From Candidatus Paceibacter sp. (GTDB lineage: Bacteria; Patescibacteriota; Patescibacteriia; S139-126), in contig DYGA01000002.1 in assembly GCA_020724865.1 (NCBI GenBank), positions 12,032 to 76,031 on the forward strand: a stretch of 64,000 nt of DNA, read 5' to 3'. Below, one piece after another: positions 1 to 64,000 of the stretch. A model generated the notes under the pieces. That model saw only the letters and a program-made list of their open reading frames with translations. It was not told the DNA's origin and made no database searches. Positions within the stretch are counted from its first letter, which is position 1. Each line of letters opens with the position of its first letter. Both the position numbers and the translations under genes were made by a program.

Positions 1-2871
1 ATCAAACAAAAAGCTGAGGATCCAACACGATATGGATATCGAACTCCAGAACTGAATTATCTTGTAAGAATGGCGGAAAAAAAACCAAAAGAAGTTGCAG
101 ATATAATGCTTTCAGTGGTTATTTCAAAAGATAATTTTAATCCCGAAGTTATCGACCAATTTTTGAGAATTTGCAGTTCTTTGCCAGCAGAGCAATTAGC
201 GAGAATAGTACCGAAAATTCGCGATGAGGGCTGGGTGCAACTGATGAGTATATTTAATCAATGGGGTTTTGAGTATGAAAAAATATTCCAAACGCTTGCC
301 GTCGCTAAGGACTATGAGAGTATTTTGACTCTCGCCGAAGCGGTGCTTGCCGTAAAGACAAAAGAAGAATATAAGCAAACTTCTCATGGTTATTTATCGG
401 ACAATCCTTTTTATTTCACTGACCTTTCATATACAAAAGTCTTTGAATGTTTAGTGGCTGTAGACGATCAATATCTTGAAAAGGCATTGGAAATTACAAC
501 AAGAGTGATGGCGACAATCGTGCTTTTGGGCGAAGATGCCGAGAAAAATGAAGTGTTTCAGATTCATGAACCTTTTTATCTTTTTGATGTTGATTTCTTT
601 TCTTTGGAATTGGGCGATGAAAAACATCATTCAGACCGAGAAAACGTCAAAGATTTAGCGGCAACCATTAAAGCACTTACTCGAAGATTAATTGGTAACA
701 ATTGCGACAAATCAGAATTGATTAAAGAGGTTTATAAAAAATATATTCAAACTCTACCAGAAAGCAGGTCGATGTGGCGACTGCGTCTTTTCGTTTTGAG
801 TTTGTGCCCAAGCACCTTTCAAATAGAATTGAGACAATCTTTCTCAAGATTATTTGAGGTGATGGATGTTGGTAAGCATTATTACGAAATTGAATCTGGA
901 ACAGAATATAAGAAAGCCCTTAAACAGAGCTTTAGTGTTTTGGATTCTACTTATCAACGTGAATATGTTTCTAATGTCTTTAAGCATTTCGGGCAAAGCC
1001 GTGAAGACAAAAAAGAGGAACAATGGTATAAGCGTGATGGCTGGCAGATTCTTTCCAGTATTTGTGATTCTTTAATTCAAGAAGAAAAAGAAGATTGTGA
1101 AAAAGTATTTGGTAAAAAATGCGATCCTGCTTTTGAACCCGAACCGTCCATTGGGAAAATAGTGAGTGGTTTTGTAAAGCCGAGAGCCGCAATTTCTCAG
1201 GAAGAATTTGGTAAACTTTCCATTGCTGATATTGCCAAAAAATTAAGAGAAGATTGGAAACCAGAAGCTTTAAGGAAAAAGAATACAAGCGATGATTTTT
1301 TGTATCCTCTGAATGCCGAAGGCGTTGGAGAACAATTACGTGCTGATATTGCTAAACGATTACAGGACTATGTTCAAAACGCTAATTTATTCTTTGAGAG
1401 AGATGTTCTTGATGAGCATTATACCTATTCCTTCTTTCGGGGTGTTCAGGAAGCTATACGTTCCGATAAAACAAAGGCAGCAAGTGCCCAGTGGGATAAG
1501 CTGATTGAAACTTTTGTTGCTATTAAGAATTCGGGAACTATAAAAGCCTTTGATCATAAAATCAGAGAGCGAGAAAAATTTGATGCCTGGCTTTCAAGTT
1601 GGACTGGTGTGCACTCTGCGATGACCGATATTTTACAGGAATTATTGAATGAAACTGAAGGGAAAATCATTATAGATTTTCCAAAATATCGCAACCAGCT
1701 TTTTGAGACTATAAGCTATCTTTTAGCGTATCCTGACCCAGAACCGCAAGATGAGGAATTGAAAACAGCAATCATGAAGACCCACGCTCCTGGCAATAAA
1801 GAAGAGTATTTTGTTAGCGATCCATTTACGATGGCAATCAATACAGTACGCGGTCGCGCGTTCCAGGCTTTTGTATTATTTGTTTACCAAGACGGAAAGC
1901 AATTCAAAAAAGAAGATAAAATTAAAATTGCTTCTGATGTAAAAGAGTTATATGAGGAAGTTTTAAGAAAAGAGAACACTCGCGCCTTGATGTTTATGTT
2001 CGGTCACTATCTGCCTTCTTTTTACTTTCGTGATATAGAATGGACTCACAAACTTTTACCTCAAATCTTTCCAGAAGAAACAACTAAAAAACATCTTTAC
2101 CTGGCTGCCTGGGAGGGTTATCTTACTAATAATCTTTACGAGGAGATATTCTTCGATCCAGAATTTCAAAAATTATACGAGAGAGGATTAGTTTTGACTG
2201 GCAGTGAAGATCCAAAACGCAAATATTTCAAAAAACCAGATGAAGGAATCGCTATTCATTTGGCGTTGGCATTTGTTGTCTATCACAAAAAATTTGGATT
2301 TGACCACCCTCTTTTTGAGAGATTCTGGAAACAAAATACTGAACGACAAAGCGAATTCATTAGTTTTATTGGGCGGATGTTTGTCTCTGGTGATAACGCT
2401 CGTGTAAATGAGCAGTTGAAAAAAGACCCAGAAATTAAAAAGAGATTAACTGAATTCTGGGAATGGTTGCTTAAGAATTATAATGACCCGAAACTATTTG
2501 TTGAGTTTGGATTTTGGGTGAATCTTGAGAAAAAAATTTTTGAGCCAGTTTGGCTGGCTAAACAAATAAAGGCGACCTTAGAAAAAACTAAGGGAGTATT
2601 GGAATTGGATTATGCTCTCACCAAGTCTATTAACGAATTGGCTAAAGCCGCGCCCAAAGATACATTGGAAATCGCCCGTTTGTGCTTGTTTGAAGGCGGG
2701 GTACGTGACGGTAAAATGCGCATGCTATTTATGTACTACGAGGAATGGTTTGAGGCAATCAAAATTCTCTATGAAAATATCGAAACAAAAGACGATACTT
2801 ATAAACTTATCAACGATTTGATTCGTGAAGGAGGGAGTACTTTTTGGAAATTAAAAGAGGTTATAAACTAA
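1..2871 (+). CDS. Large uncharacterised protein, 5'-partial. The reading frame is open from nt 1 in the same frame as the ATG at 70, so the gene probably starts upstream of the window. Alpha-helical, with no recognisable catalytic motifs.
   Basis: ORF 70..2871 (933 aa). Frame 1 has no stop between nt 1 and 70. No Walker A or nuclease motifs seen. Only a 6-nt gap to the downstream Mrr-like gene. Confidence 0.55.
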   Translation: MKQKAEDPTRYGYRTPELNYLVRMAEKKPKEVADIMLSVVISKDNFNPEVIDQFLRICSSLPAEQLARIVPKIRDEGWVQLMSIFNQWGFEYEKIFQTLAVAKDYESILTLAEAVLAVKTKEEYKQTSHGYLSDNPFYFTDLSYTKVFECLVAVDDQYLEKALEITTRVMATIVLLGEDAEKNEVFQIHEPFYLFDVDFFSLELGDEKHHSDRENVKDLAATIKALTRRLIGNNCDKSELIKEVYKKYIQTLPESRSMWRLRLFVLSLCPSTFQIELRQSFSRLFEVMDVGKHYYEIESGTEYKKALKQSFSVLDSTYQREYVSNVFKHFGQSREDKKEEQWYKRDGWQILSSICDSLIQEEKEDCEKVFGKKCDPAFEPEPSIGKIVSGFVKPRAAISQEEFGKLSIADIAKKLREDWKPEALRKKNTSDDFLYPLNAEGVGEQLRADIAKRLQDYVQNANLFFERDVLDEHYTYSFFRGVQEAIRSDKTKAASAQWDKLIETFVAIKNSGTIKAFDHKIREREKFDAWLSSWTGVHSAMTDILQELLNETEGKIIIDFPKYRNQLFETISYLLAYPDPEPQDEELKTAIMKTHAPGNKEEYFVSDPFTMAINTVRGRAFQAFVLFVYQDGKQFKKEDKIKIASDVKELYEEVLRKENTRALMFMFGHYLPSFYFRDIEWTHKLLPQIFPEETTKKHLYLAAWEGYLTNNLYEEIFFDPEFQKLYERGLVLTGSEDPKRKYFKKPDEGIAIHLALAFVVYHKKFGFDHPLFERFWKQNTERQSEFISFIGRMFVSGDNARVNEQLKKDPEIKKRLTEFWEWLLKNYNDPKLFVEFGFWVNLEKKIFEPVWLAKQIKATLEKTKGVLELDYALTKSINELAKAAPKDTLEIARLCLFEGGVRDGKMRMLFMYYEEWFEAIKILYENIETKDDTYKLINDLIREGGSTFWKLKEVIN

Positions 2872-2877
2872 AATCAT

Positions 2878-3582
2878 ATGCAAATTAATTTTTGGGAAAT
2901 AATTAAAAGTTCGTTGTCTATCTTGTGGACACTGTGGCCGCTTTGGGCAGTTTTGTTGGCAATTGTTGTTATTAGGTTATTCTTTTATTGGCTTGATTTG
3001 GAGATAGATAATTGGCACATTCGCCGAAAATTCAGAAAAGGAGAAAAATGGCGCTCGGATCGTGATTTGTTGCAATGGCTTCGTGGCATGAAGCCATCGG
3101 AATTTGAAGATTATATCGCTGATTTGTTTTCGCGGCTTGGCTACAAAGCAAAAGCAGTTGGCGGATCGCATGACGGAGGCGTCGACGTTGTTATTGAAAA
3201 AGACGGAGTAAAAAGCTACATCCAATGCAAGAAGTTTATAACATCAGAAGTAACAGTCGGCGATGTCAGAGATTTCTATGGCGCTTTGGCTGACCATATT
3301 GCCAACGGAAAGGCATATTTTATTACCACAAATAAATTTACACTTGAAGCTGAGAAGTTTGCTGAGGATAAGCCAATTGAACTTATAGACGGATACAAAC
3401 TTATTCGGTATATCAAAATGGCTAAAAAGGACAAAGATGAAATAAAGGAAACTCCTCAGGTTTGCCCCCGCTGTGGCGGAAATTTAGTGAAAAGAACTGG
3501 CAAGTTTGGAGTATTTTACGGATGTTCTAACTATCCGAAATGTGATTATACGATTAATCAGAACAAAAAAACATTTTTATGA
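2878..3582 (+). CDS. Membrane-anchored Mrr-family (PD-(D/E)xK) restriction-endonuclease-like protein with a C-terminal topoisomerase-type C4 zinc ribbon
   Basis: N-terminal hydrophobic helices (LSILWTLWPLWAVLLAIVVIRLFFYWL). Mrr_cat-like core GGSHDGGVDVVIEKDGVKSYIQCKKF...GKAYFITTNKFT. C-terminal CPRCGG...GCSNYPKCDY, a zf-C4 topoisomerase-like motif. Confidence 0.75.
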   Translation: MQINFWEIIKSSLSILWTLWPLWAVLLAIVVIRLFFYWLDLEIDNWHIRRKFRKGEKWRSDRDLLQWLRGMKPSEFEDYIADLFSRLGYKAKAVGGSHDGGVDVVIEKDGVKSYIQCKKFITSEVTVGDVRDFYGALADHIANGKAYFITTNKFTLEAEKFAEDKPIELIDGYKLIRYIKMAKKDKDEIKETPQVCPRCGGNLVKRTGKFGVFYGCSNYPKCDYTINQNKKTFL

Positions 3583-3905
3583 AAGAAAGTATCAAGCAAA
3601 AATTAAAGTTAAGGTTAAAAATGGCAGGGTTTATATTATCTTTAGTGGGTTGGTTTTTGCTTGTTGTTGTCCCGCTTGAATTTGCGGGAATCAATCTCTC
3701 TGGCTTAGAAGGTTTTGTTGAAACATCAGCTTTTAAGTGGGGATTAAAAATCTTTGTTATTATTGCCCTTATCTTTTTGATTAAGGGTCAGAGTATTGTT
3801 GAGGGCATCATTGAAAAACATAATTGGCTAAAGTTGACTCTGAAAATAATTTTCTGGGGCGGTGCAATTGGCTGGATTGTTGGACTGGGAAGTTTGTTAA
3901 TCTGA
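3579..3905 (+). CDS. Small integral membrane protein. Its start overlaps the previous stop (ATGA), so it is likely co-translated.
   Basis: 108 aa with 3-4 hydrophobic helices; 4-nt overlap with the upstream gene. Confidence 0.5.
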   Translation: MKESIKQKLKLRLKMAGFILSLVGWFLLVVVPLEFAGINLSGLEGFVETSAFKWGLKIFVIIALIFLIKGQSIVEGIIEKHNWLKLTLKIIFWGGAIGWIVGLGSLLI

Positions 3906-4032
3906 GAAATAGTAAGTAGTATGGCGAAATAGTCTATTTCTCGGCAAAGCCCCTCAAATCTGGAATGTGAATATATTCAGTTTGCCGCTGAATTATCGTT
4001 CTAACGCTGTTCACAATGTTGAGCCATAAAAA

Positions 4033-4066
4033 AATAATGAACTTAGGTTCATTATTTTTTTGTTTG
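4033..4066 (+). terminator. Rho-independent terminator closing the 1..3905 operon
   Basis: aataatgaac-ttag-gttcattatt hairpin followed by tttttgtttgtt. Confidence 0.6.
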
Positions 4067-4113
4067 TTATTGGTAATTTTTTTAAAACTTTTAATTTTTT
4101 TATTTAAAAATGG

Positions 4114-4142
4114 TTGACAAAATCGAAAAAATGTGCTATACT
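4114..4142 (+). promoter_or_regulatory. Sigma70-like promoter with extended -10 (TTGACA-17-TGcTATACT). A 9-bp inverted repeat ATGTGCTAT/ATAGCACAT (4131-4139 / 4163-4171) overlaps it.
   Basis: ttgacaaaatcgaaaaaatgtgctatact. An RBS aaaggag at 4206-4212 precedes the ATG at 4218. Confidence 0.6.
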
Positions 4143-4217
4143 ACTAAGTTATTCAAGTTAAAATAGCACATTGAAAATTAAATAGTTATTAAAAAATAAT
4201 ATAAAAAGGAGCTAGTA

Positions 4218-5342
4218 ATGAACTGGTATCACAAAGTACTTATTATTTTGGTGGTTGGATTATTTATATTTATCCATCAAGATGTATTGGTACAAAATTA
4301 CCGTGATAATTCGCCAGTTCTATCTAGCGAAGAAATCACGAAGCTTGAACAGCAAGTAGCACAGATTAGTGCAACTGCTACTCAAGATATTAAGTCTGGG
4401 ACGTATAGCCCCGCAAAGTGGCAACAGCATGTCTACTTTTTGCAAACACAAGTTTTGCAAAAATTTGGTGGTATCTATAGCCGAGAAAAGTTTTTTGTTG
4501 AAGCTGGTAGAATTCTTGATTATACAATCAAGAATTATTATGAGCCTAGATCGAATGATCCAGTTAAAGGATTATTGTTTCAACAAGAAATAAATAGTGC
4601 TCAAGCCAAAGTTTTGCATGAGAACAACGTGACAGTAGACTGGTCAAAATTTGTTTCCAGCATTTGGAGTTTTTATTTATCATTTTTGCCCTACACCTTA
4701 TTAATCATCTTGATTAGAAGGTCGGTTATTTATAAATTAAAATTCCACTCAGCTGGCGATGTTGCAGTTGTCATACTTAGTACCTTTAGCATTATTGGTA
4801 TTTTTGTTTATAAGCCCAAAAGCTTATTACAAAAAACAATAGATGCTGAACTCAAAGTTTGGCAGGAGAAAATCGGTACAAAAGGCTGGAGATTAGCTCT
4901 GGCTTATACATTGGCAATTATATTTGCCATCGGTACTATACTTCGTCCCGCCAAGGTCTACGCGCAAGAATTTTTCAAGGAAAGGGTAGTAATTACCCAA
5001 ATGGTGGAATTAGATTCGGAAGATGAATCTTTAGAATTTAATTTAGCAATTGTGGCAATATTGCAAAGATATTTTGTGGAAACAATCAGAGCAATTCAGA
5101 AATTTATATTTCTGTTTTTCTCCCCGATGTTCATTCTGTTGAATATCCCGCCGCCACGGAGTTTCATTTTTGTTTCTTGGCAAACGCCAAGAGACAAAAT
5201 AGTATTATCTAAAATGATAGTTGGCTGTAGAACTCCTAGTGTTTTGTTTCAGTTTAACTTAATTAACCGAAACAATAAAAAACACAAAGGAATTTACAGT
5301 GAAAAATATCATTTTAATATTATTAATTTTTTTGGCCGCTAA
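4218..5342 (+). CDS. Hypothetical polytopic membrane protein
   Basis: 374 aa ORF with a strong promoter and RBS and several hydrophobic segments. The 3' end overlaps the next ORF by 44 nt, so the true stop may differ. Confidence 0.5.
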   Translation: MNWYHKVLIILVVGLFIFIHQDVLVQNYRDNSPVLSSEEITKLEQQVAQISATATQDIKSGTYSPAKWQQHVYFLQTQVLQKFGGIYSREKFFVEAGRILDYTIKNYYEPRSNDPVKGLLFQQEINSAQAKVLHENNVTVDWSKFVSSIWSFYLSFLPYTLLIILIRRSVIYKLKFHSAGDVAVVILSTFSIIGIFVYKPKSLLQKTIDAELKVWQEKIGTKGWRLALAYTLAIIFAIGTILRPAKVYAQEFFKERVVITQMVELDSEDESLEFNLAIVAILQRYFVETIRAIQKFIFLFFSPMFILLNIPPPRSFIFVSWQTPRDKIVLSKMIVGCRTPSVLFQFNLINRNNKKHKGIYSEKYHFNIINFFGR

Positions 5343-6111
5343 TGGCCAAATATTTTCTCAGGATTTAACAATTACCCGCAAATATGCCGGTGTAATCTAT
5401 ACCGGAGTAATTGATCAAAAGATAAATATCAACAGCAATGTTGATTATATGTTTGGTTTAGAAACCAAGTATACATTATTTAAGGATAATGATTTATTTT
5501 TTAGATCACGTTACTCAAATCCTGATGAAAGTCTTGGTAGCTTTTGGTACGAGTCAAATTTTTCCGAACTTAAGATTAAGGTCGGTTATATTGCCAGACA
5601 AATCACTCTTACTAGACCTCATCCAATCGGCTCAGGTGGACACTTTGAACCTTTCCCTTACGGAAAAATTCCTGGTGGCGCTCCGGGCGTAGATGTTTCC
5701 TTAAATGGTAAAGAGTGGTCAGTGGGGTTAGGTTATTCCTACAATTCTCAAAAACAAGTCAGTGAAGCAAATTTTGGTGTTGGCTTCAAAGATGAAGATT
5801 TAGAGATAAGAGGTGGACTGGTTTATAGCCAGTTATACCAAGGAGTAGCCGGTCAGGTAATATACCAAAAAGTAAAGCTGATGTGCTTTTTTGAATCAGA
5901 CTCCCTACTAACGAATTTTTTGTTTATCAGTGGCCCTATAAACGGCTACTTAGGATCAAGCTATGATCACAAAGAAAAAGATTGGGAAAGAGTGGAGTTT
6001 GGTCTGACAAAAAATTTATCAGCATCTTACGGTTTAAGTGGGGTAGTAGCTAGTGGATATGATCCCTTAAATAAAAAAATAATAATTTATTTTTGGGTTT
6101 ATATCCAATAA
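5299..6111 (+). CDS. Secreted hypothetical protein, Gly/Tyr-rich and beta-rich, with a signal peptide
   Basis: MKNIILILLIFLAANGQIFSQ signal peptide. No known motif recognised. Confidence 0.5.
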   Translation: MKNIILILLIFLAANGQIFSQDLTITRKYAGVIYTGVIDQKININSNVDYMFGLETKYTLFKDNDLFFRSRYSNPDESLGSFWYESNFSELKIKVGYIARQITLTRPHPIGSGGHFEPFPYGKIPGGAPGVDVSLNGKEWSVGLGYSYNSQKQVSEANFGVGFKDEDLEIRGGLVYSQLYQGVAGQVIYQKVKLMCFFESDSLLTNFLFISGPINGYLGSSYDHKEKDWERVEFGLTKNLSASYGLSGVVASGYDPLNKKIIIYFWVYIQ

Positions 6112-6158
6112 TTAACATATTTTTCCAACTTTCAAATAAGAAAGGAGGTAAAAAATTC

Positions 6159-6187
6159 GAGTCGTCTTAAAAAAGACGACTCTTTTT
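6159..6187 (+). terminator. Rho-independent terminator
   Basis: gagtcgtctt-aaaa-aagacgactc hairpin followed by ttttt. Confidence 0.7.
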
Positions 6188-6261
6188 ATATTTGACAATT
6201 TTTTTTAATTTGTTAATATATCAATATTGATTGATATTTATAATATTAAATTATAGATTAT

Positions 6262-6567
6262 ATGAATTTTAATTGTTGTAAGACTAAAAAATCAAAAGAA
6301 GATTTAGAAAAAATTACAAAATTTTTGCAAGTAATTGCCGAGCCAAATCGGTTAAAAATTTTGTGTATTTTGCGAAAAAAAAGTTTATGTGTTTGTGATA
6401 TCTGGGAATATTTGGATTTACCTCAAAATTTAGTTTCTCATCATTTAAAAGTATTAAAAGATCAAAAATTGGTATTGGCTAAAAGAGAAAGTACTAAAAT
6501 TATTTATACAATTAATCCATCTGTAATAGATGAAAATATTTCATTATTAAACTTATTTATTAAATAA
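6262..6567 (+). CDS. ArsR/SmtB-family metalloregulator
   Basis: Winged-HTH LKILCILRKK...SLCVCDIWEYLDLPQNLVSHHLKVLKDQKLV. It includes the CVCD metal/As(III)-binding motif typical of ArsR. Confidence 0.8.
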   Translation: MNFNCCKTKKSKEDLEKITKFLQVIAEPNRLKILCILRKKSLCVCDIWEYLDLPQNLVSHHLKVLKDQKLVLAKRESTKIIYTINPSVIDENISLLNLFIK

Positions 6568-6573
6568 AAAAAT

Positions 6574-6807
6574 ATGGTAATCAAAATTCTTGGTTCAGGC
6601 TGTCCCAATTGTTTAAAATTGGAAGCCAATGCCAAACAAGCTGTCGCAGAGCTTGGTTTAAAAGATATAAATATAGAACATGTATATGATTTTGAAGAAA
6701 TTTTAGAATATGGCGTTATGGCTACGCCAGCAATTGTGATTGATGAACAAGTAAAAGCAGCCGGAAGAATCGTGCCCGCCGAAGAAATAAAGACTTGGTT
6801 AAAATAA
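6574..6807 (+). CDS. Small thioredoxin-fold protein (redox-active disulfide protein 2 type, CxxC)
   Basis: GSGCPNC motif, 77 aa. Typical companion of ArsP-type permeases. Confidence 0.7.
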   Translation: MVIKILGSGCPNCLKLEANAKQAVAELGLKDINIEHVYDFEEILEYGVMATPAIVIDEQVKAAGRIVPAEEIKTWLK

Positions 6808-7925
6808 AAAATATGAAAAAAGAATTAAAAATCATGGCGTTACTATTGGGTCTATTTTTACTGTTTTATTTTATGCCTCTGAATTCGGTATTATTTACTG
6901 ATGCTGTGTTCTCTGGTTTAGCCTTACTCAATGAATATGCTAGACAACATGTATTAACTTGCTTAGTGCCAGCATTTTTTATTGCCGGTGCAATTTCTGT
7001 ATTTGTTAAAAAAGATTTTGTTTTAAAGTATTTGGGCGGGCAAGCAAAAAAAATCGTTTCGTATTCTTTAGCTTCGGTATCTGGAGCAATTTTGGCGGTG
7101 TGTTCTTGTACTATATTGCCGTTGTTTGCCGGCATTAGGAAAAGGGGAGCAGGACTGGGCCCGGCAATTACTTTTTTATTTTCTGGACCGGCCATCAATA
7201 TCGCAGCTATGTTTCTCACTTTGTCAGTTTTGGGTTTGAATATTGGTTTAGCCAGAATTATTTCAGCTATTTTTCTATCTATCTTAGTTGGTTTGTCCAT
7301 GCAGTTAATATTTAGAGAAAAAACCGAAAACGGTAATCTTTTTATAGAACAAAGCAACCAACCTTCTTATGGTAAAATTACAGTTTTAATTTTTATGTTG
7401 ACTATGGTTGGTATTTTAGTGGTCAATGGTCTGCAGATCGGTGTAACGATTAAATACTTACTCATGGCAGGTTTAACGATAGTAGTGGCGATAATTGCTT
7501 TGACTAAATTCCAAAAACAAACTAACCACGAATGGCTCAAAGAAACTTGGAGTTTTACTAAAATGCTTTTACCAATTTTGTTTATTGGTGTATTTATAGC
7601 CGGGTTTATTATGCCGTTTTTACCAGAAAGTTTAATTGTTAAATTGGTTGGGACAAATTCAGTTTCAGGCAACTTAGTGTCTTCTATTTTTGGCGCTTTT
7701 ATGTATTTTTCTACATTGACAGAAATTCCTATACTACAGGCTTTAATTGCCAAAGGTATGAATCAAGGGCCGGCTCTTGCTTTACTTTTAGCTGGACCAT
7801 CTTTGAGCCTTCCCAATATGTTGGTGGTCAGGCGCATTTTGGGAAATAAAAAAACGGCTGTTTATGTTTTATTGGTTATATTTTACTCAACTATTGCTGG
7901 TCTTATCTTTGGTAGTTTAATATAA
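6795..7925 (+). CDS. DUF318/ArsP-family permease (putative organoarsenical or metal efflux permease)
   Basis: Polytopic membrane protein with the conserved CSC motif (AVCSCTILPLFAG) and Gly-rich LGPAITFLFSGPAIN. Confidence 0.65.
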   Translation: MVKIKNMKKELKIMALLLGLFLLFYFMPLNSVLFTDAVFSGLALLNEYARQHVLTCLVPAFFIAGAISVFVKKDFVLKYLGGQAKKIVSYSLASVSGAILAVCSCTILPLFAGIRKRGAGLGPAITFLFSGPAINIAAMFLTLSVLGLNIGLARIISAIFLSILVGLSMQLIFREKTENGNLFIEQSNQPSYGKITVLIFMLTMVGILVVNGLQIGVTIKYLLMAGLTIVVAIIALTKFQKQTNHEWLKETWSFTKMLLPILFIGVFIAGFIMPFLPESLIVKLVGTNSVSGNLVSSIFGAFMYFSTLTEIPILQALIAKGMNQGPALALLLAGPSLSLPNMLVVRRILGNKKTAVYVLLVIFYSTIAGLIFGSLI

Positions 7926-7937
7926 AATAAAAATAAT

Positions 7938-9137
7938 ATGTATAAAAAAATTTTATTTCTACTATTTTTTGTTTCTTTATTGTTTATTCCTCAGCAAAAT
8001 GTTTTTGCCCAAGATTCATCTCAAACCAATATTTATTTTTTTTGGGGACAGGGTTGCCCTCACTGTGCTAAAGCTGAACCATTTTTGAAAAAACTTGATC
8101 AACAATACAGCGATGTCACTTTATATGATTTTGAGGTGTATTATAATCGTACTAACCAAAAATTATTACAAGAGGTGGGACGAACTTTGGGTATAAATAT
8201 TTCTGGCGTACCAGCAATTATTATTGGCGATCAGGCAATTATTGGTTTTAGTGAAACTATTACTCCCAGTGAAATAGAGCGGCGAGTAGAAATGTGTCAG
8301 CAGTTGGGTTGTCCTGATGAAATCGGTAAAATTTTAGGTATAGAAAAAAAAGAACCAATTGTTGAACCAGTGACAGAAAATATTAAATCTATCAAGATTC
8401 AAGTCCCTTTTTTACATGAGATTGAAACTAAAGATTTTTCTCTGCCAGTCCTGACAATTATATTGGGGGTATTGGACGGTTTTAATCCTTGTGCCATGTG
8501 GGTACTTTTGTTTTTAATCAGTTTACTACTGGGCATGAAAGATAAAAAGCGGATGTGGATTTTGGGCAGTGCTTTTATTATTGCTTCAGCTTTAGTTTAT
8601 TTTATTTTTATGGCCGCTTGGTTGAATTTAATAATTTTTTTAGGTTTTATAGTTTGGATCAGAGTATTGATTGGTTTGATAGCTTTGGCAGGCGGCGGAT
8701 ATAATTTGAAAGAATATTTTACCAACCCCGAAGGTGCCTGTAAAGTTACTAATACGGAAAAACGGCAAAAAGTTTTTACCAAATTGAAAGACATTACTCA
8801 ACAAAAAAGTTTTTATTTGGCTTTAGGCGGAATAATACTTTTGGCTTTTGCTGTCAATTTGGTAGAACTTGTTTGTTCAGCCGGGTTACCAGCTGTATAT
8901 ACTCAAGTTTTGGCTTTAAATGATTTAGCTAAGTGGCAATATTATCTATACATCAGTCTGTATATTTTGGTTTTTATGTTTGATGATTTATTGGTGTTTT
9001 TTGTGGCCATGACTACATTGCAGATAACTGGACTTACTACCAAATATACTCGCTACTCTCATTTAATCGGCGGAATTTTAATGGTAATTATTGGGTTATT
9101 GCTCATTTTTAAACCTGAAGCATTGATGTTTGGGTAG
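7938..9137 (+). CDS. Thioredoxin-like domain fused to a DsbD/CcdA-type thiol:disulfide transporter membrane domain
   Basis: Signal peptide, then WGQGCPHC thioredoxin motif. Membrane part has GFNPCAMWVL and VELVCSAG, the Cys-in-TM pattern of the CcdA/DsbD family. Confidence 0.65.
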   Translation: MYKKILFLLFFVSLLFIPQQNVFAQDSSQTNIYFFWGQGCPHCAKAEPFLKKLDQQYSDVTLYDFEVYYNRTNQKLLQEVGRTLGINISGVPAIIIGDQAIIGFSETITPSEIERRVEMCQQLGCPDEIGKILGIEKKEPIVEPVTENIKSIKIQVPFLHEIETKDFSLPVLTIILGVLDGFNPCAMWVLLFLISLLLGMKDKKRMWILGSAFIIASALVYFIFMAAWLNLIIFLGFIVWIRVLIGLIALAGGGYNLKEYFTNPEGACKVTNTEKRQKVFTKLKDITQQKSFYLALGGIILLAFAVNLVELVCSAGLPAVYTQVLALNDLAKWQYYLYISLYILVFMFDDLLVFFVAMTTLQITGLTTKYTRYSHLIGGILMVIIGLLLIFKPEALMFG

Positions 9138-9354
9138 TTTAAATTGTTTTTTTGATATTAAAAAAATGGTAAATTTATTATATGAGTAGAACAAAATTGT
9201 TTTACCATTATTTAATTTAATGGCGATTTTATTGATAAGAGGAGTAATTTGGTTTTTTGATGGCAATGGGATGATTTCTTGCAATTTATTAACAGAATAT
9301 AAATTTTCTGAAGATTTCTAAAATAGTAGCGTTCCAGTATAATAATTAAAAAAT

Positions 9355-9376
9355 CTCGCTAGCTAGCGAGGTTTTT
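9355..9376 (+). terminator. Perfect 16-nt GC-rich palindrome (ctcgctagctagcgag) plus a T-run; terminator-like hairpin
   Basis: Read directly from the sequence. It sits immediately 5' of the truncated ABC ORF. Confidence 0.55.
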
Positions 9377-9379
9377 CGT

Positions 9380-9811
9380 TTGCGCTATTTAGGATATGTT
9401 TTTCAAGATTATGCTTTATTGCCTGAATTAACTGCTTGGGAAAATGTGGCCGTGCCTTTATTAATGATGGGACAAAGCAAAGCACAAGCTTATGAAAATT
9501 CTGTAGCTGCCTTAGAACAAGTTGACTTAGCTGATAAAATAAACAATTTACCTTCTCAGTTATCTGGGGGACAGCAGCAGAGGGTGAGTATTGCTCGGGC
9601 GATTGCTCATAATCCCAAAATAATTTTTGCTGATGAGCCAACAGCTAATTTGGATAGTATTACTTCAAAAAATATTTTATCAGTTTTTGCAAAATTGCAC
9701 GAAGCTGGACAAACCATTGTAATGGTAACTCACGAGTTAGATTATGCTCGTACAGCCGGTAGAATAATAGAAATATCTGACGGCGTCATCGTATCAGATA
9801 AAAAAGCTTAA
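9380..9811 (+). pseudogene. 5'-truncated ABC-transporter ATP-binding protein (FtsE/LolD/MacB-like). Retains Q-loop, signature LSGGQQQR, Walker B and H-loop. Lacks Walker A.
   Basis: 143 aa ORF starting with TTG right after a hairpin. The first ~80 aa of a normal ABC ATPase are absent. Confidence 0.65.
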
Positions 9812-9830
9812 ATGTTCTGAAACATGTTTC

Positions 9831-9859
9831 TTGACAGATTTTTTTATTTTTCATAAAAT
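9831..9859 (+). promoter_or_regulatory. Promoter of the copper operon (TTGACA-17-TAAAAT). A 12-nt palindrome gaaacatgtttc abuts the -35.
   Basis: ttgacagatttttttatttttcataaaat. Confidence 0.55.
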
Positions 9860-9871
9860 CCCTATATAGGG
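9860..9871 (+). promoter_or_regulatory. Candidate CsoR operator: 12-nt palindrome ccctatataggg immediately downstream of the -10
   Basis: GC-flanked AT palindrome at the expected repressor position, upstream of the csoR-like gene. Confidence 0.45.
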
Positions 9872-9935
9872 GATATATAAAAAATTATAAATTTTAAATT
9901 ATTAATTATAAATTACTAATTATTAAATAATAAAT

Positions 9936-10208
9936 ATGGATCGGCGGAGAAAAACGACAGTTAAGTCCCGAGCTTTGCATCGGATAAAAATTATTCAGGG
10001 GCATTTGCGGTCAGTGGAAAGGATGTTAGACCGTAATTCTTATTGTATAGATATAGTTCATCAGTCACGAGCAATACAAAAAGCTTTAAAGCAATTAGAT
10101 TTGTTGATTATTGAGGATCATCTTAAACATTGCGTTGTCGATCAAGTGCGACATGGTCAAGAACAAAAAACCACTAAAGAATTGTTAAAATTATATGAGT
10201 ATAAATAA
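9936..10208 (+). CDS. csoR: CsoR/RcnR-family metal-sensing transcriptional repressor
   Basis: 90 aa, DUF156-like helix bundle with conserved Cys/His (SYCIDIVHQ...LKHCV). Confidence 0.7.
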   Translation: MDRRRKTTVKSRALHRIKIIQGHLRSVERMLDRNSYCIDIVHQSRAIQKALKQLDLLIIEDHLKHCVVDQVRHGQEQKTTKELLKLYEYK

Positions 10209-11688
10209 AAATATTGAAAAAAAGATTTTTTATGTTGAAGGTATGCATTGCTCATCCTGCGAACTGTTGATTGAAAAAAAATTATTAAAAAAAGAAGGCA
10301 TCAAAGCAGTTGAAGCATCATTAAATAAAGGACAAGTTTGTGTTTATTTTTCAGAAAAGAAAAATTTGGATTTAGACAAAATAAATCAAGAATTTAAATC
10401 TTTAGGTTATAGTTTTTTTACTGAACCACAAATAAAACAAAATAAAAAATTATTTTATCAAACAGAAGGTAAGTGGCAGATAAATAAAGATAAATTGATT
10501 GCTTTTTTAAAAACATCGATTTTAGCTTTTAGTTTTTTATTGGCATTTTATTTTTTAGATAAATGGCAACTAGGCAGATTTATTTCTGTAGATACACGTT
10601 CGTCTTTATCAGCTTTTTTTATTTTAGGAGTTATAGCTAGTGTGTCTAGTTGCGCTGCTTTGGTTGGGGGTGTGCTTTTAGCCATGACAAAAAAATGGCA
10701 TGAGGCTTATATTGATAGTGACAATAATTTTCAGAAAACTTTGCCCCATTGGTTATTTCATTTAGGTAGATTGTTAGCATTTTTTATTTTAGGTGGATTT
10801 TTAGGTTGGCTGGGCAGTGGTTTGTCTTTCAATAATACTTTTGGTTACGCTGTTTTAGTGGGATTGGTATCATTACTAATGATTATTTTAGCTTTGCAAA
10901 TGTTGGAGGTAAGTTGGGCGAAAAAGATTTCTTTGCGCTTGCCAAAATTTATTACTAGAAAAGTAGCTAGTGAAAATAGTTGGCAGGGTAAATATTCACC
11001 TTTTTTACTTGGAGTATTAACTTTTTTTCTGCCTTGTGGTTTTACTTTGATTGCTCAAGGTATTGCCCTGACTACAGGTAGTTTTCTGGCGGGGGCTAGT
11101 ATTATGTTGTTTTTTGCTTTAGGAACTTTGCCAATGTTAGCAAGTATAAGTTATACTGGCTATCGTTTTACTCAAAAACCTCATCTGACTGCTAAATTTT
11201 CCAAGGTTGCCGGCATTATTATAATATTTTTTGCCATTTACAATATCAACGGACAGCTCAATGTTATGGGATTACCCAGCTTACATGATTTAAAAAATTA
11301 TTCTAATGCCAAAATAACCACGCCGTCAGAGCCAATTATTTTATTTGGGCCTGATGCCGGTAAAACTTTATCCGTTAGTAAAAATAATTCTGAAAAAAAG
11401 GTTCAAGTTACAGATGATATTCAACAATTAGAGATTATTGCTCAAGGTTTTGAGTATACAAATTCTGGCAACACAGTTTTGCGAGCAAATGTTCCTACCG
11501 TTATGATCGTTGATAATCAGGGAATTTTAGGTTGCGGTGCTCAAATGGCTGCTCGTGGATTGTTCAGTGGTTTTGTCAATTTAAAACCGGGTATAAATAA
11601 AATTGATTTAGGCAGGCCCAAAGCCGGTAGCTATAAAATTACTTGCTCTATGGGCATGGTTCCGCCAATTACGGTTACTTTTCAATAA
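10195..11688 (+). CDS. Three-part protein: N-terminal heavy-metal-associated (HMA) domain, polytopic membrane domain (DsbD_2/TauE-like, Cys in TM), C-terminal cupredoxin-like domain
   Basis: GMHCSSCELL HMA motif. Membrane segments with SSCAAL and FLPCGF. C-terminal YKITCSMGMVPPITV resembles cupredoxin_1 copper sites. Confidence 0.55.
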   Translation: MSINKNIEKKIFYVEGMHCSSCELLIEKKLLKKEGIKAVEASLNKGQVCVYFSEKKNLDLDKINQEFKSLGYSFFTEPQIKQNKKLFYQTEGKWQINKDKLIAFLKTSILAFSFLLAFYFLDKWQLGRFISVDTRSSLSAFFILGVIASVSSCAALVGGVLLAMTKKWHEAYIDSDNNFQKTLPHWLFHLGRLLAFFILGGFLGWLGSGLSFNNTFGYAVLVGLVSLLMIILALQMLEVSWAKKISLRLPKFITRKVASENSWQGKYSPFLLGVLTFFLPCGFTLIAQGIALTTGSFLAGASIMLFFALGTLPMLASISYTGYRFTQKPHLTAKFSKVAGIIIIFFAIYNINGQLNVMGLPSLHDLKNYSNAKITTPSEPIILFGPDAGKTLSVSKNNSEKKVQVTDDIQQLEIIAQGFEYTNSGNTVLRANVPTVMIVDNQGILGCGAQMAARGLFSGFVNLKPGINKIDLGRPKAGSYKITCSMGMVPPITVTFQ

Positions 11689-11703
11689 TAAATAAAATAA
11701 AAG

Positions 11704-11913
11704 ATGACAAAATTAATAGTCAAAGGCATGCATTGTTCTGCTTGCCAGAGTTTAATAAAAATGGAGCTTGAAGAAAAAGGTTTGCCAGTCCAAGAAGTAA
11801 AATTACTTGCCGGAGATAGGGGCGAGGTTGAATTTGCAGATTTAAATGAAGAACAAATAAATTTAGCTAAAAAAACTATTGAAAAAATGGACAATTATTC
11901 TGTCATTTCTTAA
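11704..11913 (+). CDS. copZ: Copper chaperone, single HMA domain
   Basis: 69 aa with GMHCSACQ. Confidence 0.7.
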
Positions 11914-11924
11914 ATATAAAAAAT

Positions 11925-14396
11925 ATGATTACTAAAATATATCCAATCGTTGGCATGCACTGCGCCTCCTGTAAGAGGTTGATAGAAAAAATGGTAAGTA
12001 AAGTACCCGGAGTAAGTGCTGTGGAGGTAAATTATGCCGCGGAACAAATGAAAGTCGTTTATGATGAAAATAAAGTTAGTACCCAGGATTTAATAGCGGC
12101 CGTTAGCAGCGCTGGAAGTTATCGTTTAATAACTGCTTCTGATTCGGATGAGATTGTTTTAGCAGATCCTAATCAGGCAAAAAAAATTATAGATAAACAT
12201 AAATTATTGTCTGATCATCAGGAACATGCATCAGCTTTGCGGCAACAGGAATACTTGTCTTTGCGCTCAAGAGTTGTGTTGGTTGCCCTGCTGAGCTTGC
12301 CTTTTTTTATTTTGATGATTTACATGATTTTGGCAAAGTTAGGATGGACAAATATGCCGATGTCACCATGGGGTTATTTAAGAATTGATAAATTTAATTA
12401 TCAAATTGATTTGTTTTATTTAGGACAATTTTTATTAGCTACGCCAATAGTATTTATCGGAGGTAAACAATTTTTTCAAAGCGCTTGGTCTGCTTTGCGA
12501 GTAAAATCAGCCAATATGGACAGTTTAATTTCTTTAGGGGTAGCAGTTGCTTGGTTATATTCAACTTTGGTAACATTTTTTTCTTGGCTGTTTAGTGATC
12601 TAAAGGTTGAAGTATTTTTTGAAGCCGCTGTGTTTATTACTTTTTTTATACTTTTAGGGAGATTATTTGAAGCTCGAGCCAAAGGTCAAGCCAGTGACGC
12701 TATTAAGGCGTTATTGCAACTCGGGGCCAAAGAAGCCATAGTTATCAGAGACAATAAAGAAATAAAAATTCCTGTTTCTGAAGTAGTGCAAGGAGATATT
12801 TTAATTGTCCGACCGGGAGAAAAGATTCCTGTAGATGGTGAAATTATTTTTGGCAATAGCACGGTTGATGAAGCAATGATTACTGGCGAATCAATGCCGG
12901 TAGAAAAAAATGTTGGCGATAAGGTAATTGGGGCCACGATAAATAAGATGGGAAGTTTTAAATTTAGGGCAGAAAAAGTTGGCAGTGACACACTCTTATC
13001 TCAAATCATAAAAATGGTTCAAGAAGCGCAAAGTAGTACGCCGCCAATTCAAAAATTGGCTGATAAGATTTCTGCTGTTTTTGTACCGATAGTAATTACC
13101 ATTGCGATTTTGGCTTTTTTGTTTTGGTTATTGTTAGCGCCACGGTTAGGTTTATTGCCACCAGATGTTTCTATTTGGCAGTTAGCAGTTTACATTGCTA
13201 TAACAATTTTAATAATAGCTTGTCCTTGTGCTTTGGGGTTAGCTACGCCGACAGCAGTAATGGTTGGCGCAGGCAAAGCGGCTAAATCAGGGATTTTGAT
13301 CAAAGATGCCACTGCGTTGGAGTGGGCTAATCAGATAAAGAAAATTGTATTTGATAAAACTGGTACTTTGACTAAAGGTGAACCAACGGTTACGGATTGT
13401 CAAATATTAACTGACAAAGATAAAAAAGAAATATTGAGTTTAGCTTACGCTGTTGAACATATTTCTGAACACCCTTTGTCTATGGCTATTACCAATTATG
13501 CCAAACAGTATGATTTGCAATTTGATCTGGAAGTAGAAGATTTCCAGAGTTTAACTGGTTTAGGGGTTAGCGGGGTTGTTGCTGGAAAAAAAATATTATT
13601 GGGCAATGAGAAATTATTAAAAAGTCAAAATATAAATATTAATGCGTTTGATAATTTATCTAAAGCATGGAAAAATAACGGCAAAACTTTGGCTTATATG
13701 GCAATTGACAACGAATTGGTCGCTGTGTTTGCTTTGGCAGACGTAGTCAAAAATGAAGCCAGAGATTCAATAGTTAAATTACACGCTTTAGGAATTACCA
13801 CTATTATGTTAACTGGTGACAATGAAGTTACTGCTCGGGCGATTGCCAAACAGTTAGGAATAGATGAAGTTATTGCTGAAGTGATGCCGCAGGATAAAGC
13901 TGAAATTATCAAAAAAATACAAGCAGAAACTCAAGGCAAAGTGGCTATGGTTGGAGATGGGATCAATGACGCACCGGCTTTGGCTCAAGCGGATATTGGG
14001 ATTGCCATGGGAACCGGCACTGATGTGGCTATTGAAACTGGCAGTGTAGTTTTAGTAAAGGGAAGTTTAGATAAGGTAGTAGAAACAATAGAATTGTCTC
14101 GTTTGACTTTTAGTATTATAAAACAAAATTTATTTTGGGCTTTTGGTTATAATATTATTGCCATTCCAATTGCAGCTGGATTATTGTATCCGAGTATGAA
14201 ATTGTTACTTTCACCGATTATGGCAGCGGCGGCCATGGCTTTTAGTTCTATCTCGGTAGTGCTAAATAGTGTGCGTTTAAAAAGTTTAACCAGCAAAAAC
14301 AAATTAATATCTAATACTTTTTTTTATATTTTTATTTTTACTTTTGTGGTCCTAGTGTTTTATTTTAGTTTTATGCTTAGCATGGAAATGAAATAA
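11925..14396 (+). CDS. copA: Copper-translocating P1B-type ATPase
   Basis: N-terminal HMA (GMHCASC), CPC motif ([10 protein letters not shown]), [15 protein letters not shown]. Confidence 0.9.
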
Positions 14397-14417
14397 AAAA
14401 CAAGTTATTTAGAAAAG

Positions 14418-14450
14418 GACTGTCCTGAGAGTGGGCAGTCTTTATTTTTT
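14418..14450 (+). terminator. Rho-independent terminator after copA
   Basis: gactgtcc-tgagagt-gggcagtc followed by tttattttttt. Confidence 0.6.
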
Positions 14451-14528
14451 TAGATTAAATTTTTTTGGTTTTTTGGGCCAGATGTGAATATAGTACTTGG
14501 CAATGATTGATTTTTTTGTATACAATAA

Positions 14529-14927
14529 TTGAAAATCTTAAAATTAATTATATTATTTATGCGCAAAAGTTTTGTTGTTATTTTAGGGTTGTTACTAGTT
14601 TTTTTTGTAGGTTGTACTACTAAACAAGCTAGTCAAACAGCAGAAACAACATCAGTGAATAGCAATGAAAATGTGACAATTAGTAATTCAACATATACTA
14701 TGTCCGAAGTAGCCAGTCACAATACGCTCAGTGATTGTTGGACGGTTGTAAGAGGGCAGGTATATAATCTAACTGATTGGATTGGTAAGCATCCAGGAGG
14801 TGAGAAAGCTATTACCCAGCTTTGTGGTATTGATGGTACTGATAAATTTGTTGGCAAACATGGTGGTAAAGATTTACCGGAAAATACTTTGGCCGGATAT
14901 AAGATTGGCGATTTAGTTGCTGAGTAG
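14529..14927 (+). CDS. Lipoprotein with a cytochrome b5-like heme-binding domain
   Basis: Lipobox LLVFFVGCTT. HPGG motif (WIGKHPGGEKAI) with the flanking conserved pattern of the Cyt-b5 family. Confidence 0.65.
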   Translation: MKILKLIILFMRKSFVVILGLLLVFFVGCTTKQASQTAETTSVNSNENVTISNSTYTMSEVASHNTLSDCWTVVRGQVYNLTDWIGKHPGGEKAITQLCGIDGTDKFVGKHGGKDLPENTLAGYKIGDLVAE

Positions 14928-14942
14928 ATTTATAAAAATTTT

Positions 14943-14978
14943 AAACCCTTTGTTTTTACAAAGGGTTTTTTTGTTTTT
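14943..14978 (+). terminator. Rho-independent terminator
   Basis: aaaccctttg-tttttaca-aagggttt followed by a T-run. Confidence 0.7.
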
Positions 14979-15039
14979 ATAAACCAGTTTTAGCAGTCAG
15001 GCGAAATATAATATTATTAGTTTATAATTAAGAAGCAAA

Positions 15040-15110
15040 AATATAAATAACTAATTACTAATGATTAATAATTAGTTATTAGTAATTAATAATTAATTTT
15101 AGTATTTCTA
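15040..15110. repeat. Copy of the dispersed AT-rich intergenic repeat family (core attagtaattaataatt / aattactaatgattaat)
   Basis: aactaattactaatgattaataattagttattagtaattaataatt. Related copies at ~9895-9930, 25990-26073 (and its duplicate), 26320-26350, 28570-28600, 30270-30390, 31770-31830. Confidence 0.6.
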
Positions 15111-15187
15111 ATAGTGTAAACAACGGATGTCATGATTCATATTTATTAATATAGTTAATATTTGCTTGAAATATTTGCATTTTACCA

Positions 15188-15219
15188 TTGACAAAATCCA
15201 AAAAATATGCTACCATACT
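15188..15219 (+). promoter_or_regulatory. Promoter and leader nearly identical to the one at 4114 (ttgacaaaatcCaaaaaatAtgcta..atact), followed by RBS aaaggag
   Basis: Direct comparison of the two upstream regions in this window. Confidence 0.5.
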
Positions 15220-15273
15220 ATGTTAGTTCTTAAACAATTTAATATCAAAAACAAAAAATAAAAGGAGTTAGCC

Positions 15274-15729
15274 ATGTTTAAAAGCATGTTTTATTTAGTG
15301 GTCATAATGACCATAGCAGTTTTTTCTTTAATTTATTTTGGAGTTCTGTCAAATTTTTATGATGTATTAGAATATATAATGCATTACATCAATGGCGGAA
15401 CCATGAGCCCGGATTTTGGTTTTTTGTCTTTTTATTTTTATCTGTTTTTCTTATTTGTTATTTTTTTATCGGTTAATTTAGTAAAAACGAATAAATTTGC
15501 CTACAAGGCATTGGATCTTTCTCTGGTATTTTTTATATTTTTTCTAATGTATAACTTAGTTAACAATACTGAATTTATCATTTGGGAACAGTTTTTGTCC
15601 CCAGTAATTACAATATTAGCAATAATGTCAGTTGGATTATTATGGAGATATCGTTTTCCGGAAACATTTAATAAATTAAGTGAATTTTTTAAAAAAGAAA
15701 ATTCATTGGAAGAGAGAACTGATCTATAA
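15274..15729 (+). CDS. Hypothetical polytopic membrane protein
   Basis: 151 aa, 4 hydrophobic helices, good RBS. Confidence 0.5.
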   Translation: MFKSMFYLVVIMTIAVFSLIYFGVLSNFYDVLEYIMHYINGGTMSPDFGFLSFYFYLFFLFVIFLSVNLVKTNKFAYKALDLSLVFFIFFLMYNLVNNTEFIIWEQFLSPVITILAIMSVGLLWRYRFPETFNKLSEFFKKENSLEERTDL

Positions 15730-15739
15730 AAAATATATA

Positions 15740-15772
15740 AACCCGCAACAACGTTTGCGGGTTTTTTATTTT
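15740..15772. terminator. Bidirectional rho-independent terminator between convergent genes
   Basis: aacccgcaaca-acg-tttgcgggtt followed by ttttatttt; an A-run lies on the other side. Confidence 0.7.
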
Positions 15773-15793
15773 GTTTAAATAAATTATTAGTAA

Positions 15794-17485
15794 TCACCAA
15801 CTACCGCCGCCACCACCGCCAAAACCACCACCGCCAAAACCACCGCCACCCGAGCCACTACCCCCACGAGAAGCATGCGAGATGCTGCTAGCTATTTGCG
15901 TATTAAATCCAGATAAGTCACTGGCAAATTGAGTTGCAATAATAGCATTGGTGGTACTACCTTGGTACCAGTCAGGATTTTGAATATAAATATCTTTGAA
16001 TTGTTCTGCCCATTGTTTTTCTACACCCATAGCCACTGCAAACGGCAGATACTGCATAAACTTTTCTGGATTTTTTTCTGGAGCATTGTGAAATTTAAAT
16101 CTTTCTTCGTCAGTCACAGACAAGAATTCTTTGAAGCCAAGTAAGTGATCTTTTATTTCTGCCCCTAGGGTTGTTTTTTTGGGCATCAGCCAACCAAAAA
16201 TCATCACCACACCACCGGTCAGCATTAAAGCTATAAAATAAAGAAAAGCAAAATCACCGATAAAAAATCCCAGCATCATCAGAAAGCCTCCAATTGAGGT
16301 GTATTTAACTTTGATGGTATTGGGGTTTTTATCATACCAACCATTTCTAACCATTTCTTCACTAATATTTTTTTTGAATTCACTTATTCTTTTGGCAATT
16401 GTTTTATCTTTTTTTATCTCTGATAATTTTATGACTCCACCCGATAATTTGTTTTTAGTAAAAAATAGTTCGCTGATAAGTCCATTTATTCCCTCATCTT
16501 TGGTGGGAAGATTTTTAATAATTGTTAGTTCATAATCAACTGTTTTGAAAATACTGGTTTTTTCTATTCTAGTGATTTTTATAAAACCTTGTTGGGCAAG
16601 GTGAATAAGTCCAGCAGTCAGATCACGGTTATCAATTTTTTCATCAATCAAAGCCCCAACCAGAGTGGGAGATACATTTTGTGGGGGCTCATATTCAGCA
16701 ATGACAGTACCACGGCCAACTGGATCTTTACCTTTTCTTTGCCAGATTAAATACATTATCACCAATGCCACAAAAGGCAAGAGTAAAATGAAGTTGTCTT
16801 TAATAATTTTGCCAATTTTTTCCCAGATAGTTGGTGCTTGAAAAAAACCTTTTTCTAACCCCAAAGCAATAGTCAATCCTTCACCCGGATTTAAAGGTTT
16901 GGTAGTTTGATAAGTTATAGTATTGTTTGTCTGTTTTAGTAGACAAGGTGTATTACTACCAGCTGGTCCTTGGTAACAGGTAGTCTGTTTTAGTAGAGCT
17001 CCATTTGGTAAGTTTATTTCGGTTGTCACTTGCAACATGCTAACTCGCCAGTCATTGCCAGTGATATTCCAATATAGTTCATCATAGTCAGTAAAGAAAT
17101 TTATTGCTCCTTCAACTTGATAGGTAATTTGGTATTCTTGCCGGCCAGTAACAGTACTGTCAGCTGAACCAATTTTGATATTTAAATACTTTCCTTGAAT
17201 TTTGTCGGTATAAGGTTCAGTTAGTCCATTGTGTTTTACAGCTAGTACTTTTATGTCGATATTTCTATTAGCTAATTCATTTTGGTATTTAACCGGAATA
17301 TATCGGTAAATACCATGTTGCTGCAAATCGCCAAAATCATAAACAATATTTTCGGTTACTGTAAAATATTTGGGCGACAGTTTTATATCCGCCGTAAAAC
17401 TATTGATAGTTTCAGCTTGAACGGAATTAATACCACTTAGCAAAAAACAAGCCGTAATAAGCAAAATTTTTAAATATTTTTTCAT
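15794..17485 (-). CDS. DUF2207-like membrane protein: signal peptide, extracellular domain, TM helices and a C-terminal Gly-rich tail
   Basis: 563 aa ending GGSGSGGGGFGGGGFGGGGGGSW. This architecture is typical of the DUF2207 family. Confidence 0.5.
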   Translation of the reverse strand: MKKYLKILLITACFLLSGINSVQAETINSFTADIKLSPKYFTVTENIVYDFGDLQQHGIYRYIPVKYQNELANRNIDIKVLAVKHNGLTEPYTDKIQGKYLNIKIGSADSTVTGRQEYQITYQVEGAINFFTDYDELYWNITGNDWRVSMLQVTTEINLPNGALLKQTTCYQGPAGSNTPCLLKQTNNTITYQTTKPLNPGEGLTIALGLEKGFFQAPTIWEKIGKIIKDNFILLLPFVALVIMYLIWQRKGKDPVGRGTVIAEYEPPQNVSPTLVGALIDEKIDNRDLTAGLIHLAQQGFIKITRIEKTSIFKTVDYELTIIKNLPTKDEGINGLISELFFTKNKLSGGVIKLSEIKKDKTIAKRISEFKKNISEEMVRNGWYDKNPNTIKVKYTSIGGFLMMLGFFIGDFAFLYFIALMLTGGVVMIFGWLMPKKTTLGAEIKDHLLGFKEFLSVTDEERFKFHNAPEKNPEKFMQYLPFAVAMGVEKQWAEQFKDIYIQNPDWYQGSTTNAIIATQFASDLSGFNTQIASSISHASRGGSGSGGGGFGGGGFGGGGGGSW

Positions 17486-17536
17486 ATTCTAATTGTAGAA
17501 CTAATTTTATAGTCAATCAAACTATTTTCTTTAAAA

Positions 17537-18067
17537 TTGACGGGGATATATAATAAAGCTATGAAACCAAAAAAGATAACAGTCAATGACAAAATGCAAA
17601 AAGGATATGTTTATTATCTTACTGAACCGGTTGGTAAAAATTTTCATCCTGATTTTAAGCCTGAGTTGACACCTAAAGAGATGTTAGCTTTAGGTGTATT
17701 TGGCGGTAAATATATGAATGATTGTCGGAAGGAATTTCCTAAAAGTTGGTTTAAAAATGCAAAACTAAGTAAGAATAAAAATATTAAATTAAATTATTTT
17801 GGAGTTGATGCTAGTTTGCCGCTAGCTGAATGGCGTCGGAAAGGTTGGATATACCCTGAAGATCCCAGAGGTTGGTTTCAGTGGTATTGCCGGTATTATC
17901 TAGGTAGGCGGATTCCGGAAGAAGACCTAAGGCAAATTAAAAGATGGAAGGCAATGCGTAGGCATTATATGGCCGTAAAGATTCATTGTCTGCGAGGCGA
18001 TTTTGGTTGTCGTCCTAAACAACGACAAGCATTGTTGCATTGGGCGTATGATAGTAGACGAATTTAG
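17537..18067 (+). CDS. Hypothetical basic protein; the start may be the internal Met (MKPKK) at 17561
   Basis: 176 aa ORF, no motif recognised. Confidence 0.4.
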   Translation: MTGIYNKAMKPKKITVNDKMQKGYVYYLTEPVGKNFHPDFKPELTPKEMLALGVFGGKYMNDCRKEFPKSWFKNAKLSKNKNIKLNYFGVDASLPLAEWRRKGWIYPEDPRGWFQWYCRYYLGRRIPEEDLRQIKRWKAMRRHYMAVKIHCLRGDFGCRPKQRQALLHWAYDSRRI

Positions 18068-18098
18068 AAAATTATAAATTTTAAATTATAAATTTTAA

Positions 18099-19100
18099 AT
18101 GGATTTGAGTAAATTAAGTGAAATATTAAAAAGTGAACCAAAGTATCGCCAGCAGCAAGTCAGTCAGGCGGTATTTATTGATTTGGTGACTGATTGGGAT
18201 GAGGTAAAAACTTTACCACAAAAATTGCGGACTGTTTTGAAAAATAGCTGTCCTTTGGAAATTAAAGCTAAGATTTTTCATAGTCAAGACCAGAAAACCA
18301 GCAAAGCTTTGATTACTTTGAACGATGGCAATAAAATTGAAACAGTGTTAATGCGACATGAAGGCGATCGGCATACAGTGTGCGTGTCCAGTCAGGTTGG
18401 TTGTCCTTTGGCTTGTACTTTTTGTGCCACCGGCAGGTTGGGTTTGAAGCGTAATTTAAATGCTGATGAAATTGTTGAACAGGTTTTGTTGTGGAATCGA
18501 GTTTTAAAACAAATCGGGGAAAAGGAGCGAGTAACTAACGTGGTTTATATGGGTATGGGTGAGCCATTTTTAAACTATACCAATGTCTTAAAATCAATCA
18601 GATGGTTGAACGATAAACAAGGTTTCAATATTGGGGCGAGAAAAATTTCCGTTTCAACTTCAGGTATTGTTCCAAAAATAAAAAAATTTGCTGAAGAAAA
18701 AATGCAAGTCAATTTAGCATTGTCATTACATGCGCCTACTGATGAATTGCGTTCTAGCTTGATGCCTATCAATACTCATTTTCCCCTTCAAGAAGTAATG
18801 TCAGCAATTGATTATTATATTAAAAAAACTAATCGCAAAGTAATGTGCGAGTATCTAATGATTGACGGGGTAAATGATTCGTTAGAACAAGCCAAGCAAT
18901 TAGCTAAATTATTAAAAGATAAATTGGTAATGGTAAATTTGATTGCCTATAATCCGACCAATGCTTATCGGCCGGCTAAAGCAAAAAATATTAAAGCTTT
19001 TAAAGATTATCTATCTCAAGCCGGGTTGGAAGTAAGTCAGCGGTTTACTTTTGGCCAAGACATCAAGGCTGCTTGTGGCCAGTTGGCTTTGGATAATTAG
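18099..19100 (+). CDS. rlmN: 23S rRNA (adenine2503-C2)-methyltransferase, radical SAM RlmN/Cfr family
   Basis: CPLACTFCATG radical-SAM cluster motif, GMGEPFLNY, and the C-terminal Cys of the RlmN family. Confidence 0.85.
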   Translation: MDLSKLSEILKSEPKYRQQQVSQAVFIDLVTDWDEVKTLPQKLRTVLKNSCPLEIKAKIFHSQDQKTSKALITLNDGNKIETVLMRHEGDRHTVCVSSQVGCPLACTFCATGRLGLKRNLNADEIVEQVLLWNRVLKQIGEKERVTNVVYMGMGEPFLNYTNVLKSIRWLNDKQGFNIGARKISVSTSGIVPKIKKFAEEKMQVNLALSLHAPTDELRSSLMPINTHFPLQEVMSAIDYYIKKTNRKVMCEYLMIDGVNDSLEQAKQLAKLLKDKLVMVNLIAYNPTNAYRPAKAKNIKAFKDYLSQAGLEVSQRFTFGQDIKAACGQLALDN

Positions 19101-19133
19101 TTTATATTTGATATTCTTATATTGTAATATTTT

Positions 19134-21635
19134 ATGCCAATTACTATAGATGAAAAAAAGATTGTTGGTTTAACTAAAACAGAAGCGGCAGAGAAACTTT
19201 TAGTTTTTGGGCCCAACGAAATTAATGCCAAAAAAAAGTTATCAGCTTGGCTACAGTTTTGGCGCCTTTTCAAAAATCCTCTCATAATTATTTTATTAAT
19301 ATCTGCTTTTTTTTCTGCCATATTGGGTGAATATACCAGTGCTTTGGTTATTTTGGTTATGATTTTGTTTAGCGTTTGTTTGGATTTTTATCAGGAGTAT
19401 AAAACTAGTCGAGAAATAGAAAAATTGCAAGCAAAATTGATGTTAACCGCTACGGTTATTCGTGATAATGTGAAGCAAGAAATTTTTGCCAAGTTTATCG
19501 TACCGGGTGATATTATTTTTCTTTCTGCTGGTGATATCGTGCCAGCCGACGGTTGGTTAATAGATGCTGACGATTTATTTGTTGACGAGTCAGCCTTAAC
19601 AGGTGAAAGTTTGCCGATAGAAAAAATAAGATCTGAAAATAAGGATAAAATTCAAAAGAATAATCAATTATTTGCTGGTACTAATATAATATCTGGAACC
19701 GGTTATTTACAAATAACCGCTACTGGTATAAATACTCAATTTGGCAAGATTGCGCAATCATTGCAACAAACCAAGCAGATTACCGCCTTTGAAAAAGGAG
19801 TGAGATCTTTTGGCAATTTAATTGTTCGGGTAACTGTTTTTATAGTATTAACAATATTTTTGATTATTATTATTAAACCTATTATTTATAATATTCCGTT
19901 TGGCCAATTTGAATTATTGCACGCTTTTATTTTTGCTATTGCCGTTGCTGTTGGATTGACGCCTGAGTTGTTACCAATGATTCTTAGTATCAATATGGCC
20001 AAAGGTTCGATTGCCATGGCTAAAAAGGGAGTGATGGTTAAAAGATTAAATGCCATTCCTGATTTTGGCAGTATTGACGTATTATGTACCGATAAAACAG
20101 GTACTTTAACTGAAGGTAAGATCAATTTAGTTAAATATTTAAATGTCAAAGGTGAGGAGTCAGAACATATTTTATATTTGGCTTATATTAATAGTTTTTT
20201 TCAAACTGGTTTAAAAAATCCTTTAGATTCAGCAATTGTTGATTATAAAAAATTTGATTTGAAAGATTATAAAAAAATAGATGAATTACCCTATGATTTT
20301 AATCGAAAAATGTTATCAATCGTAGTAGAGCAAGCAGGAAAAAGATTTATGTATACAAAAGGTCAGCCCGAAGAGATATTAAAAATTTGCCAATATTATA
20401 ATGATAATAATCAACAGTTTACGATTGATAAATTATTTTTGCAAGAATTTTTGCAAGTTTATCATCAATTGAGTAATGATGGTTTTAAAGTGTTGGCAGT
20501 TTGCGGTCGTGAGGTTGACAATGCCCGGGATGTATACCCTATTAGCGAAGAAAAGGAGATGGTGCTTTATGGTTTAGTAGCTTTTTTTGATCCGCCTAAA
20601 AAAAGTTCCAAGAAAACCTTGCAGCAATTGATAAATTATGGGATAAACATCAAAGTTATAACTGGTGATAATGAATTAGTAACCAAAAAAATATGCAATG
20701 ATTTAGCTATTGAAATTAAAGGTATAATTACCGGCGATGAGATTGAAAAAATAAATGATCAAGCTTTACAAGTTTTGGTATTACAAAACACTATTTTTGC
20801 TAGGTGCTCACCTCAACAGAAAAATCGTATTTTACTTGCCTTGCGTAATCGTGGTCAAGTAGTTGGTTATTTAGGTGATGGTATTAATGATGCTCCGTCT
20901 TTAAAAACGGCTGATGTAGGTATTTCAGTCAACAATGCCGTCGACGTAGCTAAAGAATCTGCTGATATTGTTCTGATGCATAAAAGTTTAGATGAATTGA
21001 CCGCTGGCATTGTCGAAGGTAGAAAAACATTTGGTAATACTATGAAATATATGATGATGGGTATTAGTTCTAATTTTGGTAATATGTTTAGTATGATTTT
21101 TGCTGTGTCTTATTTGCCCTTTTTACCAATGCAGCCGTTTCAGATTTTATTGAATAATTCTTTGTATGATTTGTCGCAAGTTACAATTCCTACTGACAAT
21201 GTTGACGAAGAGTATTTAAAGAAACCGAAGCATTGGAATATAGATTTTTTAAAAAAATTTATGTTTATTTTTGGTGCGATTAGCTCAGTATTTGATATAT
21301 TAACTTTTTTATTATTATTTAATTTTTTTAAATTGACAGCACCAGCTTTCCAAACCGGTTGGTTTATAGAATCTTTAGCGACCCAGACCTTGGTAATTTA
21401 TTTTATTCGTACCCGTCGTTCAATTTTTAAATCAAAACCCAGTAAATATTTATTATTTACAACTTTGGGCGTAGTGTCTTTTGCTGTGTTGTTACCTTAT
21501 ACATTTTTAGGATCATATTTTAGCTTCATTCCTTTACCAATAAATATTTTATTAACATTGTTTATTTTAGTAGCAGTTTATTTGTTGTTAGTTGAGATAA
21601 CAAAAAGATGGTTTTACAGACGTTATGAAATTTGA
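19134..21635 (+). CDS. Cation-transporting P-type ATPase (P2/P3 type, MgtA- or Ca-ATPase-like)
   Basis: [30 protein letters not shown]4 PELLP motif, 10 predicted TM helices. Confidence 0.75.
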   Translation: MPITIDEKKIVGLTKTEAAEKLLVFGPNEINAKKKLSAWLQFWRLFKNPLIIILLISAFFSAILGEYTSALVILVMILFSVCLDFYQEYKTSREIEKLQAKLMLTATVIRDNVKQEIFAKFIVPGDIIFLSAGDIVPADGWLIDADDLFVDESALTGESLPIEKIRSENKDKIQKNNQLFAGTNIISGTGYLQITATGINTQFGKIAQSLQQTKQITAFEKGVRSFGNLIVRVTVFIVLTIFLIIIIKPIIYNIPFGQFELLHAFIFAIAVAVGLTPELLPMILSINMAKGSIAMAKKGVMVKRLNAIPDFGSIDVLCTDKTGTLTEGKINLVKYLNVKGEESEHILYLAYINSFFQTGLKNPLDSAIVDYKKFDLKDYKKIDELPYDFNRKMLSIVVEQAGKRFMYTKGQPEEILKICQYYNDNNQQFTIDKLFLQEFLQVYHQLSNDGFKVLAVCGREVDNARDVYPISEEKEMVLYGLVAFFDPPKKSSKKTLQQLINYGINIKVITGDNELVTKKICNDLAIEIKGIITGDEIEKINDQALQVLVLQNTIFARCSPQQKNRILLALRNRGQVVGYLGDGINDAPSLKTADVGISVNNAVDVAKESADIVLMHKSLDELTAGIVEGRKTFGNTMKYMMMGISSNFGNMFSMIFAVSYLPFLPMQPFQILLNNSLYDLSQVTIPTDNVDEEYLKKPKHWNIDFLKKFMFIFGAISSVFDILTFLLLFNFFKLTAPAFQTGWFIESLATQTLVIYFIRTRRSIFKSKPSKYLLFTTLGVVSFAVLLPYTFLGSYFSFIPLPINILLTLFILVAVYLLLVEITKRWFYRRYEI

Positions 21636-21673
21636 TTAAATATTTTATATTTATTTTTTTGTAATTATTACAG

Positions 21674-22888
21674 TTGATGAAAATTTATAGTAAAAAAATT
21701 TTATTGTTTTTTTTCATTTTAGTGGGCTCAAGTGGCTTGCTTTTTTATATTTTACAAAAACCAACTTTTTCTGAAGAAAAAAAGGTGGAACCTGAAGCGG
21801 TTGTATTTGTGCCGCCTGACAGAATTGTTGAATATGAAATTGTGGCTAACGATACTTATGGGGTGATCATGGCTAATCAAGGCATAAGTTCTATTGATAC
21901 GGCGGCCATATATCAAGCCGCTCAAGAGCAGTACGATTTAGCAAAAATTGGTGTAGGTAAAAAAATAAAATTTTATTTTAAACCGGAAACAGACGAGTTT
22001 TATAAATTGTATTATCAAATTGATAGTGAGGAAGAGTTATGGGTAGAAAAAGGAGATAATGGTGAATGGCAAGCAGCAAGACAAGACATACCTTATGAAA
22101 TAAAAATTGTTACCAGTAGTGGGACAATTGAAAAATTTTTATATGCTGACGCTTTAGCTGCCGGAGTAGACGAGCGGGCAGTAATTGCTTGGGCAGAGAT
22201 GTTGCAGTGGAGTTTGGATTTTGCTATGGATGTACAAGTGGGTGATTCTTATAAGTTTATTTATGAACAAAGGTTTTTAAACGGTGAATATGTTATGCCC
22301 GGTAGGGTATTGGCAGGAAAATTTATTAACGCTGGTAAAGCTTATTATGGTTTTAGCTATACTGATCCCGAAGGCAATAGCGGTTACTATGATGAACAGG
22401 GTAATAATGTGCAAAAAATGTTTCTAAAAGCACCGGTAGCTTTTAAATACATTTCTAGTGGTTTTACTACTGGTGCCAGATATATTCAAGCTTTTAATAT
22501 ATCCACTGGCCATCGGGCAATTGATTATGCGGCTGCGGCTGGAACTCCAGTTCGAAGTGTGGGCGCTGGTACAGTAATTTTTGCTGGCTGGGACGGATCT
22601 TATGGCAATAAAGTAAGCATCAGGCATAATGGTACTTATACCACTAACTATGCCCATTTATCTAAAATTTTAGTAAAACGCGGACAAAAGGTTAGTCAAG
22701 GTGATACTATTGGCTTAGTTGGTTCCACCGGGTTGTCAACCGGACCGCATTTGCATTATGAAATGGTAAAAAATGGCGTAAAAATAAATCCTTTACAGGA
22801 AGTATTGCCCCCCGGAGAACCTTTAAAAACTGAGTATCAGGATGATTATTTTGCTCAGATTGCTGTTTGGCAAGAACAACTTGATTAG
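21674..22888 (+). CDS. M23-family (LytM-like) metallopeptidase with an N-terminal membrane anchor
   Basis: HRAIDYAA...GAGTVIFAGWDGSYGNKVSIRH...GSTGLSTGPHLHYE (HxxxD and HxH motifs). Confidence 0.8.
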   Translation: MMKIYSKKILLFFFILVGSSGLLFYILQKPTFSEEKKVEPEAVVFVPPDRIVEYEIVANDTYGVIMANQGISSIDTAAIYQAAQEQYDLAKIGVGKKIKFYFKPETDEFYKLYYQIDSEEELWVEKGDNGEWQAARQDIPYEIKIVTSSGTIEKFLYADALAAGVDERAVIAWAEMLQWSLDFAMDVQVGDSYKFIYEQRFLNGEYVMPGRVLAGKFINAGKAYYGFSYTDPEGNSGYYDEQGNNVQKMFLKAPVAFKYISSGFTTGARYIQAFNISTGHRAIDYAAAAGTPVRSVGAGTVIFAGWDGSYGNKVSIRHNGTYTTNYAHLSKILVKRGQKVSQGDTIGLVGSTGLSTGPHLHYEMVKNGVKINPLQEVLPPGEPLKTEYQDDYFAQIAVWQEQLD

Positions 22889-22968
22889 AAATAAATTGAC
22901 AACTTGTATTTTTATATCTAAGATATTCTAATTGTTTTGTTTTTTTAAAAATAAATATAGGAGAAAGA

Positions 22969-23163
22969 GTGATGAAAAAGAAAGTAATGTTATTTTTATC
23001 AGTTTTATTTTTATTTTTTGGTTTATCATTTTGTGTGTTGTCTTCGTTTGTTCCTTTGACAATTATCCCAATATCTGGAGATCTTGCTTCCTTGGCTGGT
23101 TTGTTATTTTTGTTTATCTCTTTATGGTTATTGTTTAGGGCTGATCGAGTTAACAGCAATTAA
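22969..23163 (+). CDS. Small hydrophobic protein (two TM helices)
   Basis: 64 aa ORF with an upstream aggag RBS; weak support. Confidence 0.3.
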   Translation: MMKKKVMLFLSVLFLFFGLSFCVLSSFVPLTIIPISGDLASLAGLLFLFISLWLLFRADRVNSN

Positions 23164-23164
23164 T

Positions 23165-24037
23165 TTATGCTTTGCCTTTAGGCAAAGCTTTTTTATTGGT
23201 TTTGATAAATTTTTCAAAGCTAGCTAGATTGTTGAAATATTTTATTAACGGAGAATTAATTTTTTTTTCACTTTCTTTCCAACCATTACCGCCGAAACCA
23301 AGAAAGATATTGTGTTTTTTAGCATAGGTAACTAAATCATTTAAAAATTTTTTATTATTAATTTTAGAATAAGTATTAGTGATACCAATAAAATGTGGTT
23401 GAATTTTTTTTGCGGCTTTAATAATTTCTGTGGCACTGATATTAATACCCAAAATATAATTTTTCCAACCATTGGCTTTTAGTAAGACAGCTATCATTTG
23501 CAATGGAATTTCATGATGATCGCCTTCAGCACAGGCCAGTATAGCTTTGGGTGCTTGGTTGTTAGGTTCTGGTATGATTTGTTCCAATGCGAACAATTGT
23601 AACCGTAAAATAAAACTCATTTGGTGTTCTTCAAAGATAGATATTTTGTTTTGCGCCCAATCGTTCCCAATTTTTACTAGCGTTGGCGTAAAAATATTTT
23701 CCAGTATTTTAATAACAGGATAATTTTTTAAAAATAATTGTTCAATAAATTTTTGGGCGCCAGCAGTATCAGATTTTTTCAAATAATCATAAAATTTAGG
23801 CCATAAAGAATCATTTATTTCTTTGGTTTTTAAGAGCCGAGATAAGGTGTAAGACTGATTAGCTAGTTTTGGATAGTTTTTAATAAATTTTTGTAATTCA
23901 ATTTTACTAATCCGTCGATGGCCGCCAGTTGTTTTTTGAGCTGGCAGCATACCTTTGTCTGCCCATCTTTTAATAGTGGAAACGTTAACGCCAAAGAGGC
24001 GAGCTAATTGGGGTGGTGTAAAATGCACGTTTTGCAT
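23165..24037 (-). CDS. MerR/excisionase-type HTH regulator with a C-terminal cobalamin (B12)-binding domain (CarH/LitR-like architecture)
   Basis: N-terminal HTH (LARLFGVNVSTIKRWADKGML). Middle helical bundle with a conserved Trp. C-terminal DxHxxG motif (AEGDHHEIPLQMIAVLLKANGW) plus ...GFGGNGW. Confidence 0.6.
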   Translation of the reverse strand: MQNVHFTPPQLARLFGVNVSTIKRWADKGMLPAQKTTGGHRRISKIELQKFIKNYPKLANQSYTLSRLLKTKEINDSLWPKFYDYLKKSDTAGAQKFIEQLFLKNYPVIKILENIFTPTLVKIGNDWAQNKISIFEEHQMSFILRLQLFALEQIIPEPNNQAPKAILACAEGDHHEIPLQMIAVLLKANGWKNYILGINISATEIIKAAKKIQPHFIGITNTYSKINNKKFLNDLVTYAKKHNIFLGFGGNGWKESEKKINSPLIKYFNNLASFEKFIKTNKKALPKGKA

Positions 24038-24103
24038 GTTTATAGTTTAACAGCTATATTAAATCTACGCAAATAGTGCGTTTTAATAATTAACCAAAAA
24101 AAT

Positions 24104-24958
24104 ATGAAAAAAATATTGTTTTCTTTAGTTATAGCCGTTTTGGTAGGAGGATTATTTACTCCTAGTGTCAAGGCTTACAGTGATACTAAAGGCAAGGTCC
24201 TTTTGCAAGTTGAGGATAAAGGTCAACTTTGGTATATCGCCAATGACGGCAAATCTAAGTTTTATTTAGGTTCGCCAGTTGATATGTTTCGCCTGATGCG
24301 TTTTCAGGGTGTGGGTATTTCCAATAGCGATTTAGCTAAAATTCCTGAAGCTGGTAAATCGCAGATGGGTGATAAAAATTTTGCCAATCTGCAAAAAGGT
24401 AAAATTTTATTACAGGTAGAGCAAAATGGTGAAGCCTGGTACGTTCATCCGCAAACCGGTGAAAGACATTATTTAGGCACACCTCAAGCAGCGTTTAATC
24501 TGTTTAAATCAATTGCAAGTGGCGCCAGTAATGCTCATTTGAGTAAAATACCTGAAGTTAAAGATATTACCTTGACCGCAATTAATGCCAAATCTTTTAA
24601 TACTTTGGTAGCAGCTCTTAGTGCCGCTGGATTGGCAGATGTTTTGCAAAATAGCGGACCATTTACAGTTTTTGCTCCCACTGATGAAGCTTTTGCTAAA
24701 TTACCAGCTGGTACGGTAGAATCTTTGCTAAATGATATTGATCAATTGACTAAAATATTAACTTACCATGTTGTTCCCGGTAAAGTATTAGCTAAGGATG
24801 TAGTTAAATTAAATTCGGCCCCAACAGTTAATGGTAAAAATATTAGTATTCAAGTTGATAATGGAAAAGTTTTGATTGATAATGCCAAAGTCACAGTAAC
24901 TGATATTATGGCTACCAATGGTGTAATTCATATTATAGATAGCGTTCTTCTACCGTAG
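24104..24958 (+). CDS. Secreted protein with two ~55-aa N-terminal repeats and a C-terminal fasciclin (FAS1) domain
   Basis: Signal peptide. Repeats KGKVLLQVEDKGQLWYI.../KGKILLQVEQNGEAWYV... FAS1 hallmarks TVFAPTDEAF...HVV...VIHIIDSVLLP. Confidence 0.75.
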   Translation: MKKILFSLVIAVLVGGLFTPSVKAYSDTKGKVLLQVEDKGQLWYIANDGKSKFYLGSPVDMFRLMRFQGVGISNSDLAKIPEAGKSQMGDKNFANLQKGKILLQVEQNGEAWYVHPQTGERHYLGTPQAAFNLFKSIASGASNAHLSKIPEVKDITLTAINAKSFNTLVAALSAAGLADVLQNSGPFTVFAPTDEAFAKLPAGTVESLLNDIDQLTKILTYHVVPGKVLAKDVVKLNSAPTVNGKNISIQVDNGKVLIDNAKVTVTDIMATNGVIHIIDSVLLP

Positions 24959-24978
24959 GATTTAGTTCTTTTAGAAAA

Positions 24979-25008
24979 AAAGTCCTAAAATTTAGGACTT
25001 TTTTTTAT
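24979..25008 (+). terminator. Rho-independent terminator
   Basis: aaagtcctaaa-attt-taggacttt followed by tttttt. Confidence 0.7.
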
Positions 25009-25055
25009 AATTAATATATATGTTATACTAGAAATATAAAGATTAATATTTATCT

Positions 25056-25298
25056 ATGATTGATTATCAATTAGCTTTGAACATAATAAAAATTGCCGGT
25101 ATTACCAATATTTTGTTTTTACTACTGACTTTTTTTTCTTGTCGTTGTTTAATGGGTCCCAAATTATCACAAAAGTTAGTACAGTATGAATGGTTTAAAA
25201 AGTTTTATCGCTGGCATTGTTATTTTTGGTGGGGATTTTATATTTCCGTAATTATCCACACTATATTTGCTTGGTATTTGTTTGGCTTTGGTTTTTAG
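25056..25298 (+). CDS. Small membrane protein
   Basis: 80 aa, two hydrophobic helices. Confidence 0.35.
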   Translation: MIDYQLALNIIKIAGITNILFLLLTFFSCRCLMGPKLSQKLVQYEWFKKFYRWHCYFWWGFYISVIIHTIFAWYLFGFGF

Positions 25299-25458
25299 AC
25301 TACGGAATAAAATTTAGTCACTGATATTTAAATGATTAAAATACCTGGAAAAAATAATTAGATAATAAAAATATTTTAAGCAATTTGTCAGGTATTTACG
25401 CGAGAGCGGATTAAATTTTTACCCTACACAAAATTTGTTTCAGTCAAAAATATAATAT

Positions 25459-25950
25459 ATGTATCGGATAATTTTTTATATTTTTTTATTTTTTGTTTTT
25501 ACAGGTTGTGCCACCCAGTCAACATTTACTAATCAGAATATTAATAATAATTATATGCAATTAACTAGTAAAGATTTTTCCGATCATACATATTTATCTT
25601 CTGAATTTACTTGTGATGGCGAAAACAAAAGACCCCAATTAGCTTGGTCACAAGTGCCTACAGCAACCAAGTCGCTGGCTTTGGCCATGTTTGATCCTGA
25701 CGCTCCAGGAGATGGGTTTTTACATTGGTTGGTAGTAAATTTACCGCCGCAGGATTTATCATTGGCTAGCTCTGACAATTTACCTTCACCGGCAATGCAG
25801 ATAAAAAATGATGCAGGAAAATTTGAATATTTTGGACCTTGTCCGCCTCAGGGAGTACATCGTTATCAGTTTACTTTGTATGCTTTAGATGTTCCATCTA
25901 TAAATCCAACAGATTATCAAGATTTTTGCAGCAGATTAATGGACATATAG
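25459..25950 (+). CDS. YbhB/YbcL-family PEBP (Raf-kinase-inhibitor-like) lipoprotein
   Basis: Lipobox FTGCAT. DPDAP and HRY motifs (MFDPDAPGDGFLHW...GVHRYQFTLYALD). Confidence 0.8.
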   Translation: MYRIIFYIFLFFVFTGCATQSTFTNQNINNNYMQLTSKDFSDHTYLSSEFTCDGENKRPQLAWSQVPTATKSLALAMFDPDAPGDGFLHWLVVNLPPQDLSLASSDNLPSPAMQIKNDAGKFEYFGPCPPQGVHRYQFTLYALDVPSINPTDYQDFCSRLMDI

Positions 25951-26327
25951 TTGAACAGGTAAGGCTGACTGGTTTGTATGAGAGAAAGAGATGATTATCA
26001 ATTACTAATTACTAATGATTAATGAATTTTTAATTAGTTAATTAATAAATTAAAACATTGATTAGTAATTAATAATTTGAATATTTTGGACCTTGTCCGC
26101 CTCAGGGAGTACATCGTTATCAGTTTACTTTGTATGCTTTAGATGTTCCATCTATAAATCCAACAGATTATCAAGATTTTTGCAGCAGATTAATGGACAT
26201 ATAGTTGAACAGGTAAGGCTGACTGGTTTGTATGAGAGAAAGAGATGATTATCAATTACTAATTACTAATGATTAATGAATTTTTAATTAGTTAATTAAT
26301 AAATTAAAACATTGATTAGTAATTAAT
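25820..26327. repeat. Perfect tandem duplication, 2 x 254 bp (25820-26073 and 26074-26327). It includes the last ~130 nt of the PEBP gene plus its downstream AT-rich repeat element.
   Basis: Base-by-base comparison of the two copies in the window; no mismatches seen. Confidence 0.85.
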
Positions 26328-26415
26328 AATTAGTTATTAGTAATTTATTAAAACCTTGTTTTATTTTGTTTAAAGTGTTATTATAATTTTGTTTAATTTT
26401 TATATTTAAGATATT

Positions 26416-26563
26416 TATGTCAAAAAAGAAAAAGTCACGATCTAAAAATCCTTCTACCGGAGTGAAATTACCAAAATTTAAAATGAGCCGCCAAAGTAAA
26501 GAATCGATGCATAGTGGTAAGTTGGCTAAAAAAACTTATGGCCGTTTTCGCAATAAAAAATAG
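26416..26563 (+). CDS. Unannotated small, highly basic protein (48 aa, MSKKKKSRSKNPSTGVKLPKFKMSRQSKESMHSGKLAKKTYGRFRNKK) with its own terminator
   Basis: Below the ORF-track size cutoff. A clean rho-independent terminator follows at 26586-26610. No family recognised. Confidence 0.35.
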
Positions 26564-26585
26564 AAAGTAAGTTTTTTATAATATA

Positions 26586-26610
26586 AAACCTGCTTGACGC
26601 AGGTTTTTTT
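26586..26610 (+). terminator. Rho-independent terminator
   Basis: aaacctgc-ttgac-gcaggttt followed by tttt. Confidence 0.7.
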
Positions 26611-26693
26611 GACAAAAAATTTATTTTTATATAAAATATAAAATTGTTTTATTGAACTTTTACAATTAAATAACATAAAAAAGGAGTAAAAAA

Positions 26694-27227
26694 ATGGAAA
26701 AAATTATTAGCGCAGTTATTTGCGGCCAGGCACAATTATTGTTGTATACTAAATTATTAGCCGATGGCAAGAAGAAATATTTTGTAGTGAATGCTAACAA
26801 CTCAGAAACGCCAGGTGGTCATGAAATTTCTTATATAAACTATAAAAAATCAATTGAAAAACATGATCATGTTGTTTTTTTAGTTGATAATGATACAAAA
26901 TATCGCGCTTTAATGATTGAGGGTTTAGATATCCCTTGGGAACCTCTGTTTGATTTATTTTTATTTGAAATGAAAATTGAAAAAATTTTTCAGACACTGG
27001 TTGGTTTAAATGAAAAAATTGATCATTACGAACTATTGGAAGTTGAAAAAGCTTTTTATAGTGATCCTGGGTTGTATGTAAATATAAGAAATAAATTAGA
27101 ATATTGGGCTGAAGATCATTCTCTGCCAATCAATGTTATTGCTAGCGTGGAAAAAATTTGCCAGCAACACGGCTATATTAAATTGGAACAATTATTAAAG
27201 TATTTAACTAATAAAGCTTTAGTTTAA
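26694..27227 (+). CDS. Hypothetical cytoplasmic protein
   Basis: 177 aa; strong RBS aaaaaggag. Confidence 0.5.
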   Translation: MEKIISAVICGQAQLLLYTKLLADGKKKYFVVNANNSETPGGHEISYINYKKSIEKHDHVVFLVDNDTKYRALMIEGLDIPWEPLFDLFLFEMKIEKIFQTLVGLNEKIDHYELLEVEKAFYSDPGLYVNIRNKLEYWAEDHSLPINVIASVEKICQQHGYIKLEQLLKYLTNKALV

Positions 27228-27233
27228 AAAATA

Positions 27234-27262
27234 AAACTGAAAACCATTGGTTTTCAGTTTTT
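27234..27262 (+). terminator. Rho-independent terminator
   Basis: aaaactgaaaacc-attg-gttttcagtttt followed by T. Confidence 0.7.
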
Positions 27263-27297
27263 TATTTGAATTTTGGTGATATGCTAAAATTGAATTT

Positions 27298-27678
27298 ATG
27301 AAAGATTATATTATCAGCGGGCAGGTAATCCATGGTTTTGACAAAGGTAAAAGCATGGGTTTTCCTACTTATAATTTACATTTAAATGCTGATTATCCTC
27401 TGGAAGATTGGCAGGGAGTTTGGTGTAGTTTGACTTATTATCGGGGACAAAAATTGTTTGGAGTTACGCACATAGGTCCAGTGCGGATATTTCAGGAAGA
27501 AAAAATAAGAGTGGAAACCCACTTGTTAGATTGGCAGGGAGATTTGTATGGTGAACAGCTGCAGGTTGAATTATTAGTAAAACTGCGAGATACGATAGAT
27601 TTTACCAACGAAACTGAGCTAATTAGACAAGTAATGGAGGATATCAGACAAGCTCGAGCTTATTTTAAGATTGAATAG
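27298..27678 (+). CDS. Monofunctional riboflavin kinase (flavokinase domain)
   Basis: GKSMGFPTYNL...THLLDWQGDLYGEQLQVELLVKLRDTIDFTNETELIRQVMEDIRQAR matches the conserved flavokinase pattern (GFPTxN; T/EAHLLDF.GDLYG; KLR.E.KF.S...L..Q...D). Confidence 0.75.
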   Translation: MKDYIISGQVIHGFDKGKSMGFPTYNLHLNADYPLEDWQGVWCSLTYYRGQKLFGVTHIGPVRIFQEEKIRVETHLLDWQGDLYGEQLQVELLVKLRDTIDFTNETELIRQVMEDIRQARAYFKIE

Positions 27679-27704
27679 TTTTATCTAAAAAAATTAGTAA
27701 AAGA

Positions 27705-27742
27705 AAAAACCGATTGCCTCGCAATCGGTTGAGATTTTTTTG
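27705..27742 (+). terminator. Rho-independent terminator
   Basis: aaccgattgc-ctc-gcaatcggtt followed by gagattttttt. Confidence 0.65.
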
Positions 27743-27824
27743 GTTTGTATAATGTGCTTATGTTTTTATAATATTGGAATTTTTAAATTGGGTCAAGAGA
27801 AAACTGTGGATAACTATCAAATTA

Positions 27825-27860
27825 AAAGCCGAAACTTTTGGTCTCGGCTTTAGAATTTTT
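27825..27860 (-). terminator. Terminator-like hairpin for the minus-strand gene 27901..28344
   Basis: gccgaaac/gtttcggc-type stem with a T-run on the minus strand. Confidence 0.4.
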
Positions 27861-27900
27861 ACTCTTTTTTAAAATTTATTTCACTAAATAAGCTCTCTCC

Positions 27901-28344
27901 TTATTCGCATATAAAAATTTCTTCATAATCAATTGCCACCAAATCTCCTGGTAAGGTTTGAAATAACCAAATTTCTCTATTTGTTTTGTCAGCAAATTTA
28001 TCAAGGTGGGCGGGAATTTTATTTTTAGCAACCAGGGTTAAGTTATAGAGTATAAACGGATCGCCAAAGCCTAGCGTATAGTTTTTACCAGTAGGTAAGT
28101 CTTTGTGGGGCCTAGTTTGATTGCAAGCGCAGGGTAGAAAGTTGTTTTTTGCGGAAAATTGTTCCAGAGGTATTTCACTTACCAAAGTAATAGTAAAAGG
28201 TGATTCAGCAATATAACCATCACTGGTATAACAAAATGTTTTTTTTCGTAAAGTGTGGTTGATCGGCAAAATTTTTACGGCAGACATTTCTTCTCTCATG
28301 TCTTTTCTCCTATTTAGTGAAGTAATAAGTTGTTTAAGGGACAA
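27901..28344 (-). CDS. Hypothetical protein
   Basis: 147 aa ORF; no motif recognised. Confidence 0.45.
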   Translation of the reverse strand: MSLKQLITSLNRRKDMREEMSAVKILPINHTLRKKTFCYTSDGYIAESPFTITLVSEIPLEQFSAKNNFLPCACNQTRPHKDLPTGKNYTLGFGDPFILYNLTLVAKNKIPAHLDKFADKTNREIWLFQTLPGDLVAIDYEEIFICE

Positions 28345-28670
28345 TTAGAAAATTGTATTTATTTTTTTATAAAAAGTCAAGAAAAATATGGTAGGAGATA
28401 GGATTTAAGATTCAGGATTCAGGAGATAGGATATAGAATAATTAAAATTTATAAATTAAATACTAATTGACAAATACTAAATTCAAAGCACTAAATCCTA
28501 AATAATTTTTAAATTCAAATTATTTAAATTCAAAACAATATAGAAGTCATAAGTTTTGAATATTAGAATTTATTATTTATTTAATTAGTTATTAGTAATT
28601 TTATATAATTTTTACCCTTGAATTTTTATGGTAGCAAAGTTAAACTAAACCCACTTATATTTTTTAAAAA

Positions 28671-29360
28671 ATGACAGAGAAACAATTAAATCATTTAGCA
28701 ATTATTTTGGATGGTAATAGGCGTTGGGCTAAAGCTCGTGGATTACCCAGTTTATTTGGTCATAAAGAAGGAGTTGAGGCAGTCAAACGGACAATAGATG
28801 CTTGTATAAAGTATAAAATTAAATATTTGACGGTGTATGCTTTTTCTACGGAAAATTGGCAACGTTCAGAGGAAGAAGTTGGTTATCTGATGGGACTGGC
28901 TTTAGAGAATATTGGCGGGGGTATAGATTATTTCAACGAACGGGGAGTGAAGTTAAAAATTTTTGGTCGACTTGATAATTTAGAACCAAAATTAGCCAAG
29001 GCCTTCGAAAAAGCAGTTGCTGCTACTGCGACCAATGAGGTATTAAATTTTAATGTTTGTTTCAATTATGGCGGCCGGTCCGAAATTACTCAAGCTATTA
29101 GACAAATAATAAAAACTGGTATTAAAGCAGATGAAGTAACTGAAGAGCTAGTTTCTAATTATTTATATAGTGCTGGCCAACCTGAGCCTGATATGATTGT
29201 TAGAACCAGTGGGGAAGTGAGATTATCCAATTTTTTACCTTGGCAGTCAGTGTATAGTGAATTTTATTTTCCCTCCTATCACTGGCCGGATTTTGATGAG
29301 TCTAAGGTAAAAGAGGTTATTGAAGAATTTAGTCAAAGGCAACGACGGTTTGGAAAATAA
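28671..29360 (+). CDS. uppS: Isoprenyl transferase / undecaprenyl-diphosphate synthase
   Basis: AIILDGNRRWAK...; conserved cis-prenyltransferase core and C-terminal RFG. Confidence 0.9.
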   Translation: MTEKQLNHLAIILDGNRRWAKARGLPSLFGHKEGVEAVKRTIDACIKYKIKYLTVYAFSTENWQRSEEEVGYLMGLALENIGGGIDYFNERGVKLKIFGRLDNLEPKLAKAFEKAVAATATNEVLNFNVCFNYGGRSEITQAIRQIIKTGIKADEVTEELVSNYLYSAGQPEPDMIVRTSGEVRLSNFLPWQSVYSEFYFPSYHWPDFDESKVKEVIEEFSQRQRRFGK

Positions 29361-29460
29361 ATTTTTTAGTTAATAGTGTTAAGTCTATTTCTATTAATAT
29401 AAAAATCTTACTAAAGTTACACTTTTTGGTTTTTTCCCAAATATTCACTATAAATTCATA

Positions 29461-29470
29461 AGTGGTATAA
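29461..29470 (+). promoter_or_regulatory. Extended -10 element (TGgTATAAT) upstream of the secreted-protein gene
   Basis: agtggtataatgg, 30 nt before the ATG at 29500. Confidence 0.45.
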
Positions 29471-29499
29471 TGGAAGTGCTGATTATTAAGTATTAATTT

Positions 29500-30207
29500 A
29501 TGAAAAAAAATAAGTATTTTATTGTAGTAAGTTTGTTTATTTTGGCATTAGTTTTGCTAGCTGGCAATGTTCAAGCCAGAAAAGGAGAAGATGACAACCA
29601 GCCGGTAAATAGTGCCGCTGCCCAAGCACCAGGATTGAAATTGCGCGGTAATGGCAGTGTGGACGATACGCAACCAAATGCTCTTTTATCCACTTCTACA
29701 GGTACTTCAACCGCTACTTCTACAGCAACTACTACGCCGACCACAACTCCACCAGTACAAAATCGCAATCGTGCCTCGATTAATGCTTTGGAACACAGAA
29801 GTGCAGTGGCCAATTTTGTCCAAGGATTATTAAAAGTTGCAGACAGAGAGCCGGGCGGAATTGGTGGACAGGTGAGAGAAGTGGCCAGAGCACAAAGTTC
29901 ATCTACGGAAACAGTAGTGCAGGCCATGGAAAAAGTGCAAACCAGAAGTAAAATAAAAACCTTTTTGTTTGGTTCGGATTATAAAAACTTAGGTAAGTTG
30001 CGCAGTGAAATGGTGCAGACCAGAAACAGATTGGAGCAATTAAATAGATTGCTCAGTGAAGTCACAAATGAAGCAGATAAAACTGAACTGCAAAATCAAA
30101 TCTCAACTTTAGAACAAGAACAGGAAAAGATTCAGACTTTTATTGCCCAAAAAGAACAAGAAGGAAAATATAGTTTGTTTGGCTGGTTGATGAAATTATT
30201 TAATTAG
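29500..30207 (+). CDS. Secreted protein with a Thr/Ala/Pro-rich low-complexity linker and a C-terminal coiled coil
   Basis: Signal peptide. TSTGTSTATSTATTTPTTTPP linker. Heptad-like C-terminus. Confidence 0.55.
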   Translation: MKKNKYFIVVSLFILALVLLAGNVQARKGEDDNQPVNSAAAQAPGLKLRGNGSVDDTQPNALLSTSTGTSTATSTATTTPTTTPPVQNRNRASINALEHRSAVANFVQGLLKVADREPGGIGGQVREVARAQSSSTETVVQAMEKVQTRSKIKTFLFGSDYKNLGKLRSEMVQTRNRLEQLNRLLSEVTNEADKTELQNQISTLEQEQEKIQTFIAQKEQEGKYSLFGWLMKLFN

Positions 30208-30237
30208 GGTTTAGGAACTAGGATACAGGATATAGTA

Positions 30238-30270
30238 AAAACTCCTCGCCTTATGGTTGGGGAGTTTTTT
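30238..30270 (+). terminator. Rho-independent terminator
   Basis: aaaactcc-tcgccttatggttgg-ggagtttttt. Confidence 0.6.
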
Positions 30271-30291
30271 AATTATTAATTATTAATAACT

Positions 30292-30311
30292 CCTGCCTAC
30301 CGGTAGGCAGG
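30292..30311. repeat. Perfect 20-nt GC-rich palindrome cctgcctaccggtaggcagg
   Basis: Read directly. Sister of the palindrome at 32504-32523. Confidence 0.8.
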
Positions 30312-30589
30312 AATGAATTTTAAATTATTTAATTAATAAATTAAGTCATTGATTAGTAATTCGTCATTAGTAATTAGTAATTTATTTTTTTAATAGTTTG
30401 TCAAAAACGCCAGTTTATTTTACTATTAAATCCTGAAATCACCTTGAGTAGGGTACAAGTTTAGAATGATAATAAGATGATAATAATCCTAACTGTCATG
30501 CTGAACTTGTTTCAGCATCTAAAAATAGACCCTGAAACAAGTTCAGGGTGACAAGGGTGAATAAGTTCAGGGTGTCATAATTATATACT

Positions 30590-31213
30590 ATGCAAAAGTG
30601 GTTAGAAAAAATTAGACAAGCTATGGGCAAGCAACCCATGTTTTGGCGTTGGCTGGGAATTTTATTGATATTTTTTGGTTTAGTTATTATTTGGCGGGCA
30701 CAAATGCCAATTAGTAGTCCGACTGATTATGAAAATTATGGAGAACTTAATATTTTACCTTCAGGTGAGGAAATGGATTTAACTCCAGTGGATTTGTCTG
30801 GTATAGATCTGACTAGTAAGAATGGTAATTGGATTGTGATTCCTAAAATGGGAGTGGATAGCGCGATTTTTGAAGGAGGGGAAGAAATGCTCAATCAAGG
30901 TGTGTGGCATTTGCCCAGAACTTCAACACCAGATCAAGGTGGTAATACTGTCTTGTCAGCTCATCGTTGGTTATATAAACCGCCGGATCCCAGGACTTTT
31001 TGGAATATTGACAAAATAGAGGTTGGTGATGAAGTGTATGTTAAATGGCAAGATAAAGAATATACTTATCGGGTAATATCTACTGAAGTGGTGACGCCGG
31101 ATCGGGTGGATATTTTGCGTCCGACTAAAGAACCAATTTTAACTTTTTTTTCTTGCACGCCACTTTATTCAACTTCGCATCGGTTGGTAGTAAAAGCGGA
31201 ACTGGTTGAATAA
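30590..31213 (+). CDS. Sortase-family transpeptidase with an N-terminal TM anchor
   Basis: Catalytic triad context: LSAHR (His), TFFSCTP (the Cys of the TLxTC motif), and a C-terminal Arg (RLVVKAELV). Confidence 0.75.
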   Translation: MQKWLEKIRQAMGKQPMFWRWLGILLIFFGLVIIWRAQMPISSPTDYENYGELNILPSGEEMDLTPVDLSGIDLTSKNGNWIVIPKMGVDSAIFEGGEEMLNQGVWHLPRTSTPDQGGNTVLSAHRWLYKPPDPRTFWNIDKIEVGDEVYVKWQDKEYTYRVISTEVVTPDRVDILRPTKEPILTFFSCTPLYSTSHRLVVKAELVE

Positions 31214-31247
31214 AAAAAAATGTGAAATTAATTTCACATTTTTTTAA
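31212..31247. terminator. Bidirectional terminator (A-run, hairpin, T-run)
   Basis: aaaaaaaaatgtgaaattaatttcacattttttt. Confidence 0.65.
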
Positions 31248-31278
31248 TAAATTTTCTAATTTCTAGTAATTAAACTAA

Positions 31279-31767
31279 TTATTTTAACAGACTCAGGAAC
31301 ATCAAAAAGAAAAAGGCTTGCCAGATTAGTCCGTATTTGAGGGGAATGAGAAAATTTAATTTTCGTTCAAAAAAAGTATGTATGGTTTTGTGAATATTTT
31401 GAAATTTAGCTAGCCAGGGATAGTCTTTGTTGAATTTTCCGTTTAAAACAAAACTTAAGCCAGAAATCAGATCAGGCAAAATCGCTGCTCCTAGACCGAC
31501 AAAAAATAATCCGTAATGAGTAGGAGCAAACATAAGTAGGTAGTAAATAGAAAATAAAAATATTAAAAAACTGTCAATGGTAGCTACCCAAAAAAGTTTT
31601 CGGAATTGAACATTTTTGGGCTGAGTTTTGTCGGTTAGTTTTTCATCGCCATGTGGAATAAAATCAAGTACAAAGTGGGAAAAAAATGACATTAAAAAAA
31701 CGAGCATAGGATTGCCGGTTTGTTGTGATATGACAGTGGCAGCAGCAGTATGCACGATTAAGAACAT
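31279..31767 (-). CDS. Hypothetical membrane protein
   Basis: 162 aa, 4-5 hydrophobic helices. Confidence 0.45.
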   Translation of the reverse strand: MFLIVHTAAATVISQQTGNPMLVFLMSFFSHFVLDFIPHGDEKLTDKTQPKNVQFRKLFWVATIDSFLIFLFSIYYLLMFAPTHYGLFFVGLGAAILPDLISGLSFVLNGKFNKDYPWLAKFQNIHKTIHTFFERKLNFLIPLKYGLIWQAFFFLMFLSLLK

Positions 31768-31854
31768 GGGGAATAATTTATTAATTACTAATTTTTAATT
31801 GCTAATAACTAATTTAATTTTACAATTCTATATCCTAAATTCTAGATTCTACTC

Positions 31855-31931
31855 TGGTGACAGGGGGCGGAGTTGAACCGCCGACCTAGGGGTTATGATT
31901 CCCTCGCTCTAACCAACTGAGCTACCCTGCC
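31855..31931 (-). tRNA. tRNA with anticodon CAU (elongator Met, or Ile if lysidinylated)
   Basis: Manual fold: GGCAGGG acceptor, GCTC/GAGC D-stem, anticodon loop aTCATaa, T-loop TTCAACT, CCA end encoded. Confidence 0.7.
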
Positions 31932-31932
31932 T

Positions 31933-32008
31933 TGGTAGCGGGGGCTGGACTCGAACCAGCGACCTCCAGGTTATGGGCCTGGCGAGCTGCCAACTGCTCT
32001 ACCCCGCG
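31933..32008 (-). tRNA. tRNA-Met (CAU), initiator-like: 5' CGCGGGG...CCCCGCU-A-CCA, very similar to E. coli tRNA-fMet, with an unpaired 1:72 position (C1.U72) and C33
   Basis: Manual fold. 1-nt spacer to the neighbouring tRNA. Confidence 0.65.
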
Positions 32009-32148
32009 TCGATAAATACGCTTAAAGATTATATCTTATTTATCTAAATTTTTCAAGATATTTTTTAATAAACCTTAAAATATTACTTATTTCTTAATAC
32101 TTTATTCTGTTTTACATTAACAGAATTAATCAGGTTAATACAAAAGCA

Positions 32149-32235
32149 TGGTGCCGCGGGAGAGAATCGAACTCTCATGAGCTTGCGCTCACAGGTTTTT
32201 GAGACCTGCGTGTCTACCAATTCCACCACCGCGGC
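32149..32235 (-). tRNA. tRNA-Leu (CAA) with a long variable arm
   Basis: GCCGCGGTGGTGGAATTGGTAGACAC...anticodon loop CTCAAAA...long variable arm...TTCGATT T-loop...CCA. Confidence 0.8.
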
Positions 32236-32242
32236 GTATTTT

Positions 32243-32479
32243 CTATTGTATATTTTTTAAATATTCTTTACCAATTCCTGATTTTAAATATTTCTCTCTT
32301 TTCCGTGCTTGTAACCGTGTGTCATAGGTTTCGTAGATTATCAATTGAAATGGCTTATAAGGCTTTGTCGTTTTATTTAAACCAGTGTTATGTTGATGAA
32401 ACCTTCTTTTTAAATCATTAGTTAATCCTACATATATATAATTTTTGTTTACACTTTTTATGGCGTACACAAAATACAT
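32243..32479 (-). CDS. Stand-alone GIY-YIG nuclease-domain protein (78 aa)
   Basis: YFVYAIKS...YIYVGLTNDLKRRFHQHN... = GIY-YIG core (Y..Y.....YVG...N...R...H) and C-terminal basic helix (RKREKYLK). Confidence 0.75.
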   Translation of the reverse strand: MYFVYAIKSVNKNYIYVGLTNDLKRRFHQHNTGLNKTTKPYKPFQLIIYETYDTRLQARKREKYLKSGIGKEYLKNIQ

Positions 32480-32492
32480 ATTTTTATATTAA

Positions 32493-32538
32493 GTGTCTAC
32501 CAACCTGCCTGCCGGCAGGCAGGTTCCACCACCGCGGC
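32493..32538 (-). other. Duplicated 26-nt 5' segment of tRNA-Leu (acceptor/D-arm) interrupted inside the D-loop by the 20-nt palindrome cctgcctgccggcaggcagg (32504-32523). A decayed second unit lies at ~32584-32615.
   Basis: gtgtctaccaa[cctgcctgccggcaggcagg]ttccaccaccgcggc versus the genuine tRNA gtgtctaccaattccaccaccgcggc at 32210-32235. Confidence 0.7.
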
Positions 32539-32728
32539 ATTTTTATTTTTATTAAAGTAAGTATTAAGTAACCAGTTTGTCAGCAGGTAGGATTCACCAT
32601 TACCGCAAATTTTTATTGCGTATTTATAAAATTAATCAAAAATATTAAATTTGTCAACAAAATCTTTTTGATAAATAAACAAAATATTGTATAATAATAC
32701 TATCTGAATATCATCAGAAAATTATTTT

Positions 32729-33490
32729 ATGGGTAAGATTATAGCACTGGTCAATCAAAAAGGTGGCGTAGGTAAAACCACGACATCAGTAAACCTCGCT
32801 GCTTATTTAGCATTATTTGGTAAAAGAGTTTTGTTGGTTGATATTGATCCTCAAGGCAATGCTTCTTCGGGTTTGGGGATTGTTTTGCGAGAATTTGATG
32901 AACATATTTATCATGCTTTGGTGATACCGGAAAAATTTCCCAAGATTATTAGGAATACCAATATGGATAGTTTGCACGTGGCACCTGCAAACAGCAGCTT
33001 AGCTGGAGCTGCGGTGGAGTTGGTAAATTTTCCCCAACGGGAATATCGATTGCGACAGTTATTAGTTGAAGCTAAAGATAAATACGATTATATAATTATT
33101 GATAGTCCACCTTCACTTGGATTGTTGACCATCAATGGTTTAGTAGCGGCTGATCAAGTGCTGATTCCAGTTCAGGCAGAGTATTATGCTTTAGAAGGAT
33201 TAGGACAACTATTAAAGACTATAAATTTAGTCCAAGCACACTTGCATCCCGAGTTGCAGATTTTGGGAGCAGTTATTACTATGTATGATAGACGCAATCG
33301 TTTATCAGCAGCCGTAATGAATGAGTTGTATCAGTATTTCCCTAAGCGTATTTTTAAATCAGTTATACCACGGAGTGTGAGATTGGCAGAAGCACCATCA
33401 CATGGTATGCCAATTTTACTTTATGATAAAAATTCAACAGGTAGTCGGGCATATCAAGATTTAGCCCAAGAAATATTAAACATCACTTAA
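32729..33490 (+). CDS. parA: ParA/Soj chromosome-partitioning ATPase
   Basis: Deviant Walker A KGGVGKTT; ParA family throughout. Confidence 0.9.
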   Translation: MGKIIALVNQKGGVGKTTTSVNLAAYLALFGKRVLLVDIDPQGNASSGLGIVLREFDEHIYHALVIPEKFPKIIRNTNMDSLHVAPANSSLAGAAVELVNFPQREYRLRQLLVEAKDKYDYIIIDSPPSLGLLTINGLVAADQVLIPVQAEYYALEGLGQLLKTINLVQAHLHPELQILGAVITMYDRRNRLSAAVMNELYQYFPKRIFKSVIPRSVRLAEAPSHGMPILLYDKNSTGSRAYQDLAQEILNIT

Positions 33491-33492
33491 TT

Positions 33493-34407
33493 ATGGCAAA
33501 AAAATTTAGTTTAGGTAGAGGCTTAGGTTCGCTTATTCCTGATGGTAAAAATGAAGAATTTGAGCAACCTATGACTGTTGATGGAATAGATGATTTGGTA
33601 TCAACGCCAATTGAAGTTGATAGTCCTTTAGCTCACCAACAAAAAATTGAATATATTGATCCAAAAAAAATAGTCACTTCACATTATCAACCGCGTCAGT
33701 TATTTGAAAATACTGCTTTGGAAGAATTGGTCAACTCTATCAAAGAGTTTGGTATTTTGGAGCCGTTGATTGTTTCGCCTCTGAGCGGAGGTGCTTATAA
33801 GTTGGTAGCTGGGGAAAGAAGATTACGAGCAGCTAAAATTCTAGGTCTTAAAAGTGTACCGGTTATTATCCGTACTGTTTCCGAACAACAACGATTGGAA
33901 ATATCTTTGATTGAAAATGTACAGAGACGTGATTTAACACCTTTGGAAGAGGCAAACGCATATAAAAAATTGATTGAAGAGTTTAATATTACTCAAGATG
34001 AATTGGCAAAAAAAGTTGGCAAATCCAGATCAAAAATTGCCAACTCTTTACGACTTTTAAATTTACCCGCTGAAGTGCAAGCTTTGCTTGGTAGCGGTCG
34101 TATCACCGAAGGCCATGCAAAAGTTATTTTGGAATTAGCCACGCCGCAGGAACAGATAATTATGGCTAGGCGAGTTGCGGAACAGAATATGTCGGTTAGG
34201 GATGTGGAGAAAAAAGTAGCAATTCGCAAAAGAAAAAACAAACCAGCCGTTGAATTAAATGAAAAGTTGCAAATATTGCAAGACGAATTAAGAAGAATAT
34301 TCAAAACTAAGGTTTACATAAAGCCTAAAAAACAGGGCGGGTTGATTGAGATAGAGTATTATTCTGATGAAGAACTGAACAATTTAATTGACCGATTGGG
34401 GATATAA
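33493..34407 (+). CDS. parB: ParB/Spo0J partition protein
   Basis: ParB box GERRLRAA, HTH, C-terminal dimerisation region. Confidence 0.9.
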   Translation: MAKKFSLGRGLGSLIPDGKNEEFEQPMTVDGIDDLVSTPIEVDSPLAHQQKIEYIDPKKIVTSHYQPRQLFENTALEELVNSIKEFGILEPLIVSPLSGGAYKLVAGERRLRAAKILGLKSVPVIIRTVSEQQRLEISLIENVQRRDLTPLEEANAYKKLIEEFNITQDELAKKVGKSRSKIANSLRLLNLPAEVQALLGSGRITEGHAKVILELATPQEQIIMARRVAEQNMSVRDVEKKVAIRKRKNKPAVELNEKLQILQDELRRIFKTKVYIKPKKQGGLIEIEYYSDEELNNLIDRLGI

Positions 34408-34461
34408 TTGGTTTTAGTATATTAATTGAGTATATAATTTAAATTTAATTTCATTTGTTAG

Positions 34462-35967
34462 CTAAAACGGAGATTTGAGGCGCCAGCGAGATTGTAAATC
34501 TTTATTTAAAGCCTGCCTGATGTGATCTTTTGCGCTTTTGGTTTTGACAATTTTAAGCCAATCTTCATTTGGCTTTTTTCTATTTTTATCAATCATAATT
34601 TCAACCATATCGCCTGAGCGCAATTTGGTGTCCAGAGCTGCTATTTGTTCGTTGATTTTAGCGCCTATACATTTATTACCTAATTCAGAGTGAACATGAT
34701 AAGCAAAATCAATTGGCGTAGCTCCTTCGGGCAATTCTATCACATCTCCTTTGGGGGTAAAAATAAATATACGATCACTAAAAATATCAAGCTTAATTTG
34801 TTGTAAGTATTGTTCAGAGTCTTTGACTTTTTTTTGAATATTTATAAGTTCTTTTATCCATTTTTGTTGTTTTTCAGTTAATTTTATTGCGCCTTTTTCT
34901 TTGTAATGCCAGTGAGCAGCTATACCATACTCGGCTTGATCGTGCATCTCAGGTGTTCTTACTTGAAATTCAACAATTTGTCCTTCAGTGGCAAAAACTG
35001 TGGTGTGAATTGACTGATAACCGTTGGGTTTGGGAGTGGCAATATAATCTTTTATCCTACCTTTAAGTGGGGGCCATATACTATGAATAATTCCAATTGT
35101 GGTGTAGCAGGACTGGATATTGGGAACAATTATACGCAGAGCAATCAGATCATAAATCCGATTGATGTCCCGATCTTTTTGTAAAAGTTTGCGATATAAA
35201 CTGTAAATGCGTTTAGTTCGACCATGTAAGGAGATAAAATTTATACCTTCTTTTTGTAAATTTTCCTCTAAAATTTTTTTTATTTTACTCAAGTTTTTTG
35301 TTTGTCTAGATAAAGGTTCTTGTCGTAGAGACAAAACCCAGTTGTATTCGGCAGGTTGTAAGATAGCAAAAGATAAATCTTCCAGCTGGTGTTTAATTTC
35401 GCCCATACCTAGGCGGTCGGCAATTGGAGCATAGATTTCTAAAGTTTCTAAAGCGATTCTTTTTTGTTTTTCTGCTGGTAAATATTGTATTGTTTGTAAA
35501 TTATGTAAACGATCAGCAAATTTAATAAAAATTACTCTGATATCTTTAGCCATAGCAATAAACATTTTGCGCAGATTTTCTGCATATCTTTCTATGCCTC
35601 GATATTTAAGTCTGCCTAATTTAGTGATGCCATTTACCAGTTTGGCTACTTCTTTGCCAAAATTTTTTTCGATTTCTTGAATGCTAACTGCAGTGTCTTC
35701 TGGTACGTCATGTAAAAGACCGGCTAACAGGGTGGGCATATCAGCTTTCATAGCCGCTAAATTGTAGGTTGTTGCCAAGGGATGACTTATATATGATTCG
35801 CCTGAAAATCTGGTTTGGTCAGCATGAGCTTCAGCCGCAAAATCATAGGCAAGTTTGAGCATAGTAAAATCCTCATCTGGGGGTAGATATTTTTTTGTTT
35901 TTTCTATCAAATCGTCTATGGACATTCTCGTAGTTTGATTTTTTTCTGACGAATTAAAAAAAATCAT
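34462..35967 (-). CDS. rel: Bifunctional (p)ppGpp synthetase/hydrolase, short form (HD + synthetase + TGS; no ACT/RRM C-terminus)
   Basis: HD motif LLHDVPEDT, synthetase RxKD...GYQSIHT, TGS domain; 501 aa. Confidence 0.85.
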   Translation of the reverse strand: MIFFNSSEKNQTTRMSIDDLIEKTKKYLPPDEDFTMLKLAYDFAAEAHADQTRFSGESYISHPLATTYNLAAMKADMPTLLAGLLHDVPEDTAVSIQEIEKNFGKEVAKLVNGITKLGRLKYRGIERYAENLRKMFIAMAKDIRVIFIKFADRLHNLQTIQYLPAEKQKRIALETLEIYAPIADRLGMGEIKHQLEDLSFAILQPAEYNWVLSLRQEPLSRQTKNLSKIKKILEENLQKEGINFISLHGRTKRIYSLYRKLLQKDRDINRIYDLIALRIIVPNIQSCYTTIGIIHSIWPPLKGRIKDYIATPKPNGYQSIHTTVFATEGQIVEFQVRTPEMHDQAEYGIAAHWHYKEKGAIKLTEKQQKWIKELINIQKKVKDSEQYLQQIKLDIFSDRIFIFTPKGDVIELPEGATPIDFAYHVHSELGNKCIGAKINEQIAALDTKLRSGDMVEIMIDKNRKKPNEDWLKIVKTKSAKDHIRQALNKDLQSRWRLKSPF

Positions 35968-36082
35968 AACTTAATTTAGTGGTTATATCATACAATAAAT
36001 TTTAGAAAAAGCAATTATTGACTGGAGATAATTATTTTGTTAAGCTAGCTGGAATTAGTTTATTTACAAAAATGGAGGGAAC

Positions 36083-36682
36083 ATGAAAACTTATTTTGGC
36101 AAACGGTTGTTTGATCTGGTAATGGCATCTGGTTGCTTATTGGTATTATTGCCACTTTTTATAATTATAAGTTGTTTAGTTTTGATATTTGCCGGACGTC
36201 CGATATTTTATCGTCAGGCCCGAAACGGTTTATTTGGGAAAAAATTTTATATTTATAAATTTAGAACAATGTACAACGGAGCTCACGAGCAGATTGAACA
36301 ATTATTAGTTAATACTACCCAACATCGTTATTGTCATCGGTTAAAAGAAGATCCTCGAGTGACCAAAATTGGCAGAATTTTACGTCGATGGAATTTAGAC
36401 GAGTTACCACAATTAGTTAATATCATTCGCGGCGATATGAGTTTCGTTGGTCCAAGACCTGGCGAGGATTATTTTAGTGCAGATTTAAAGTATCGTTATC
36501 AAGTTGATCACTTACGTCCGGGATTGACTGGATATTACCAAATTTTTTCCCATACTACCGATATTAGTGATGTCTCTATTCGTATCAAACTTATAGATAA
36601 ATATTGGCAAGAAATATCATTTTTGACAGATGTTAAAATAATTTTACTAACCTTTAAGGTTATATGGAAACAGAAATTTTAA
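36083..36682 (+). CDS. Polyprenyl-phosphate sugar phosphotransferase (Bac_transf family, WbaP/WcaJ C-terminal-domain type)
   Basis: KFRTM...DELPQL.NI..GDMS.VGPRP signature. Confidence 0.85.
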   Translation: MKTYFGKRLFDLVMASGCLLVLLPLFIIISCLVLIFAGRPIFYRQARNGLFGKKFYIYKFRTMYNGAHEQIEQLLVNTTQHRYCHRLKEDPRVTKIGRILRRWNLDELPQLVNIIRGDMSFVGPRPGEDYFSADLKYRYQVDHLRPGLTGYYQIFSHTTDISDVSIRIKLIDKYWQEISFLTDVKIILLTFKVIWKQKF

Positions 36683-36685
36683 AAA

Positions 36686-36708
36686 GACCCTTGTTGCAGG
36701 GTCTTTTT
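36686..36708. terminator. Bidirectional terminator between the sugar transferase gene and rpmB
   Basis: aaaaagaccc-ttgttgca-gggtctttttt. Confidence 0.65.
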
Positions 36709-36715
36709 TACTAAT

Positions 36716-36949
36716 TTATTTATTAACTAGCTTTCGTAGATCATAAACTTTTCCTTGTTGCCGCCATTTAGCCAGAGTTTTTAGAGCTTGATTTGATAAT
36801 TTAATACGCAGGTATTTGCCCGTGGCTGGATTTAGTAATCTCTTGGTTTGTAAATTGACAGCAAATTTTCTTTTAGTTTTACGGTTGCTGTGAGAAACAT
36901 TGTGGCCGCGTAAATCTCGCTTGCCAGTAATTGCACATTTTTTTGCCAT
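36716..36949 (-). CDS. rpmB: 50S ribosomal protein L28
   Basis: MAKKCAITGKR...NVSHSNRKTKRKF..NLQ. Confidence 0.9.
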   Translation of the reverse strand: MAKKCAITGKRDLRGHNVSHSNRKTKRKFAVNLQTKRLLNPATGKYLRIKLSNQALKTLAKWRQQGKVYDLRKLVNK

Positions 36950-37005
36950 ATAGAATATCTAATTATAAAACAGTTGCTTTAATATACAGTAAAGTTATTT
37001 TATCG

Positions 37006-39285
37006 TCAAGCTGATTTGCTTTTTTTGGGCTTATCTTTTGCTTGGCTGATTAATTCTAAACATTCAGCTAAGGATAATTTTTCCGGATCTTTTTCTTTGG
37101 ACAATCTGATATTGTTTTCTCCATCAGTAATATAAGGACCAAAGCGACCACGTAAGATTTTTATATTATTTTCAGGGAATTCCTTGACAGTTTTCTTTTG
37201 TTTTTTGGCAATGGCTTCAGCGATATATTGCTTAGCAGTCTTTTCATCTATAGTTAGGGGATTTTCATTTTTGATTGAAATATAATCACTGCCAATTTTT
37301 AAATAAGGACCAAAGCGTCCAAAACCGGCAAAGATTTTTTCTCCCTGTTCACTCAAGCCAACTTCTCGGGGTAGTGCCAATAAAGCCAAGGCGTCATTGA
37401 GAGAAATTTCTTCAATCATTTGTCCAGGTAATAAGGAAGCGAATTTTGGTTTTTCTTCGTCATCTTTGGTACCTAGTTGAACATAAGGTCCAAAGCGACC
37501 AACTCTAACACTGACGGGTTTTTTGGTTTTAGGATCAATTCCCAATTCTTTGACGGGCATAATATCTGTTTTAGAAATAGAATTTTCTTTTTCTTCTAAA
37601 ATTTTGGCAAATGGTTTATAAAAATCCATAATAACTGCGGGCCAATCTCGTTTACCTTCGGCAATTTCATCCAATTCATTTTCCATTTGGGCGGTAAAAT
37701 TATAATCCAAAATTTGACTGAAATGTTCAGTCAATAAATCATTGACCACAATGCCAATATTAGTTGGTTTTAATTTACGATCAATTAAATTGACGTAGTT
37801 TCTTTCAATAATAGTAGAAATTGTAGGTGCATAAGTGGAGGGGCGACCAATACCCTTTTCTTCCAAAGCTTTAACTAAACTGGCTTCAGTATAGCGGGCT
37901 GGCGGTTGAGTAAAGTGTTGTTCGGGTTTTATTTCTTGGCATTCAAGCCGATCGCCAACAGTCAAGGTGGGCAAGGTGTTTTCTTGAATTTTGTCAGGAT
38001 AAATTTTTAACCAGCCAGCAAAAGTTATTTCCGAACCATTAGCCCGCCAACTATAATTACCCGTATGAATATCAACAATATTTTGTTTTATTTTTGCTGG
38101 CGCCATTTGACTGGCGATAGCTCTTTCCCAAATCAATTCATACAGTTTGTATTGATTGATATTCAGATATTTTTTAATAGACTGCGGTTGGCGGTGGGCG
38201 CTAGTCGGTCTAATCGCCTCATGAGCCTCTTGAGCTGATTTGTTTCTAGTTTTATATCGGGTGGGATGGCTGTAGTTGGCTCCATAAGAGTCAGTTAAAT
38301 AGCTGGTTGCTTCTTGAATAAATTTTTCTGATAAGTTTAAAGAGTCAGTACGCATATAAGTAATTAGTCCAGTTTGACCGAGGTTGCCCAATTTAATGCC
38401 CTCATACAGTTGTTGTGCTATTACCATTGTTTGTTTGGCAGAAAAACCTAAGCGACTATTAGCAGCCTGTTGTAAGGTTGAGGTAGTAAAAGGCGGATAA
38501 GGGTTTTTGTTTATCTCTTTACTATCAACATTGCTCACGATAAAATTTTCTTTATTGATAGCCTCGACAATTTTTTTAGCCGCAGTTTCTGAGCCAATGG
38601 CAAATTTATCCAGTGTTTTGTTATTGATTTTTATCAGTCGGGCGGGGAAAATATTTGTTTGGTGTTTTAAATCAGCGGTTATTGTCCAATATTCTTCAGG
38701 TTTAAAATTGTTTATTTCTCTTTCTCTTTCTACAATCAATTTTACGGTTACTGATTGTACTCGACCAGCTGAAAGACCGCGGGCTACTTTTTTCCACAAA
38801 AAAGGTGAAAGCTTATAACCTACTAAACGATCAAGAATGCGCCTGGCTTGTTGGGCGTTAACTAATCGTAAGTCAATTGTCCGCGGCTCTATTAAAGCTT
38901 GCTTGATAGCATCTTCAGTTATTTCATGAAAAACAATCCTTTGAGATTTTTCCGGATCGATGCCGATGATATTAGCTAGATGCCAAGCAATTGCTTCGCC
39001 TTCTCGGTCTTCGTCAGTTGCAAAATAGATATTTTTACTGTTAGCTGTTTTCTTTTTAAGTTCGGTAACGGTTTTTTGTTTGTTACGGGGAATGACATAA
39101 GTTGGGGTAAAATTATTTTCAATATCAATGCCTAATTTACCCTTAGGTAAATCACGAATATGACCATAAGAAGATAAAACCAGATAATCTTTACCCAGGA
39201 ATTTATTTATAGTTTTGGCTTTAGTCGGTGATTCGACAATAATTACATTTTTTGACATAAGTTTAACTGTTTTTGAACATAGCAC
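37006..39285 (-). CDS. topA: DNA topoisomerase I
   Basis: Toprim (IIVESPTKAKTI, ATDEDREGEAIAWH), catalytic Tyr region, C-terminal repeats. Confidence 0.9.
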   Translation of the reverse strand: MLCSKTVKLMSKNVIIVESPTKAKTINKFLGKDYLVLSSYGHIRDLPKGKLGIDIENNFTPTYVIPRNKQKTVTELKKKTANSKNIYFATDEDREGEAIAWHLANIIGIDPEKSQRIVFHEITEDAIKQALIEPRTIDLRLVNAQQARRILDRLVGYKLSPFLWKKVARGLSAGRVQSVTVKLIVEREREINNFKPEEYWTITADLKHQTNIFPARLIKINNKTLDKFAIGSETAAKKIVEAINKENFIVSNVDSKEINKNPYPPFTTSTLQQAANSRLGFSAKQTMVIAQQLYEGIKLGNLGQTGLITYMRTDSLNLSEKFIQEATSYLTDSYGANYSHPTRYKTRNKSAQEAHEAIRPTSAHRQPQSIKKYLNINQYKLYELIWERAIASQMAPAKIKQNIVDIHTGNYSWRANGSEITFAGWLKIYPDKIQENTLPTLTVGDRLECQEIKPEQHFTQPPARYTEASLVKALEEKGIGRPSTYAPTISTIIERNYVNLIDRKLKPTNIGIVVNDLLTEHFSQILDYNFTAQMENELDEIAEGKRDWPAVIMDFYKPFAKILEEKENSISKTDIMPVKELGIDPKTKKPVSVRVGRFGPYVQLGTKDDEEKPKFASLLPGQMIEEISLNDALALLALPREVGLSEQGEKIFAGFGRFGPYLKIGSDYISIKNENPLTIDEKTAKQYIAEAIAKKQKKTVKEFPENNIKILRGRFGPYITDGENNIRLSKEKDPEKLSLAECLELISQAKDKPKKSKSA

Positions 39286-39311
39286 AAAATAATTTTATTT
39301 GGCAAGCGCAA

Positions 39312-40481
39312 TCAGTTTTTGGCAATTTTTCCATTGGTCATTTTTCTGATTTTTTTATTTAGTTCCATAATTGAAATTTGGGTATTTACCGTGGCGGCTG
39401 GTAAACCCGTTTGTCGGATAATTTCATCAATTTCCATAGGTTCAGTGGCAAGAATTTGCCAAATTAATTTTTGTTGGGGGTCAGTCGGTTCGCTGGAGTG
39501 ATTAGTTTGAGAAATTTCTTTAAGATCAAAGATTTCAATAATGTCGTGATGATTTCTGATTAGATGGGCACCTCTTTTTATTAGTTCATTGGGTCCGGCT
39601 GAATTTGAGCTGTAAATTGAACCAGGTATAGCCATAACTTCACGATTTTGTTCTAGGGCTGCCGCGGCGGTAATCAGAGAACCTGATTCAATATCCCCCT
39701 CAATTATAAGCACACCTTGAGACAATCCAGAAATAATCCGATTGCGTCTAGGAAAATGTTGTTTCAGTGGCATAGTGCCTGGTGGATATTCAGAGATTAT
39801 TGATCCGCCATTATCTATAATTTTTTTAGCTAAGTAGCGATTGGAAGAAGGATAAAGATTAGCATCATCTAGACCATTGCCCAGCACGGCAATTGTTTTT
39901 CCTCCGACTGCCAAAGTTTCTTGATGTACTAACGCATCGACCCCCAGAGCCAGTCCGGAGACGGTAATAAAATTGTACTGACATAAAGGTGGAATTATAT
40001 CTTTTACCAGTTGTGTCCCGTAAGGAGAAATTTTTCTGGTCCCCACTATAGCTAAGGTAATTCCTTCATTAATAATTTTTCCACGATAATACAAAATTGC
40101 TGGAGGATCATATATTTCTTTCAGTAAAGGCGGATAATTTTTATCGGAAAATAAACAAACGCCAATGTGGTGGCGTTCTAGTTCCATCAGTAATTCATCA
40201 GGATCGATAGATTTTTTTTCCATAATTAAATGATCAACGGTTCGTTGGTCAAGTCCAGCGGCTAAGTATTCTTCGGGCAGAGCTTCCCAGGCAATTTTAA
40301 GATTGGTGAAATATTTTTGTAAACGTATTAATCGGGCGGGACCTATTTGGTTTATCCGGCTGAAGGCCAGCCAATATTTTAAATCATCTTCCATATTTAT
40401 AATATAAGCCAAATATTTTATCGGGTAAATGATAAAATTATCTATAAAATAAATTTTTTTATATTTTTTTGATTGTCGCAA
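39312..40481 (-). CDS. dprA: DNA processing protein DprA/Smf; the true start is probably the internal Met (MEDDLKYWLAF)
   Basis: Rossmann-like DprA core ...GLALGVDALVHQ...GGKTIAVLGNGLD; winged helix C-terminus. Confidence 0.85.
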   Translation of the reverse strand: MRQSKKYKKIYFIDNFIIYPIKYLAYIINMEDDLKYWLAFSRINQIGPARLIRLQKYFTNLKIAWEALPEEYLAAGLDQRTVDHLIMEKKSIDPDELLMELERHHIGVCLFSDKNYPPLLKEIYDPPAILYYRGKIINEGITLAIVGTRKISPYGTQLVKDIIPPLCQYNFITVSGLALGVDALVHQETLAVGGKTIAVLGNGLDDANLYPSSNRYLAKKIIDNGGSIISEYPPGTMPLKQHFPRRNRIISGLSQGVLIIEGDIESGSLITAAAALEQNREVMAIPGSIYSSNSAGPNELIKRGAHLIRNHHDIIEIFDLKEISQTNHSSEPTDPQQKLIWQILATEPMEIDEIIRQTGLPAATVNTQISIMELNKKIRKMTNGKIAKN

Positions 40482-43400
40482 TTAATTCCTCCAGCCAATC
40501 ATTATTTACTGTAGATATTTTAATTTTTAAAGTCTGTTGATTAGTTGTCCAAGGAAAATTTAGTTTTTTTATATTATTAATTATTTCAGAGGTAATTTTT
40601 TTGTTAAAAATTATAGTTATTGTCGCTATGGATTTTTTTATGTTTAATACATTGATGGAATTGATTCCTTTTTGTTGACAAATAATTTTCAAGTGTAACA
40701 CTCGCAGAAGATTTTGGTATTCCATCGGCAGGGTTTTATTGGAAAAAAAATTTTTACTAAGCGTCAATAATTCCTCGTTGGTTTTACAGTTGCTTAGTTT
40801 TTGGTAAAAATCGAAACGTTCATCAGGTGCAGATATTAAAGATTCAGGGATATAGTAGGTGAGAGGCAATTGAATTTGTATGTCGTTTTCTTCAGGTTCA
40901 GTGTTACCGGTTTTTATTTCTTGAACCGCTTGATCTAAGAGTCTTAAATATAAATTTAATCCCACCGCTTTGATGTGGCCGTGTTGTTTTTTGCCCAATA
41001 AATTTCCAATTCCTCTTATTTCCATATCTCGTCTGGCTAATTCTAAACCGCTACCCAGTGCTTGAGCCGATTGTAGAGCTGATAGTCTTTTAGCTGCTAA
41101 ACCACTTAATTTTTGGGAGGAATAAAAAAAGTAAGCATAGGCTTGCCTGTTACCTCGGCCAATCCGACCTCTTAATTGATAAAGTTGGGCCAGGCCAAAA
41201 TTGGCAGCTTGTTCCACAATTAGCGTATTGACATTGGGTAAGTCAAGGCCGTTTTCAATAATTGTTGAACAAACCAAGATGTCAATTTTTCCTTCATCAA
41301 ATTGGTGCATGATTTGACTTAATTCTTTGCCCGGCATTTGCCCGTGAGCAAAAGCAATTTTTGCTTCTGGTACCAGTTTTGCCAACTGTTTAACTTTGCT
41401 GGCCATAGTTTCAACTTTATTGTAGAGATAATAAGTTTGCCCTTGACGGTTAAATTCTGTTTGTAAAGCATGTTTTATTTTGTTTTCATCATAAGGCTCT
41501 ATGGAACTAATAATTGGCAGTCGACCTGGCGGCGGTGTTTGAATAAGACTGACTGGTTTAATACCGGCCACTGAAAAATATAGTGTGCGGGGAATTGGAG
41601 TAGCTGACAAAGTTAACACATGACTTAGTTGGCGATGTTTTTTTAATTTTTCTTTATGAATCACACCGAATTTTTGCTCTTCATCAATTATTAAAAGTTG
41701 CAAATTTTTAAAATTTATATCATCAGATAAAATTCGATGAGTGCCAATGACAATATCAGTTCTGCCCAATTTTATATTTTCAATTATTTCCGTTTGTTTT
41801 TTCTTTTCCTGCCAACGGGTTAATAGATCTATTTGGATGCCAAATTTTTGCAAGCGATTATTGAAGGTATCAAAATGTTGTTGAGCTAAGATAGTAGTCG
41901 GACAAAGTAACGCCACTTGGCCGCCATGAAAGATAATCCGAGCAGCAGTTCGAATGGCTAATTCAGTTTTTCCAAAACCAACATCGCCACAGATTAAACG
42001 ATCCATTGGTTTGGTATTTTTTAAATCATTCACAATATCGGCCCAAGCTTTTTTTTGATCAATGGTATCTTGATAAGGAAAATCAGCTATAATAGATTTT
42101 TCTTCCGGAAAATTATTGAGTAAAGGTTCAGTGTAACCAGTTTCTCTTTGGGCTTGGGTTTGGATAATTTCTCGGGCTGAACTAAGTAAATCGGTTTTTA
42201 TCTTATTTTTTAACTGTTGCCAGCTACTACTGGAAAGTCGGTTGATAGTGGGGCGGGTGAGCCCAATATATTTTTCCAATCTATCGGCTTTTTCTACTGG
42301 AACATATAAACGGTCGCGGTCAGCATAACTAATAACAAAAAAATCTCTGGTGGTACCGTCAAAATTTTGTTTTATTATTCCGGTCATTTTCCCTACTCCG
42401 TGATCGATATGAACAACATAATCATCAATTTTGAAATTTTGTTTTAACTTATTTAGACTAGCAGTTAAAGTTTGATTGTTAGCTGGCAATTCACGTTCTG
42501 TCAGAATTGCCAATTTTAACTGTTGGCTAACTAAACTTTGGACAAGCGGTTGTTCGATGATTTTTAAGTTAGATATTTTTTGCTGAAAATAATTTTCAGT
42601 TTTATTGGTTAAGATAAAAAACCAATCAGTTTTATTTTTTAACCAGTTGTCAAGTTCATTTGGAGTATAACGAAAAGACGGCGCTTCAGTGAAGTCAGTA
42701 TCTATGCCATCTTGACTGGCCAGGTTAAGAAATAATATTTTCCAAGTAGATTGAATTGGAATTGATGATGTTTGGCTAGATAAAAATAGGGAATTGGTAG
42801 GCAAGTATTCATTAATGTCCGCTGTACCGGGAGGTAGGCTTTTCGGAACAATGTTTATATCTGTTAAATTAGCTAAATGTTTTTGTGATAAAATAGCAAA
42901 GGAAAAAATTTCTTCAATTTTGTTTTGTTTCCAGATTATGCGCACCGGGTCAGTAAAATTTATAGGAAAAATATCTATAATTTCTCCGCGCTTAGCATAC
43001 TCCCCTTTAGCAAAAACTCTAGTCTGCCGTTCATAACCTAGTTGAGCAATTTGGTTTAAAAAATTTTTTTGTAAGTAATTTTTATTTATTTTAACGTTTG
43101 TAATCAGCTCATTTTGCCAAATTGATTTATTGGGCAGATTGATCGGAAGGTTTTGTAAAGAAAAAATTATTAACTGCGGCGTAGCCGATATTAAATTGTT
43201 TAAAATTGTGCTTGCTTGAGTCGGCCAAATGTTGATTGAAATATTGGCCGGATAAATTTTTTGCCAAAACAATAAATTTTGTTGATAAGAAAGTTGCTGT
43301 TTATCATCAATAGCCATTAGTAAAACGGCTGATGGATTAATCAGAGGGGTGATAATCATTTGCCAGGTTAACCAAGTAGCAGCCGTATCATTGGGAATTT

Positions 43401-43500
43401 TACCGACACTGACAGTGGTAGTGGGCAATAGTTTTTTGATTATAGATTCAATAACTGTCATTAGCATAATTACCTTAACTAAAAAAATAAAAAAAAGCAA
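40459..43500 (-). CDS. mfd: Transcription-repair coupling factor
   Basis: CarD/RNAP-interacting domain, DEAD-box helicase motifs (GDVGFGKTE, DEEQKFG), TRCF C-terminal domain. Confidence 0.9.
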   Translation of the reverse strand: MLFFIFLVKVIMLMTVIESIIKKLLPTTTVSVGKIPNDTAATWLTWQMIITPLINPSAVLLMAIDDKQQLSYQQNLLFWQKIYPANISINIWPTQASTILNNLISATPQLIIFSLQNLPINLPNKSIWQNELITNVKINKNYLQKNFLNQIAQLGYERQTRVFAKGEYAKRGEIIDIFPINFTDPVRIIWKQNKIEEIFSFAILSQKHLANLTDINIVPKSLPPGTADINEYLPTNSLFLSSQTSSIPIQSTWKILFLNLASQDGIDTDFTEAPSFRYTPNELDNWLKNKTDWFFILTNKTENYFQQKISNLKIIEQPLVQSLVSQQLKLAILTERELPANNQTLTASLNKLKQNFKIDDYVVHIDHGVGKMTGIIKQNFDGTTRDFFVISYADRDRLYVPVEKADRLEKYIGLTRPTINRLSSSSWQQLKNKIKTDLLSSAREIIQTQAQRETGYTEPLLNNFPEEKSIIADFPYQDTIDQKKAWADIVNDLKNTKPMDRLICGDVGFGKTELAIRTAARIIFHGGQVALLCPTTILAQQHFDTFNNRLQKFGIQIDLLTRWQEKKKQTEIIENIKLGRTDIVIGTHRILSDDINFKNLQLLIIDEEQKFGVIHKEKLKKHRQLSHVLTLSATPIPRTLYFSVAGIKPVSLIQTPPPGRLPIISSIEPYDENKIKHALQTEFNRQGQTYYLYNKVETMASKVKQLAKLVPEAKIAFAHGQMPGKELSQIMHQFDEGKIDILVCSTIIENGLDLPNVNTLIVEQAANFGLAQLYQLRGRIGRGNRQAYAYFFYSSQKLSGLAAKRLSALQSAQALGSGLELARRDMEIRGIGNLLGKKQHGHIKAVGLNLYLRLLDQAVQEIKTGNTEPEENDIQIQLPLTYYIPESLISAPDERFDFYQKLSNCKTNEELLTLSKNFFSNKTLPMEYQNLLRVLHLKIICQQKGINSINVLNIKKSIATITIIFNKKITSEIINNIKKLNFPWTTNQQTLKIKISTVNNDWLEELIATIKKI

Positions 43501-43505
43501 AGTTT

Positions 43506-44210
43506 TTAAACTTTGCTTTGAGAAAAATAATATCTGATAGTATTGATTATTTCTTTTTTTAAATTAATTTTATTTTTCAGACAGACCAGTAGAGGAATTT
43601 CCGTAAAATTAATTTGTTTGAATGTCTTTATAACTGAACTAGTAGGTGGTTGAAAAAACGCCCATGGATAAGTAGCGGTTGAAGTATCGATTATTAATTT
43701 AAAACGATTTTGTTTTAAATGATCAATAAGTTCATCTTCGGTGTAATTGTTTATCAATACACCGGGATATTTATTTTTAATATTTTTTTCTTCTTGGCCG
43801 CTAAAAGTAGTTATTTGTTCAGCGTAGGACTTAAAATAGATTAAAATTTCCCCATCCTTTTTGATGGCTGCTTGTGAATTGACGGTACCATTTAGGGTTG
43901 GTAGTTCCCACTGATTGATAATAAAGGCATCAAAGCCTTCAATAATCGATTTTAAATTTTGACTGTATTTTTTTTCGGCGTAGACTATTTTTTTGGTGGG
44001 AAATAGCCTAGTTTCTTCAAGAATTTGAAAATTTTTGTAGTAGTTTTGCGAACCTAAACTGATAATTAGCCAGTCAAAGTTTTCGTTTTTTGTTCTTTGA
44101 ATCAGTTCACTTTGGCTTTTGGTTTGTTCCATATATTCCCATGGTAGTAAAGGGGAAATTTTTTTGTTGATTTTCGGTAAGTGGCAAATAATCTTTTTTT
44201 GCTTTTTCAT
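43506..44210 (-). CDS. Hypothetical protein, first gene of the mfd operon
   Basis: 234 aa ORF; no motif recognised. Confidence 0.45.
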   Translation of the reverse strand: MKKQKKIICHLPKINKKISPLLPWEYMEQTKSQSELIQRTKNENFDWLIISLGSQNYYKNFQILEETRLFPTKKIVYAEKKYSQNLKSIIEGFDAFIINQWELPTLNGTVNSQAAIKKDGEILIYFKSYAEQITTFSGQEEKNIKNKYPGVLINNYTEDELIDHLKQNRFKLIIDTSTATYPWAFFQPPTSSVIKTFKQINFTEIPLLVCLKNKINLKKEIINTIRYYFSQSKV

Positions 44211-44477
44211 TTTTTATACTCCTGATTGTTAAATTGCGAATTAAAATATTTTTTCATATTATTATCAGTAAGTCAAATCATTAAATATTATTAAGTAAAT
44301 TATTATTTTTATTCAAGATAATTTATATTTTAATCTGGAATCATGATTATGATTAAACATAATGTTTAGTTTTAAATATTATTGTTTTTTTATGATGATG
44401 ACAGTGATTTTTTATTTTTTTGCCCAGTGATATAATTAGTTTAGCTGATAAATATTAAATAATTAATAAACAATTTT

Positions 44478-45245
44478 ATGGTGGAAACAAATGGTAAAAA
44501 GTGTTTATGGCGAGAGCCAAAATACATTTTAATTTTGCTGGGAATATTATTGTTAGCGGGTATAGTTATTGTGGCAATCTTACGTGATCGTATTGTAAAT
44601 CAACCAAATTGGCAGGTCAGTGTAACGGGCAGAGGAACAGTTAGCTATGAACCTGATGTGGCTATTATCACCATGGGTGTACAGGTTGATAAAGTGAATA
44701 AAGCTGACCAAGCTTTGACGCAATTAAATGAAAAAATAAATAATGTTATTAAAGCTGTCGAAGAAGTTGGAGTGACCAAAGAAAATATTAAAACCCAAAA
44801 CTATTCTTTGTATCCTCAGTATGATTGGATAAACAACGTGCAAACTCCAGGTGGTTATACTGCCAGTCAATTATTAATGGTTAAAGTAACAAATTTATCT
44901 GTCAACAAGGATTTGGTTTCCCAAGTAATTGCCGCAGCAACCAAAGCCGGGGTAAATCAAATTCAGGGTGTCAGTTTTGACAGTTCAAATATTGAAGATC
45001 TAAAACAGGAGGCCAGACTTAAGGCAATTGCTGATGCTAAAAAGAAAGCCGGTAGTATTGCTAGTAATTTAGGCGTTCGTTTAGGTAAAGTGATAGGTTG
45101 GTGGGAAAATCCGGTAACTTTACCAGGAATGCCTTATTATAATGAGATGGGCGGTTATGGTGGTGGAGGTAATTCTACTCCCAGTGTTCCCAGTGGCAAT
45201 CAGGAAATCATTATGGATGTTAGTATTAATTATGAAGTCAAATAA
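44478..45245 (+). CDS. SIMPL/DUF541 (YggE-like) periplasmic/secreted protein
   Basis: VSVTGRGTVSYEPDVAII...QNYSLYPQYDW...GVRLGKVIGWWE matches the conserved DUF541 pattern. Confidence 0.7.
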   Translation: MVETNGKKCLWREPKYILILLGILLLAGIVIVAILRDRIVNQPNWQVSVTGRGTVSYEPDVAIITMGVQVDKVNKADQALTQLNEKINNVIKAVEEVGVTKENIKTQNYSLYPQYDWINNVQTPGGYTASQLLMVKVTNLSVNKDLVSQVIAAATKAGVNQIQGVSFDSSNIEDLKQEARLKAIADAKKKAGSIASNLGVRLGKVIGWWENPVTLPGMPYYNEMGGYGGGGNSTPSVPSGNQEIIMDVSINYEVK

Positions 45246-45260
45246 AGGTCAATTAATTTA

Positions 45261-45292
45261 AACTCCCTAAAATTTTATTTTTAGGGAGTTTA
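45261..45292 (+). terminator. Hairpin terminator after the SIMPL gene
   Basis: aactccctaaaa/ttttagggagtt stem. Confidence 0.5.
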
Positions 45293-45297
45293 AAGTC

Positions 45298-45325
45298 TTG
45301 ACAAATTTTTTTTATTTGTTAAAAT
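45298..45325 (+). promoter_or_regulatory. Promoter TTGACA-16-TAAAAT driving the candidate sRNA
   Basis: cttgacaaattttttttatttgttaaaatg. Confidence 0.5.
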
Positions 45326-45332
45326 GTTTAAA

Positions 45333-45505
45333 CATTAAAAAATTAATACTCATTAGGTTCCTAGCACAGTGGTGAAAGCAAAAGCATCCCTCCTTGCTTT
45401 TGACGAGTAACTCTAAGTCAAGGGTTCTAGATTTTTCTAGTTACCTTTGCACTGACTAGGAGCCTAATGAGTATTAAAAATCCCGCTTAGAGGCGGGTTT
45501 TTTTT
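45333..45505 (+). ncRNA. Candidate structured small RNA (~170 nt), class unknown. A long imperfect closing helix (ctcattaggttcctagcacagtg / cactgactaggagcctaatgag) encloses two internal hairpins. It ends in a rho-independent terminator (cccgcttagaggcggg + T8).
   Basis: Own promoter and terminator; no coding potential; GC-enriched relative to its surroundings. Strand assignment rests on the promoter. Confidence 0.45.
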
Positions 45506-46079
45506 ATTGATTATTAAAAAGACTTTGGGCTTTAGGTATTCCTTCATTTAGAGCTGTATCCAGAGCAGTGAAAATTTTTTCTTGGGCTTGGCGGATACTA
45601 TTTTGTTCAGCGGCAGTTGGTGGTTTTAAGACATAATTACTGATTTTACCAAAAAATTTAGGCCTACCAATCCCGATACGAAATCGCACAAAATGTTTGT
45701 CACCCAATGCATCTATTATGGAAGCTACCCCATTATGTCCGCCAGCCGAAGTATTGTATGATATTTTTATTTTTCCTGGTGTTAGATCAAGGTCATCATG
45801 AATTACCCAAATATTTTCATTAGCCAATTGATAAAATGATTTTATTTTTTCAACTGCTTGTCCAGATAGATTCATGAAGGTGAGAGGTCTAACTAATAAT
45901 ATTTTTTTATCATCCCAAGTGCCAGAGGTAATTTGTGAAGAAAATTTTTCTTGGGGAGTAAAATCAGGAAAAATATCGGCATGTTTTTTTTGCCAAGCGG
46001 CGATAACCTGCCAACCTAAGTTATGTCTAGTGAGTTCATATTTTTTTTCTGGATTGCCCAGACCAAAAATCGCAATCAT
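45504..46079 (-). CDS. pth: Peptidyl-tRNA hydrolase
   Basis: MIAIFGLGNPEKKYELTRHNLGW...HNG. Confidence 0.9.
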   Translation of the reverse strand: MIAIFGLGNPEKKYELTRHNLGWQVIAAWQKKHADIFPDFTPQEKFSSQITSGTWDDKKILLVRPLTFMNLSGQAVEKIKSFYQLANENIWVIHDDLDLTPGKIKISYNTSAGGHNGVASIIDALGDKHFVRFRIGIGRPKFFGKISNYVLKPPTAAEQNSIRQAQEKIFTALDTALNEGIPKAQSLFNNQ

Positions 46080-46122
46080 TTTATAATTTAAAATTTATAA
46101 TTTTGTTTACTATTTTCTAGTT

Positions 46123-47487
46123 TTATTTTACTGAAGTAATAAAAAGCCGCAATGGTGTTCCCTGAAAATCAAATTCTTTGCGCAAATTATTTTCGATAAA
46201 ACGTAAATAAGAACCGTGTAATGATTTTTTATATTTGATAGTGATTTGAAAGGTCGGGGGATTAACGCCAACCTGTTTAAGATGATAAATGTAGGGGTGT
46301 CCTGCTCCTTTGCCTCGAGCCGGCGGATGTTTGCTGATTATTTTTTTTAAGAATTTTTGTAAAGCACTGTCAGAAATTTTTGTAAACCTTTTATTGTAAA
46401 TTTCAATTGCTTGGTCTAGCATCGTATGAGTGCGTTGTTTGGTAAGGGCAGAAGTAAAAATTATCGGTGCCCAGGTTAGATGAGGGAAAGTATTATAAAT
46501 ATATTTTGTATAAGTATTAATAGTAGTTTCATCCTTATCAGGCACAAGATCCCATTTATTAGCTACAATCAGAATGCTGTTGCCACTTTTGACTGCATGT
46601 TCAGTTAAGTGTCTATCTTGAAAAGTTAGAGGCTCTGATATGTCTAAAATTAACAAAGTTATATCTGAATTTGCTATTTTGTGTAAAGTTTGGTCAATAC
46701 TAAATTTTTCTAAGCGGTCACTTTTTTGCGCTTGGCGTCTGATGCCGGCTGTATCGGTTAAAATCAAATTATGCTCTTTGTATTGAACAGCAATATCTTG
46801 AGCGCCTCTGGTTGTATGAGCTTGGCTGGAAACAATTTGTTTTTCAAAACCTAAAATTGAGTTGATTAATGAGGATTTGCCCACATTAGGTTTGCCAATA
46901 ATAGCTAGACGAATAGTTGATTCTTTTTTTATATTTTGATCTTTGATATTTTTACCGGTCGGTAAAAATTCAACAATCGCATCAAGTAAATTGCCTGTCC
47001 CTATGCCATTGACTCCAGAAACTGGAAAAATTTTATCAATGCCGAGTTCTGACCAATCAAGTATAGCTGAATGCCATTTTTTGGCATTATCAAGTTTTGT
47101 TATTACCAAAAAACAAGGTCGGCCAATTTTTTTAATTATTTTAAAAACATCATAATCTTCAGCTACTAAACCAGTTTTACCATCTACTACCATTAGTATT
47201 AGTTTAGCGTTCTTGGCAGCGACTAATGTTTTTTCATAGATTTGTTTGCTAAAGACTTGTTGTTTGTCAGTACTAATACCGCCAGTGTCAATTAAGGTAA
47301 ATTTTTTACCGTTCCATTCGATATCATTTTCTTGAGAATCTCTGGTAGTTCCAGCAAGCGGTGAAATTAAAGCCGCGGGAGTTTCGGTTAAACGGTTAAA
47401 AAGAGTGGATTTGCCAACGTTAGTTCTACCCAACATAACCACTTTGGGCAGTTGTTTTTTTCTAGGTGATGAAGTTATTTTATCCAT
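46123..47487 (-). CDS. der: GTPase Der/EngA (tandem GTPase domains + KH-like domain)
   Basis: Two G1 motifs GRTNVGKSTLFN and GKPNVGKSSLIN; DTAG G3 motifs. Confidence 0.9.
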   Translation of the reverse strand: MDKITSSPRKKQLPKVVMLGRTNVGKSTLFNRLTETPAALISPLAGTTRDSQENDIEWNGKKFTLIDTGGISTDKQQVFSKQIYEKTLVAAKNAKLILMVVDGKTGLVAEDYDVFKIIKKIGRPCFLVITKLDNAKKWHSAILDWSELGIDKIFPVSGVNGIGTGNLLDAIVEFLPTGKNIKDQNIKKESTIRLAIIGKPNVGKSSLINSILGFEKQIVSSQAHTTRGAQDIAVQYKEHNLILTDTAGIRRQAQKSDRLEKFSIDQTLHKIANSDITLLILDISEPLTFQDRHLTEHAVKSGNSILIVANKWDLVPDKDETTINTYTKYIYNTFPHLTWAPIIFTSALTKQRTHTMLDQAIEIYNKRFTKISDSALQKFLKKIISKHPPARGKGAGHPYIYHLKQVGVNPPTFQITIKYKKSLHGSYLRFIENNLRKEFDFQGTPLRLFITSVK

Positions 47488-47489
47488 AT

Positions 47490-48935
47490 TTAGGGGGTAT
47501 TTTGATTGCCAATAACTATTACAAAATCAACTGGTTGCTTGTTCATTTGTAAATTTGGTTCTTGGTTTAATTTTTCTTGAAGTTCAAAAGGCAGCTCATC
47601 TTGAATAATTGCGCCTAATGATGATATTAAATAATCTCGCGAACTATTTTTATTTTTTTCAGTTAAATCATAAGCAATAGTTCGTTTCCAATCTCTAGTT
47701 GGGGCATTACCGGTAGCTAAAACTATATAACCGGCTTGGGTAAGAGTTTGCGAGGTTTCCGCTGCCAAGCCGGTGATATTGGTGCCATTGTAAATTATTA
47801 CTGTGCTAGCTTCATCTTGGATATTAGTTGTTGCGAAAATGTTATTGAAAAATTCATGAATTTTGGTCCAATCATTTCCGCGCGGACTTAAAACGTAAGC
47901 TCCAGTATCAGATATATAAGAATAGAGTAAACCGTCAGGGCTACTGTCTAATACTTTGTGAATTATATCTTCTGGTTTAATATTCCTACCCAATTGAGCC
48001 AAGCGTAAGGCTTCAAAAGCGTTTAAATTGGTATCAATATTGTCGGTGAGATTATTATATAGATCGTTGATTTTAATTGGGTTTAGCAGGGTACCGGCTG
48101 ACATAATTTTATTTTTTACAGCTATAAGTAAATTCATTTGTCGTCGCGAGCGAGAAAAATCTGAACCCTGACCATTGTTACCGTGTCGTGAACGTGCGTA
48201 TTGTAAAGCCCGTTCTCCATTCATATGTTCTATCCCTTTATTAAAAGATATAGTTTGGTAACCGTATTCATAGTCAGGATATTGATTGTCTGTAAAACTG
48301 TTTTCAATATTGACATCAACACCACCTAAATCATCAATAAGTTTTTTGAAACCATTGAAGTCAACTCTAATAAAATAGTCAATCGGTTGACCAATAACCT
48401 GACTAACCATTTGCGAACTAAAGGCTGCGCCACCGCCGGGATAGTTGTTACTTTCACCTAAAGCATTGGCACTATTTATTTTCCGCCAACCGTAACTACC
48501 CATATCTACATATAAGTCTCTGGGAATGGAAACCATCGCTAGTTGTTTGGTGGTAGTTTTAAAACTAACAACAATCATTGTATCAGTTAAATAGGCGCCG
48601 TCATGACCTTCACCGCCCATGCCTAACAGTAAAATATTAACCCGATCTCTTTGTTCGGCAGAGCTTAGTTTGTCGGCATTGGTAAACAGATGTTTAAAAC
48701 CAGCTAGCCAAGAAAAGTCATTTAAAGTGGCTCCCAGTGGGGTGGCAGAAATACGAATGTAGACGAACAGTGAACCTAAAAAAATCATTAAAGCCATAAC
48801 AAAAATAACACCTTTTATCAAACCGCGCCTAGAGTTAGATGGTTTAGTGATTAAATCACTTGTTTGATTAGCGTCGGAATTTTCGGTGTCAGATTTTAAA
48901 AAATCCAATTGTATGTCATTGTTTTGTTTAGACAT
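47490..48935 (-). CDS. LytR-CpsA-Psr (LCP) family cell-envelope phosphotransferase
   Basis: N-terminal TM; LCP core NILLLGMGGEG...DTMIVVSF...AMVSIPRDLYV; C-terminal LytR_C-like region. Confidence 0.8.
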   Translation of the reverse strand: MSKQNNDIQLDFLKSDTENSDANQTSDLITKPSNSRRGLIKGVIFVMALMIFLGSLFVYIRISATPLGATLNDFSWLAGFKHLFTNADKLSSAEQRDRVNILLLGMGGEGHDGAYLTDTMIVVSFKTTTKQLAMVSIPRDLYVDMGSYGWRKINSANALGESNNYPGGGAAFSSQMVSQVIGQPIDYFIRVDFNGFKKLIDDLGGVDVNIENSFTDNQYPDYEYGYQTISFNKGIEHMNGERALQYARSRHGNNGQGSDFSRSRRQMNLLIAVKNKIMSAGTLLNPIKINDLYNNLTDNIDTNLNAFEALRLAQLGRNIKPEDIIHKVLDSSPDGLLYSYISDTGAYVLSPRGNDWTKIHEFFNNIFATTNIQDEASTVIIYNGTNITGLAAETSQTLTQAGYIVLATGNAPTRDWKRTIAYDLTEKNKNSSRDYLISSLGAIIQDELPFELQEKLNQEPNLQMNKQPVDFVIVIGNQNTP

Positions 48936-49182
48936 AATTGTTGTTCGTATAGATAAGTCTATATAATAATACCTAAGAAACAGATATTAGGTCAATATAA
49001 ACATTTGCTTTTTTGTGATATTTTAAGTATTATAGCAACGACTTGAAAAGAGACCGTTTTTATTTTACACTTAGAACACTTTATGTAGCACACTTTATGT
49101 TTGTTTTTTGGAAATTTATTTAAGCATGGGTCAGTGGTATTTATTTAACAAATTTTCTTATTTTGCAGATTAAGTTTATTTT

Positions 49183-49259
<77 letters not shown>

Positions 49260-49349
49260 GTATTAAATTTAAATAAGAACAATTTTGACCATAATTTATT
49301 TAGCCAGTTAACAAAAATTATCAATATTATTGATAAAATATTAAAATTT

Positions 49350-49946
49350 ATGATAAACGACAAAGAGTTAAACAACGTTGCAAATAAACAGAAAGTCAAA
49401 GAATTTATTTTGGAAATAATTAGAATTATTGTTATTTCTGTAGCTATTATCGTGCCAGTTCGTTATTATTTGATTCAACCCTTTTATGTTAAAGGAGCCA
49501 GTATGGAGCCGAATTTTCATGATCATGAGTATTTATTGATTGATGAAATCTCGTATCGTTTTCGAGAGCCAATGCGGGGGGAAATAGTAGTTTTTAAATT
49601 TCCTTTAAATACCAAGGAATTTTTTATTAAAAGGATAATTGGCTTACCTGGAGAGACGGTTGCTTTGCGAGACGGCAAGGTTTATATATATAATAATGAA
49701 AATCCAGAAGGATTTTTGTTGGATGAATCAAAATATTTGCCACCAGATGTTAAAACTCTGCCTATGGGTGAAAGTACATTTACTTTAGGGCGTGATGAAT
49801 ATTTTTTAATGGGTGATAATCGTGCCCGGAGTATGGATTCGCGCCAATTTGGCAGTGTTAAATCTGATTTAATTGTCGGTCGGACAATAATTCGTGGTTA
49901 TCCTTTTGATCGTTGGCAGACTTTTTTTACCACTTCTTTATATTAA
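49350..49946 (+). CDS. lepB: Signal peptidase I. The ORF-track start at 49224 overlaps tRNA-Val, so the start is more likely the Met at 49350.
   Basis: Catalytic Ser motif GASMEPNF; GDNRARSMDSR box. Confidence 0.8.
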   Translation: MINDKELNNVANKQKVKEFILEIIRIIVISVAIIVPVRYYLIQPFYVKGASMEPNFHDHEYLLIDEISYRFREPMRGEIVVFKFPLNTKEFFIKRIIGLPGETVALRDGKVYIYNNENPEGFLLDESKYLPPDVKTLPMGESTFTLGRDEYFLMGDNRARSMDSRQFGSVKSDLIVGRTIIRGYPFDRWQTFFTTSLY

Positions 49947-49952
49947 AAAAAT

Positions 49953-51320
49953 ATGATTAAAAAAAATACTAAAGAAGAAAATACAGAAAGAGTTGAAAAA
50001 TCAAAAAATCCTACGTTTCAGTTGGTAAGGGGCACTAAAGATATTTTACCTGATGAACAAAGTTACTTTCTCTGGATATTTGATCAGGTTAGGGCGGTGG
50101 CGAACAGTTATGGTTTTAGCTTGATTGAAACACCAATTATTGAAAAAACAAATTTATTTGTCAGAGGAGTAGGTAAACAAACCGATATAGTTGAAAAGGA
50201 GATGTTTTCTTTTACTGATCAGGGTAATGAAAATTTAACTTTACGTCCCGAGGGCACTGCCCCCGTAGCCAGAGCATATATTGAACACGGCATGGTTACT
50301 TGGCCGCAGCCAGTCAAGTTATGGTATTTTGGCAAAATGTTGCGCCACGAAAGACCTCAAGCCGGAAGGTTGCGCGAATTTCATCAGTTTGGTTTTGAGT
50401 CTTTGGGTAGTGATGATCCTATGATTGATGCGCAAATTATTTTCCTTAGTTATAAAATTATGAAACAGTTAGGTTTAGATGTATCAGTGGCTATCAATAG
50501 TATTGGCACAGAAGAATGTCGCAATCAATACAAAAAGGTTTTAGTGGATTATTTCCGTACTAAACGCAGTGAATTATCTGATGAAGCCAAAAAGTTACTC
50601 ACCAAAAATCCTTTGCGTATTTTAGATTCCAAAGATGAAAATTTATTACCAATTATTGAACAGGCTCCGCAAATTTTTGATTATTTAAGCAATGCCAGCC
50701 GTGAACATTTTTTAAAAGTCATGGATTATTTGGATGAACTTGATGTGCCTGTAATTTTGAAACCAACCTTGGTAAGGGGTTTGGATTACTATACTAAAAC
50801 TGTATTTGAAATTTGGTCTGGCGAAGAAGAAACATCCCGTCAATCAGCATTGGGCGGTGGTGGGCGTTATGATGATTTAGTTGAGTTGCTAGGTGGTAGA
50901 CCAACGCCAGCCGCGGGGGTTGCCGTAGGTGTCGAGCGAGTAATTAGTTTATTAAAAGAGAAAAACATTACTCCTCCAAGTGACTATCAGCCAGATATTT
51001 TTGTGGCGCAATTAGGCGAGGAGGCAAAGAGAAAAAGTTTGCTACTTTTTGAAGAATTACGTAGCGCCGGTATAAAAGTGGCAGAGAGCTTATCTAAAGA
51101 AGGCCTTAAATCACAGTTAGAAAAAGCTGATAAGTTGAAAGTAAAATATGCAATAATCTTAGGTCAAAAAGAAATTTTGGATGGAACAGTAATGTTACGT
51201 GACATGGAAAATGGCATACAAGAAGTAATAGATATGAAAAAAGTTGTAGTAGAAGTTAAAAAAAGGTTAGAAAAACAGATTCGTGTGCAAGCTGAACAAA
51301 TAAAAGAGGAAAAAGTATAA
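49953..51320 (+). CDS. hisS: Histidine--tRNA ligase
   Basis: Class II motifs (LRPEGTAP, RHERPQAGRLREFHQ, GGGRYD), C-terminal anticodon-binding domain. Confidence 0.9.
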   Translation: MIKKNTKEENTERVEKSKNPTFQLVRGTKDILPDEQSYFLWIFDQVRAVANSYGFSLIETPIIEKTNLFVRGVGKQTDIVEKEMFSFTDQGNENLTLRPEGTAPVARAYIEHGMVTWPQPVKLWYFGKMLRHERPQAGRLREFHQFGFESLGSDDPMIDAQIIFLSYKIMKQLGLDVSVAINSIGTEECRNQYKKVLVDYFRTKRSELSDEAKKLLTKNPLRILDSKDENLLPIIEQAPQIFDYLSNASREHFLKVMDYLDELDVPVILKPTLVRGLDYYTKTVFEIWSGEEETSRQSALGGGGRYDDLVELLGGRPTPAAGVAVGVERVISLLKEKNITPPSDYQPDIFVAQLGEEAKRKSLLLFEELRSAGIKVAESLSKEGLKSQLEKADKLKVKYAIILGQKEILDGTVMLRDMENGIQEVIDMKKVVVEVKKRLEKQIRVQAEQIKEEKV

Positions 51321-51414
51321 TGATTTTAGTTTGACAAATACCGGTAAAAAGTGTTATACTTAAAATAATTAATTAATTTAAAAAATAATTCTTTAGAAAG
51401 GAAGGTGTATTTAT

Positions 51415-51672
51415 CTGGTAGAGGTAAAAAGAAAAGAAAATGAATCTTTTGATCAATTTTTACGAAGGTTTACCAAGAAAAATAGAGATTCAGGCGTCTT
51501 GCTAGAAGCAAAAAAATTACGCTGGCACGAAAGAAAAAAAAATAAGCGGCAAAAAAAAGAATCTGCTTTACGCAAGATGAAAATTAATGAAAAAAAAGAA
51601 TGGCTTAAACGAATTGGTAAATTAGACGATTATACTGACAGCTTTGGTCGTGTAAAAATTAAAATAAAATAA
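51415..51672 (+). CDS. rpsU: 30S ribosomal protein S21, absent from the ORF track. No in-frame ATG/GTG/TTG start; the most plausible start is CTG at 51415 (9 nt after RBS aaaggaagg), or ATT at 51409.
   Basis: Translation ...VEVKRKENESFDQFLRRFTKKNRDSGVLLEAKKLRWHERKKNKRQKKESALRK... matches the S21 consensus (MPxIKVRENESFD.ALRRFKR...G). Confidence 0.6.
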   Translation: MVEVKRKENESFDQFLRRFTKKNRDSGVLLEAKKLRWHERKKNKRQKKESALRKMKINEKKEWLKRIGKLDDYTDSFGRVKIKIK

Positions 51673-51674
51673 AA

Positions 51675-52127
51675 ATGAATTTATCAAGCCAGTTGGAGCA
51701 AGATTTAAAAGACGCTTTAAAACAAGGTGATAAAGAAAAAGCGTTGACTTTGCGTATGTTGAAAGCTGGTTTGGTTAATGAACAGATAGCACAAAAAAAA
51801 GATAAAAATAGTTCTATTGCAGATGATGTATTCCTAGCAGTTTTAAAAAGAGAAGTAAAAAAAAGAAAAGAAGCTTTAGTCAGTTATGAGCAGGCAGGAA
51901 GAAAGGATTTGGCTGATAAAGAAAAAGCCGAACTTGATATCTTATTAAAATATTTACCAGCTCAGCTATCGGTTGAAGAGATTGCCAAGATAGTTGATGA
52001 TGTATTAGCTAATCTATCTGCGGGTGAAAAAAATATTGGTCAGGTAATGAAGCAAGTTTTAGCCAAAGTTGGTTCGCAAGCTGATGGTAAAACTGTTTCC
52101 GATATAGTTAAAAAGAAATTAGTTTAA
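51675..52127 (+). CDS. yqeY: GatB/YqeY-domain protein
   Basis: 150 aa; YqeY-like helical protein with a conserved N-terminus (L..DLK.A.K..D). Confidence 0.7.
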   Translation: MNLSSQLEQDLKDALKQGDKEKALTLRMLKAGLVNEQIAQKKDKNSSIADDVFLAVLKREVKKRKEALVSYEQAGRKDLADKEKAELDILLKYLPAQLSVEEIAKIVDDVLANLSAGEKNIGQVMKQVLAKVGSQADGKTVSDIVKKKLV

Positions 52128-52136
52128 ATAATTTCC

Positions 52137-55100
52137 ATGCAATTATTTTCTTTTCCGCAAAGCAGAATTTCGGAAAAACATTGTGCTTTTCCTGTTTTTG
52201 GTTCTCATTTTTTTAAATCATTTATAAATAATTTTCTAGCTACAATTATTTTGGGAGCTATTTTTTTTGTTCCTACTTTGGTTTCAGCGCAGGGTGTTGA
52301 TTTCGGATTGGGTTATGGCAGCGCAATTGGTTTGGGTACACAGGATATTAGGGAAACTGTAGCCAGAATTATCAAGATTGCTTTGGGGATTTTGGGCATT
52401 ATTGTTACTTTGATAATTATTTATGGTGGTTATGTTTGGATGACCGCGGGTGGTAGTGAACAAAAAGTTAGCTTAGCCAAAAAAATATTAATCAATGGGG
52501 TAATCGGTTTGGTTATTATTATTTTAGCTTACGCTTTGACAGTTTGGATTTTTAGAATAATTATTGGTGGTACGACTGGTGGCGGGAGTGGCAGTTGTGT
52601 TGAAGGTCAAATTAGCGGCTGTACCCGCTGTGTGGGCGGCACCTGGATATATGATGGGAGTATTCCTGGTTGTGTCTTGCCCGGAGCAGATTTTCGGGTG
52701 AAAAATATTCAAACAACTCACGGAGGAAATAACCCCGCTCAAGATGTTTATTTGTGTTCCCGGATACAATCAAATTTTAGCAATCGTATTGCTGCTCAAT
52801 CAGTAGCCGATGCTTTAAATGCTAATCAATTGAGAATTGATACCTTTGCTGGTAATTGGCAGGTGACCAGTAATGTTTTAACTTTCAAACATGATGATAA
52901 TTTATTTTCCATAAATACTGCCTATAGATTATTACTGCCTCGACAAGGTAATACCACACCATTGTTTGATCAAAACAACTTAAATTTAACCCAATGTGAT
53001 CCAATTGTGGGTTGTGCCAGTACTTTGGAGCATTTTACTTGGGATTTTGTTACTGGAGAAGATAATGATGATGTTGCTCCTGAAATAACCAATACTTATC
53101 CAGTATCTGATATAACCAGTCCAACTTATCCTGATCGTAATGTATCTCGTTCGCCAATAATGGAGGTAAATTTTTCGGAAAGTATTGATGCTACTTCAGT
53201 GGCTGATAGTAACGGTAATCCATTGGCTGGAGTAATAACTTTGGAGCGATTAAGCGATCGGGGAGGTAGCGTTGATTTAACTATACCTAACAATCAATTG
53301 GAAGTATATTTTACTAGCAATGGTTTTCGTTTTAATTTAATTGAACCAAATTTACTCGATAGTTTCCGTTGGTATCGAATTACTGTCCAAGGCGTAGAAG
53401 ATTTATGTGGTAATCAAATGGCTGCGCCCAGAGTCTGGGAGTTTCAAACCAATGACAGTTCCCCAGGGGTAAGAACTTGGTATCCTACCGGGACCAATCA
53501 GTGTTTGGATGTTGATGTAATTGTTGGTTTTAATAGTTCAATGTTTGATCAACAAGTTACTTTTGTTATTTCTGGCAGTGACGGCAGTGTTTATAGCGCC
53601 ACAATGAGACCATCCTTATTGGAACCAGGACCTTATCAGGTAGCTGGCAGCGGTGGTAGCTTATCCGTAGCTGATCCGGGGCAACCTTATAGTAACAATT
53701 TTAAATCTTTTGTTTTTAGAGCAAATAATGGTTGGCGCGCTAATACCACTTATTCTGTGACAATAACTACTGATTTAGTGATTAATACCAATGGTGATAC
53801 TTTGTCACATAATTGGAATTTTAGCACCTCGGATGCTGCTAGTTGTGTTTGTTCACCTTATATAATGTCGATTAATCCTAATCAGGGAATGGCCGGTCAG
53901 TGTGTGACGGTTCAAGGTAGATGTTTTACTGGTACTTCAGCTAAACCAGCTGAAATTACGAATGTATCAATTAATGGTCAAACTGTAACCGTTGGTGGTT
54001 CTGATAGTAATTATTTTACTACCAGCATTCCTGACAATTTACCAGTCGGCACGCAAGCGCCGGTGGTTGCCACTATTACTTATCAAGATCCAGAATTGGG
54101 GAGTATTACCAGTAATAACAATGTTAATTATTATGTTAATCAACCGGGTATATATAATGGTCCTTGCTTATGGTCAATAGTGCCATCACTTGGTTGCGCT
54201 GATACTAGTGTTACTTTAAATGGTATTAGATTTGGTACTGATCCGGGTAATTATCAAACTGATCAAAATAATGTAACTTTCAATTTAAACCGCAGAGCTA
54301 GGCAGTCAGATTTTAGTTTGTGGTCAGACACTTCAATTCGTACCCGGGTGCCTCAGGCAACAGTAGATGGTAATGTTTATGTAACTGCCAATAGTTTAGT
54401 AACCAATGGCGTGCCTTTTGATATGTCTTGTGGATCAGGAGGTGCCTGTTCGGCCGATCCTAATATTTGTAGTCCTAACCCCACCAGTTGCGCTGTTGGT
54501 TACGAATGTAATACTAGTTGTATTTGCCAAGCAGTAGGTGGGAGCGTAGGCGACCCTTGTTCTTCAGATCCCAATAGTTGTGTGCCAGACGATACTTTAT
54601 GTTCGAGTTCTTTGTTTTGTGATCCTAATAGTTGTACTTGTCAATCAAATGGTGAAACCACAACTCGATTTAACGTGATTGCTAATTGGCCGACTTGTGA
54701 AGGTGTGTGTGTAAATTCTGAAGTGGGTTTAAGATTTTCTACCAGCGTTGATCCGACTACTGTTACCAATGCCAATATTGCCATATTTGATTATCGGGAT
54801 AGTGGTTACACCCAAATGGTAGGCGAAGAACAAATTACTGTTTTCCTTAATTCTAGCACTAATGAAGTTTATATTTATCCCAACGGTGGTTTGTCTCGTG
54901 GTTATTATATGAGAGTGGTAGTTAGAAATGGAATTTTAAGTAGTAGCGGACAAACAATCCAGAATTTAAATTTTGATGAAGACGGTAACGGGGTAAATGA
55001 TAGTTATGCTTGGACCTTTAGTGCCGGTAACGAGACTTGTACTTTGACGGCAATAGAAAATAGTCCTGTCCTGATGACTTTCAATAACATCAACCAAAAT

Positions 55101-58100
55101 CAAACTATTTATGGCAGGGCTATATCCAGTCAGCAGTGCGGACCAAATCAATATGTCAATCCTTGGGATCATGATTGGAAATGGGAAGATACAAATAATG
55201 GCAATATTGCCAAAGTTACCAATCGAGATATAAATAATGATAATAAATATGATCCCGCTCAAACTGTTACTTCAATTGCAGCAGGCACTACGCAAATAAG
55301 AAGTGAAGTTGATAGTAATTTAACAGCTTTAAGTGATGTTATTGTTGGCAGTGGTAGTAGTGGTGTGGGGACAGTTTGCGATGCCGATCCAAATACTCCA
55401 CAGTGTGATCTAAATAATAACATCTGTGGCAATTTTGGTTTAGTCTGTGATCCTAATGCTAATTGTACCTGTCAGCAAGCAGGTTACACGCCTTTGACTC
55501 CCGGTGTGGTTAGTGTAATTCCTATTAATAATCAGACTGATGTTTGTCGTAATAGTATAGTTCAAGTCACTTTTAATCAAAAAATGGATACCGGTTCTAT
55601 TGTTTGGCAGTCCACATTCAAGATCAATGACAATGACCGTGATGATGTGAGAGGAAATTTGAATTTTATTACGGTCAACAATGGTGTCTATGGCTGTAAC
55701 AATCCTCAAGGTTGTACAGTGGTTAGATTTTATCCATCGCGAGCTTATGTTCAAAACAGTCTACACACGATAACACTGACTACTGGGATTAAAAATTTAT
55801 CCGGATTGTCACTACCTGCCAATTTTGTATCTAGTTTTACGACTGGTAGTCAGATTTGCAAAGTCAATACTGTTGACCTGCAGCCAAATTATCATTTATT
55901 TACCACTTTAAATGAGAGTGTAGTATATATGGCTACCGCTAAAGATTTACGCGGTGGTTTAGTAGCGCCAATCCCCGGTTTTTATGATTGGAATTGGCAG
56001 TGGGTCAAAGCTGATGATGATAATGTGGTCAATATGGAGGATGTTGGTAATCCTGACCGGAGAAATATTGTTGCCCAATCTAGTAATGGCCTAGCCAGAA
56101 TTAAAGCCACAGCAGAAATTACTACGGCTGATGTTTCAATTGGTGATAGTGTTGGCAGAAAAATTAGCGATAGTAGCGAGGCGGAAGTATTTATTTGCAT
56201 ATATCCTTGGCCAGCCACACCACCGATGCAGGATTCACAGTATGGTTTTCAAATGAAATATTGTCGCGGCAATGATAGCGCTAATTTGTTGGGTATGTTG
56301 TCAGATCCGACTAATTCTATTATTTCTCTTACCACTTCTGATCCAGATTTAGAAAGAGAATATTTATTTAATTATCTGGTTTCTTCTTTGCCCGTGGGCG
56401 GACAAACAGAACCATTTATTATCAGTAAATTACAAAGGTTTAAAATTGGTCAGTTATTAGTTTTATGGTGGAAAAACTTATTAGCTATGTTCAATAAACA
56501 GTCAGTTTGGGCACAGGTACCCCAAGATGTGATTGGATTGCGGATTTATAATAATCCTAATCGCTTGGGTCCGAGAGCTTGGTATGAACAAAAATCATTC
56601 CCCAAGGGTAATCCGCAAGATATTACTGTTGATGGATTTCCCGCCATAAAGGATGGTACTTCAGTTTATATACTTGGCCCTCGACGCGCGGGTTCAATTG
56701 AAACTTATATTTATGTTTTGTCTTACAATGATTTATCCAGTCAGAATAATATTGCCATTTTTAATCAGTTAATAAAAAATTTCCGTTTTTATACTTTAAC
56801 GCCGGAAGAAAAACCAGCCGTTGCAAGGGATTTAAAAAGATTGGCTGATGCCAGTTTTATAGCGACGCAATTAGAACGTTATAAAAATCGAACTGGAAAT
56901 TATCCAGCTTTGTCCGCGGGAAGTTATATTGCCGGCATGTCAACCAGTAAATGGCCTTCTTGGCAGGCTACTTTAGGAAACCAATTAGGTGTAAGTATTC
57001 CCAATGATCCAATTAATAAATTTGCCAGTTATTGCTCTAATAATCCCAATCAAAGTTGTTGGCAAAATAGTGATTGTGGCACTGGACAGTGTTTATCAGG
57101 TTGTGGCGAAGAGGCAAATCCTGATACCTGTTGGAACGAAGTGACTCAAGAATATTCTTGTCCGGCTGGTTCAGCAGTTTATCAGTACCGACGTTATGGG
57201 ACTAATGATTTTCGTATTGGTGTATTATTGGAAGTAAATGATTATGAAGCTTTGCCAACTTATTTAGATGTAAATGAAGCTTATTGTAATGGTACTATTT
57301 ATACTGGCGATGGTTTTTGCGGTGATGGCATAGTTCAAGCATCTTTAGGGGAGCAGTGTGAAGTAGGGCAACAAATTTTAGCCTGCAATCCTACTTGGCC
57401 CAATTATTACAATCCTATTTATCAGCAATGTGAATCAGATTGTAGTTGGCCTGATGCTCAAGTATCTACTTGTGGCGGTTATTGTGGTGATGGTGTATTA
57501 CAGTCAAGTAATGAAATTTGTGATGGCACTGCCGGTCTGGGAGGAGTAGGGCCAGCCACTTGTTATACTGATTGCAGTGGTTTTTATTGTAATCCCGGTT
57601 ATGTTTTAGTAGGCGGTGTTTGTCAGCTTGATTGGTGCAATCCTGCTACTCAGGATTGTTCTAGTCAAATACCCAATGGCAATGGTCAATATCAATCTTG
57701 TAATTATGTCAGTGGTAATTGGCAGTGGTCAGATTGTCAGGTAACCAGTTGTAACCCCGGTTATGTGATTAGTGGAAATAGTTGTGTTTTACCTCAACCC
57801 ACAGTAACTATAACTAGCCCAGCTAACAATACTAACGGCGGCAGTAGTGTTACTATGACTTTTGTAGTAAATCAAGGTGGGGTATACAACGTGCTGCGTG
57901 ACGGAGTGATTGTTTATACCACCGGTGTCAATGCCGGAACTTATACTTACAATTTTACTGGACTAACTGCTGGACCTCATGTTTTAGGAGTATCTATTAC
58001 CAATGCCAATGGCACTGGTAATGCGCAAATAAACTATACTGTTAATCCACCACCTCAACCCACAGTAACTATAACTAGCCCAGCTAACAATACTAACGGC

Positions 58101-60164
58101 GGCAGTAGTGTTACTATGACTTTTGTAGTAAATCAAGGTGGGGTATACAACGTGCTGCGTGACGGAGTGATTGTTTATACCACCGGTGTCAATGCCGGAA
58201 CTTATACTTACAATTTTACTGGACTAACTGCTGGACCTCATGTTTTAGGAGTATCTATTACCAATGCCAATGGCACTGGTAATGCGCAAATAAACTATAC
58301 TGTTAATCCACCACCTCAACCCACAGTTACTATTACTAACCCTACTAATGGTAGTACTGGCACTAGCACTGTTTTTCTAACCTTTAATATTAGTCAAAGT
58401 GGAGTATATACCATTTCGCGCAACGGCTCACTTGTTTATACTAGTGGCAACGTAGCAACTGGTAGTCATACTTATGTTTTGGGGGGATTGTCACCCGGAC
58501 CACATATTTTAGGTGTATCTATTACCAATGCCAATGGTACGGGTAATGCTCAAGTTATTTACAATGTTAATCCACCCCCGCCAGATCCGCCGACCGTTAC
58601 TATAAACAGTCCTGCCAATAATACCACGGGTGGTAGTAGCGTGACTATGAATTTTACGATTAGTCAAAATGGTACTTATAATATTTTACGTAATGGGGTG
58701 GGTATTGCCACCAGCACTGTATCAGCCGGAACCTATACTTATACTTTCAACAATTTAACTAATGGTAATTATATTTTAGGAGTATCTATTACCAATGCCA
58801 ATGGCACTGGTAATGCGCAAATAAACTATACTGCCAATACACCTCCCCCTACCGTCACTATCAATAGTCCTGCTGATGGCGGCACTAGTAATTCTAGTAT
58901 TGTTGTTATGCAATATACAGTTAGTGCCGCAGTAACAGCTTCATTTTTTGTTGATGGTTCTTTGGTAGGTGGAACCAGTCATAGTAGTAGTGGCACATAC
59001 AGCTTTGATTTTACTGGTCTTACTAATGGTACTCATATATTACAGGTCAATGTTAGTAATTCTTATGGGAATGCTAGTGCTCAAATTACTTACAATATAA
59101 GTGTGCCGCCGGTTGTTACTATTTTAAGTCCGGTTAACAATAGTAGTGGTGGTAGTAGCGTGGTAATGCAATTTAATATTAGCCAGGCTGGAACTTATAG
59201 ATTATTTTTGGATGCCACACCAGTATTTACTACCACTGCTAACGCTGGAACTTATACGTATAATTATACTGGTTTAACCACCGGTAGTCATGTCTTGCGA
59301 GTAGAATTATCAAACAGTTATGGTAATGATAGTGATCAAGTAACATATAATAAGATAGCAGAAATACCAGCTGCTCCGTCGGGATTAACTGCTGTTGCCA
59401 GTGGTAATAATATAACTTTAAATTGGACAGATAATTCTAACAATGAAACAAATTTTGTAATTGATCGGGCAGTTGGTAGTCCAACATCTTGGACGATTGG
59501 GTATACTATGGTTGGTGCCAATGTTACCACCTTCCAAGATACTGGTTTATCAGATGATACATATTATTATCGAATTCGAGCAGAAAATGTTGATGGTTTT
59601 AGTGCTTACTCCAATACAGCTAGTGCCGTAGTGTTATCACAAGCTACCATTTTTGTTTCCAGTCTTTCAACGCAGGGCAATGTGGGTGCTGGTTATATAG
59701 AAAATGTTGATCAATTTTGCCAAAACTTAGCTAATGCTTCAAGTTTAGTCAGACCTGGACAATGGCGGGCTTGGATTTCAGGTTTGTCAATGTCAGGGAT
59801 CAATATAAACGCAAAAGGACATTTTACTGGCTATCAATCTGTCCCATTATATAATAAAAGTAGTTCAAATATGTTTTTAGTCGCTAGTAATGTGTCAGCA
59901 TTATGGACCACTGGAATTCAAGCAAATGTTTTGTATGATGAAAATGGGATTAGTAGGCCGACTGATATCTATACTGGTACTTATAGTGATGGCTCAGCTT
60001 CTGGTATAAATTGTAATAATTGGTCAAATAATACTTGGTATTATGGTGGAGGAGTTGGCGTAAATGATTATTATCCTATTGCAGGTCTTCCTCTTTGGAC
60101 TAATTCTCATCAACTTAGTTGTAATATGAACGCAAATATTTATTGTATTTGGTATAGACCATAA
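52137..60164 (+). CDS. Giant (2675 aa) cell-surface protein. Layout: N-terminal signal-like segment plus two hydrophobic helices (membrane hairpin), long Cys/Asn/Thr/Gly-rich region with clustered Cys knots, six ~87-aa Ig-like tandem repeats, an FN3 domain, and a C-terminal Cys-containing globular (lectin-like?) domain.
   Basis: Continuous ORF. Repeats QPTVTITSPANNTNGGSSVTM...GVSITNANGTGNAQINYTVNPPP x6 (two identical at the DNA level). FN3-like APSGLTAVASGNNITLNWTDNSNNETNFVIDRA...YYYRIRAENVDGFS. Confidence 0.7.
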   Translation: MQLFSFPQSRISEKHCAFPVFGSHFFKSFINNFLATIILGAIFFVPTLVSAQGVDFGLGYGSAIGLGTQDIRETVARIIKIALGILGIIVTLIIIYGGYVWMTAGGSEQKVSLAKKILINGVIGLVIIILAYALTVWIFRIIIGGTTGGGSGSCVEGQISGCTRCVGGTWIYDGSIPGCVLPGADFRVKNIQTTHGGNNPAQDVYLCSRIQSNFSNRIAAQSVADALNANQLRIDTFAGNWQVTSNVLTFKHDDNLFSINTAYRLLLPRQGNTTPLFDQNNLNLTQCDPIVGCASTLEHFTWDFVTGEDNDDVAPEITNTYPVSDITSPTYPDRNVSRSPIMEVNFSESIDATSVADSNGNPLAGVITLERLSDRGGSVDLTIPNNQLEVYFTSNGFRFNLIEPNLLDSFRWYRITVQGVEDLCGNQMAAPRVWEFQTNDSSPGVRTWYPTGTNQCLDVDVIVGFNSSMFDQQVTFVISGSDGSVYSATMRPSLLEPGPYQVAGSGGSLSVADPGQPYSNNFKSFVFRANNGWRANTTYSVTITTDLVINTNGDTLSHNWNFSTSDAASCVCSPYIMSINPNQGMAGQCVTVQGRCFTGTSAKPAEITNVSINGQTVTVGGSDSNYFTTSIPDNLPVGTQAPVVATITYQDPELGSITSNNNVNYYVNQPGIYNGPCLWSIVPSLGCADTSVTLNGIRFGTDPGNYQTDQNNVTFNLNRRARQSDFSLWSDTSIRTRVPQATVDGNVYVTANSLVTNGVPFDMSCGSGGACSADPNICSPNPTSCAVGYECNTSCICQAVGGSVGDPCSSDPNSCVPDDTLCSSSLFCDPNSCTCQSNGETTTRFNVIANWPTCEGVCVNSEVGLRFSTSVDPTTVTNANIAIFDYRDSGYTQMVGEEQITVFLNSSTNEVYIYPNGGLSRGYYMRVVVRNGILSSSGQTIQNLNFDEDGNGVNDSYAWTFSAGNETCTLTAIENSPVLMTFNNINQNQTIYGRAISSQQCGPNQYVNPWDHDWKWEDTNNGNIAKVTNRDINNDNKYDPAQTVTSIAAGTTQIRSEVDSNLTALSDVIVGSGSSGVGTVCDADPNTPQCDLNNNICGNFGLVCDPNANCTCQQAGYTPLTPGVVSVIPINNQTDVCRNSIVQVTFNQKMDTGSIVWQSTFKINDNDRDDVRGNLNFITVNNGVYGCNNPQGCTVVRFYPSRAYVQNSLHTITLTTGIKNLSGLSLPANFVSSFTTGSQICKVNTVDLQPNYHLFTTLNESVVYMATAKDLRGGLVAPIPGFYDWNWQWVKADDDNVVNMEDVGNPDRRNIVAQSSNGLARIKATAEITTADVSIGDSVGRKISDSSEAEVFICIYPWPATPPMQDSQYGFQMKYCRGNDSANLLGMLSDPTNSIISLTTSDPDLEREYLFNYLVSSLPVGGQTEPFIISKLQRFKIGQLLVLWWKNLLAMFNKQSVWAQVPQDVIGLRIYNNPNRLGPRAWYEQKSFPKGNPQDITVDGFPAIKDGTSVYILGPRRAGSIETYIYVLSYNDLSSQNNIAIFNQLIKNFRFYTLTPEEKPAVARDLKRLADASFIATQLERYKNRTGNYPALSAGSYIAGMSTSKWPSWQATLGNQLGVSIPNDPINKFASYCSNNPNQSCWQNSDCGTGQCLSGCGEEANPDTCWNEVTQEYSCPAGSAVYQYRRYGTNDFRIGVLLEVNDYEALPTYLDVNEAYCNGTIYTGDGFCGDGIVQASLGEQCEVGQQILACNPTWPNYYNPIYQQCESDCSWPDAQVSTCGGYCGDGVLQSSNEICDGTAGLGGVGPATCYTDCSGFYCNPGYVLVGGVCQLDWCNPATQDCSSQIPNGNGQYQSCNYVSGNWQWSDCQVTSCNPGYVISGNSCVLPQPTVTITSPANNTNGGSSVTMTFVVNQGGVYNVLRDGVIVYTTGVNAGTYTYNFTGLTAGPHVLGVSITNANGTGNAQINYTVNPPPQPTVTITSPANNTNGGSSVTMTFVVNQGGVYNVLRDGVIVYTTGVNAGTYTYNFTGLTAGPHVLGVSITNANGTGNAQINYTVNPPPQPTVTITNPTNGSTGTSTVFLTFNISQSGVYTISRNGSLVYTSGNVATGSHTYVLGGLSPGPHILGVSITNANGTGNAQVIYNVNPPPPDPPTVTINSPANNTTGGSSVTMNFTISQNGTYNILRNGVGIATSTVSAGTYTYTFNNLTNGNYILGVSITNANGTGNAQINYTANTPPPTVTINSPADGGTSNSSIVVMQYTVSAAVTASFFVDGSLVGGTSHSSSGTYSFDFTGLTNGTHILQVNVSNSYGNASAQITYNISVPPVVTILSPVNNSSGGSSVVMQFNISQAGTYRLFLDATPVFTTTANAGTYTYNYTGLTTGSHVLRVELSNSYGNDSDQVTYNKIAEIPAAPSGLTAVASGNNITLNWTDNSNNETNFVIDRAVGSPTSWTIGYTMVGANVTTFQDTGLSDDTYYYRIRAENVDGFSAYSNTASAVVLSQATIFVSSLSTQGNVGAGYIENVDQFCQNLANASSLVRPGQWRAWISGLSMSGININAKGHFTGYQSVPLYNKSSSNMFLVASNVSALWTTGIQANVLYDENGISRPTDIYTGTYSDGSASGINCNNWSNNTWYYGGGVGVNDYYPIAGLPLWTNSHQLSCNMNANIYCIWYRP
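57792..58313. repeat. Perfect in-frame tandem duplication, 2 x 261 bp (57792-58052 and 58053-58313), encoding two identical 87-aa Ig-like repeats inside the giant gene
   Basis: Base-by-base comparison; identity continues ~14 nt into the third, diverged repeat. Confidence 0.85.
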
Positions 60165-60169
60165 AATAT

Positions 60170-60661
60170 ATGGAAGAAATTAATCAAAAAGTAAAAGAAT
60201 TTAAAGAAAAAAGAAAAATTAAATTTCTAATTATTTTATTGTTAGTTTTAATTGTTGTAACCGCTGGAATAATATATTTTTTTTGGAACAATGAAATAAA
60301 GTTGGCGATGCGTGGTCGGGATGGCAAACAAGTAGATTTAACCATTGGTAATAAAGAGGTTATAGATGCCACGCTTGATTCTGATGGCGACGGGTTGACT
60401 GATGTTATAGAAAATCGTCTAGGCACTGATAAAAATAAGACTGACTCTGATAATGATGGTATTATTGATGGCGAAGAATTGATGGGTTGGGGGACTAATC
60501 CTCTCAAATTAGATAGTGATAATGATGGGTTGTCTGATTATAATGAAGTTAAAGCTTATGGTACTGATCCGCTAAAACCAGATAGTGATGAGGATGGTTT
60601 TGCTGACGGTTGGGAAGTTTTTAATAATTTTAACCCCAAAGGAAAAGGAAAGTTAGAATAA
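60170..60661 (+). CDS. Membrane-anchored protein with thrombospondin type-3-like Ca-binding repeats (DxDxDGxxDxxE)
   Basis: N-terminal TM; DSDGDGLTDVIE, DSDNDGIIDGEE, DSDNDGLSDYNE, DSDEDGFADGWE. Confidence 0.65.
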   Translation: MEEINQKVKEFKEKRKIKFLIILLLVLIVVTAGIIYFFWNNEIKLAMRGRDGKQVDLTIGNKEVIDATLDSDGDGLTDVIENRLGTDKNKTDSDNDGIIDGEELMGWGTNPLKLDSDNDGLSDYNEVKAYGTDPLKPDSDEDGFADGWEVFNNFNPKGKGKLE

Positions 60662-60712
60662 TTATAATTTTTTTTGTATAATAATATTATAATAAAATAT
60701 TATTGATATCTT

Positions 60713-61354
60713 ATGTTTGATGATATAAAAAATAATAGCCAAATTATGAATGATAATAGTTCTGATAAAAATGTTTCTAAGCCAGTGGAAGATATTTTTT
60801 CCGAAACAGAAAAAAACAATCCCACTCCTCAACTGCAGGAAATTTTAGATACAAATACTATGCCCGCTGCTTATCAGCCAACTAATAATATGTATGAATC
60901 GGGTAAGAATAAAAAAAATGTATTAAAGTTATTGTTACTAATTATTTTTGTTGCCATTGTGGGAATAGGTGGTTATATTGCTTATGGTATGTATCAAGAT
61001 AGTCAGGTTAAAAAAGTTTTAAATGAACCAGAAACATCTTCAGTTAACAACGATGAAAATTCTTCTAATACTAACTCCGATGTTACTATTATCTCAGGAA
61101 ATGTAGTTGATACTGACAATGACGGTTTATCAGATCAAGAAGAGTCTACCTTTGGTACTGATATAAATTTGCCCGATACAGATAGTGACAATTTATTTGA
61201 TCGGGAGGAAATAAAAATTTATGGAACCGATCCTTTGAATTCCGATACTGACGGTGATGGTTATCTTGATGGTGATGAGGTTAAAGCAGGTTATAATCCA
61301 TTGGGACCAGGCAGGTTATGGCCGGAAAATCCCAATCCAAATATTGAAGAATAA
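60713..61354 (+). CDS. Paralogous membrane-anchored TSP3-repeat protein
   Basis: TM helix; DTDNDGLSDQEE, DTDSDNLFDREE, DTDGDGYLDGDE. Confidence 0.65.
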   Translation: MFDDIKNNSQIMNDNSSDKNVSKPVEDIFSETEKNNPTPQLQEILDTNTMPAAYQPTNNMYESGKNKKNVLKLLLLIIFVAIVGIGGYIAYGMYQDSQVKKVLNEPETSSVNNDENSSNTNSDVTIISGNVVDTDNDGLSDQEESTFGTDINLPDTDSDNLFDREEIKIYGTDPLNSDTDGDGYLDGDEVKAGYNPLGPGRLWPENPNPNIEE

Positions 61355-61362
61355 ATATATTT

Positions 61363-62703
61363 ATGGTTTCAGAACAGAGTAATTTTGATCAATTCAATAG
61401 TTATGACCAAGCCCCGGCTATTTATACCATGCCAGAAAAATTTTTGCCTAAGCAAAAGAAACAAAAAAATAAATCTGGTAAAGGTATAATAATTTTTTTG
61501 TATTTTTTGATCGCTGTAGTTTTGATTGGAGCTGGTTTTGCTGTGTGGTTTTTATTTTTAAGACAGGAACCAGAAGTTATTGAACAGCCAAAAGTTATAC
61601 CCCAGGTAAATATAACCAATCCGACTAGTACACCAGCGGTGCAAGAGGAAATTACTCCGGTTGAAGTTAAATTTGTTGCGCGTGATGCACAGGGTAATGA
61701 GTTCTCCCACGTTTTGATCAAATTAACTGATGTTGATACTGAATTAGCAGAAAAAATCAAAGTAACATCATTATTGCCTGAACAAATGACTGGAAGAGCT
61801 AGTCGTGCCATTGGGGCTATTTATTTATTTACCATAGAAGACAGTAAAAATTTATCTCGCCCCACCACTTTTATTTTTTCTTATACAGAACCTGATGATT
61901 TAACAAGTAAAAAGGAGAACAGCTTGCAATTAGCAGAAGAAATATCACCCGGTACTTGGAAGTATTTGACCGGTAGTAAACTTGATATAGTAGCCAATAC
62001 TATAAGCATAGAACTATCGTCTTTCCCTCAAGGACAAGTAACTATTTTGTCGAATTTAGAAGAAGAAGAAAATTTTGATTTTTACAACCCTCTGTCCGAT
62101 GAACAACCACAAGATAATGACATTTTAGTAACAACTCCTTTAAGTTCAACTTTAGATTCTGACAACGATGGTTTAACTGATGTTGAAGAACAGCTTTATA
62201 AATCTAACCCATCTTTACCCGATACTGATGGAGATGGATTTTTAGATGGGCAGGAGGTAATTAATAAATATAGTCCAATTAGCGCTGATAGTTTATTAGC
62301 TGCTGGTTTAGTTAATGAATATAAAAATGATGATATGAAAATAAGTTTATTTTATCCATCTAGCTGGACAGTAAGAATTGGTAATGCGGAAACACAATCG
62401 GTTTCTTTCGAATCAAGTGGTGATGATTTTATTCAGATTTCTATTCAAGATAATCCTGATAATTTAGATGTTTATGCTTGGTATAGTAAATTGGCTCCCA
62501 ATATTGATCAAACCTTACTTGCTAAAACTACAATTGCTGGTTTAGACGCTATTTATTCTCCAGATATGGCCAACTTATATGTAGCGCAAAATAACAAAAT
62601 ATATATTTTGACCTATAGTGCTGGGTTAAAAACTCAAGTAGATTATTTGACTACTTTTGCAATGATGCAGGCCAGTTTAAACTTTTTAACAAATGGCAAT
62701 TAA
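61363..62703 (+). CDS. Larger paralogous membrane-anchored protein with TSP3-type repeats and N- and C-terminal globular domains
   Basis: TM helix; DSDNDGLTDVEE...DTDGDGFLDGQE. Confidence 0.6.
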   Translation: MVSEQSNFDQFNSYDQAPAIYTMPEKFLPKQKKQKNKSGKGIIIFLYFLIAVVLIGAGFAVWFLFLRQEPEVIEQPKVIPQVNITNPTSTPAVQEEITPVEVKFVARDAQGNEFSHVLIKLTDVDTELAEKIKVTSLLPEQMTGRASRAIGAIYLFTIEDSKNLSRPTTFIFSYTEPDDLTSKKENSLQLAEEISPGTWKYLTGSKLDIVANTISIELSSFPQGQVTILSNLEEEENFDFYNPLSDEQPQDNDILVTTPLSSTLDSDNDGLTDVEEQLYKSNPSLPDTDGDGFLDGQEVINKYSPISADSLLAAGLVNEYKNDDMKISLFYPSSWTVRIGNAETQSVSFESSGDDFIQISIQDNPDNLDVYAWYSKLAPNIDQTLLAKTTIAGLDAIYSPDMANLYVAQNNKIYILTYSAGLKTQVDYLTTFAMMQASLNFLTNGN

Positions 62704-63139
62704 AGTTTTTTTTTATTCTGCTAAGCCAAGCAGTATAAATAAAAAAATAGTAGATTTAGTAGTTAAGCAAACTATTAGTTTGGCTGTTGGCAAAAATTTA
62801 TCTTCAGAATTGTCAGTGGTTTTATTGCCGGATAGTTCGGTTAAAGTATTAAATAAAAAATATCGCCATATAGACAAACCTACAGATGTATTGTCTTTTC
62901 CGGGTAAAAGTGAAAAAATGCCCAATTTTGATAATTTTTTAGGGGAAATTGTAATTGCCAGAGGTGTTTGTCAAAAACAAGCCAAGATACATAAGCACAG
63001 TTTTAAAAAAGAGTTTATTATTCTCTTGATTCATGGCCTGCTTCATTTATTGGGTTACGATCACAAGAAAAATAAAGAAGCGATAATTATGGAAAGTTTA
63101 GAAGCAAAAATATTAAAAAAGGTGTATGAAGTTGTTTAG
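62693..63139 (+). CDS. ybeY: rRNA maturation endoribonuclease YbeY
   Basis: H..LHLLGYDH metal-binding motif (HGLLHLLGYDH). Confidence 0.85.
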   Translation: MAIKVFFYSAKPSSINKKIVDLVVKQTISLAVGKNLSSELSVVLLPDSSVKVLNKKYRHIDKPTDVLSFPGKSEKMPNFDNFLGEIVIARGVCQKQAKIHKHSFKKEFIILLIHGLLHLLGYDHKKNKEAIIMESLEAKILKKVYEVV

Positions 63140-63497
63140 TAATTTTTTGAGTAGTTTGCGCAATGCTTTAAGTGGCTGGCGTTATTTATTTGTCAGCCAA
63201 CAAAATTTTCGTATTCAAGTTTTTTTTGGTTTGATGGTTTTCATCACAGCTTGGCTACTAAAAGTCAAAAGACAGGATTGGTTAGTTTTATTATTATTAG
63301 TTACTATGGTTTTGGTGTTAGAAACTCTAAATACAGTTTTTGAATTTTTTTTAGATATGGTGAAGCCAAAAATAAATAGCTATGTAAAAATGTTTAAAGA
63401 TATGTTGGCAGCAATGGTTTTATTGGCTTCATTGGCAGCCGGAATTATTGGTATCATTATATTCTATCCTTACTTGAGAAATATATTTGTTCAATAA
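63126..63497 (+). CDS. dgkA: Diacylglycerol/undecaprenol kinase DgkA family
   Basis: Three TM helices; conserved E..N...E region (LETLNTVFEF). Confidence 0.75.
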   Translation: MKLFSNFLSSLRNALSGWRYLFVSQQNFRIQVFFGLMVFITAWLLKVKRQDWLVLLLLVTMVLVLETLNTVFEFFLDMVKPKINSYVKMFKDMLAAMVLLASLAAGIIGIIIFYPYLRNIFVQ

Positions 63498-63579
63498 GAT
63501 TTAGAATTTTAATTTTATTTTTTTAAAAAATATTGTATAATACAGAGGTAATTATCAGGTAATATTAAATATTGTCAGC

Positions 63580-64000
63580 ATGGGGAAAAGTAATATTATT
63601 AGCGGTTTGGATATTGGGACTACTCATATTAGAGTGGTAGTTGGTCAGTCTGCAGGTGAACAATTAAATATTATGGCTGCAGCGGAAGTGCCTGCTGAAG
63701 GGGTGAGTAAAGGAGTAATTAACAGCATAGAAGATGCTGTTTCTTCTGTATCTTTAGCTTTAGAAAAGGCAGAAAGACTATCTGGATTGCCGATTGAAAG
63801 TACTTTTGTAGCTATTTCTGGTTCCCATATAATTTCTGAGGATAGTCACGGTGTGGTAGCGGTAGGAAAAGCTGATGGCGAGATAAGAGATGATGATGTT
63901 GAGCGCGTAATTGAGGCAGCTCAAGCTGTAGCTAGCCCACCTAATTATGAGATTTTGCATGTTATACCAAGATCTTTTAGTGTGGATAATCAAACTGGAA
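63580..64000 (+). CDS. ftsA: Cell-division protein FtsA, 3'-partial (runs off the window end)
   Basis: GLDIGTTHIRVVVGQ...INSIEDAVSSVSLALEKAERL...LHVIPRSFSVDNQ matches the FtsA N-terminal actin-like domain. Confidence 0.75.
   Translation, partial: MGKSNIISGLDIGTTHIRVVVGQSAGEQLNIMAAAEVPAEGVSKGVINSIEDAVSSVSLALEKAERLSGLPIESTFVAISGSHIISEDSHGVVAVGKADGEIRDDDVERVIEAAQAVASPPNYEILHVIPRSFSVDNQTG

Follow-up and report, generated by a model that had tools for sequence, protein, structure and literature searches.

A giant Ig-repeat protein with a VirB2-like hairpin and co-encoded TSP3-repeat proteins in a conserved rpsU-ftsZ gene neighbourhood of Parcubacteria-type CPR bacteria

Gene organization and conservation of the locus

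We found a gene for a giant Ig-repeat protein, followed by three genes for TSP3-repeat membrane proteins, in a gene order that is kept across many Parcubacteria-group lineages. As predicted from the sequence, these genes may encode a fibrillar adhesin complex that is anchored in the membrane and serves host contact, which would be a vertically inherited Parcubacteria-type feature housed in a housekeeping operon. We put the probability of this reading at roughly 0.55. The window (the whole 64,000-nt stretch of DNA analysed here; coordinates count from its first letter) contains the giant protein as a single ORF of 2675 aa at 52137-60164 and the three small proteins (TSP-A, TSP-B and TSP-C) at 60170-62703, all on the + strand and separated by gaps of 5, 51 and 8 nt. 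An earlier note on this DNA had recognized a surface module between rpsU-yqeY and ybeY-dgkA, and the four genes are real, down to their exact coordinates.

The flanking genes are encoded on the + strand as well. Ribosomal protein S21 is encoded by rpsU (51415..51672; PF01165, 33 bits with a cut-off of 27), which has a non-canonical start, probably ATT at 51409 or CTG at 51415, and which is followed by yqeY (51675..52127; PF09424, 141 bits). On the other side, ybeY (62693-63139; YbeY, 125 bits) overlaps TSP-C by 11 nt and dgkA (63126-63497; DAGK_prokar, 94 bits) by 14 nt, the two genes spanning 62693..63497. The best sigma-70-like site, a candidate operon promoter, lies 5' of rpsU (51331..51360, + strand; TTGACA-18-TATACT with TG) and agrees with the consensus at 11 of 12 positions, as a consensus match alone. 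Since the genes are packed or overlapping, the top promoter match precedes rpsU, and no terminator-like site above chance occurs on the + strand from rpsU to dgkA, we infer that this string is most likely a single operon.

The order (lepB)-hisS-rpsU-yqeY-giant-TSP3 proteins-ybeY-dgkA-ftsA-ftsZ is kept in species-representative genomes from many lineages of the Parcubacteria group of Patescibacteria and was found at 79 species-representative loci. S21 or YqeY is encoded within 4.5 kb upstream of the giant gene at 47 of 63 loci, while a TSP-like gene, YbeY or DgkA, and FtsA or FtsZ are found downstream of it at 61, 54 and 58 of 65 loci, respectively. This recurrence indicates that the module belongs ancestrally to the rpsU...ftsZ neighbourhood and has been inherited vertically with it. 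Nearly all of the 151 giant homologs pair T4SS_pilin with Big_5, and their length ranges between species from about 1400 to 4000 aa. We found no published description of this giant/TSP3 operon.

The earlier note had regarded the module as inserted, that is, as a strain-variable accessory island occupying a conserved slot. The GC content of the giant gene (0.37-0.42) is indeed slightly higher than that of the flanks (0.30-0.33), and the length and tip of the protein vary. However, insertion of an accessory island is contradicted by the matching gene set that the slot holds at all 79 species-level loci. Mobility genes are absent as well and, in a comparison of the window with L001, the giant gene has the same dS as its neighbours. 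The GC shift follows the amino-acid content of the protein (N, G, T and S account for about 10% each), which further counts against such an island. Thus, we regard this explanation as extremely improbable.

Predicted membrane anchor of the giant protein

The giant protein starts with a Sec-type signal peptide (aa 1-51; 52137..52289, + strand) with a hydrophobic core at aa 33-51 by hydropathy and an inferred VSA↓QG site. Next comes a VirB2-like two-helix hairpin (T4SS_pilin; aa 69-143; 52341..52565, + strand), in which a short basic loop, SEQKVSLAKK, lies between the helices at aa 78-96 and 125-143. PF18895 matches aa 69-138 with 36.3 bits in the whole protein and 38.9 bits in the N-terminal piece (cut-off 26.6). 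A mycoplasma ICE pilin-like family also matches the hairpin (E = 1e-4), and TrbC/VirB2 (PF04956) scores 16.9 bits (E = 0.0076), under its cut-off of 27.9. The signal peptide and pilin-like hairpin described in the earlier note can therefore be assigned specifically to the VirB2/T4SS_pilin type. Besides aa 33-51 and the two helices, the giant protein has no hydrophobic segment, and no membrane segment follows aa 143. It lacks an LPXTG motif, despite a sortase gene in the window (30590-31213), as well as a C-terminal membrane segment, leaving the N-terminal hairpin as its sole predicted anchor. To our knowledge, there is no precedent for a fibre of roughly 80-100 nm held by a membrane hairpin, so this anchor may do more than anchor.

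The hairpin raises the alternative that the VirB2-like domain is a genuine pilin and that the giant protein is incorporated into a T4SS pilus, either at its tip or as a minor subunit, by machinery encoded elsewhere in the genome. The C-terminal part of the giant protein would then supply the adhesin for mating or host contact that is missing from the Patescibacteria T4SS. The PF18895 match above cut-off and the VirB2 layout of signal peptide and hairpin agree with this idea. Both termini of VirB2/TraA-type pilins face outward in the F- and T-pilus structures, so that a C-terminal fusion would be displayed. It is also in line with the literature, according to which Patescibacteria widely possess a T4SS and VirB2-like pilins, have pilin genes away from virB4 in 813 of 1948 assemblies and yielded no PrgB-like adhesin (PMC12102498). 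On the other hand, stand-alone VirB2 proteins have ~100-150 aa and are encoded beside virB4/virB6, whereas the giant protein has 2675 aa and a scan of the ~45 largest ORFs of the window revealed no T4SS family. The fixed home of the giant gene is a ribosomal/cell-division neighbourhood, not a T4SS cluster, and the gene co-varies with those for TSP3 proteins rather than with genes for VirB proteins. Moreover, a 2530-aa appendage would block the regular helical packing of pilins, except at the tip. We therefore consider a T4SS-pilus adhesin rather doubtful.

Stalk and conserved core

The proximal stalk (aa 153-1239; 52593..55853, + strand) is composed of four Big_5 Ig-like domains (four stretches in Pfam, 91 bits; for example, about aa 311-438 and 1122-1236), more β-rich segments and Cys-rich linkers, with Cys clusters at aa 765-858 and 1081-1112. 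Counted along the whole chain, the Ig/FN3 stalk comprises four Big_5 domains, six Big_7/TcfC repeats, one Big_2 fold and one FN3 fold. With these domains and 75 Cys residues, the giant protein fits its previous description as a Cys-rich extracellular protein with Ig repeats and FN3.

The true hallmark of the giant family is an unannotated conserved core of ~480 aa in the middle of the protein, which the earlier note overlooked. About 110 of 120 homologs share two regions, the hairpin and aa ~1200-1700, and in short family members the core is located at the C-terminus. When 1.84 billion representative proteins were searched with a profile of the core, 2016 clusters matched at E<=1e-3; with the stricter limit of E<=1e-30, the number was 1392. 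The core has three parts, all on the + strand: a Big_2-type Ig-like domain (aa 1240-1352; 55854..56192), an α/β domain (aa 1353-1552; 56193..56792) that is probably PsbP/Mog1/LpqN-like, and a probable type-IV-pilin/T2SS-G-like head (aa 1553-1700; 56793..57236). Its AF2 model has a pLDDT of 87.4 and a pTM of 0.82, and a lineage-specific, low-confidence insert is found in the second part (about aa 1415-1462).

The third part is probably pilin-head-like, as suggested by several weak signals. It contains the motifs RDxKRLxD...YP.L..GSY...STSKWPSWQ...LP.DP.N.F., and AF2 models it as a 29-residue helix and then a β-sheet (pLDDT about 90). T2SSG is its most recurrent Pfam match (11 of 52 orthologs, weak, best E 0.001), and alignment with 34 Patescibacteria pilins by hhalign gave a probability of 74% and an E-value of 2.7e-5 over 72 columns. 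There was no pilin among the matches listed in a PDB profile search and two fold searches. This part has neither a hydrophobic N-terminal helix (α1-N) nor the prepilin motif G↓F(T/S)LIE, which is found elsewhere in the window only as a chance match in hisS.

Distal cassette

All features beyond the core are likewise on the + strand. A Cys-rich region (aa 1701-1885; 57237..57791) with 20 Cys and no Pfam match at E<=1 is followed by six Ig-like repeats of ~87 aa (Big_7/TcfC/Y_Y_Y; aa 1886-2420; 57792..59396), which were detected by tandem repeat finder with a period of 261 and by Big_7 (three stretches, 57 bits in Pfam). Repeat units 1 and 2 (57792-58052 and 58053-58313) share 100% nucleotide identity. 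The following FN3 domain (aa 2421-2508; 59397..59660) has the seven-strand β-sandwich fold of FN3, with a PF00041 score of 18.8 bits, below the cut-off of 25.

The chain ends with a DUF1554 tip domain (PF07588; aa 2509-2675; 59661..60164) having four conserved Cys. This assignment is borderline, with 28.3 bits for the isolated 171 aa and 24.2 bits inside a 266-aa piece (cut-off 27.5). PF07588 also matches the tips of seven of nine relatives (best E 2.8e-7), and the domain is duplicated in two family members (L012 and P0067). For the tip, which may be lectin-like as suggested in the earlier note, AF2 gave a pLDDT of ~30 and a PDB profile search found no match. DUF1554 is, we presume, linked to the C-type lectin clan. 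The C-terminal ~170 aa form a distinct, fast-evolving domain (DUF1554), whose two invariant Cys pairs agree with the conserved Cys pointed out in the earlier note. In other family members, the core is followed by LamG, VWA, malectin, CBM4_9, sialidase-type or toxin receptor-binding-type domains, which fit glycan- or ligand-binding tips.

TSP3 membrane proteins

TSP-A (163 aa; 60170-60661, + strand) is an N-in, single-pass protein with four TSP3 repeats. TSP-B (213 aa; 60713-61354, + strand) has three repeats, one transmembrane helix and a 72-aa cytoplasmic tail. TSP-C (446 aa; 61363-62703, + strand) has a transmembrane helix (aa 42-60), a β-rich domain and two TSP3 repeats, and its C-terminal domain is PsbP-like. 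The transmembrane helix is N-proximal in all three proteins. Their TSP3_bac scores (88.5, 51.4 and 36.3 bits, respectively) exceed the cut-off of 25 bits (PF18884), and DxDxDGxxDxxE motifs are present (four, three and two), in agreement with the Ca-binding repeats noted previously. Binding of Ca2+ by these proteins is predicted from the motifs, and an interaction with the giant protein is likewise predicted.

The three proteins had been described as paralogs. This holds over the full length for TSP-A and TSP-B (34% identity over 152 aa, E 4e-22), but not for TSP-C, which shares with them the TSP3 repeats, the N-terminal membrane-helix region and little else (25% over 93 aa, E 7e-4), and which has the additional PsbP-like domain. 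PsbP_2 was detected in 12 of 23 TSP-C orthologs (best E 2e-6; 0.037 for TSP-C of the window), and the match of TSP-C to cyanobacterial PsbP (2xb3) has an E-value of 0.02. TSP-C is the most widely kept partner and is always encoded directly 5' of ybeY.

The best NCBIfam matches of the TSP proteins are the myxobacterial proteins CglD (gliding adhesion complex) and MtsD (cell cohesion), with 46 bits against a cut-off of 400. The likeness is limited to the TSP3-type Ca-binding repeats; the TSP proteins are small, single-pass and without a VWA domain.

Strain variation and tip replacement

Close strains show almost no differences in the three TSP genes or in the first ~2200 aa of the giant protein, and variation is limited to the copy number of the 87-aa repeat and the distal tip. 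The strain variability expected in the earlier note is thus found in the distal ~470 aa and one 87-aa repeat unit, but not in the remainder. The tip is swapped by recombination between near-identical strains. Between L008 and L087, dS is ~0.005 for aa 1-2200, 0.33 for aa 2201-2510 and 1.07 for aa 2511-2681, while the genes downstream of the giant gene, including TSP-A, share 99.8% nucleotide identity. The tip is also the fastest-evolving part, with a dN/dS of 0.26-0.31 compared to 0.06-0.12 along the fibre. In each of two independent pairs of close relatives, the difference in repeat number is exactly one 87-aa unit, for which assembly collapse of a perfect 261-bp duplication could be an alternative explanation.

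A swapped 3' end would also suit contact-dependent competition in the style of polymorphic toxins, with a conserved filament carrying an exchangeable C-terminal effector, and one family member (P0021) has a pretoxin-HINT domain (PF07591). However, the tip in the window is FN3 plus DUF1554 without a toxin domain. No small immunity-like gene comes next; TSP-A, conserved at 99.8% nucleotide identity, begins 5 nt past the stop codon. This possibility is very unlikely.

The same data bear on whether the giant and TSP3 proteins form a structural envelope scaffold, such as an S-layer-like or spacing layer or a mark of the division site, with no host binding. The cluster is kept across distant lineages in a housekeeping string beside ftsA/ftsZ, with a strong promoter match ahead, and its partners are predicted to bind Ca2+, as is typical of S-layers. 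However, the Ig-like matches are generic, species differ in the length of the giant protein (about 1400 to 4000 aa), and tip replacement, relaxed tip constraint and the lectin- and VWA-type tips of relatives fit ligand recognition better than a lattice. A scaffold is therefore unlikely.

Proposed function and comparison with known systems

From the observed domain content, topology signals, conservation, synteny and tip replacement, surface display and an adhesion function are predicted for the giant protein. A role in adhesion or host contact, as proposed in the earlier note, remains the most plausible reading. The giant protein would be exported by Sec and its signal peptide cleaved, lepB lying two genes upstream. 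The VirB2-type hairpin would hold it in the cytoplasmic membrane so that its two ends lie outside the cell and the basic loop lies within, and ~2530 residues would project outward. A stalk of Ig-like domains, stiffened by disulfides, would lead to the conserved three-part head (Big_2, PsbP/Mog1-like and pilin-head-like) and then to a lineage-specific distal cassette, which in the window comprises the Cys-rich region, six Ig repeats, FN3 and DUF1554. One to three co-encoded single-pass TSP3 proteins may act as Ca2+-binding partners at the fibre base. Ligand binding would take place at the cassette, the ligand probably being a host-surface glycan, and the specificity of the cassette might shift through repeat gain or loss and recombinational tip replacement, with the remainder under strong purifying selection.

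We know of no attachment structure in Parcubacteria-type CPR, a large group. More tentatively, the operon could be their main host-contact organelle, made of an Ig-like fibre of 1400-4000 aa with a conserved head, exchangeable lectin-type tips and dedicated TSP3 partners, and transcribed together with ribosomal and cell-division genes; the VirB2 hairpin would have been co-opted as an anchor or a polymerising base. If so, pilin-anchored fibrillar adhesins would be a new class of bacterial surface appendage. In cultured Paceibacteria, proteins with a T4SS pilin annotation rank with the most strongly expressed secreted proteins (PMC10936435).

The giant protein resembles fibrillar adhesins (SasG/Aap, Bap, SiiE and the Mobiluncus giant adhesin; PMC10619420) in its very long single-polypeptide Ig/FN3 stalk, its distinct distal binding domain (here DUF1554, with a putative binding role), tandem repeats of variable copy number, Ca2+ association (here predicted) and tip-concentrated variation. 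These adhesins are anchored by LPXTG/sortase, a T1SS retention module or an autotransporter and are strain-specific, whereas the giant protein has an N-terminal VirB2-type hairpin and is conserved in many lineages of a major group of bacteria. Also unlike them, it has a mid-chain module with a Big_2 domain and probable PsbP-like and pilin-head-like parts and is encoded with TSP3 membrane partners in a housekeeping operon. It shares a signal peptide, two hydrophobic helices and a short basic loop with VirB2/TrbC-type pilins (PF18895), represented in Patescibacteria by arrays of small VirB2-like pilins (PMC12102498, PMC10633639), but it is about 20 times longer and lies outside a T4SS cluster.

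The Pam pili of Saccharimonadia and Microgenomatia are likewise CPR-specific, Sec-exported, Ig-like, disulfide-containing and thought to contact hosts (bioRxiv 10.64898/2026.03.03.709456). According to the published description, Pam filaments consist of 39-55 kDa subunits, the two-domain PamA/B-type pilins with a donor strand, which polymerise by donor-strand exchange and have the chaperone-like partners PamC/D; this sets them apart from a single giant polypeptide with a VirB2-like anchor in other lineages. Finally, the tip shares its Pfam family with the DUF1554 surface lipoproteins of Leptospira; there the domain forms small lipoproteins, and here it would be the terminal module of a giant fibre.

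Gene organization of the module

We found four co-directional ORFs exactly where the earlier note had placed them, between rpsU-yqeY and ybeY-dgkA. A giant Ig-like protein of 2675 aa (52137-60164, plus strand) is followed by three TSP3-repeat membrane proteins, TSP-A (163 aa), TSP-B (213 aa) and TSP-C (446 aa); rpsU and yqeY flank the module on one side, and ybeY and dgkA on the other. The intergenic gaps are 5-51 nt; toward the end of the string, TSP-B and TSP-C are 8 nt apart, TSP-C overlaps ybeY by 11 nt, and ybeY overlaps dgkA by 14 nt. The top sigma-70-like match of the strand, at 51331-51360, falls within the hisS-rpsU spacer. In a scan of the strand, terminator-like sites were not above the frequency of a shuffled control, and the intergenic spaces contain none. 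From the tight spacing and overlaps, the promoter match before rpsU and the lack of an intergenic terminator-like site, we infer that rpsU to dgkA comprise one operon. The rpsU gene has no in-frame ATG, GTG or TTG past the ribosome-binding site (51409-51417); the S21 match starts at a CTG (51415) with an ATT upstream of it (51409), suggesting a non-canonical start codon. Further upstream, a tRNA-Val(cac) gene (49183-49259) overlaps the called GTG start of the lepB ORF (49224-49946). The true lepB start is probably near 49350, since orthologous LepB proteins have 198-205 aa.

Conservation of the module in the yqeY-ybeY slot

We compared the neighborhoods of six homologs (81-35% identity) and of 79 species-representative loci, all annotated by phmmer; the latter were collected by a genome scan with a 7-sequence alignment of the core, a conserved region in the middle of the giant. 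The recurring order is (lepB)-hisS-(HIT)-rpsU-yqeY-giant-one to three TSP-like proteins-ybeY-dgkA-ftsA-ftsZ-nrdR. Among the loci with enough flank, S21 or YqeY is encoded within 4.5 kb upstream of the giant in 47 of 63, and downstream there are a TSP-like gene (61/65), YbeY or DgkA (54/65) and FtsA or FtsZ (58/65). The named carriers include Falkow-, Uhr-, Kerfeld-, Komeili-, Buchanan- and Nomurabacteria, Parcubacteria and one Microgenomates-labelled genome. This recurrent gene order across lineages argues that the module is an old, vertically kept occupant of the yqeY-ybeY slot, widespread in Parcubacteria-group Patescibacteria. The interpretation in the earlier note is partly right, on the domains and on the surface or adhesion role. 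It is wrong on origin, as the module is a conserved part of this gene order and not an insertion. A mobile island is likewise not supported, as the slot is conserved and no mobility genes are found at the module. That the giant gene is slightly richer in GC can be ascribed to the N/G/T/S-rich composition of the protein.

A second VirB2-like protein of ~620 aa, with Big_5, is sometimes encoded between yqeY and the giant; it is found in many Falkow-, Uhr- and Komeilibacteria-type loci (L014, L016, L019, L042, L050 and L082; for example, L019:2654-4516). Two giants exist in tandem in one Kerfeldbacteria genome (L007:18035-25945). Many GTDB-representative MAG records with the operon (L008-L010, L013, L019 and others) bear the title 'uncultured Gammaproteobacteria bacterium', apparently through mislabelling at deposit; we disregarded the titles because they conflict with the gene content and the Patescibacteria neighbors. 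In the window, a parA-parB pair (32729-34407) is located ~18 kb upstream of the module. This may place the locus near the replication origin, which would echo the reported origin-proximal position of Patescibacteria type IV secretion system (T4SS) genes (PMC12102498).

Domains and topology of the giant protein

In Pfam searches, the giant has a T4SS_pilin domain (PF18895) above the cut-off at aa 69-138, four Big_5 stretches and several Big_7/TcfC/Y_Y_Y stretches. By hydropathy analysis, hydrophobic segments are confined to the N-terminus and number three: a signal peptide (aa 33-51, with VSA before QG at its end) and two hairpin helices (aa 78-96 and 125-143) with a basic loop, SEQKVSLAKK, between them. 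Since no hydrophobic segment follows, ~2530 residues of this protein with 75 cysteines should lie outside the cell. The giant lacks an LPXTG motif; a sortase gene (30590-31213) is nevertheless present 21 kb upstream.

The hairpin may instead be a genuine pilin, built into a T4SS pilus as its tip subunit. This would provide the adhesin missed by a T4SS survey of Patescibacteria, in which PrgB-type adhesins were searched for and none was found, and which counts PF18895 hits with giant fusions unmentioned (PMC12102498). However, the giant gene is never beside T4SS genes in the loci examined, and there are none among the ~45 largest ORFs scanned in the window. The same ~45 ORFs include no type IV pilus machinery, and no prepilin motif is found in the window. 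In cultured Paceibacteria, T4SS-pilin proteins rank near the top of the transcripts for secreted proteins (PMC10936435).

The last 171 aa of the giant match DUF1554 (28.3 bits; cut-off 27.5), as do 7 of 9 relatives. In the AF2 model of the C-terminal region (7 sequences), the FN3 domain alone was modelled, with a pLDDT of ~30 for the DUF1554 part, and a PDB profile search with this tip gave no meaningful match; the lectin-like domain suggested here in the earlier note is thus a tentative reading. Searching a word index with the last 166 aa returned zero matches, and tip relatives were taken by local comparison from the previously found homologs and loci. In some relatives, the DUF1554 tip is tandemly duplicated at the C-terminus (L012:4194-5243; P0067 aa 3680-4032). 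For the Cys-rich region at aa 1701-1885, we dropped the label of a DUF4215-type repeat, which is present in relatives, as it had zero Pfam matches at E<=1.

A conserved core and the TSP3 proteins

A database search gave 151 homologs of 1500-4500 aa, nearly all with T4SS_pilin and Big_5, annotated at source as "Ig-like domain-containing protein" of Patescibacteria and nothing more specific. When the matches were mapped onto the query, the hairpin and aa ~1200-1700 were common to ~110 of the 120 homologs listed, and the C-terminal 950 aa only to the five to ten nearest ones. The shortest family members end with the conserved middle region. No Pfam family covers the core (~480 aa). Its profile matched 2016 clusters, nearly all of large proteins, among 1.84 billion representative proteins (1392 at E<=1e-30).

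The AF2 model of the core (26 sequences; pLDDT 87.4, pTM 0.82) has three packed domains, the third being a long helix and then a small β-sheet, with the motifs RDxKRLxD...YP.L..GSY...WPSWQ...LP.DP.N.F. With moderate support, this third domain resembles the soluble portion of a pilin (type IV pilin or T2SS pseudopilin) that lacks the hydrophobic N-terminal helix. T2SSG is its most recurrent weak Pfam match (11/52 orthologs), and in hhalign its profile matched that of 34 genuine Patescibacteria pilins with 74% probability (E 2.7e-5), the alignment beginning exactly where the hydrophobic helix of the pilins ends. Matches to single pilins were weak (46% and 1.5%), and no pilin is among the matches listed in two fold searches and a PDB profile search with the pilin-like segment. 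Foldseek of the core against the PDB gave Ig-like matches only, and a PDB profile search with the single-sequence core gave nothing meaningful. Merlin and MotY matches in the PDB profile searches (pilin-like segment, tip and single-sequence core) were rejected as chance-level. The middle domain carries a lineage-specific insert at aa ~1415-1462 (56380-56522; SLPVGGQTEPFIISKLQRFKIGQLLVLWWKNLLAMFNKQ...), predicted as helical at low confidence and missing in distant relatives.

TSP-A, TSP-B and TSP-C each start with a basic tail, which leads into a single N-proximal membrane helix. Their TSP3_bac matches all exceed the cut-off, and the DxDxDGxxDxxE motifs number 4, 3 and 2, respectively. TSP-A and TSP-B are paralogous across their whole length, and TSP-C shares with them chiefly the repeats and the membrane-helix region. 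An extra C-terminal domain of TSP-C has a PsbP-type profile match in 12 of 23 orthologs.

Variation of the distal region

Six 87-aa Ig repeats are present, and units 1 and 2 share the same 261-nt sequence (100% identity). A JGI metagenome copy of the same population (flanks 99.5-99.97% identical) has no protein substitutions and exactly one repeat unit fewer, and a second pair of relatives (L008 and L087; 2681 and 2594 aa) likewise differs by one unit. This may be either real copy-number variation or an assembly collapse of a perfect repeat. In the second pair, synonymous divergence stays at ~0.005 over aa 1-2200, then climbs steeply to 0.33 (aa 2201-2510) and 1.07 (DUF1554 domain); the genes downstream of the giant are 99.8% identical in nucleotides. 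The strain variability anticipated in the earlier note is limited to the tip. Since synonymous sites diverge too, the pattern indicates that the 3' end of the giant gene was replaced by recombination, beyond local positive selection alone. In a comparison with the 81% ortholog of the giant, dN/dS values were 0.06-0.12 for the fibre and rose to 0.26 at the tip. After the core, other family members carry LamG, VWA, malectin, CBM4_9, sialidase-type, toxin-receptor-binding-type or disintegrin domains. A pretoxin-HINT domain occurs there once, and a toxin-delivery (polymorphic-toxin) role is not supported at this module.

A candidate attachment fibre

The module thus combines an anchor, stalk and head that are conserved, partners that are constant and a distal cassette that is exchangeable. 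Such a pattern would be expected of a surface fibre with an end that recognizes a variable ligand; as these bacteria are epibiotic, the simplest candidate is the envelope of the host. The giant would be exported by Sec with cleavage of its signal peptide, and the VirB2-type hairpin would hold it in the membrane with both ends outside. A disulfide-stiffened stalk, estimated at about 20 β-sandwich domains, might reach very roughly 80-100 nm, its base stabilized by the Ca-binding TSP3 proteins and its DUF1554 tip binding the ligand. The housekeeping gene context would suit a structural envelope or S-layer-like role, but such a role poorly matches the recombination at the tip and the lectin-type tips that relatives carry. 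The module is best filed as a fibrillar adhesin variant with an unusual pilin-type anchor, a conserved uncharacterized head and dedicated partners. We rejected identity with the Pam pili of Saccharimonadia and Microgenomatia, which, by their description in a 2026 preprint (bioRxiv 10.64898/2026.03.03.709456), are a different system based on donor-strand exchange in these other classes.

Mechanistic work on host attachment in Patescibacteria has so far dealt with Saccharibacteria type IV pili and the recently described Pam pili. A full-text literature search, incomplete in coverage, returned no description of the operon, the VirB2-anchored giant family or the core. The locus is a concrete, near-universal attachment candidate for Parcubacteria-group lineages, and it can be found by synteny alone as the gene after yqeY. 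Set against the PrgB-type null of the T4SS survey, an adhesin-like fibre physically fused to a VirB2-like domain does exist. The core, carried by ~2000 protein clusters yet without a Pfam family, suits antibodies, tags and structure work, and the variable tip may encode host range.

Other genes in the window

A metal and redox cluster (6795-14396) encodes an ArsP_1 permease, an HMA-DsbD_2 fusion, an HMA P-type ATPase and a thioredoxin-like + DsbD-like membrane protein with a CPHC motif (7938-9137). A second cation (Ca-type) P-type ATPase is encoded at 19134-21635. Such extracytoplasmic disulfide and Ca handling genes would suit a 75-Cys, Ca-associated surface fibre. A fasciclin-domain protein (24104-24958) may be another surface protein. 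A 933-aa soluble ORF (70-2871) has no Pfam match at E<=1e-5. The next ORF (2878-3582) encodes a membrane protein that, by eye, looks like a restriction-endonuclease-type domain with a C-terminal zinc ribbon.

What the first reader, a model, noticed from the sequence alone, without database searches (positions are those of the whole stretch)
57792..58313. Perfect 261-bp in-frame tandem duplication inside the giant gene
Two 87-aa Ig-like repeats are identical at every nucleotide, while the other four repeats have diverged. That points to a very recent unequal crossover or slippage event, and hence ongoing repeat-number variation (phase or antigenic variation, or length tuning of the stalk).
Basis: seen in the sequence. 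Interest (0 to 1): 0.5.

Follow-up and report, generated by a model that had tools for sequence, protein, structure and literature searches.

The report
Identical Ig-domain pair, giant CPR protein
Two neighbouring 87-residue Ig-like domains in a 2,675-residue surface protein of an uncultivated Patescibacteria bacterium really are identical at every base, most likely because neighbouring repeat units keep overwriting each other by recombination; this is a known, fairly ordinary behaviour of repetitive bacterial surface proteins.

Summary
Window 57792-58052 equals 58053-58313 (261 nt, no mismatches), and the exact period-261 identity runs from 57791 to 58327. It lies in frame in ORF 52137-60164.

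The duplication is not an artefact of this assembly. k=31 contigs from three other sequencing runs end at 57820, which is where a de Bruijn simulation predicts a break only if the unit-to-unit junction exists.

The pair is probably not a new duplication. Syntenic orthologues in three other species also carry six units with two R1-type units at the same position. Within-genome pairs are 82-100% identical, against 74-82% between genomes. Two of the pairs are mosaics with exact tracts of 134-148 nt. This is concerted evolution, complete in this lineage.

Variation in repeat number is suggested but not proven. A JGI contig identical over 62 kb has five units. The same contig is also single-copy at an unrelated perfect 254-bp duplication (25820-26331), so assembler collapse is as likely as a real deletion. 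Its only two point differences (58328, 58334) convert R3 to the R1/R2 state, which points to recent exchange between units.

Phase variation is not supported. Length tuning is untested, and six units are conserved across species. This is a new member of a known kind, of modest interest.

The parts
52137..60164 (+). Giant gene (2,675 aa). It encodes an N-terminally anchored multidomain surface protein of a Patescibacteria/CPR bacterium.
   Evidence: ORF list. Pfam T4SS_pilin, Big_5 x4-5, Big_7, TcfC E-set. Homologues are named Patescibacteria, Kerfeldbacteria, Nomurabacteria and similar. The protein is identical to P0121 from a 179,160-nt NCBI contig.
52215..52577 (+). Signal-peptide-like segment (aa 27-55) and the two hydrophobic helices of the T4SS_pilin domain (aa 73-106, 110-147). 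This is the inferred membrane anchor.
   Evidence: PF18895 scores 40.3 bits on the N-terminal fragment and 36.3 bits on the whole protein, against a cut-off of 26.6. These are the only hydrophobic segments in the protein. The outward orientation of the remaining residues is inferred from the known VirB2/TrbC topology.
57792..58052 (+). Unit R1 (87 aa, Ig-like).
58053..58313 (+). Unit R2, identical to R1 at all 261 nt.
   Evidence: Junction supported by contig ends at 57820 in three other runs.
57791..58327 (+). Full extent of the exact period-261 repeat: two 261-nt units plus 15 nt of R3 that still match the unit start (ACCTCAACCCACAGT).
58314..58577 (+). Unit R3 (88 aa), 69% nt identity to R1. 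Sites 58328 and 58334 (T,T here) are A,A (the R1/R2 state) in JGI contig Ga0246236_1000010.
   Evidence: The outgroup R3-type units read GTT ACT ATT (L002) and GTG ACT ATT (L003, L006). The T at 58334 therefore matches all three outgroups, and the T at 58328 matches L002 only.
58578..58844 (+). Unit R4 (89 aa), 71% nt identity to R1 overall.
58774..58833 (+). 60-nt tract in R4 that is exactly identical to 57982-58041 (R1) and 58243-58302 (R2). It looks like a gene-conversion tract between non-adjacent units.
   Evidence: Permutation gives p=4e-5 for 20 consecutive synonymous-identical codons, and no shuffle of 100,000 reached the observed run at the nucleotide level. Logan contigs L018, L022 and L024 start at 58804 and the NCBI contig L020 at 58779, as predicted for this repeat.
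58845..59366 (+). Units R5 and R6 (87 aa each), the most diverged. Both score above the Pfam Big_7 gathering threshold on their own.
   Evidence: 31.0 and 25.4 bits against 24.1..
59367..59621 (+). Fibronectin type III domain following the array.
   Evidence: Pfam fn3 below threshold. phmmer match to titin Fn3, E=4.3e-13.
59622..60161 (+). C-terminal 180-aa domain with four Cys. It resembles DUF1554 weakly and its function is unknown. It is the distal end of the protein.
   Evidence: PF07588 scores 24.4 bits, below the 27.5 cut-off. It is shared only with the four close orthologues. The AlphaFold2 model failed, pLDDT 31.

Best explanation
R1 and R2 are the first two of six Big_7-type Ig-like domains. 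The domains are joined by short proline-rich linkers (NPPPQP, NPPPPDPP, NTPPP, SVPP). They form a stalk near the C-terminus of a 2,675-aa protein held in the membrane by an N-terminal T4SS-pilin-like hairpin. A pair of R1-type units at this position is the ancestral, conserved state of the gene in this group of species. What is recent is homogenisation. Homologous exchange between the adjacent, already similar units has erased every difference between them in this lineage. The exchange was either non-reciprocal gene conversion, or loss of one unit followed by re-duplication through unequal exchange on the 15-nt repeat flanking R1. This is concerted evolution carried to completion. The resulting 276-nt perfect direct repeat is now a good substrate for RecA-type unequal recombination or replication slippage, so gain or loss of an 87-aa unit is expected. 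That has not yet been shown. Shown here: the identity, its reality in reads, the six-unit architecture in relatives, mosaic identity tracts, and conversion-like SNPs. Inferred: the enzymology (RecA or slippage), the surface location, and the stalk function.
For: 1. The duplication is real. The identity is exact. Contigs from three other runs, representing strains 0-0.8% diverged, end at 57820, and downstream contigs start at 58804. Both positions match a k=31 graph simulation of the six-unit allele only.
2. The pair is ancestral. The syntenic orthologues L002, L006 and L004 each have six units with two R1-type units at the same position. In L006 the two units differ at 22 of 112 sites (19.6%) in offsets 24-136, similar to the divergence between species (17-29%).
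3. Evolution is concerted. In a neighbour-joining tree of all units, R1-type pairs cluster by genome, whereas R3, R4, R5 and R6 cluster by orthology. Within-genome pairs are 100% (window), about 90% (L006), 88% (L002) and 82-83% (L004) identical, against 74-82% between genomes.
4. The pairs are mosaics. The L006 pair has all 27 differences in the first 136 nt and an exact 148-nt period-261 run. L004 has a 134-nt run. Permutation gave no shuffle of 20,000 reaching the observed run for L006, and p=3.5e-4 for L004. A 60-nt exact tract links R1/R2 with the non-adjacent R4.
5. Exchange is ongoing. Over 62 kb the JGI contig differs from the window by only two point changes, 58328 and 58334. Both convert the 5' end of R3 to the R1/R2 state. 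The window's T at 58334 matches all three outgroups, and the T at 58328 matches L002.
6. High identity between adjacent units is specific to this orthologue group. Only 2 of 120 homologues have adjacent units at least 70% identical.
Against: Full-length identity cannot by itself separate conversion from a fresh duplication. The identity block is exactly one unit plus 15 nt of flanking microhomology, which is also what a de novo microhomology-mediated duplication would leave. The same window holds a clearly de novo perfect 254-bp duplication (25820-26331), so this lineage does make such duplications. In the tree the window's unit sits nearer L003_u1/L006_u1 than any u2, which is compatible with loss of u2 and re-duplication of u1. 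L002's pair shows no significant mosaicism (p=0.26). Orthology of u1 and u2 across species rests on few sites. No reads were available, so the copy number (2 or more) is not verified.
Confidence: 0.6

Rival explanations
1. A five-unit ancestor underwent a very recent de novo tandem duplication of R1, by unequal crossover or slippage on the 15-nt repeat ACCTCAACCCACAGT that flanks R1. The number of units now varies within populations, tuning the length of the stalk in the manner of Periscope proteins.
For: The identity block is exactly one unit plus 15 nt of microhomology. A contig identical over 62 kb has five units. L003 (five units) and L006 (six units) are 98.7% identical. Contig L027 from run SRR6488387 passes 57820 without the break expected from the R1-to-R2 junction. 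A second perfect duplication of similar size (254 bp) in the same window shows that de novo duplications occur in this lineage.
Against: Six units with an R1-type pair are found in four species, including the outgroup L004. The L006 pair is old in its middle segment. Both five-unit assemblies equal the loop-collapsed form of a six-unit gene. The JGI contig is also single-copy at the unrelated 254-bp duplication, while other runs show that duplication's break points at 25849 and 26302, and no short contig carries the intact PEBP gene. A strain 0.8% diverged (L029) already has the junction signature, so the event is not younger than the strain divergence.
Confidence: 0.25
2. The two identical copies are an assembly product. 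The true genome has one copy, or it has three or more and the assembler traversed a graph loop the minimum number of times.
For: A perfect 276-nt repeat exceeds every short-read k-mer size. Two full-length assemblies of essentially the same genome disagree, six units against five. In the window both perfect repeats have exactly 2.0-2.1 copies, the default result of traversing a loop once. All other short-read assemblies break inside the array.
Against: A one-copy truth is contradicted by contig ends at exactly 57820 in three independent runs, which require a second predecessor for the first 30 nt of R1. The duplication is in frame and in register with the domain period, and it restores the six-unit architecture seen in three other species. 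A copy number above two cannot be excluded with these tools.
Confidence: 0.1
3. The repeat is a programmed phase-variation or antigenic-variation device. Changes in repeat number would switch or disguise the surface protein to evade a host or predator.
For: The protein is predicted to be exposed on the surface. Deletion of identical repeats changes recognition in the streptococcal alpha C and Rib proteins, as summarised in PMC8201768.
Against: The unit is 87 codons long and in frame, so gain or loss cannot switch expression. There is no short-repeat tract, invertible element or silent cassette near the array. Only two of the six units are identical. The copy number is conserved at six in four species. 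Polymorphism between strains in the gene is mostly synonymous, 38 synonymous to 16 non-synonymous.
Confidence: 0.03

Closest known systems
Periscope Proteins (SasG, Rib/alpha C, Sgo_0707, CdrA, Esp), as described by Whelan et al. 2021, PMC8201768
   Same: It is a predicted surface protein with a tandem array of folded Ig-like (E-set) domains joined by short proline-containing linkers. Adjacent domains have unusually high DNA and protein identity: 100% for R1-R2, 62% for R2-R3 and 56% for R3-R4. That is above the <50% the paper gives as usual for adjacent domains. Such identity is the substrate the paper proposes for intragenic recombination.
   Different: Only two of the six units are identical. 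The unit number is six in four species, and the only deviations (five units) may be assembly collapses. The anchor is an N-terminal T4SS-pilin-like hairpin, not a C-terminal LPXTG or outer-membrane anchor. The array therefore lies far from the anchor and would project only an Fn3 domain plus a 180-aa domain of unknown function. Neither rod shape nor length variation has been demonstrated.
Concerted evolution of tandem repeats by gene conversion or unequal crossing-over (general population-genetic process; from my own knowledge, classic examples are rDNA arrays and repeats in bacterial surface proteins)
   Same: Paralogous units within a genome are more alike than orthologous units between genomes. 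Identity is mosaic, with sharp tract boundaries. Tracts straddle unit junctions.
   Different: Nothing essential differs. This is a small array (effectively two to four participating units) in an uncultivated CPR bacterium, and the enzymology has not been tested.
Giant Ig-rich surface proteins of Patescibacteria with an N-terminal T4SS_pilin (PF18895) domain
   Same: More than 100 homologues of 1,500-4,500 aa share the architecture of PF18895 plus Big_5, with or without TIG, Big_7 or LamG domains. The window's protein is one of them.
   Different: Near-identical adjacent units occur only in this orthologue group, in 2 of 120 homologues. The Big_7 x6 + Fn3 + DUF1554-like C-terminal module is shared only with the four closest relatives.
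Simple-sequence contingency loci (phase variation through 1-9 nt repeats)
   Same: The DNA is repetitive and prone to recombination or slippage, and it lies inside a gene for a surface protein.
   Different: The unit is 261 nt long and in frame, so there is no frameshift or promoter-spacing switch. It is not a member of this class.

Membership tests
Pfam Big_7 (PF17957) / E-set Ig-like domain | HMM score at or above the gathering threshold (24.1 bits) | tested here: met
   The whole protein scores 57.2 bits. R5 scores 31.0 and R6 25.4 on their own. R1 scores 18.6, R3 22.0 and R4 23.5, each below threshold alone, but they align with R5 and R6 at 35-51% identity.
Pfam Big_7 (PF17957) / E-set Ig-like domain | Beta-sandwich fold | tested here: met
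   The AlphaFold2 model of R1-R2 has pLDDT 96.4 and 8 strands per unit. The top Foldseek hits in the PDB are tandem Fn3/Ig modules: 3pdd, titin Z1Z2 and protein 4.2.
Periscope Proteins (PMC8201768) | Located at the cell surface | not testable with these tools
   Location is inferred from the signal-like segment plus the T4SS_pilin hairpin, with no other hydrophobic segment in the protein. There is no experimental localisation.
Periscope Proteins (PMC8201768) | Tandem array of long repeats that are highly identical at the DNA level | tested here: inconclusive
   R1 and R2 are 100% identical. R1-R3 is 69%, R1-R4 71%, and R5/R6 52-58%. Only one pair qualifies.
Periscope Proteins (PMC8201768) | Repeat number varies between closely related strains | tested here: inconclusive
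   Six against five units in window vs L001 and in L006 vs L003. Both five-unit forms equal loop-collapsed assemblies, and L001's contig also collapses the 254-bp duplication. Six units are present in four species.
Periscope Proteins (PMC8201768) | Elongated rod with short, proline-containing linkers that projects a functional domain away from the cell | tested here: inconclusive
   The linkers NPPPQP, NPPPPDPP, NTPPP and SVPP are visible in the sequence. The relative orientation of the domains in the model was not examined. The distal Fn3 plus 180-aa domain has no known function.
Rib / alpha C protein family | Rib domain (Pfam PF08428) repeats | tested here: not met
   No Rib hit appeared in Pfam scans of the whole protein or of single units at E up to 1.
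Simple-sequence contingency (phase-variation) locus | Short repeat unit whose copy number changes the reading frame or promoter spacing | tested here: not met
   The unit is 261 nt (87 codons) and in frame. No short-period tract lies in or next to the gene.
T4SS_pilin-anchored giant proteins of Patescibacteria | N-terminal PF18895 domain above threshold, followed by a long multidomain Ig-rich region | tested here: met
   PF18895 scores 36.3 bits on the whole protein and 40.3 bits on the N-terminal fragment, against 26.6, at aa 69-138. Big_5 domains occupy aa about 310-1240. More than 100 homologues share this architecture.

The most novel reading that the evidence does not exclude
Natural populations of this Patescibacteria species really do carry alleles of the array with five, six and perhaps more units. 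On this reading the JGI five-unit allele, with its R2/R3 chimeric junction, is a genuine recombinant. The giant protein would then be a Periscope-type variable-length adhesin in a CPR bacterium, built with the opposite polarity (N-terminal pilin-like anchor, distal C-terminal head). Frequent recombination between units would both homogenise and resize the stalk that presents the head to a host cell.
Probability: 0.2. Interest if true: 0.5.

Novelty: new member of a known kind. Interest (0 to 1): 0.3.

Why it matters
The case shows that a perfect in-frame repeat in a metagenome-assembled genome can be validated, and partly dated, without reads. The method is to combine orthologue architecture with the break points of independent k-mer assemblies.

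Biologically, it adds an example from the Candidate Phyla Radiation to the known pattern of surface-protein domain arrays evolving in concert. These organisms are thought to live attached to other cells, and their giant surface proteins are almost entirely uncharacterised. It also flags a 276-nt recombination substrate in such a protein.

If real variation in unit number were shown, length-variable adhesins would extend to a new phylum and a new anchoring topology. As it stands, the mechanism is conventional, and the practical message is caution. Assemblies of this gene disagree exactly at perfect repeats.

Tried and rejected
1. An exact-protein look-up of the window's giant protein in the gene-position index found nothing. 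The same sequence is nevertheless in the protein collection as P0121, so the source contig could not be fetched.
2. Two protein searches with sub-fragments of the array returned no hits, even though P0001 contains those residues. This looks like a limit of the index. As a result, mid-array fragments from other runs could not be recovered, and those fragments would have separated the 5-unit, 6-unit-TT and 6-unit-AA alleles.
3. AlphaFold2 on the C-terminal 180 aa with four orthologues gave pLDDT 31, so no fold search was run. phmmer against the PDB found only the Fn3 domain and nothing for aa 1401-1885.
4. The degenerate DNA scans returned only four related contigs. The genome-collection scan gave L004, L006 and L002 and the metagenome-collection scan gave L003. 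No further strains of the window's species were found.
5. A literature search for Patescibacteria giant or T4SS-pilin proteins gave nothing relevant.
6. I considered and rejected the idea that the duplication is a contig-overlap artefact. It is in register with the domain period, it restores the conserved six-unit architecture, and it is supported by k-mer break points.
7. I considered and rejected selection for an identical protein sequence as the cause. It cannot explain identity at all of the roughly 60 synonymous sites.
8. I first read the comparison with the JGI contig as clean proof of copy-number polymorphism. I withdrew that after finding the same contig single-copy at the 254-bp duplication.
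9. I checked for a group I intron near the tRNA cluster and GIY-YIG ORF and found none.
Full report
**1. Observation**

Window 57792-58052 and 58053-58313 are identical at all 261 positions. The period-261 identity runs for 276 nt, so the exact block is 57791-58327. TRF reports period 261 and 2.1 copies.

The block lies in frame 0 of the ORF at 52137-60164 (2,675 aa), and one unit is 87 codons. Six units can be delimited:
- R1 57792-58052
- R2 58053-58313
- R3 58314-58577
- R4 58578-58844
- R5 58845-59105
- R6 59106-59366

Apart from R1=R2, identity to R1 is 69% (R3), 71% (R4), 52% (R5) and 57% (R6) in nucleotides, and 62%, 70%, 42% and 51% in protein.

**2. The gene**

Pfam finds the following:
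- an N-terminal T4SS_pilin domain at aa 69-138
- four to five Big_5 Ig-like domains between aa about 310 and 1240
- Big_7/E-set matches over the six units
- a sub-threshold fn3 domain after them
- a weak DUF1554-like C-terminal domain

A titin Fn3 match at E=4e-13 confirms the Fn3 domain. The only hydrophobic segments are aa 27-55, 73-106 and 110-147. From the established topology of VirB2/TrbC pilins, I infer that residues about 150-2675 lie outside the cell.

An AlphaFold2 model of R1-R2 is confident (pLDDT 96.4) and shows two eight-stranded beta-sandwiches. Its best PDB matches are tandem Fn3/Ig modules.

More than 100 homologues have the same overall architecture, and those that carry a name come from Patescibacteria/CPR. 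The window has about 34% G+C and ordinary housekeeping neighbours: Der GTPase, a LytR-family protein, signal peptidase, HisRS and YqeY upstream, and three TSP3-repeat proteins downstream.

**3. Is the duplication real?**

The window's protein is identical to P0121, from a 179,160-nt NCBI contig. No reads were available, so I used independent assemblies of other sequencing runs (Logan, k=31).
- Contigs L028 (SRR5011275, 100% identical to the window), L030 (SRR24079451, 99.94%) and L029 (SRR32929652, 99.17%) all end at exactly 57820.
- Downstream contigs L018, L022 and L024 all start at 58804.
- A k=31 de Bruijn simulation of the window predicts precisely these unitig ends. The end at 57820 arises because the first 30 nt of R1 acquire a second predecessor from the R1-to-R2 junction. 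The start at 58804 arises from the 60-nt tract shared with R4.
- The same simulation predicts 58011, not 57820, for either possible five-unit allele.

The unit-to-unit junction therefore exists in the reads of several samples and strains. What cannot be settled is whether the number of identical copies is exactly two, because a short-read assembler reports two for any perfect loop.

**4. Relatives**

Four syntenic orthologues were recovered.

| Locus | Source | aa identity to window | Units |
|---|---|---|---|
| L002 | GCA_964493305.1 | 81% | 6 |
| L006 | CAZINS010000001.1 | not determined (about 79% nt) | 6 |
| L003 | GCA_013328955.1 | 74% | 5 |
| L004 | GCA_964620905.1 | 63% | 6 |

L002, L006 and L004 each have two R1-type units at the same position in the array. 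In a neighbour-joining tree of all units, R3, R4, R5 and R6 group by orthology, while the R1-type units group by genome. Within-genome pairs are 100% (window), about 90% (L006), 88% (L002) and 82-83% (L004) identical, against 74-82% between genomes.

The pairs are mosaics.
- In L006 all 27 differences lie in the first 136 nt. The last 125 nt plus the first 23 nt of the next unit form a 148-nt exact period-261 run.
- L004 has a 134-nt run.
- The window has a 276-nt run.
- Permutation tests gave no shuffle of 20,000 reaching the observed run for L006, p=3.5e-4 for L004 and p=0.26 for L002.

In the unconverted middle segment the two L006 units are 19.6% diverged, as much as units of different species. 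The pair is therefore old.

Inside the window, R1/R2 and the non-adjacent R4 share a 60-nt exact tract within an otherwise 71%-identical pair. Twenty consecutive synonymous-identical codons give p=4e-5.

Among 120 homologues, only members of this orthologue group have adjacent units at least 70% identical.

Taken together this is the classic signature of concerted evolution by gene conversion and/or unequal exchange. The window is the case where homogenisation is complete.

**5. Copy-number variation?**

The best hit, P0001 (JGI 3300029893, contig Ga0246236_1000010, 346 kb), is the same protein minus one 87-aa unit. Its DNA matches the window over about 62 kb (1925-64000). There are only four differences:
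- one 261-nt unit
- two synonymous sites at 58328 and 58334 (T,T in the window; A,A, the R1/R2 state, in the JGI contig)
- one 254-nt unit at a second, unrelated perfect tandem duplication (window 25820-26331, period 254, 2.0 copies, 100% matches)

Outgroup R3-type units read GTT ACT ATT (L002) and GTG ACT ATT (L003, L006). The window's T at 58334 is therefore ancestral on all three outgroups, and the T at 58328 matches L002 only. On that basis the A,A state is derived. The JGI junction (…ACAGTAACTATAACTA|ACCCTACT…) cannot be produced from the window's k-mers, so it is a real sequence variant. It is the signature of an exchange between R1/R2 and R3.

The missing unit is ambiguous. At the 254-bp locus, other runs show the break points expected for two copies.
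- L037 and L039 start at 26302.
- The length of L011's contig puts its end at 25849.
- Only two contigs on record carry the intact PEBP gene, against 10-15 for its neighbours.

The JGI contig is the only fetched assembly that crosses both loci with a single copy. A six-unit allele with a converted R3, collapsed by the assembler, reproduces that contig exactly. So does a real unequal crossover.

Likewise L003 (five units) is 98.7% identical to L006 (six units) and equals L006 with the loop on its 148-nt exact run skipped.

One contig, L027 from SRR6488387, passes 57820 without a break and stops at 57855. That hints at a sample lacking the junction, but it remains unexplained.

I therefore regard polymorphism in unit number as plausible but not demonstrated. 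Six units in four species argues that length is conserved rather than freely tuned.

**6. Mechanism**

Shown: exact identity, the reality of the junction, an ancestral R1-type pair, mosaic tracts that straddle unit junctions, and conversion-like polymorphism.

Inferred: adjacent units, already 80-90% alike, exchange sequence by RecA-type gene conversion or by cycles of unit loss and re-duplication. The 15-nt repeat ACCTCAACCCACAGT flanks R1. In this lineage one such event covered the whole unit.

A rough clock comes from strain L029, which has 38 synonymous and 16 non-synonymous differences in 5.7 kb. On that rate, about 2.6 differences would be expected between R1 and R2 had they last been identical when these strains split. 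None is seen (P about 0.07), so homogenisation is probably more recent than that split, or it recurs.

The functional consequence is two identical Ig domains side by side. Multidomain proteins usually avoid this (PMC8201768). The array presumably acts as a spacer that carries the Fn3 domain and the C-terminal domain.

**7. Comparison with known systems**

The closest concept is the Periscope Protein class (PMC8201768). These are surface proteins whose stalks of highly identical tandem domains change length by intragenic recombination.

The window's protein shares the domain type, the proline-rich linkers, the high identity between adjacent domains and the recombination substrate. It fails or leaves open the defining features: only one identical pair, unit number conserved at six, and variation unproven. 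Its polarity is also reversed, with an N-terminal anchor. It is not a Rib-family protein (no Rib domain) and not a contingency locus (an 87-codon in-frame unit).

**8. Verdict**

This is a real feature, correctly observed. Its best explanation is concerted evolution of an ancestral domain pair, not a brand-new duplication. Variation in repeat number is possible but unproven, and phase variation is unsupported. It is a new member of a known kind, of modest interest (0.3). The most novel reading still open is a length-variable, pilin-anchored adhesin in a CPR bacterium. I give that about 0.2 probability.

Noticed in passing
window 25820-26331: A second perfect tandem duplication: period 254 (not a multiple of 3), 2.0 copies, 100% identity. 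It covers the last 131 nt of the PEBP-family gene (25459-25950) plus the AT-rich spacer, with a 4-nt AATT microhomology at the junction. The otherwise identical JGI contig has one copy. Logan contigs from other runs start at 26302, and one ends at 25849, as expected for two copies. Only 2 contigs on record carry the intact PEBP gene.
   Followed up: partly
window 57982-58041, 58243-58302 and 58774-58833: A 60-nt tract is exactly identical in R1, R2 and the non-adjacent R4, although R1 and R4 are otherwise about 63% identical. It looks like a gene-conversion tract (p=4e-5 on synonymous codons). It is also where all short-read assemblies of this gene break.
   Followed up: yes
window 58328 and 58334 (L001 15931 and 15937): These are the only two point differences between the window and JGI contig Ga0246236_1000010 over about 62 kb. 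Both are synonymous, and both change the 5' end of R3 to the R1/R2 state in the JGI contig. The window's T at 58334 matches all three outgroups, and the T at 58328 matches L002.
   Followed up: yes
L027 (Logan SRR6488387_14), window 43422-57855: This contig is 100% identical to the window. It runs through 57820, where three other runs break, and stops at 57855, which neither simulated allele predicts. It may indicate a sample without the R1-to-R2 junction or with a variant R2.
   Followed up: partly
L006 (reverse complement 6549-7331) compared with L003 6412-6933: A sister species shows the same contrast. L006 has six units and L003 has five, at 98.7% nucleotide identity. The extra L006 unit is a mosaic: its first 23 nt match the next unit, its middle is about 20% diverged, and its last 125 nt match the previous unit.
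   Followed up: yes
window 60170-62703: Three consecutive genes encode proteins with bacterial thrombospondin type 3 (TSP3_bac) repeats directly downstream of the giant gene. The same order is found in all four related genomes, so they may be partners of the giant protein.
   Followed up: no
window about 6260-14396: A cluster of metal and arsenic handling genes in a small CPR genome: ArsR-type HTH_5, a thioredoxin-like protein, an ArsP permease, a CsoR-type repressor, an HMA+DsbD_2 protein and an HMA P-type ATPase. A second cation P-type ATPase lies at 19134-21635 (annotation of L009).
   Followed up: no
window 49183-49259 and 49224-49946: The mechanically listed 240-aa ORF for signal peptidase (GTG start at 49224) overlaps tRNA-Val. 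Annotated relatives use a 198-aa product, so the true start is probably about 49350. Three Logan contigs begin at 49202-49204, inside the tRNA, probably because other organisms in those samples share the tRNA sequence.
   Followed up: no
window 30590-31213 and 60140-60161: A sortase gene lies in the window, but the giant protein ends in ...NIYCIWYRP and has no LPXTG-type sorting signal. It is therefore unlikely to be a sortase substrate.
   Followed up: no
window 31855-32479: A cluster of two tRNA-Met genes and one tRNA-Leu lies next to a 78-aa GIY-YIG endonuclease ORF (about 32243-32479, minus strand). No group I intron or other Rfam family was detected there, apart from a sub-threshold YrlA-like match that overlaps the two tRNA-Met genes.
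   Followed up: partly
tool behaviour: the search for homologous proteins returned no hits for 379-aa and 168-aa fragments of the giant protein, although P0001 and P0121 contain them exactly. Negative results from that tool for sub-fragments should not be read as absence.
   Followed up: no
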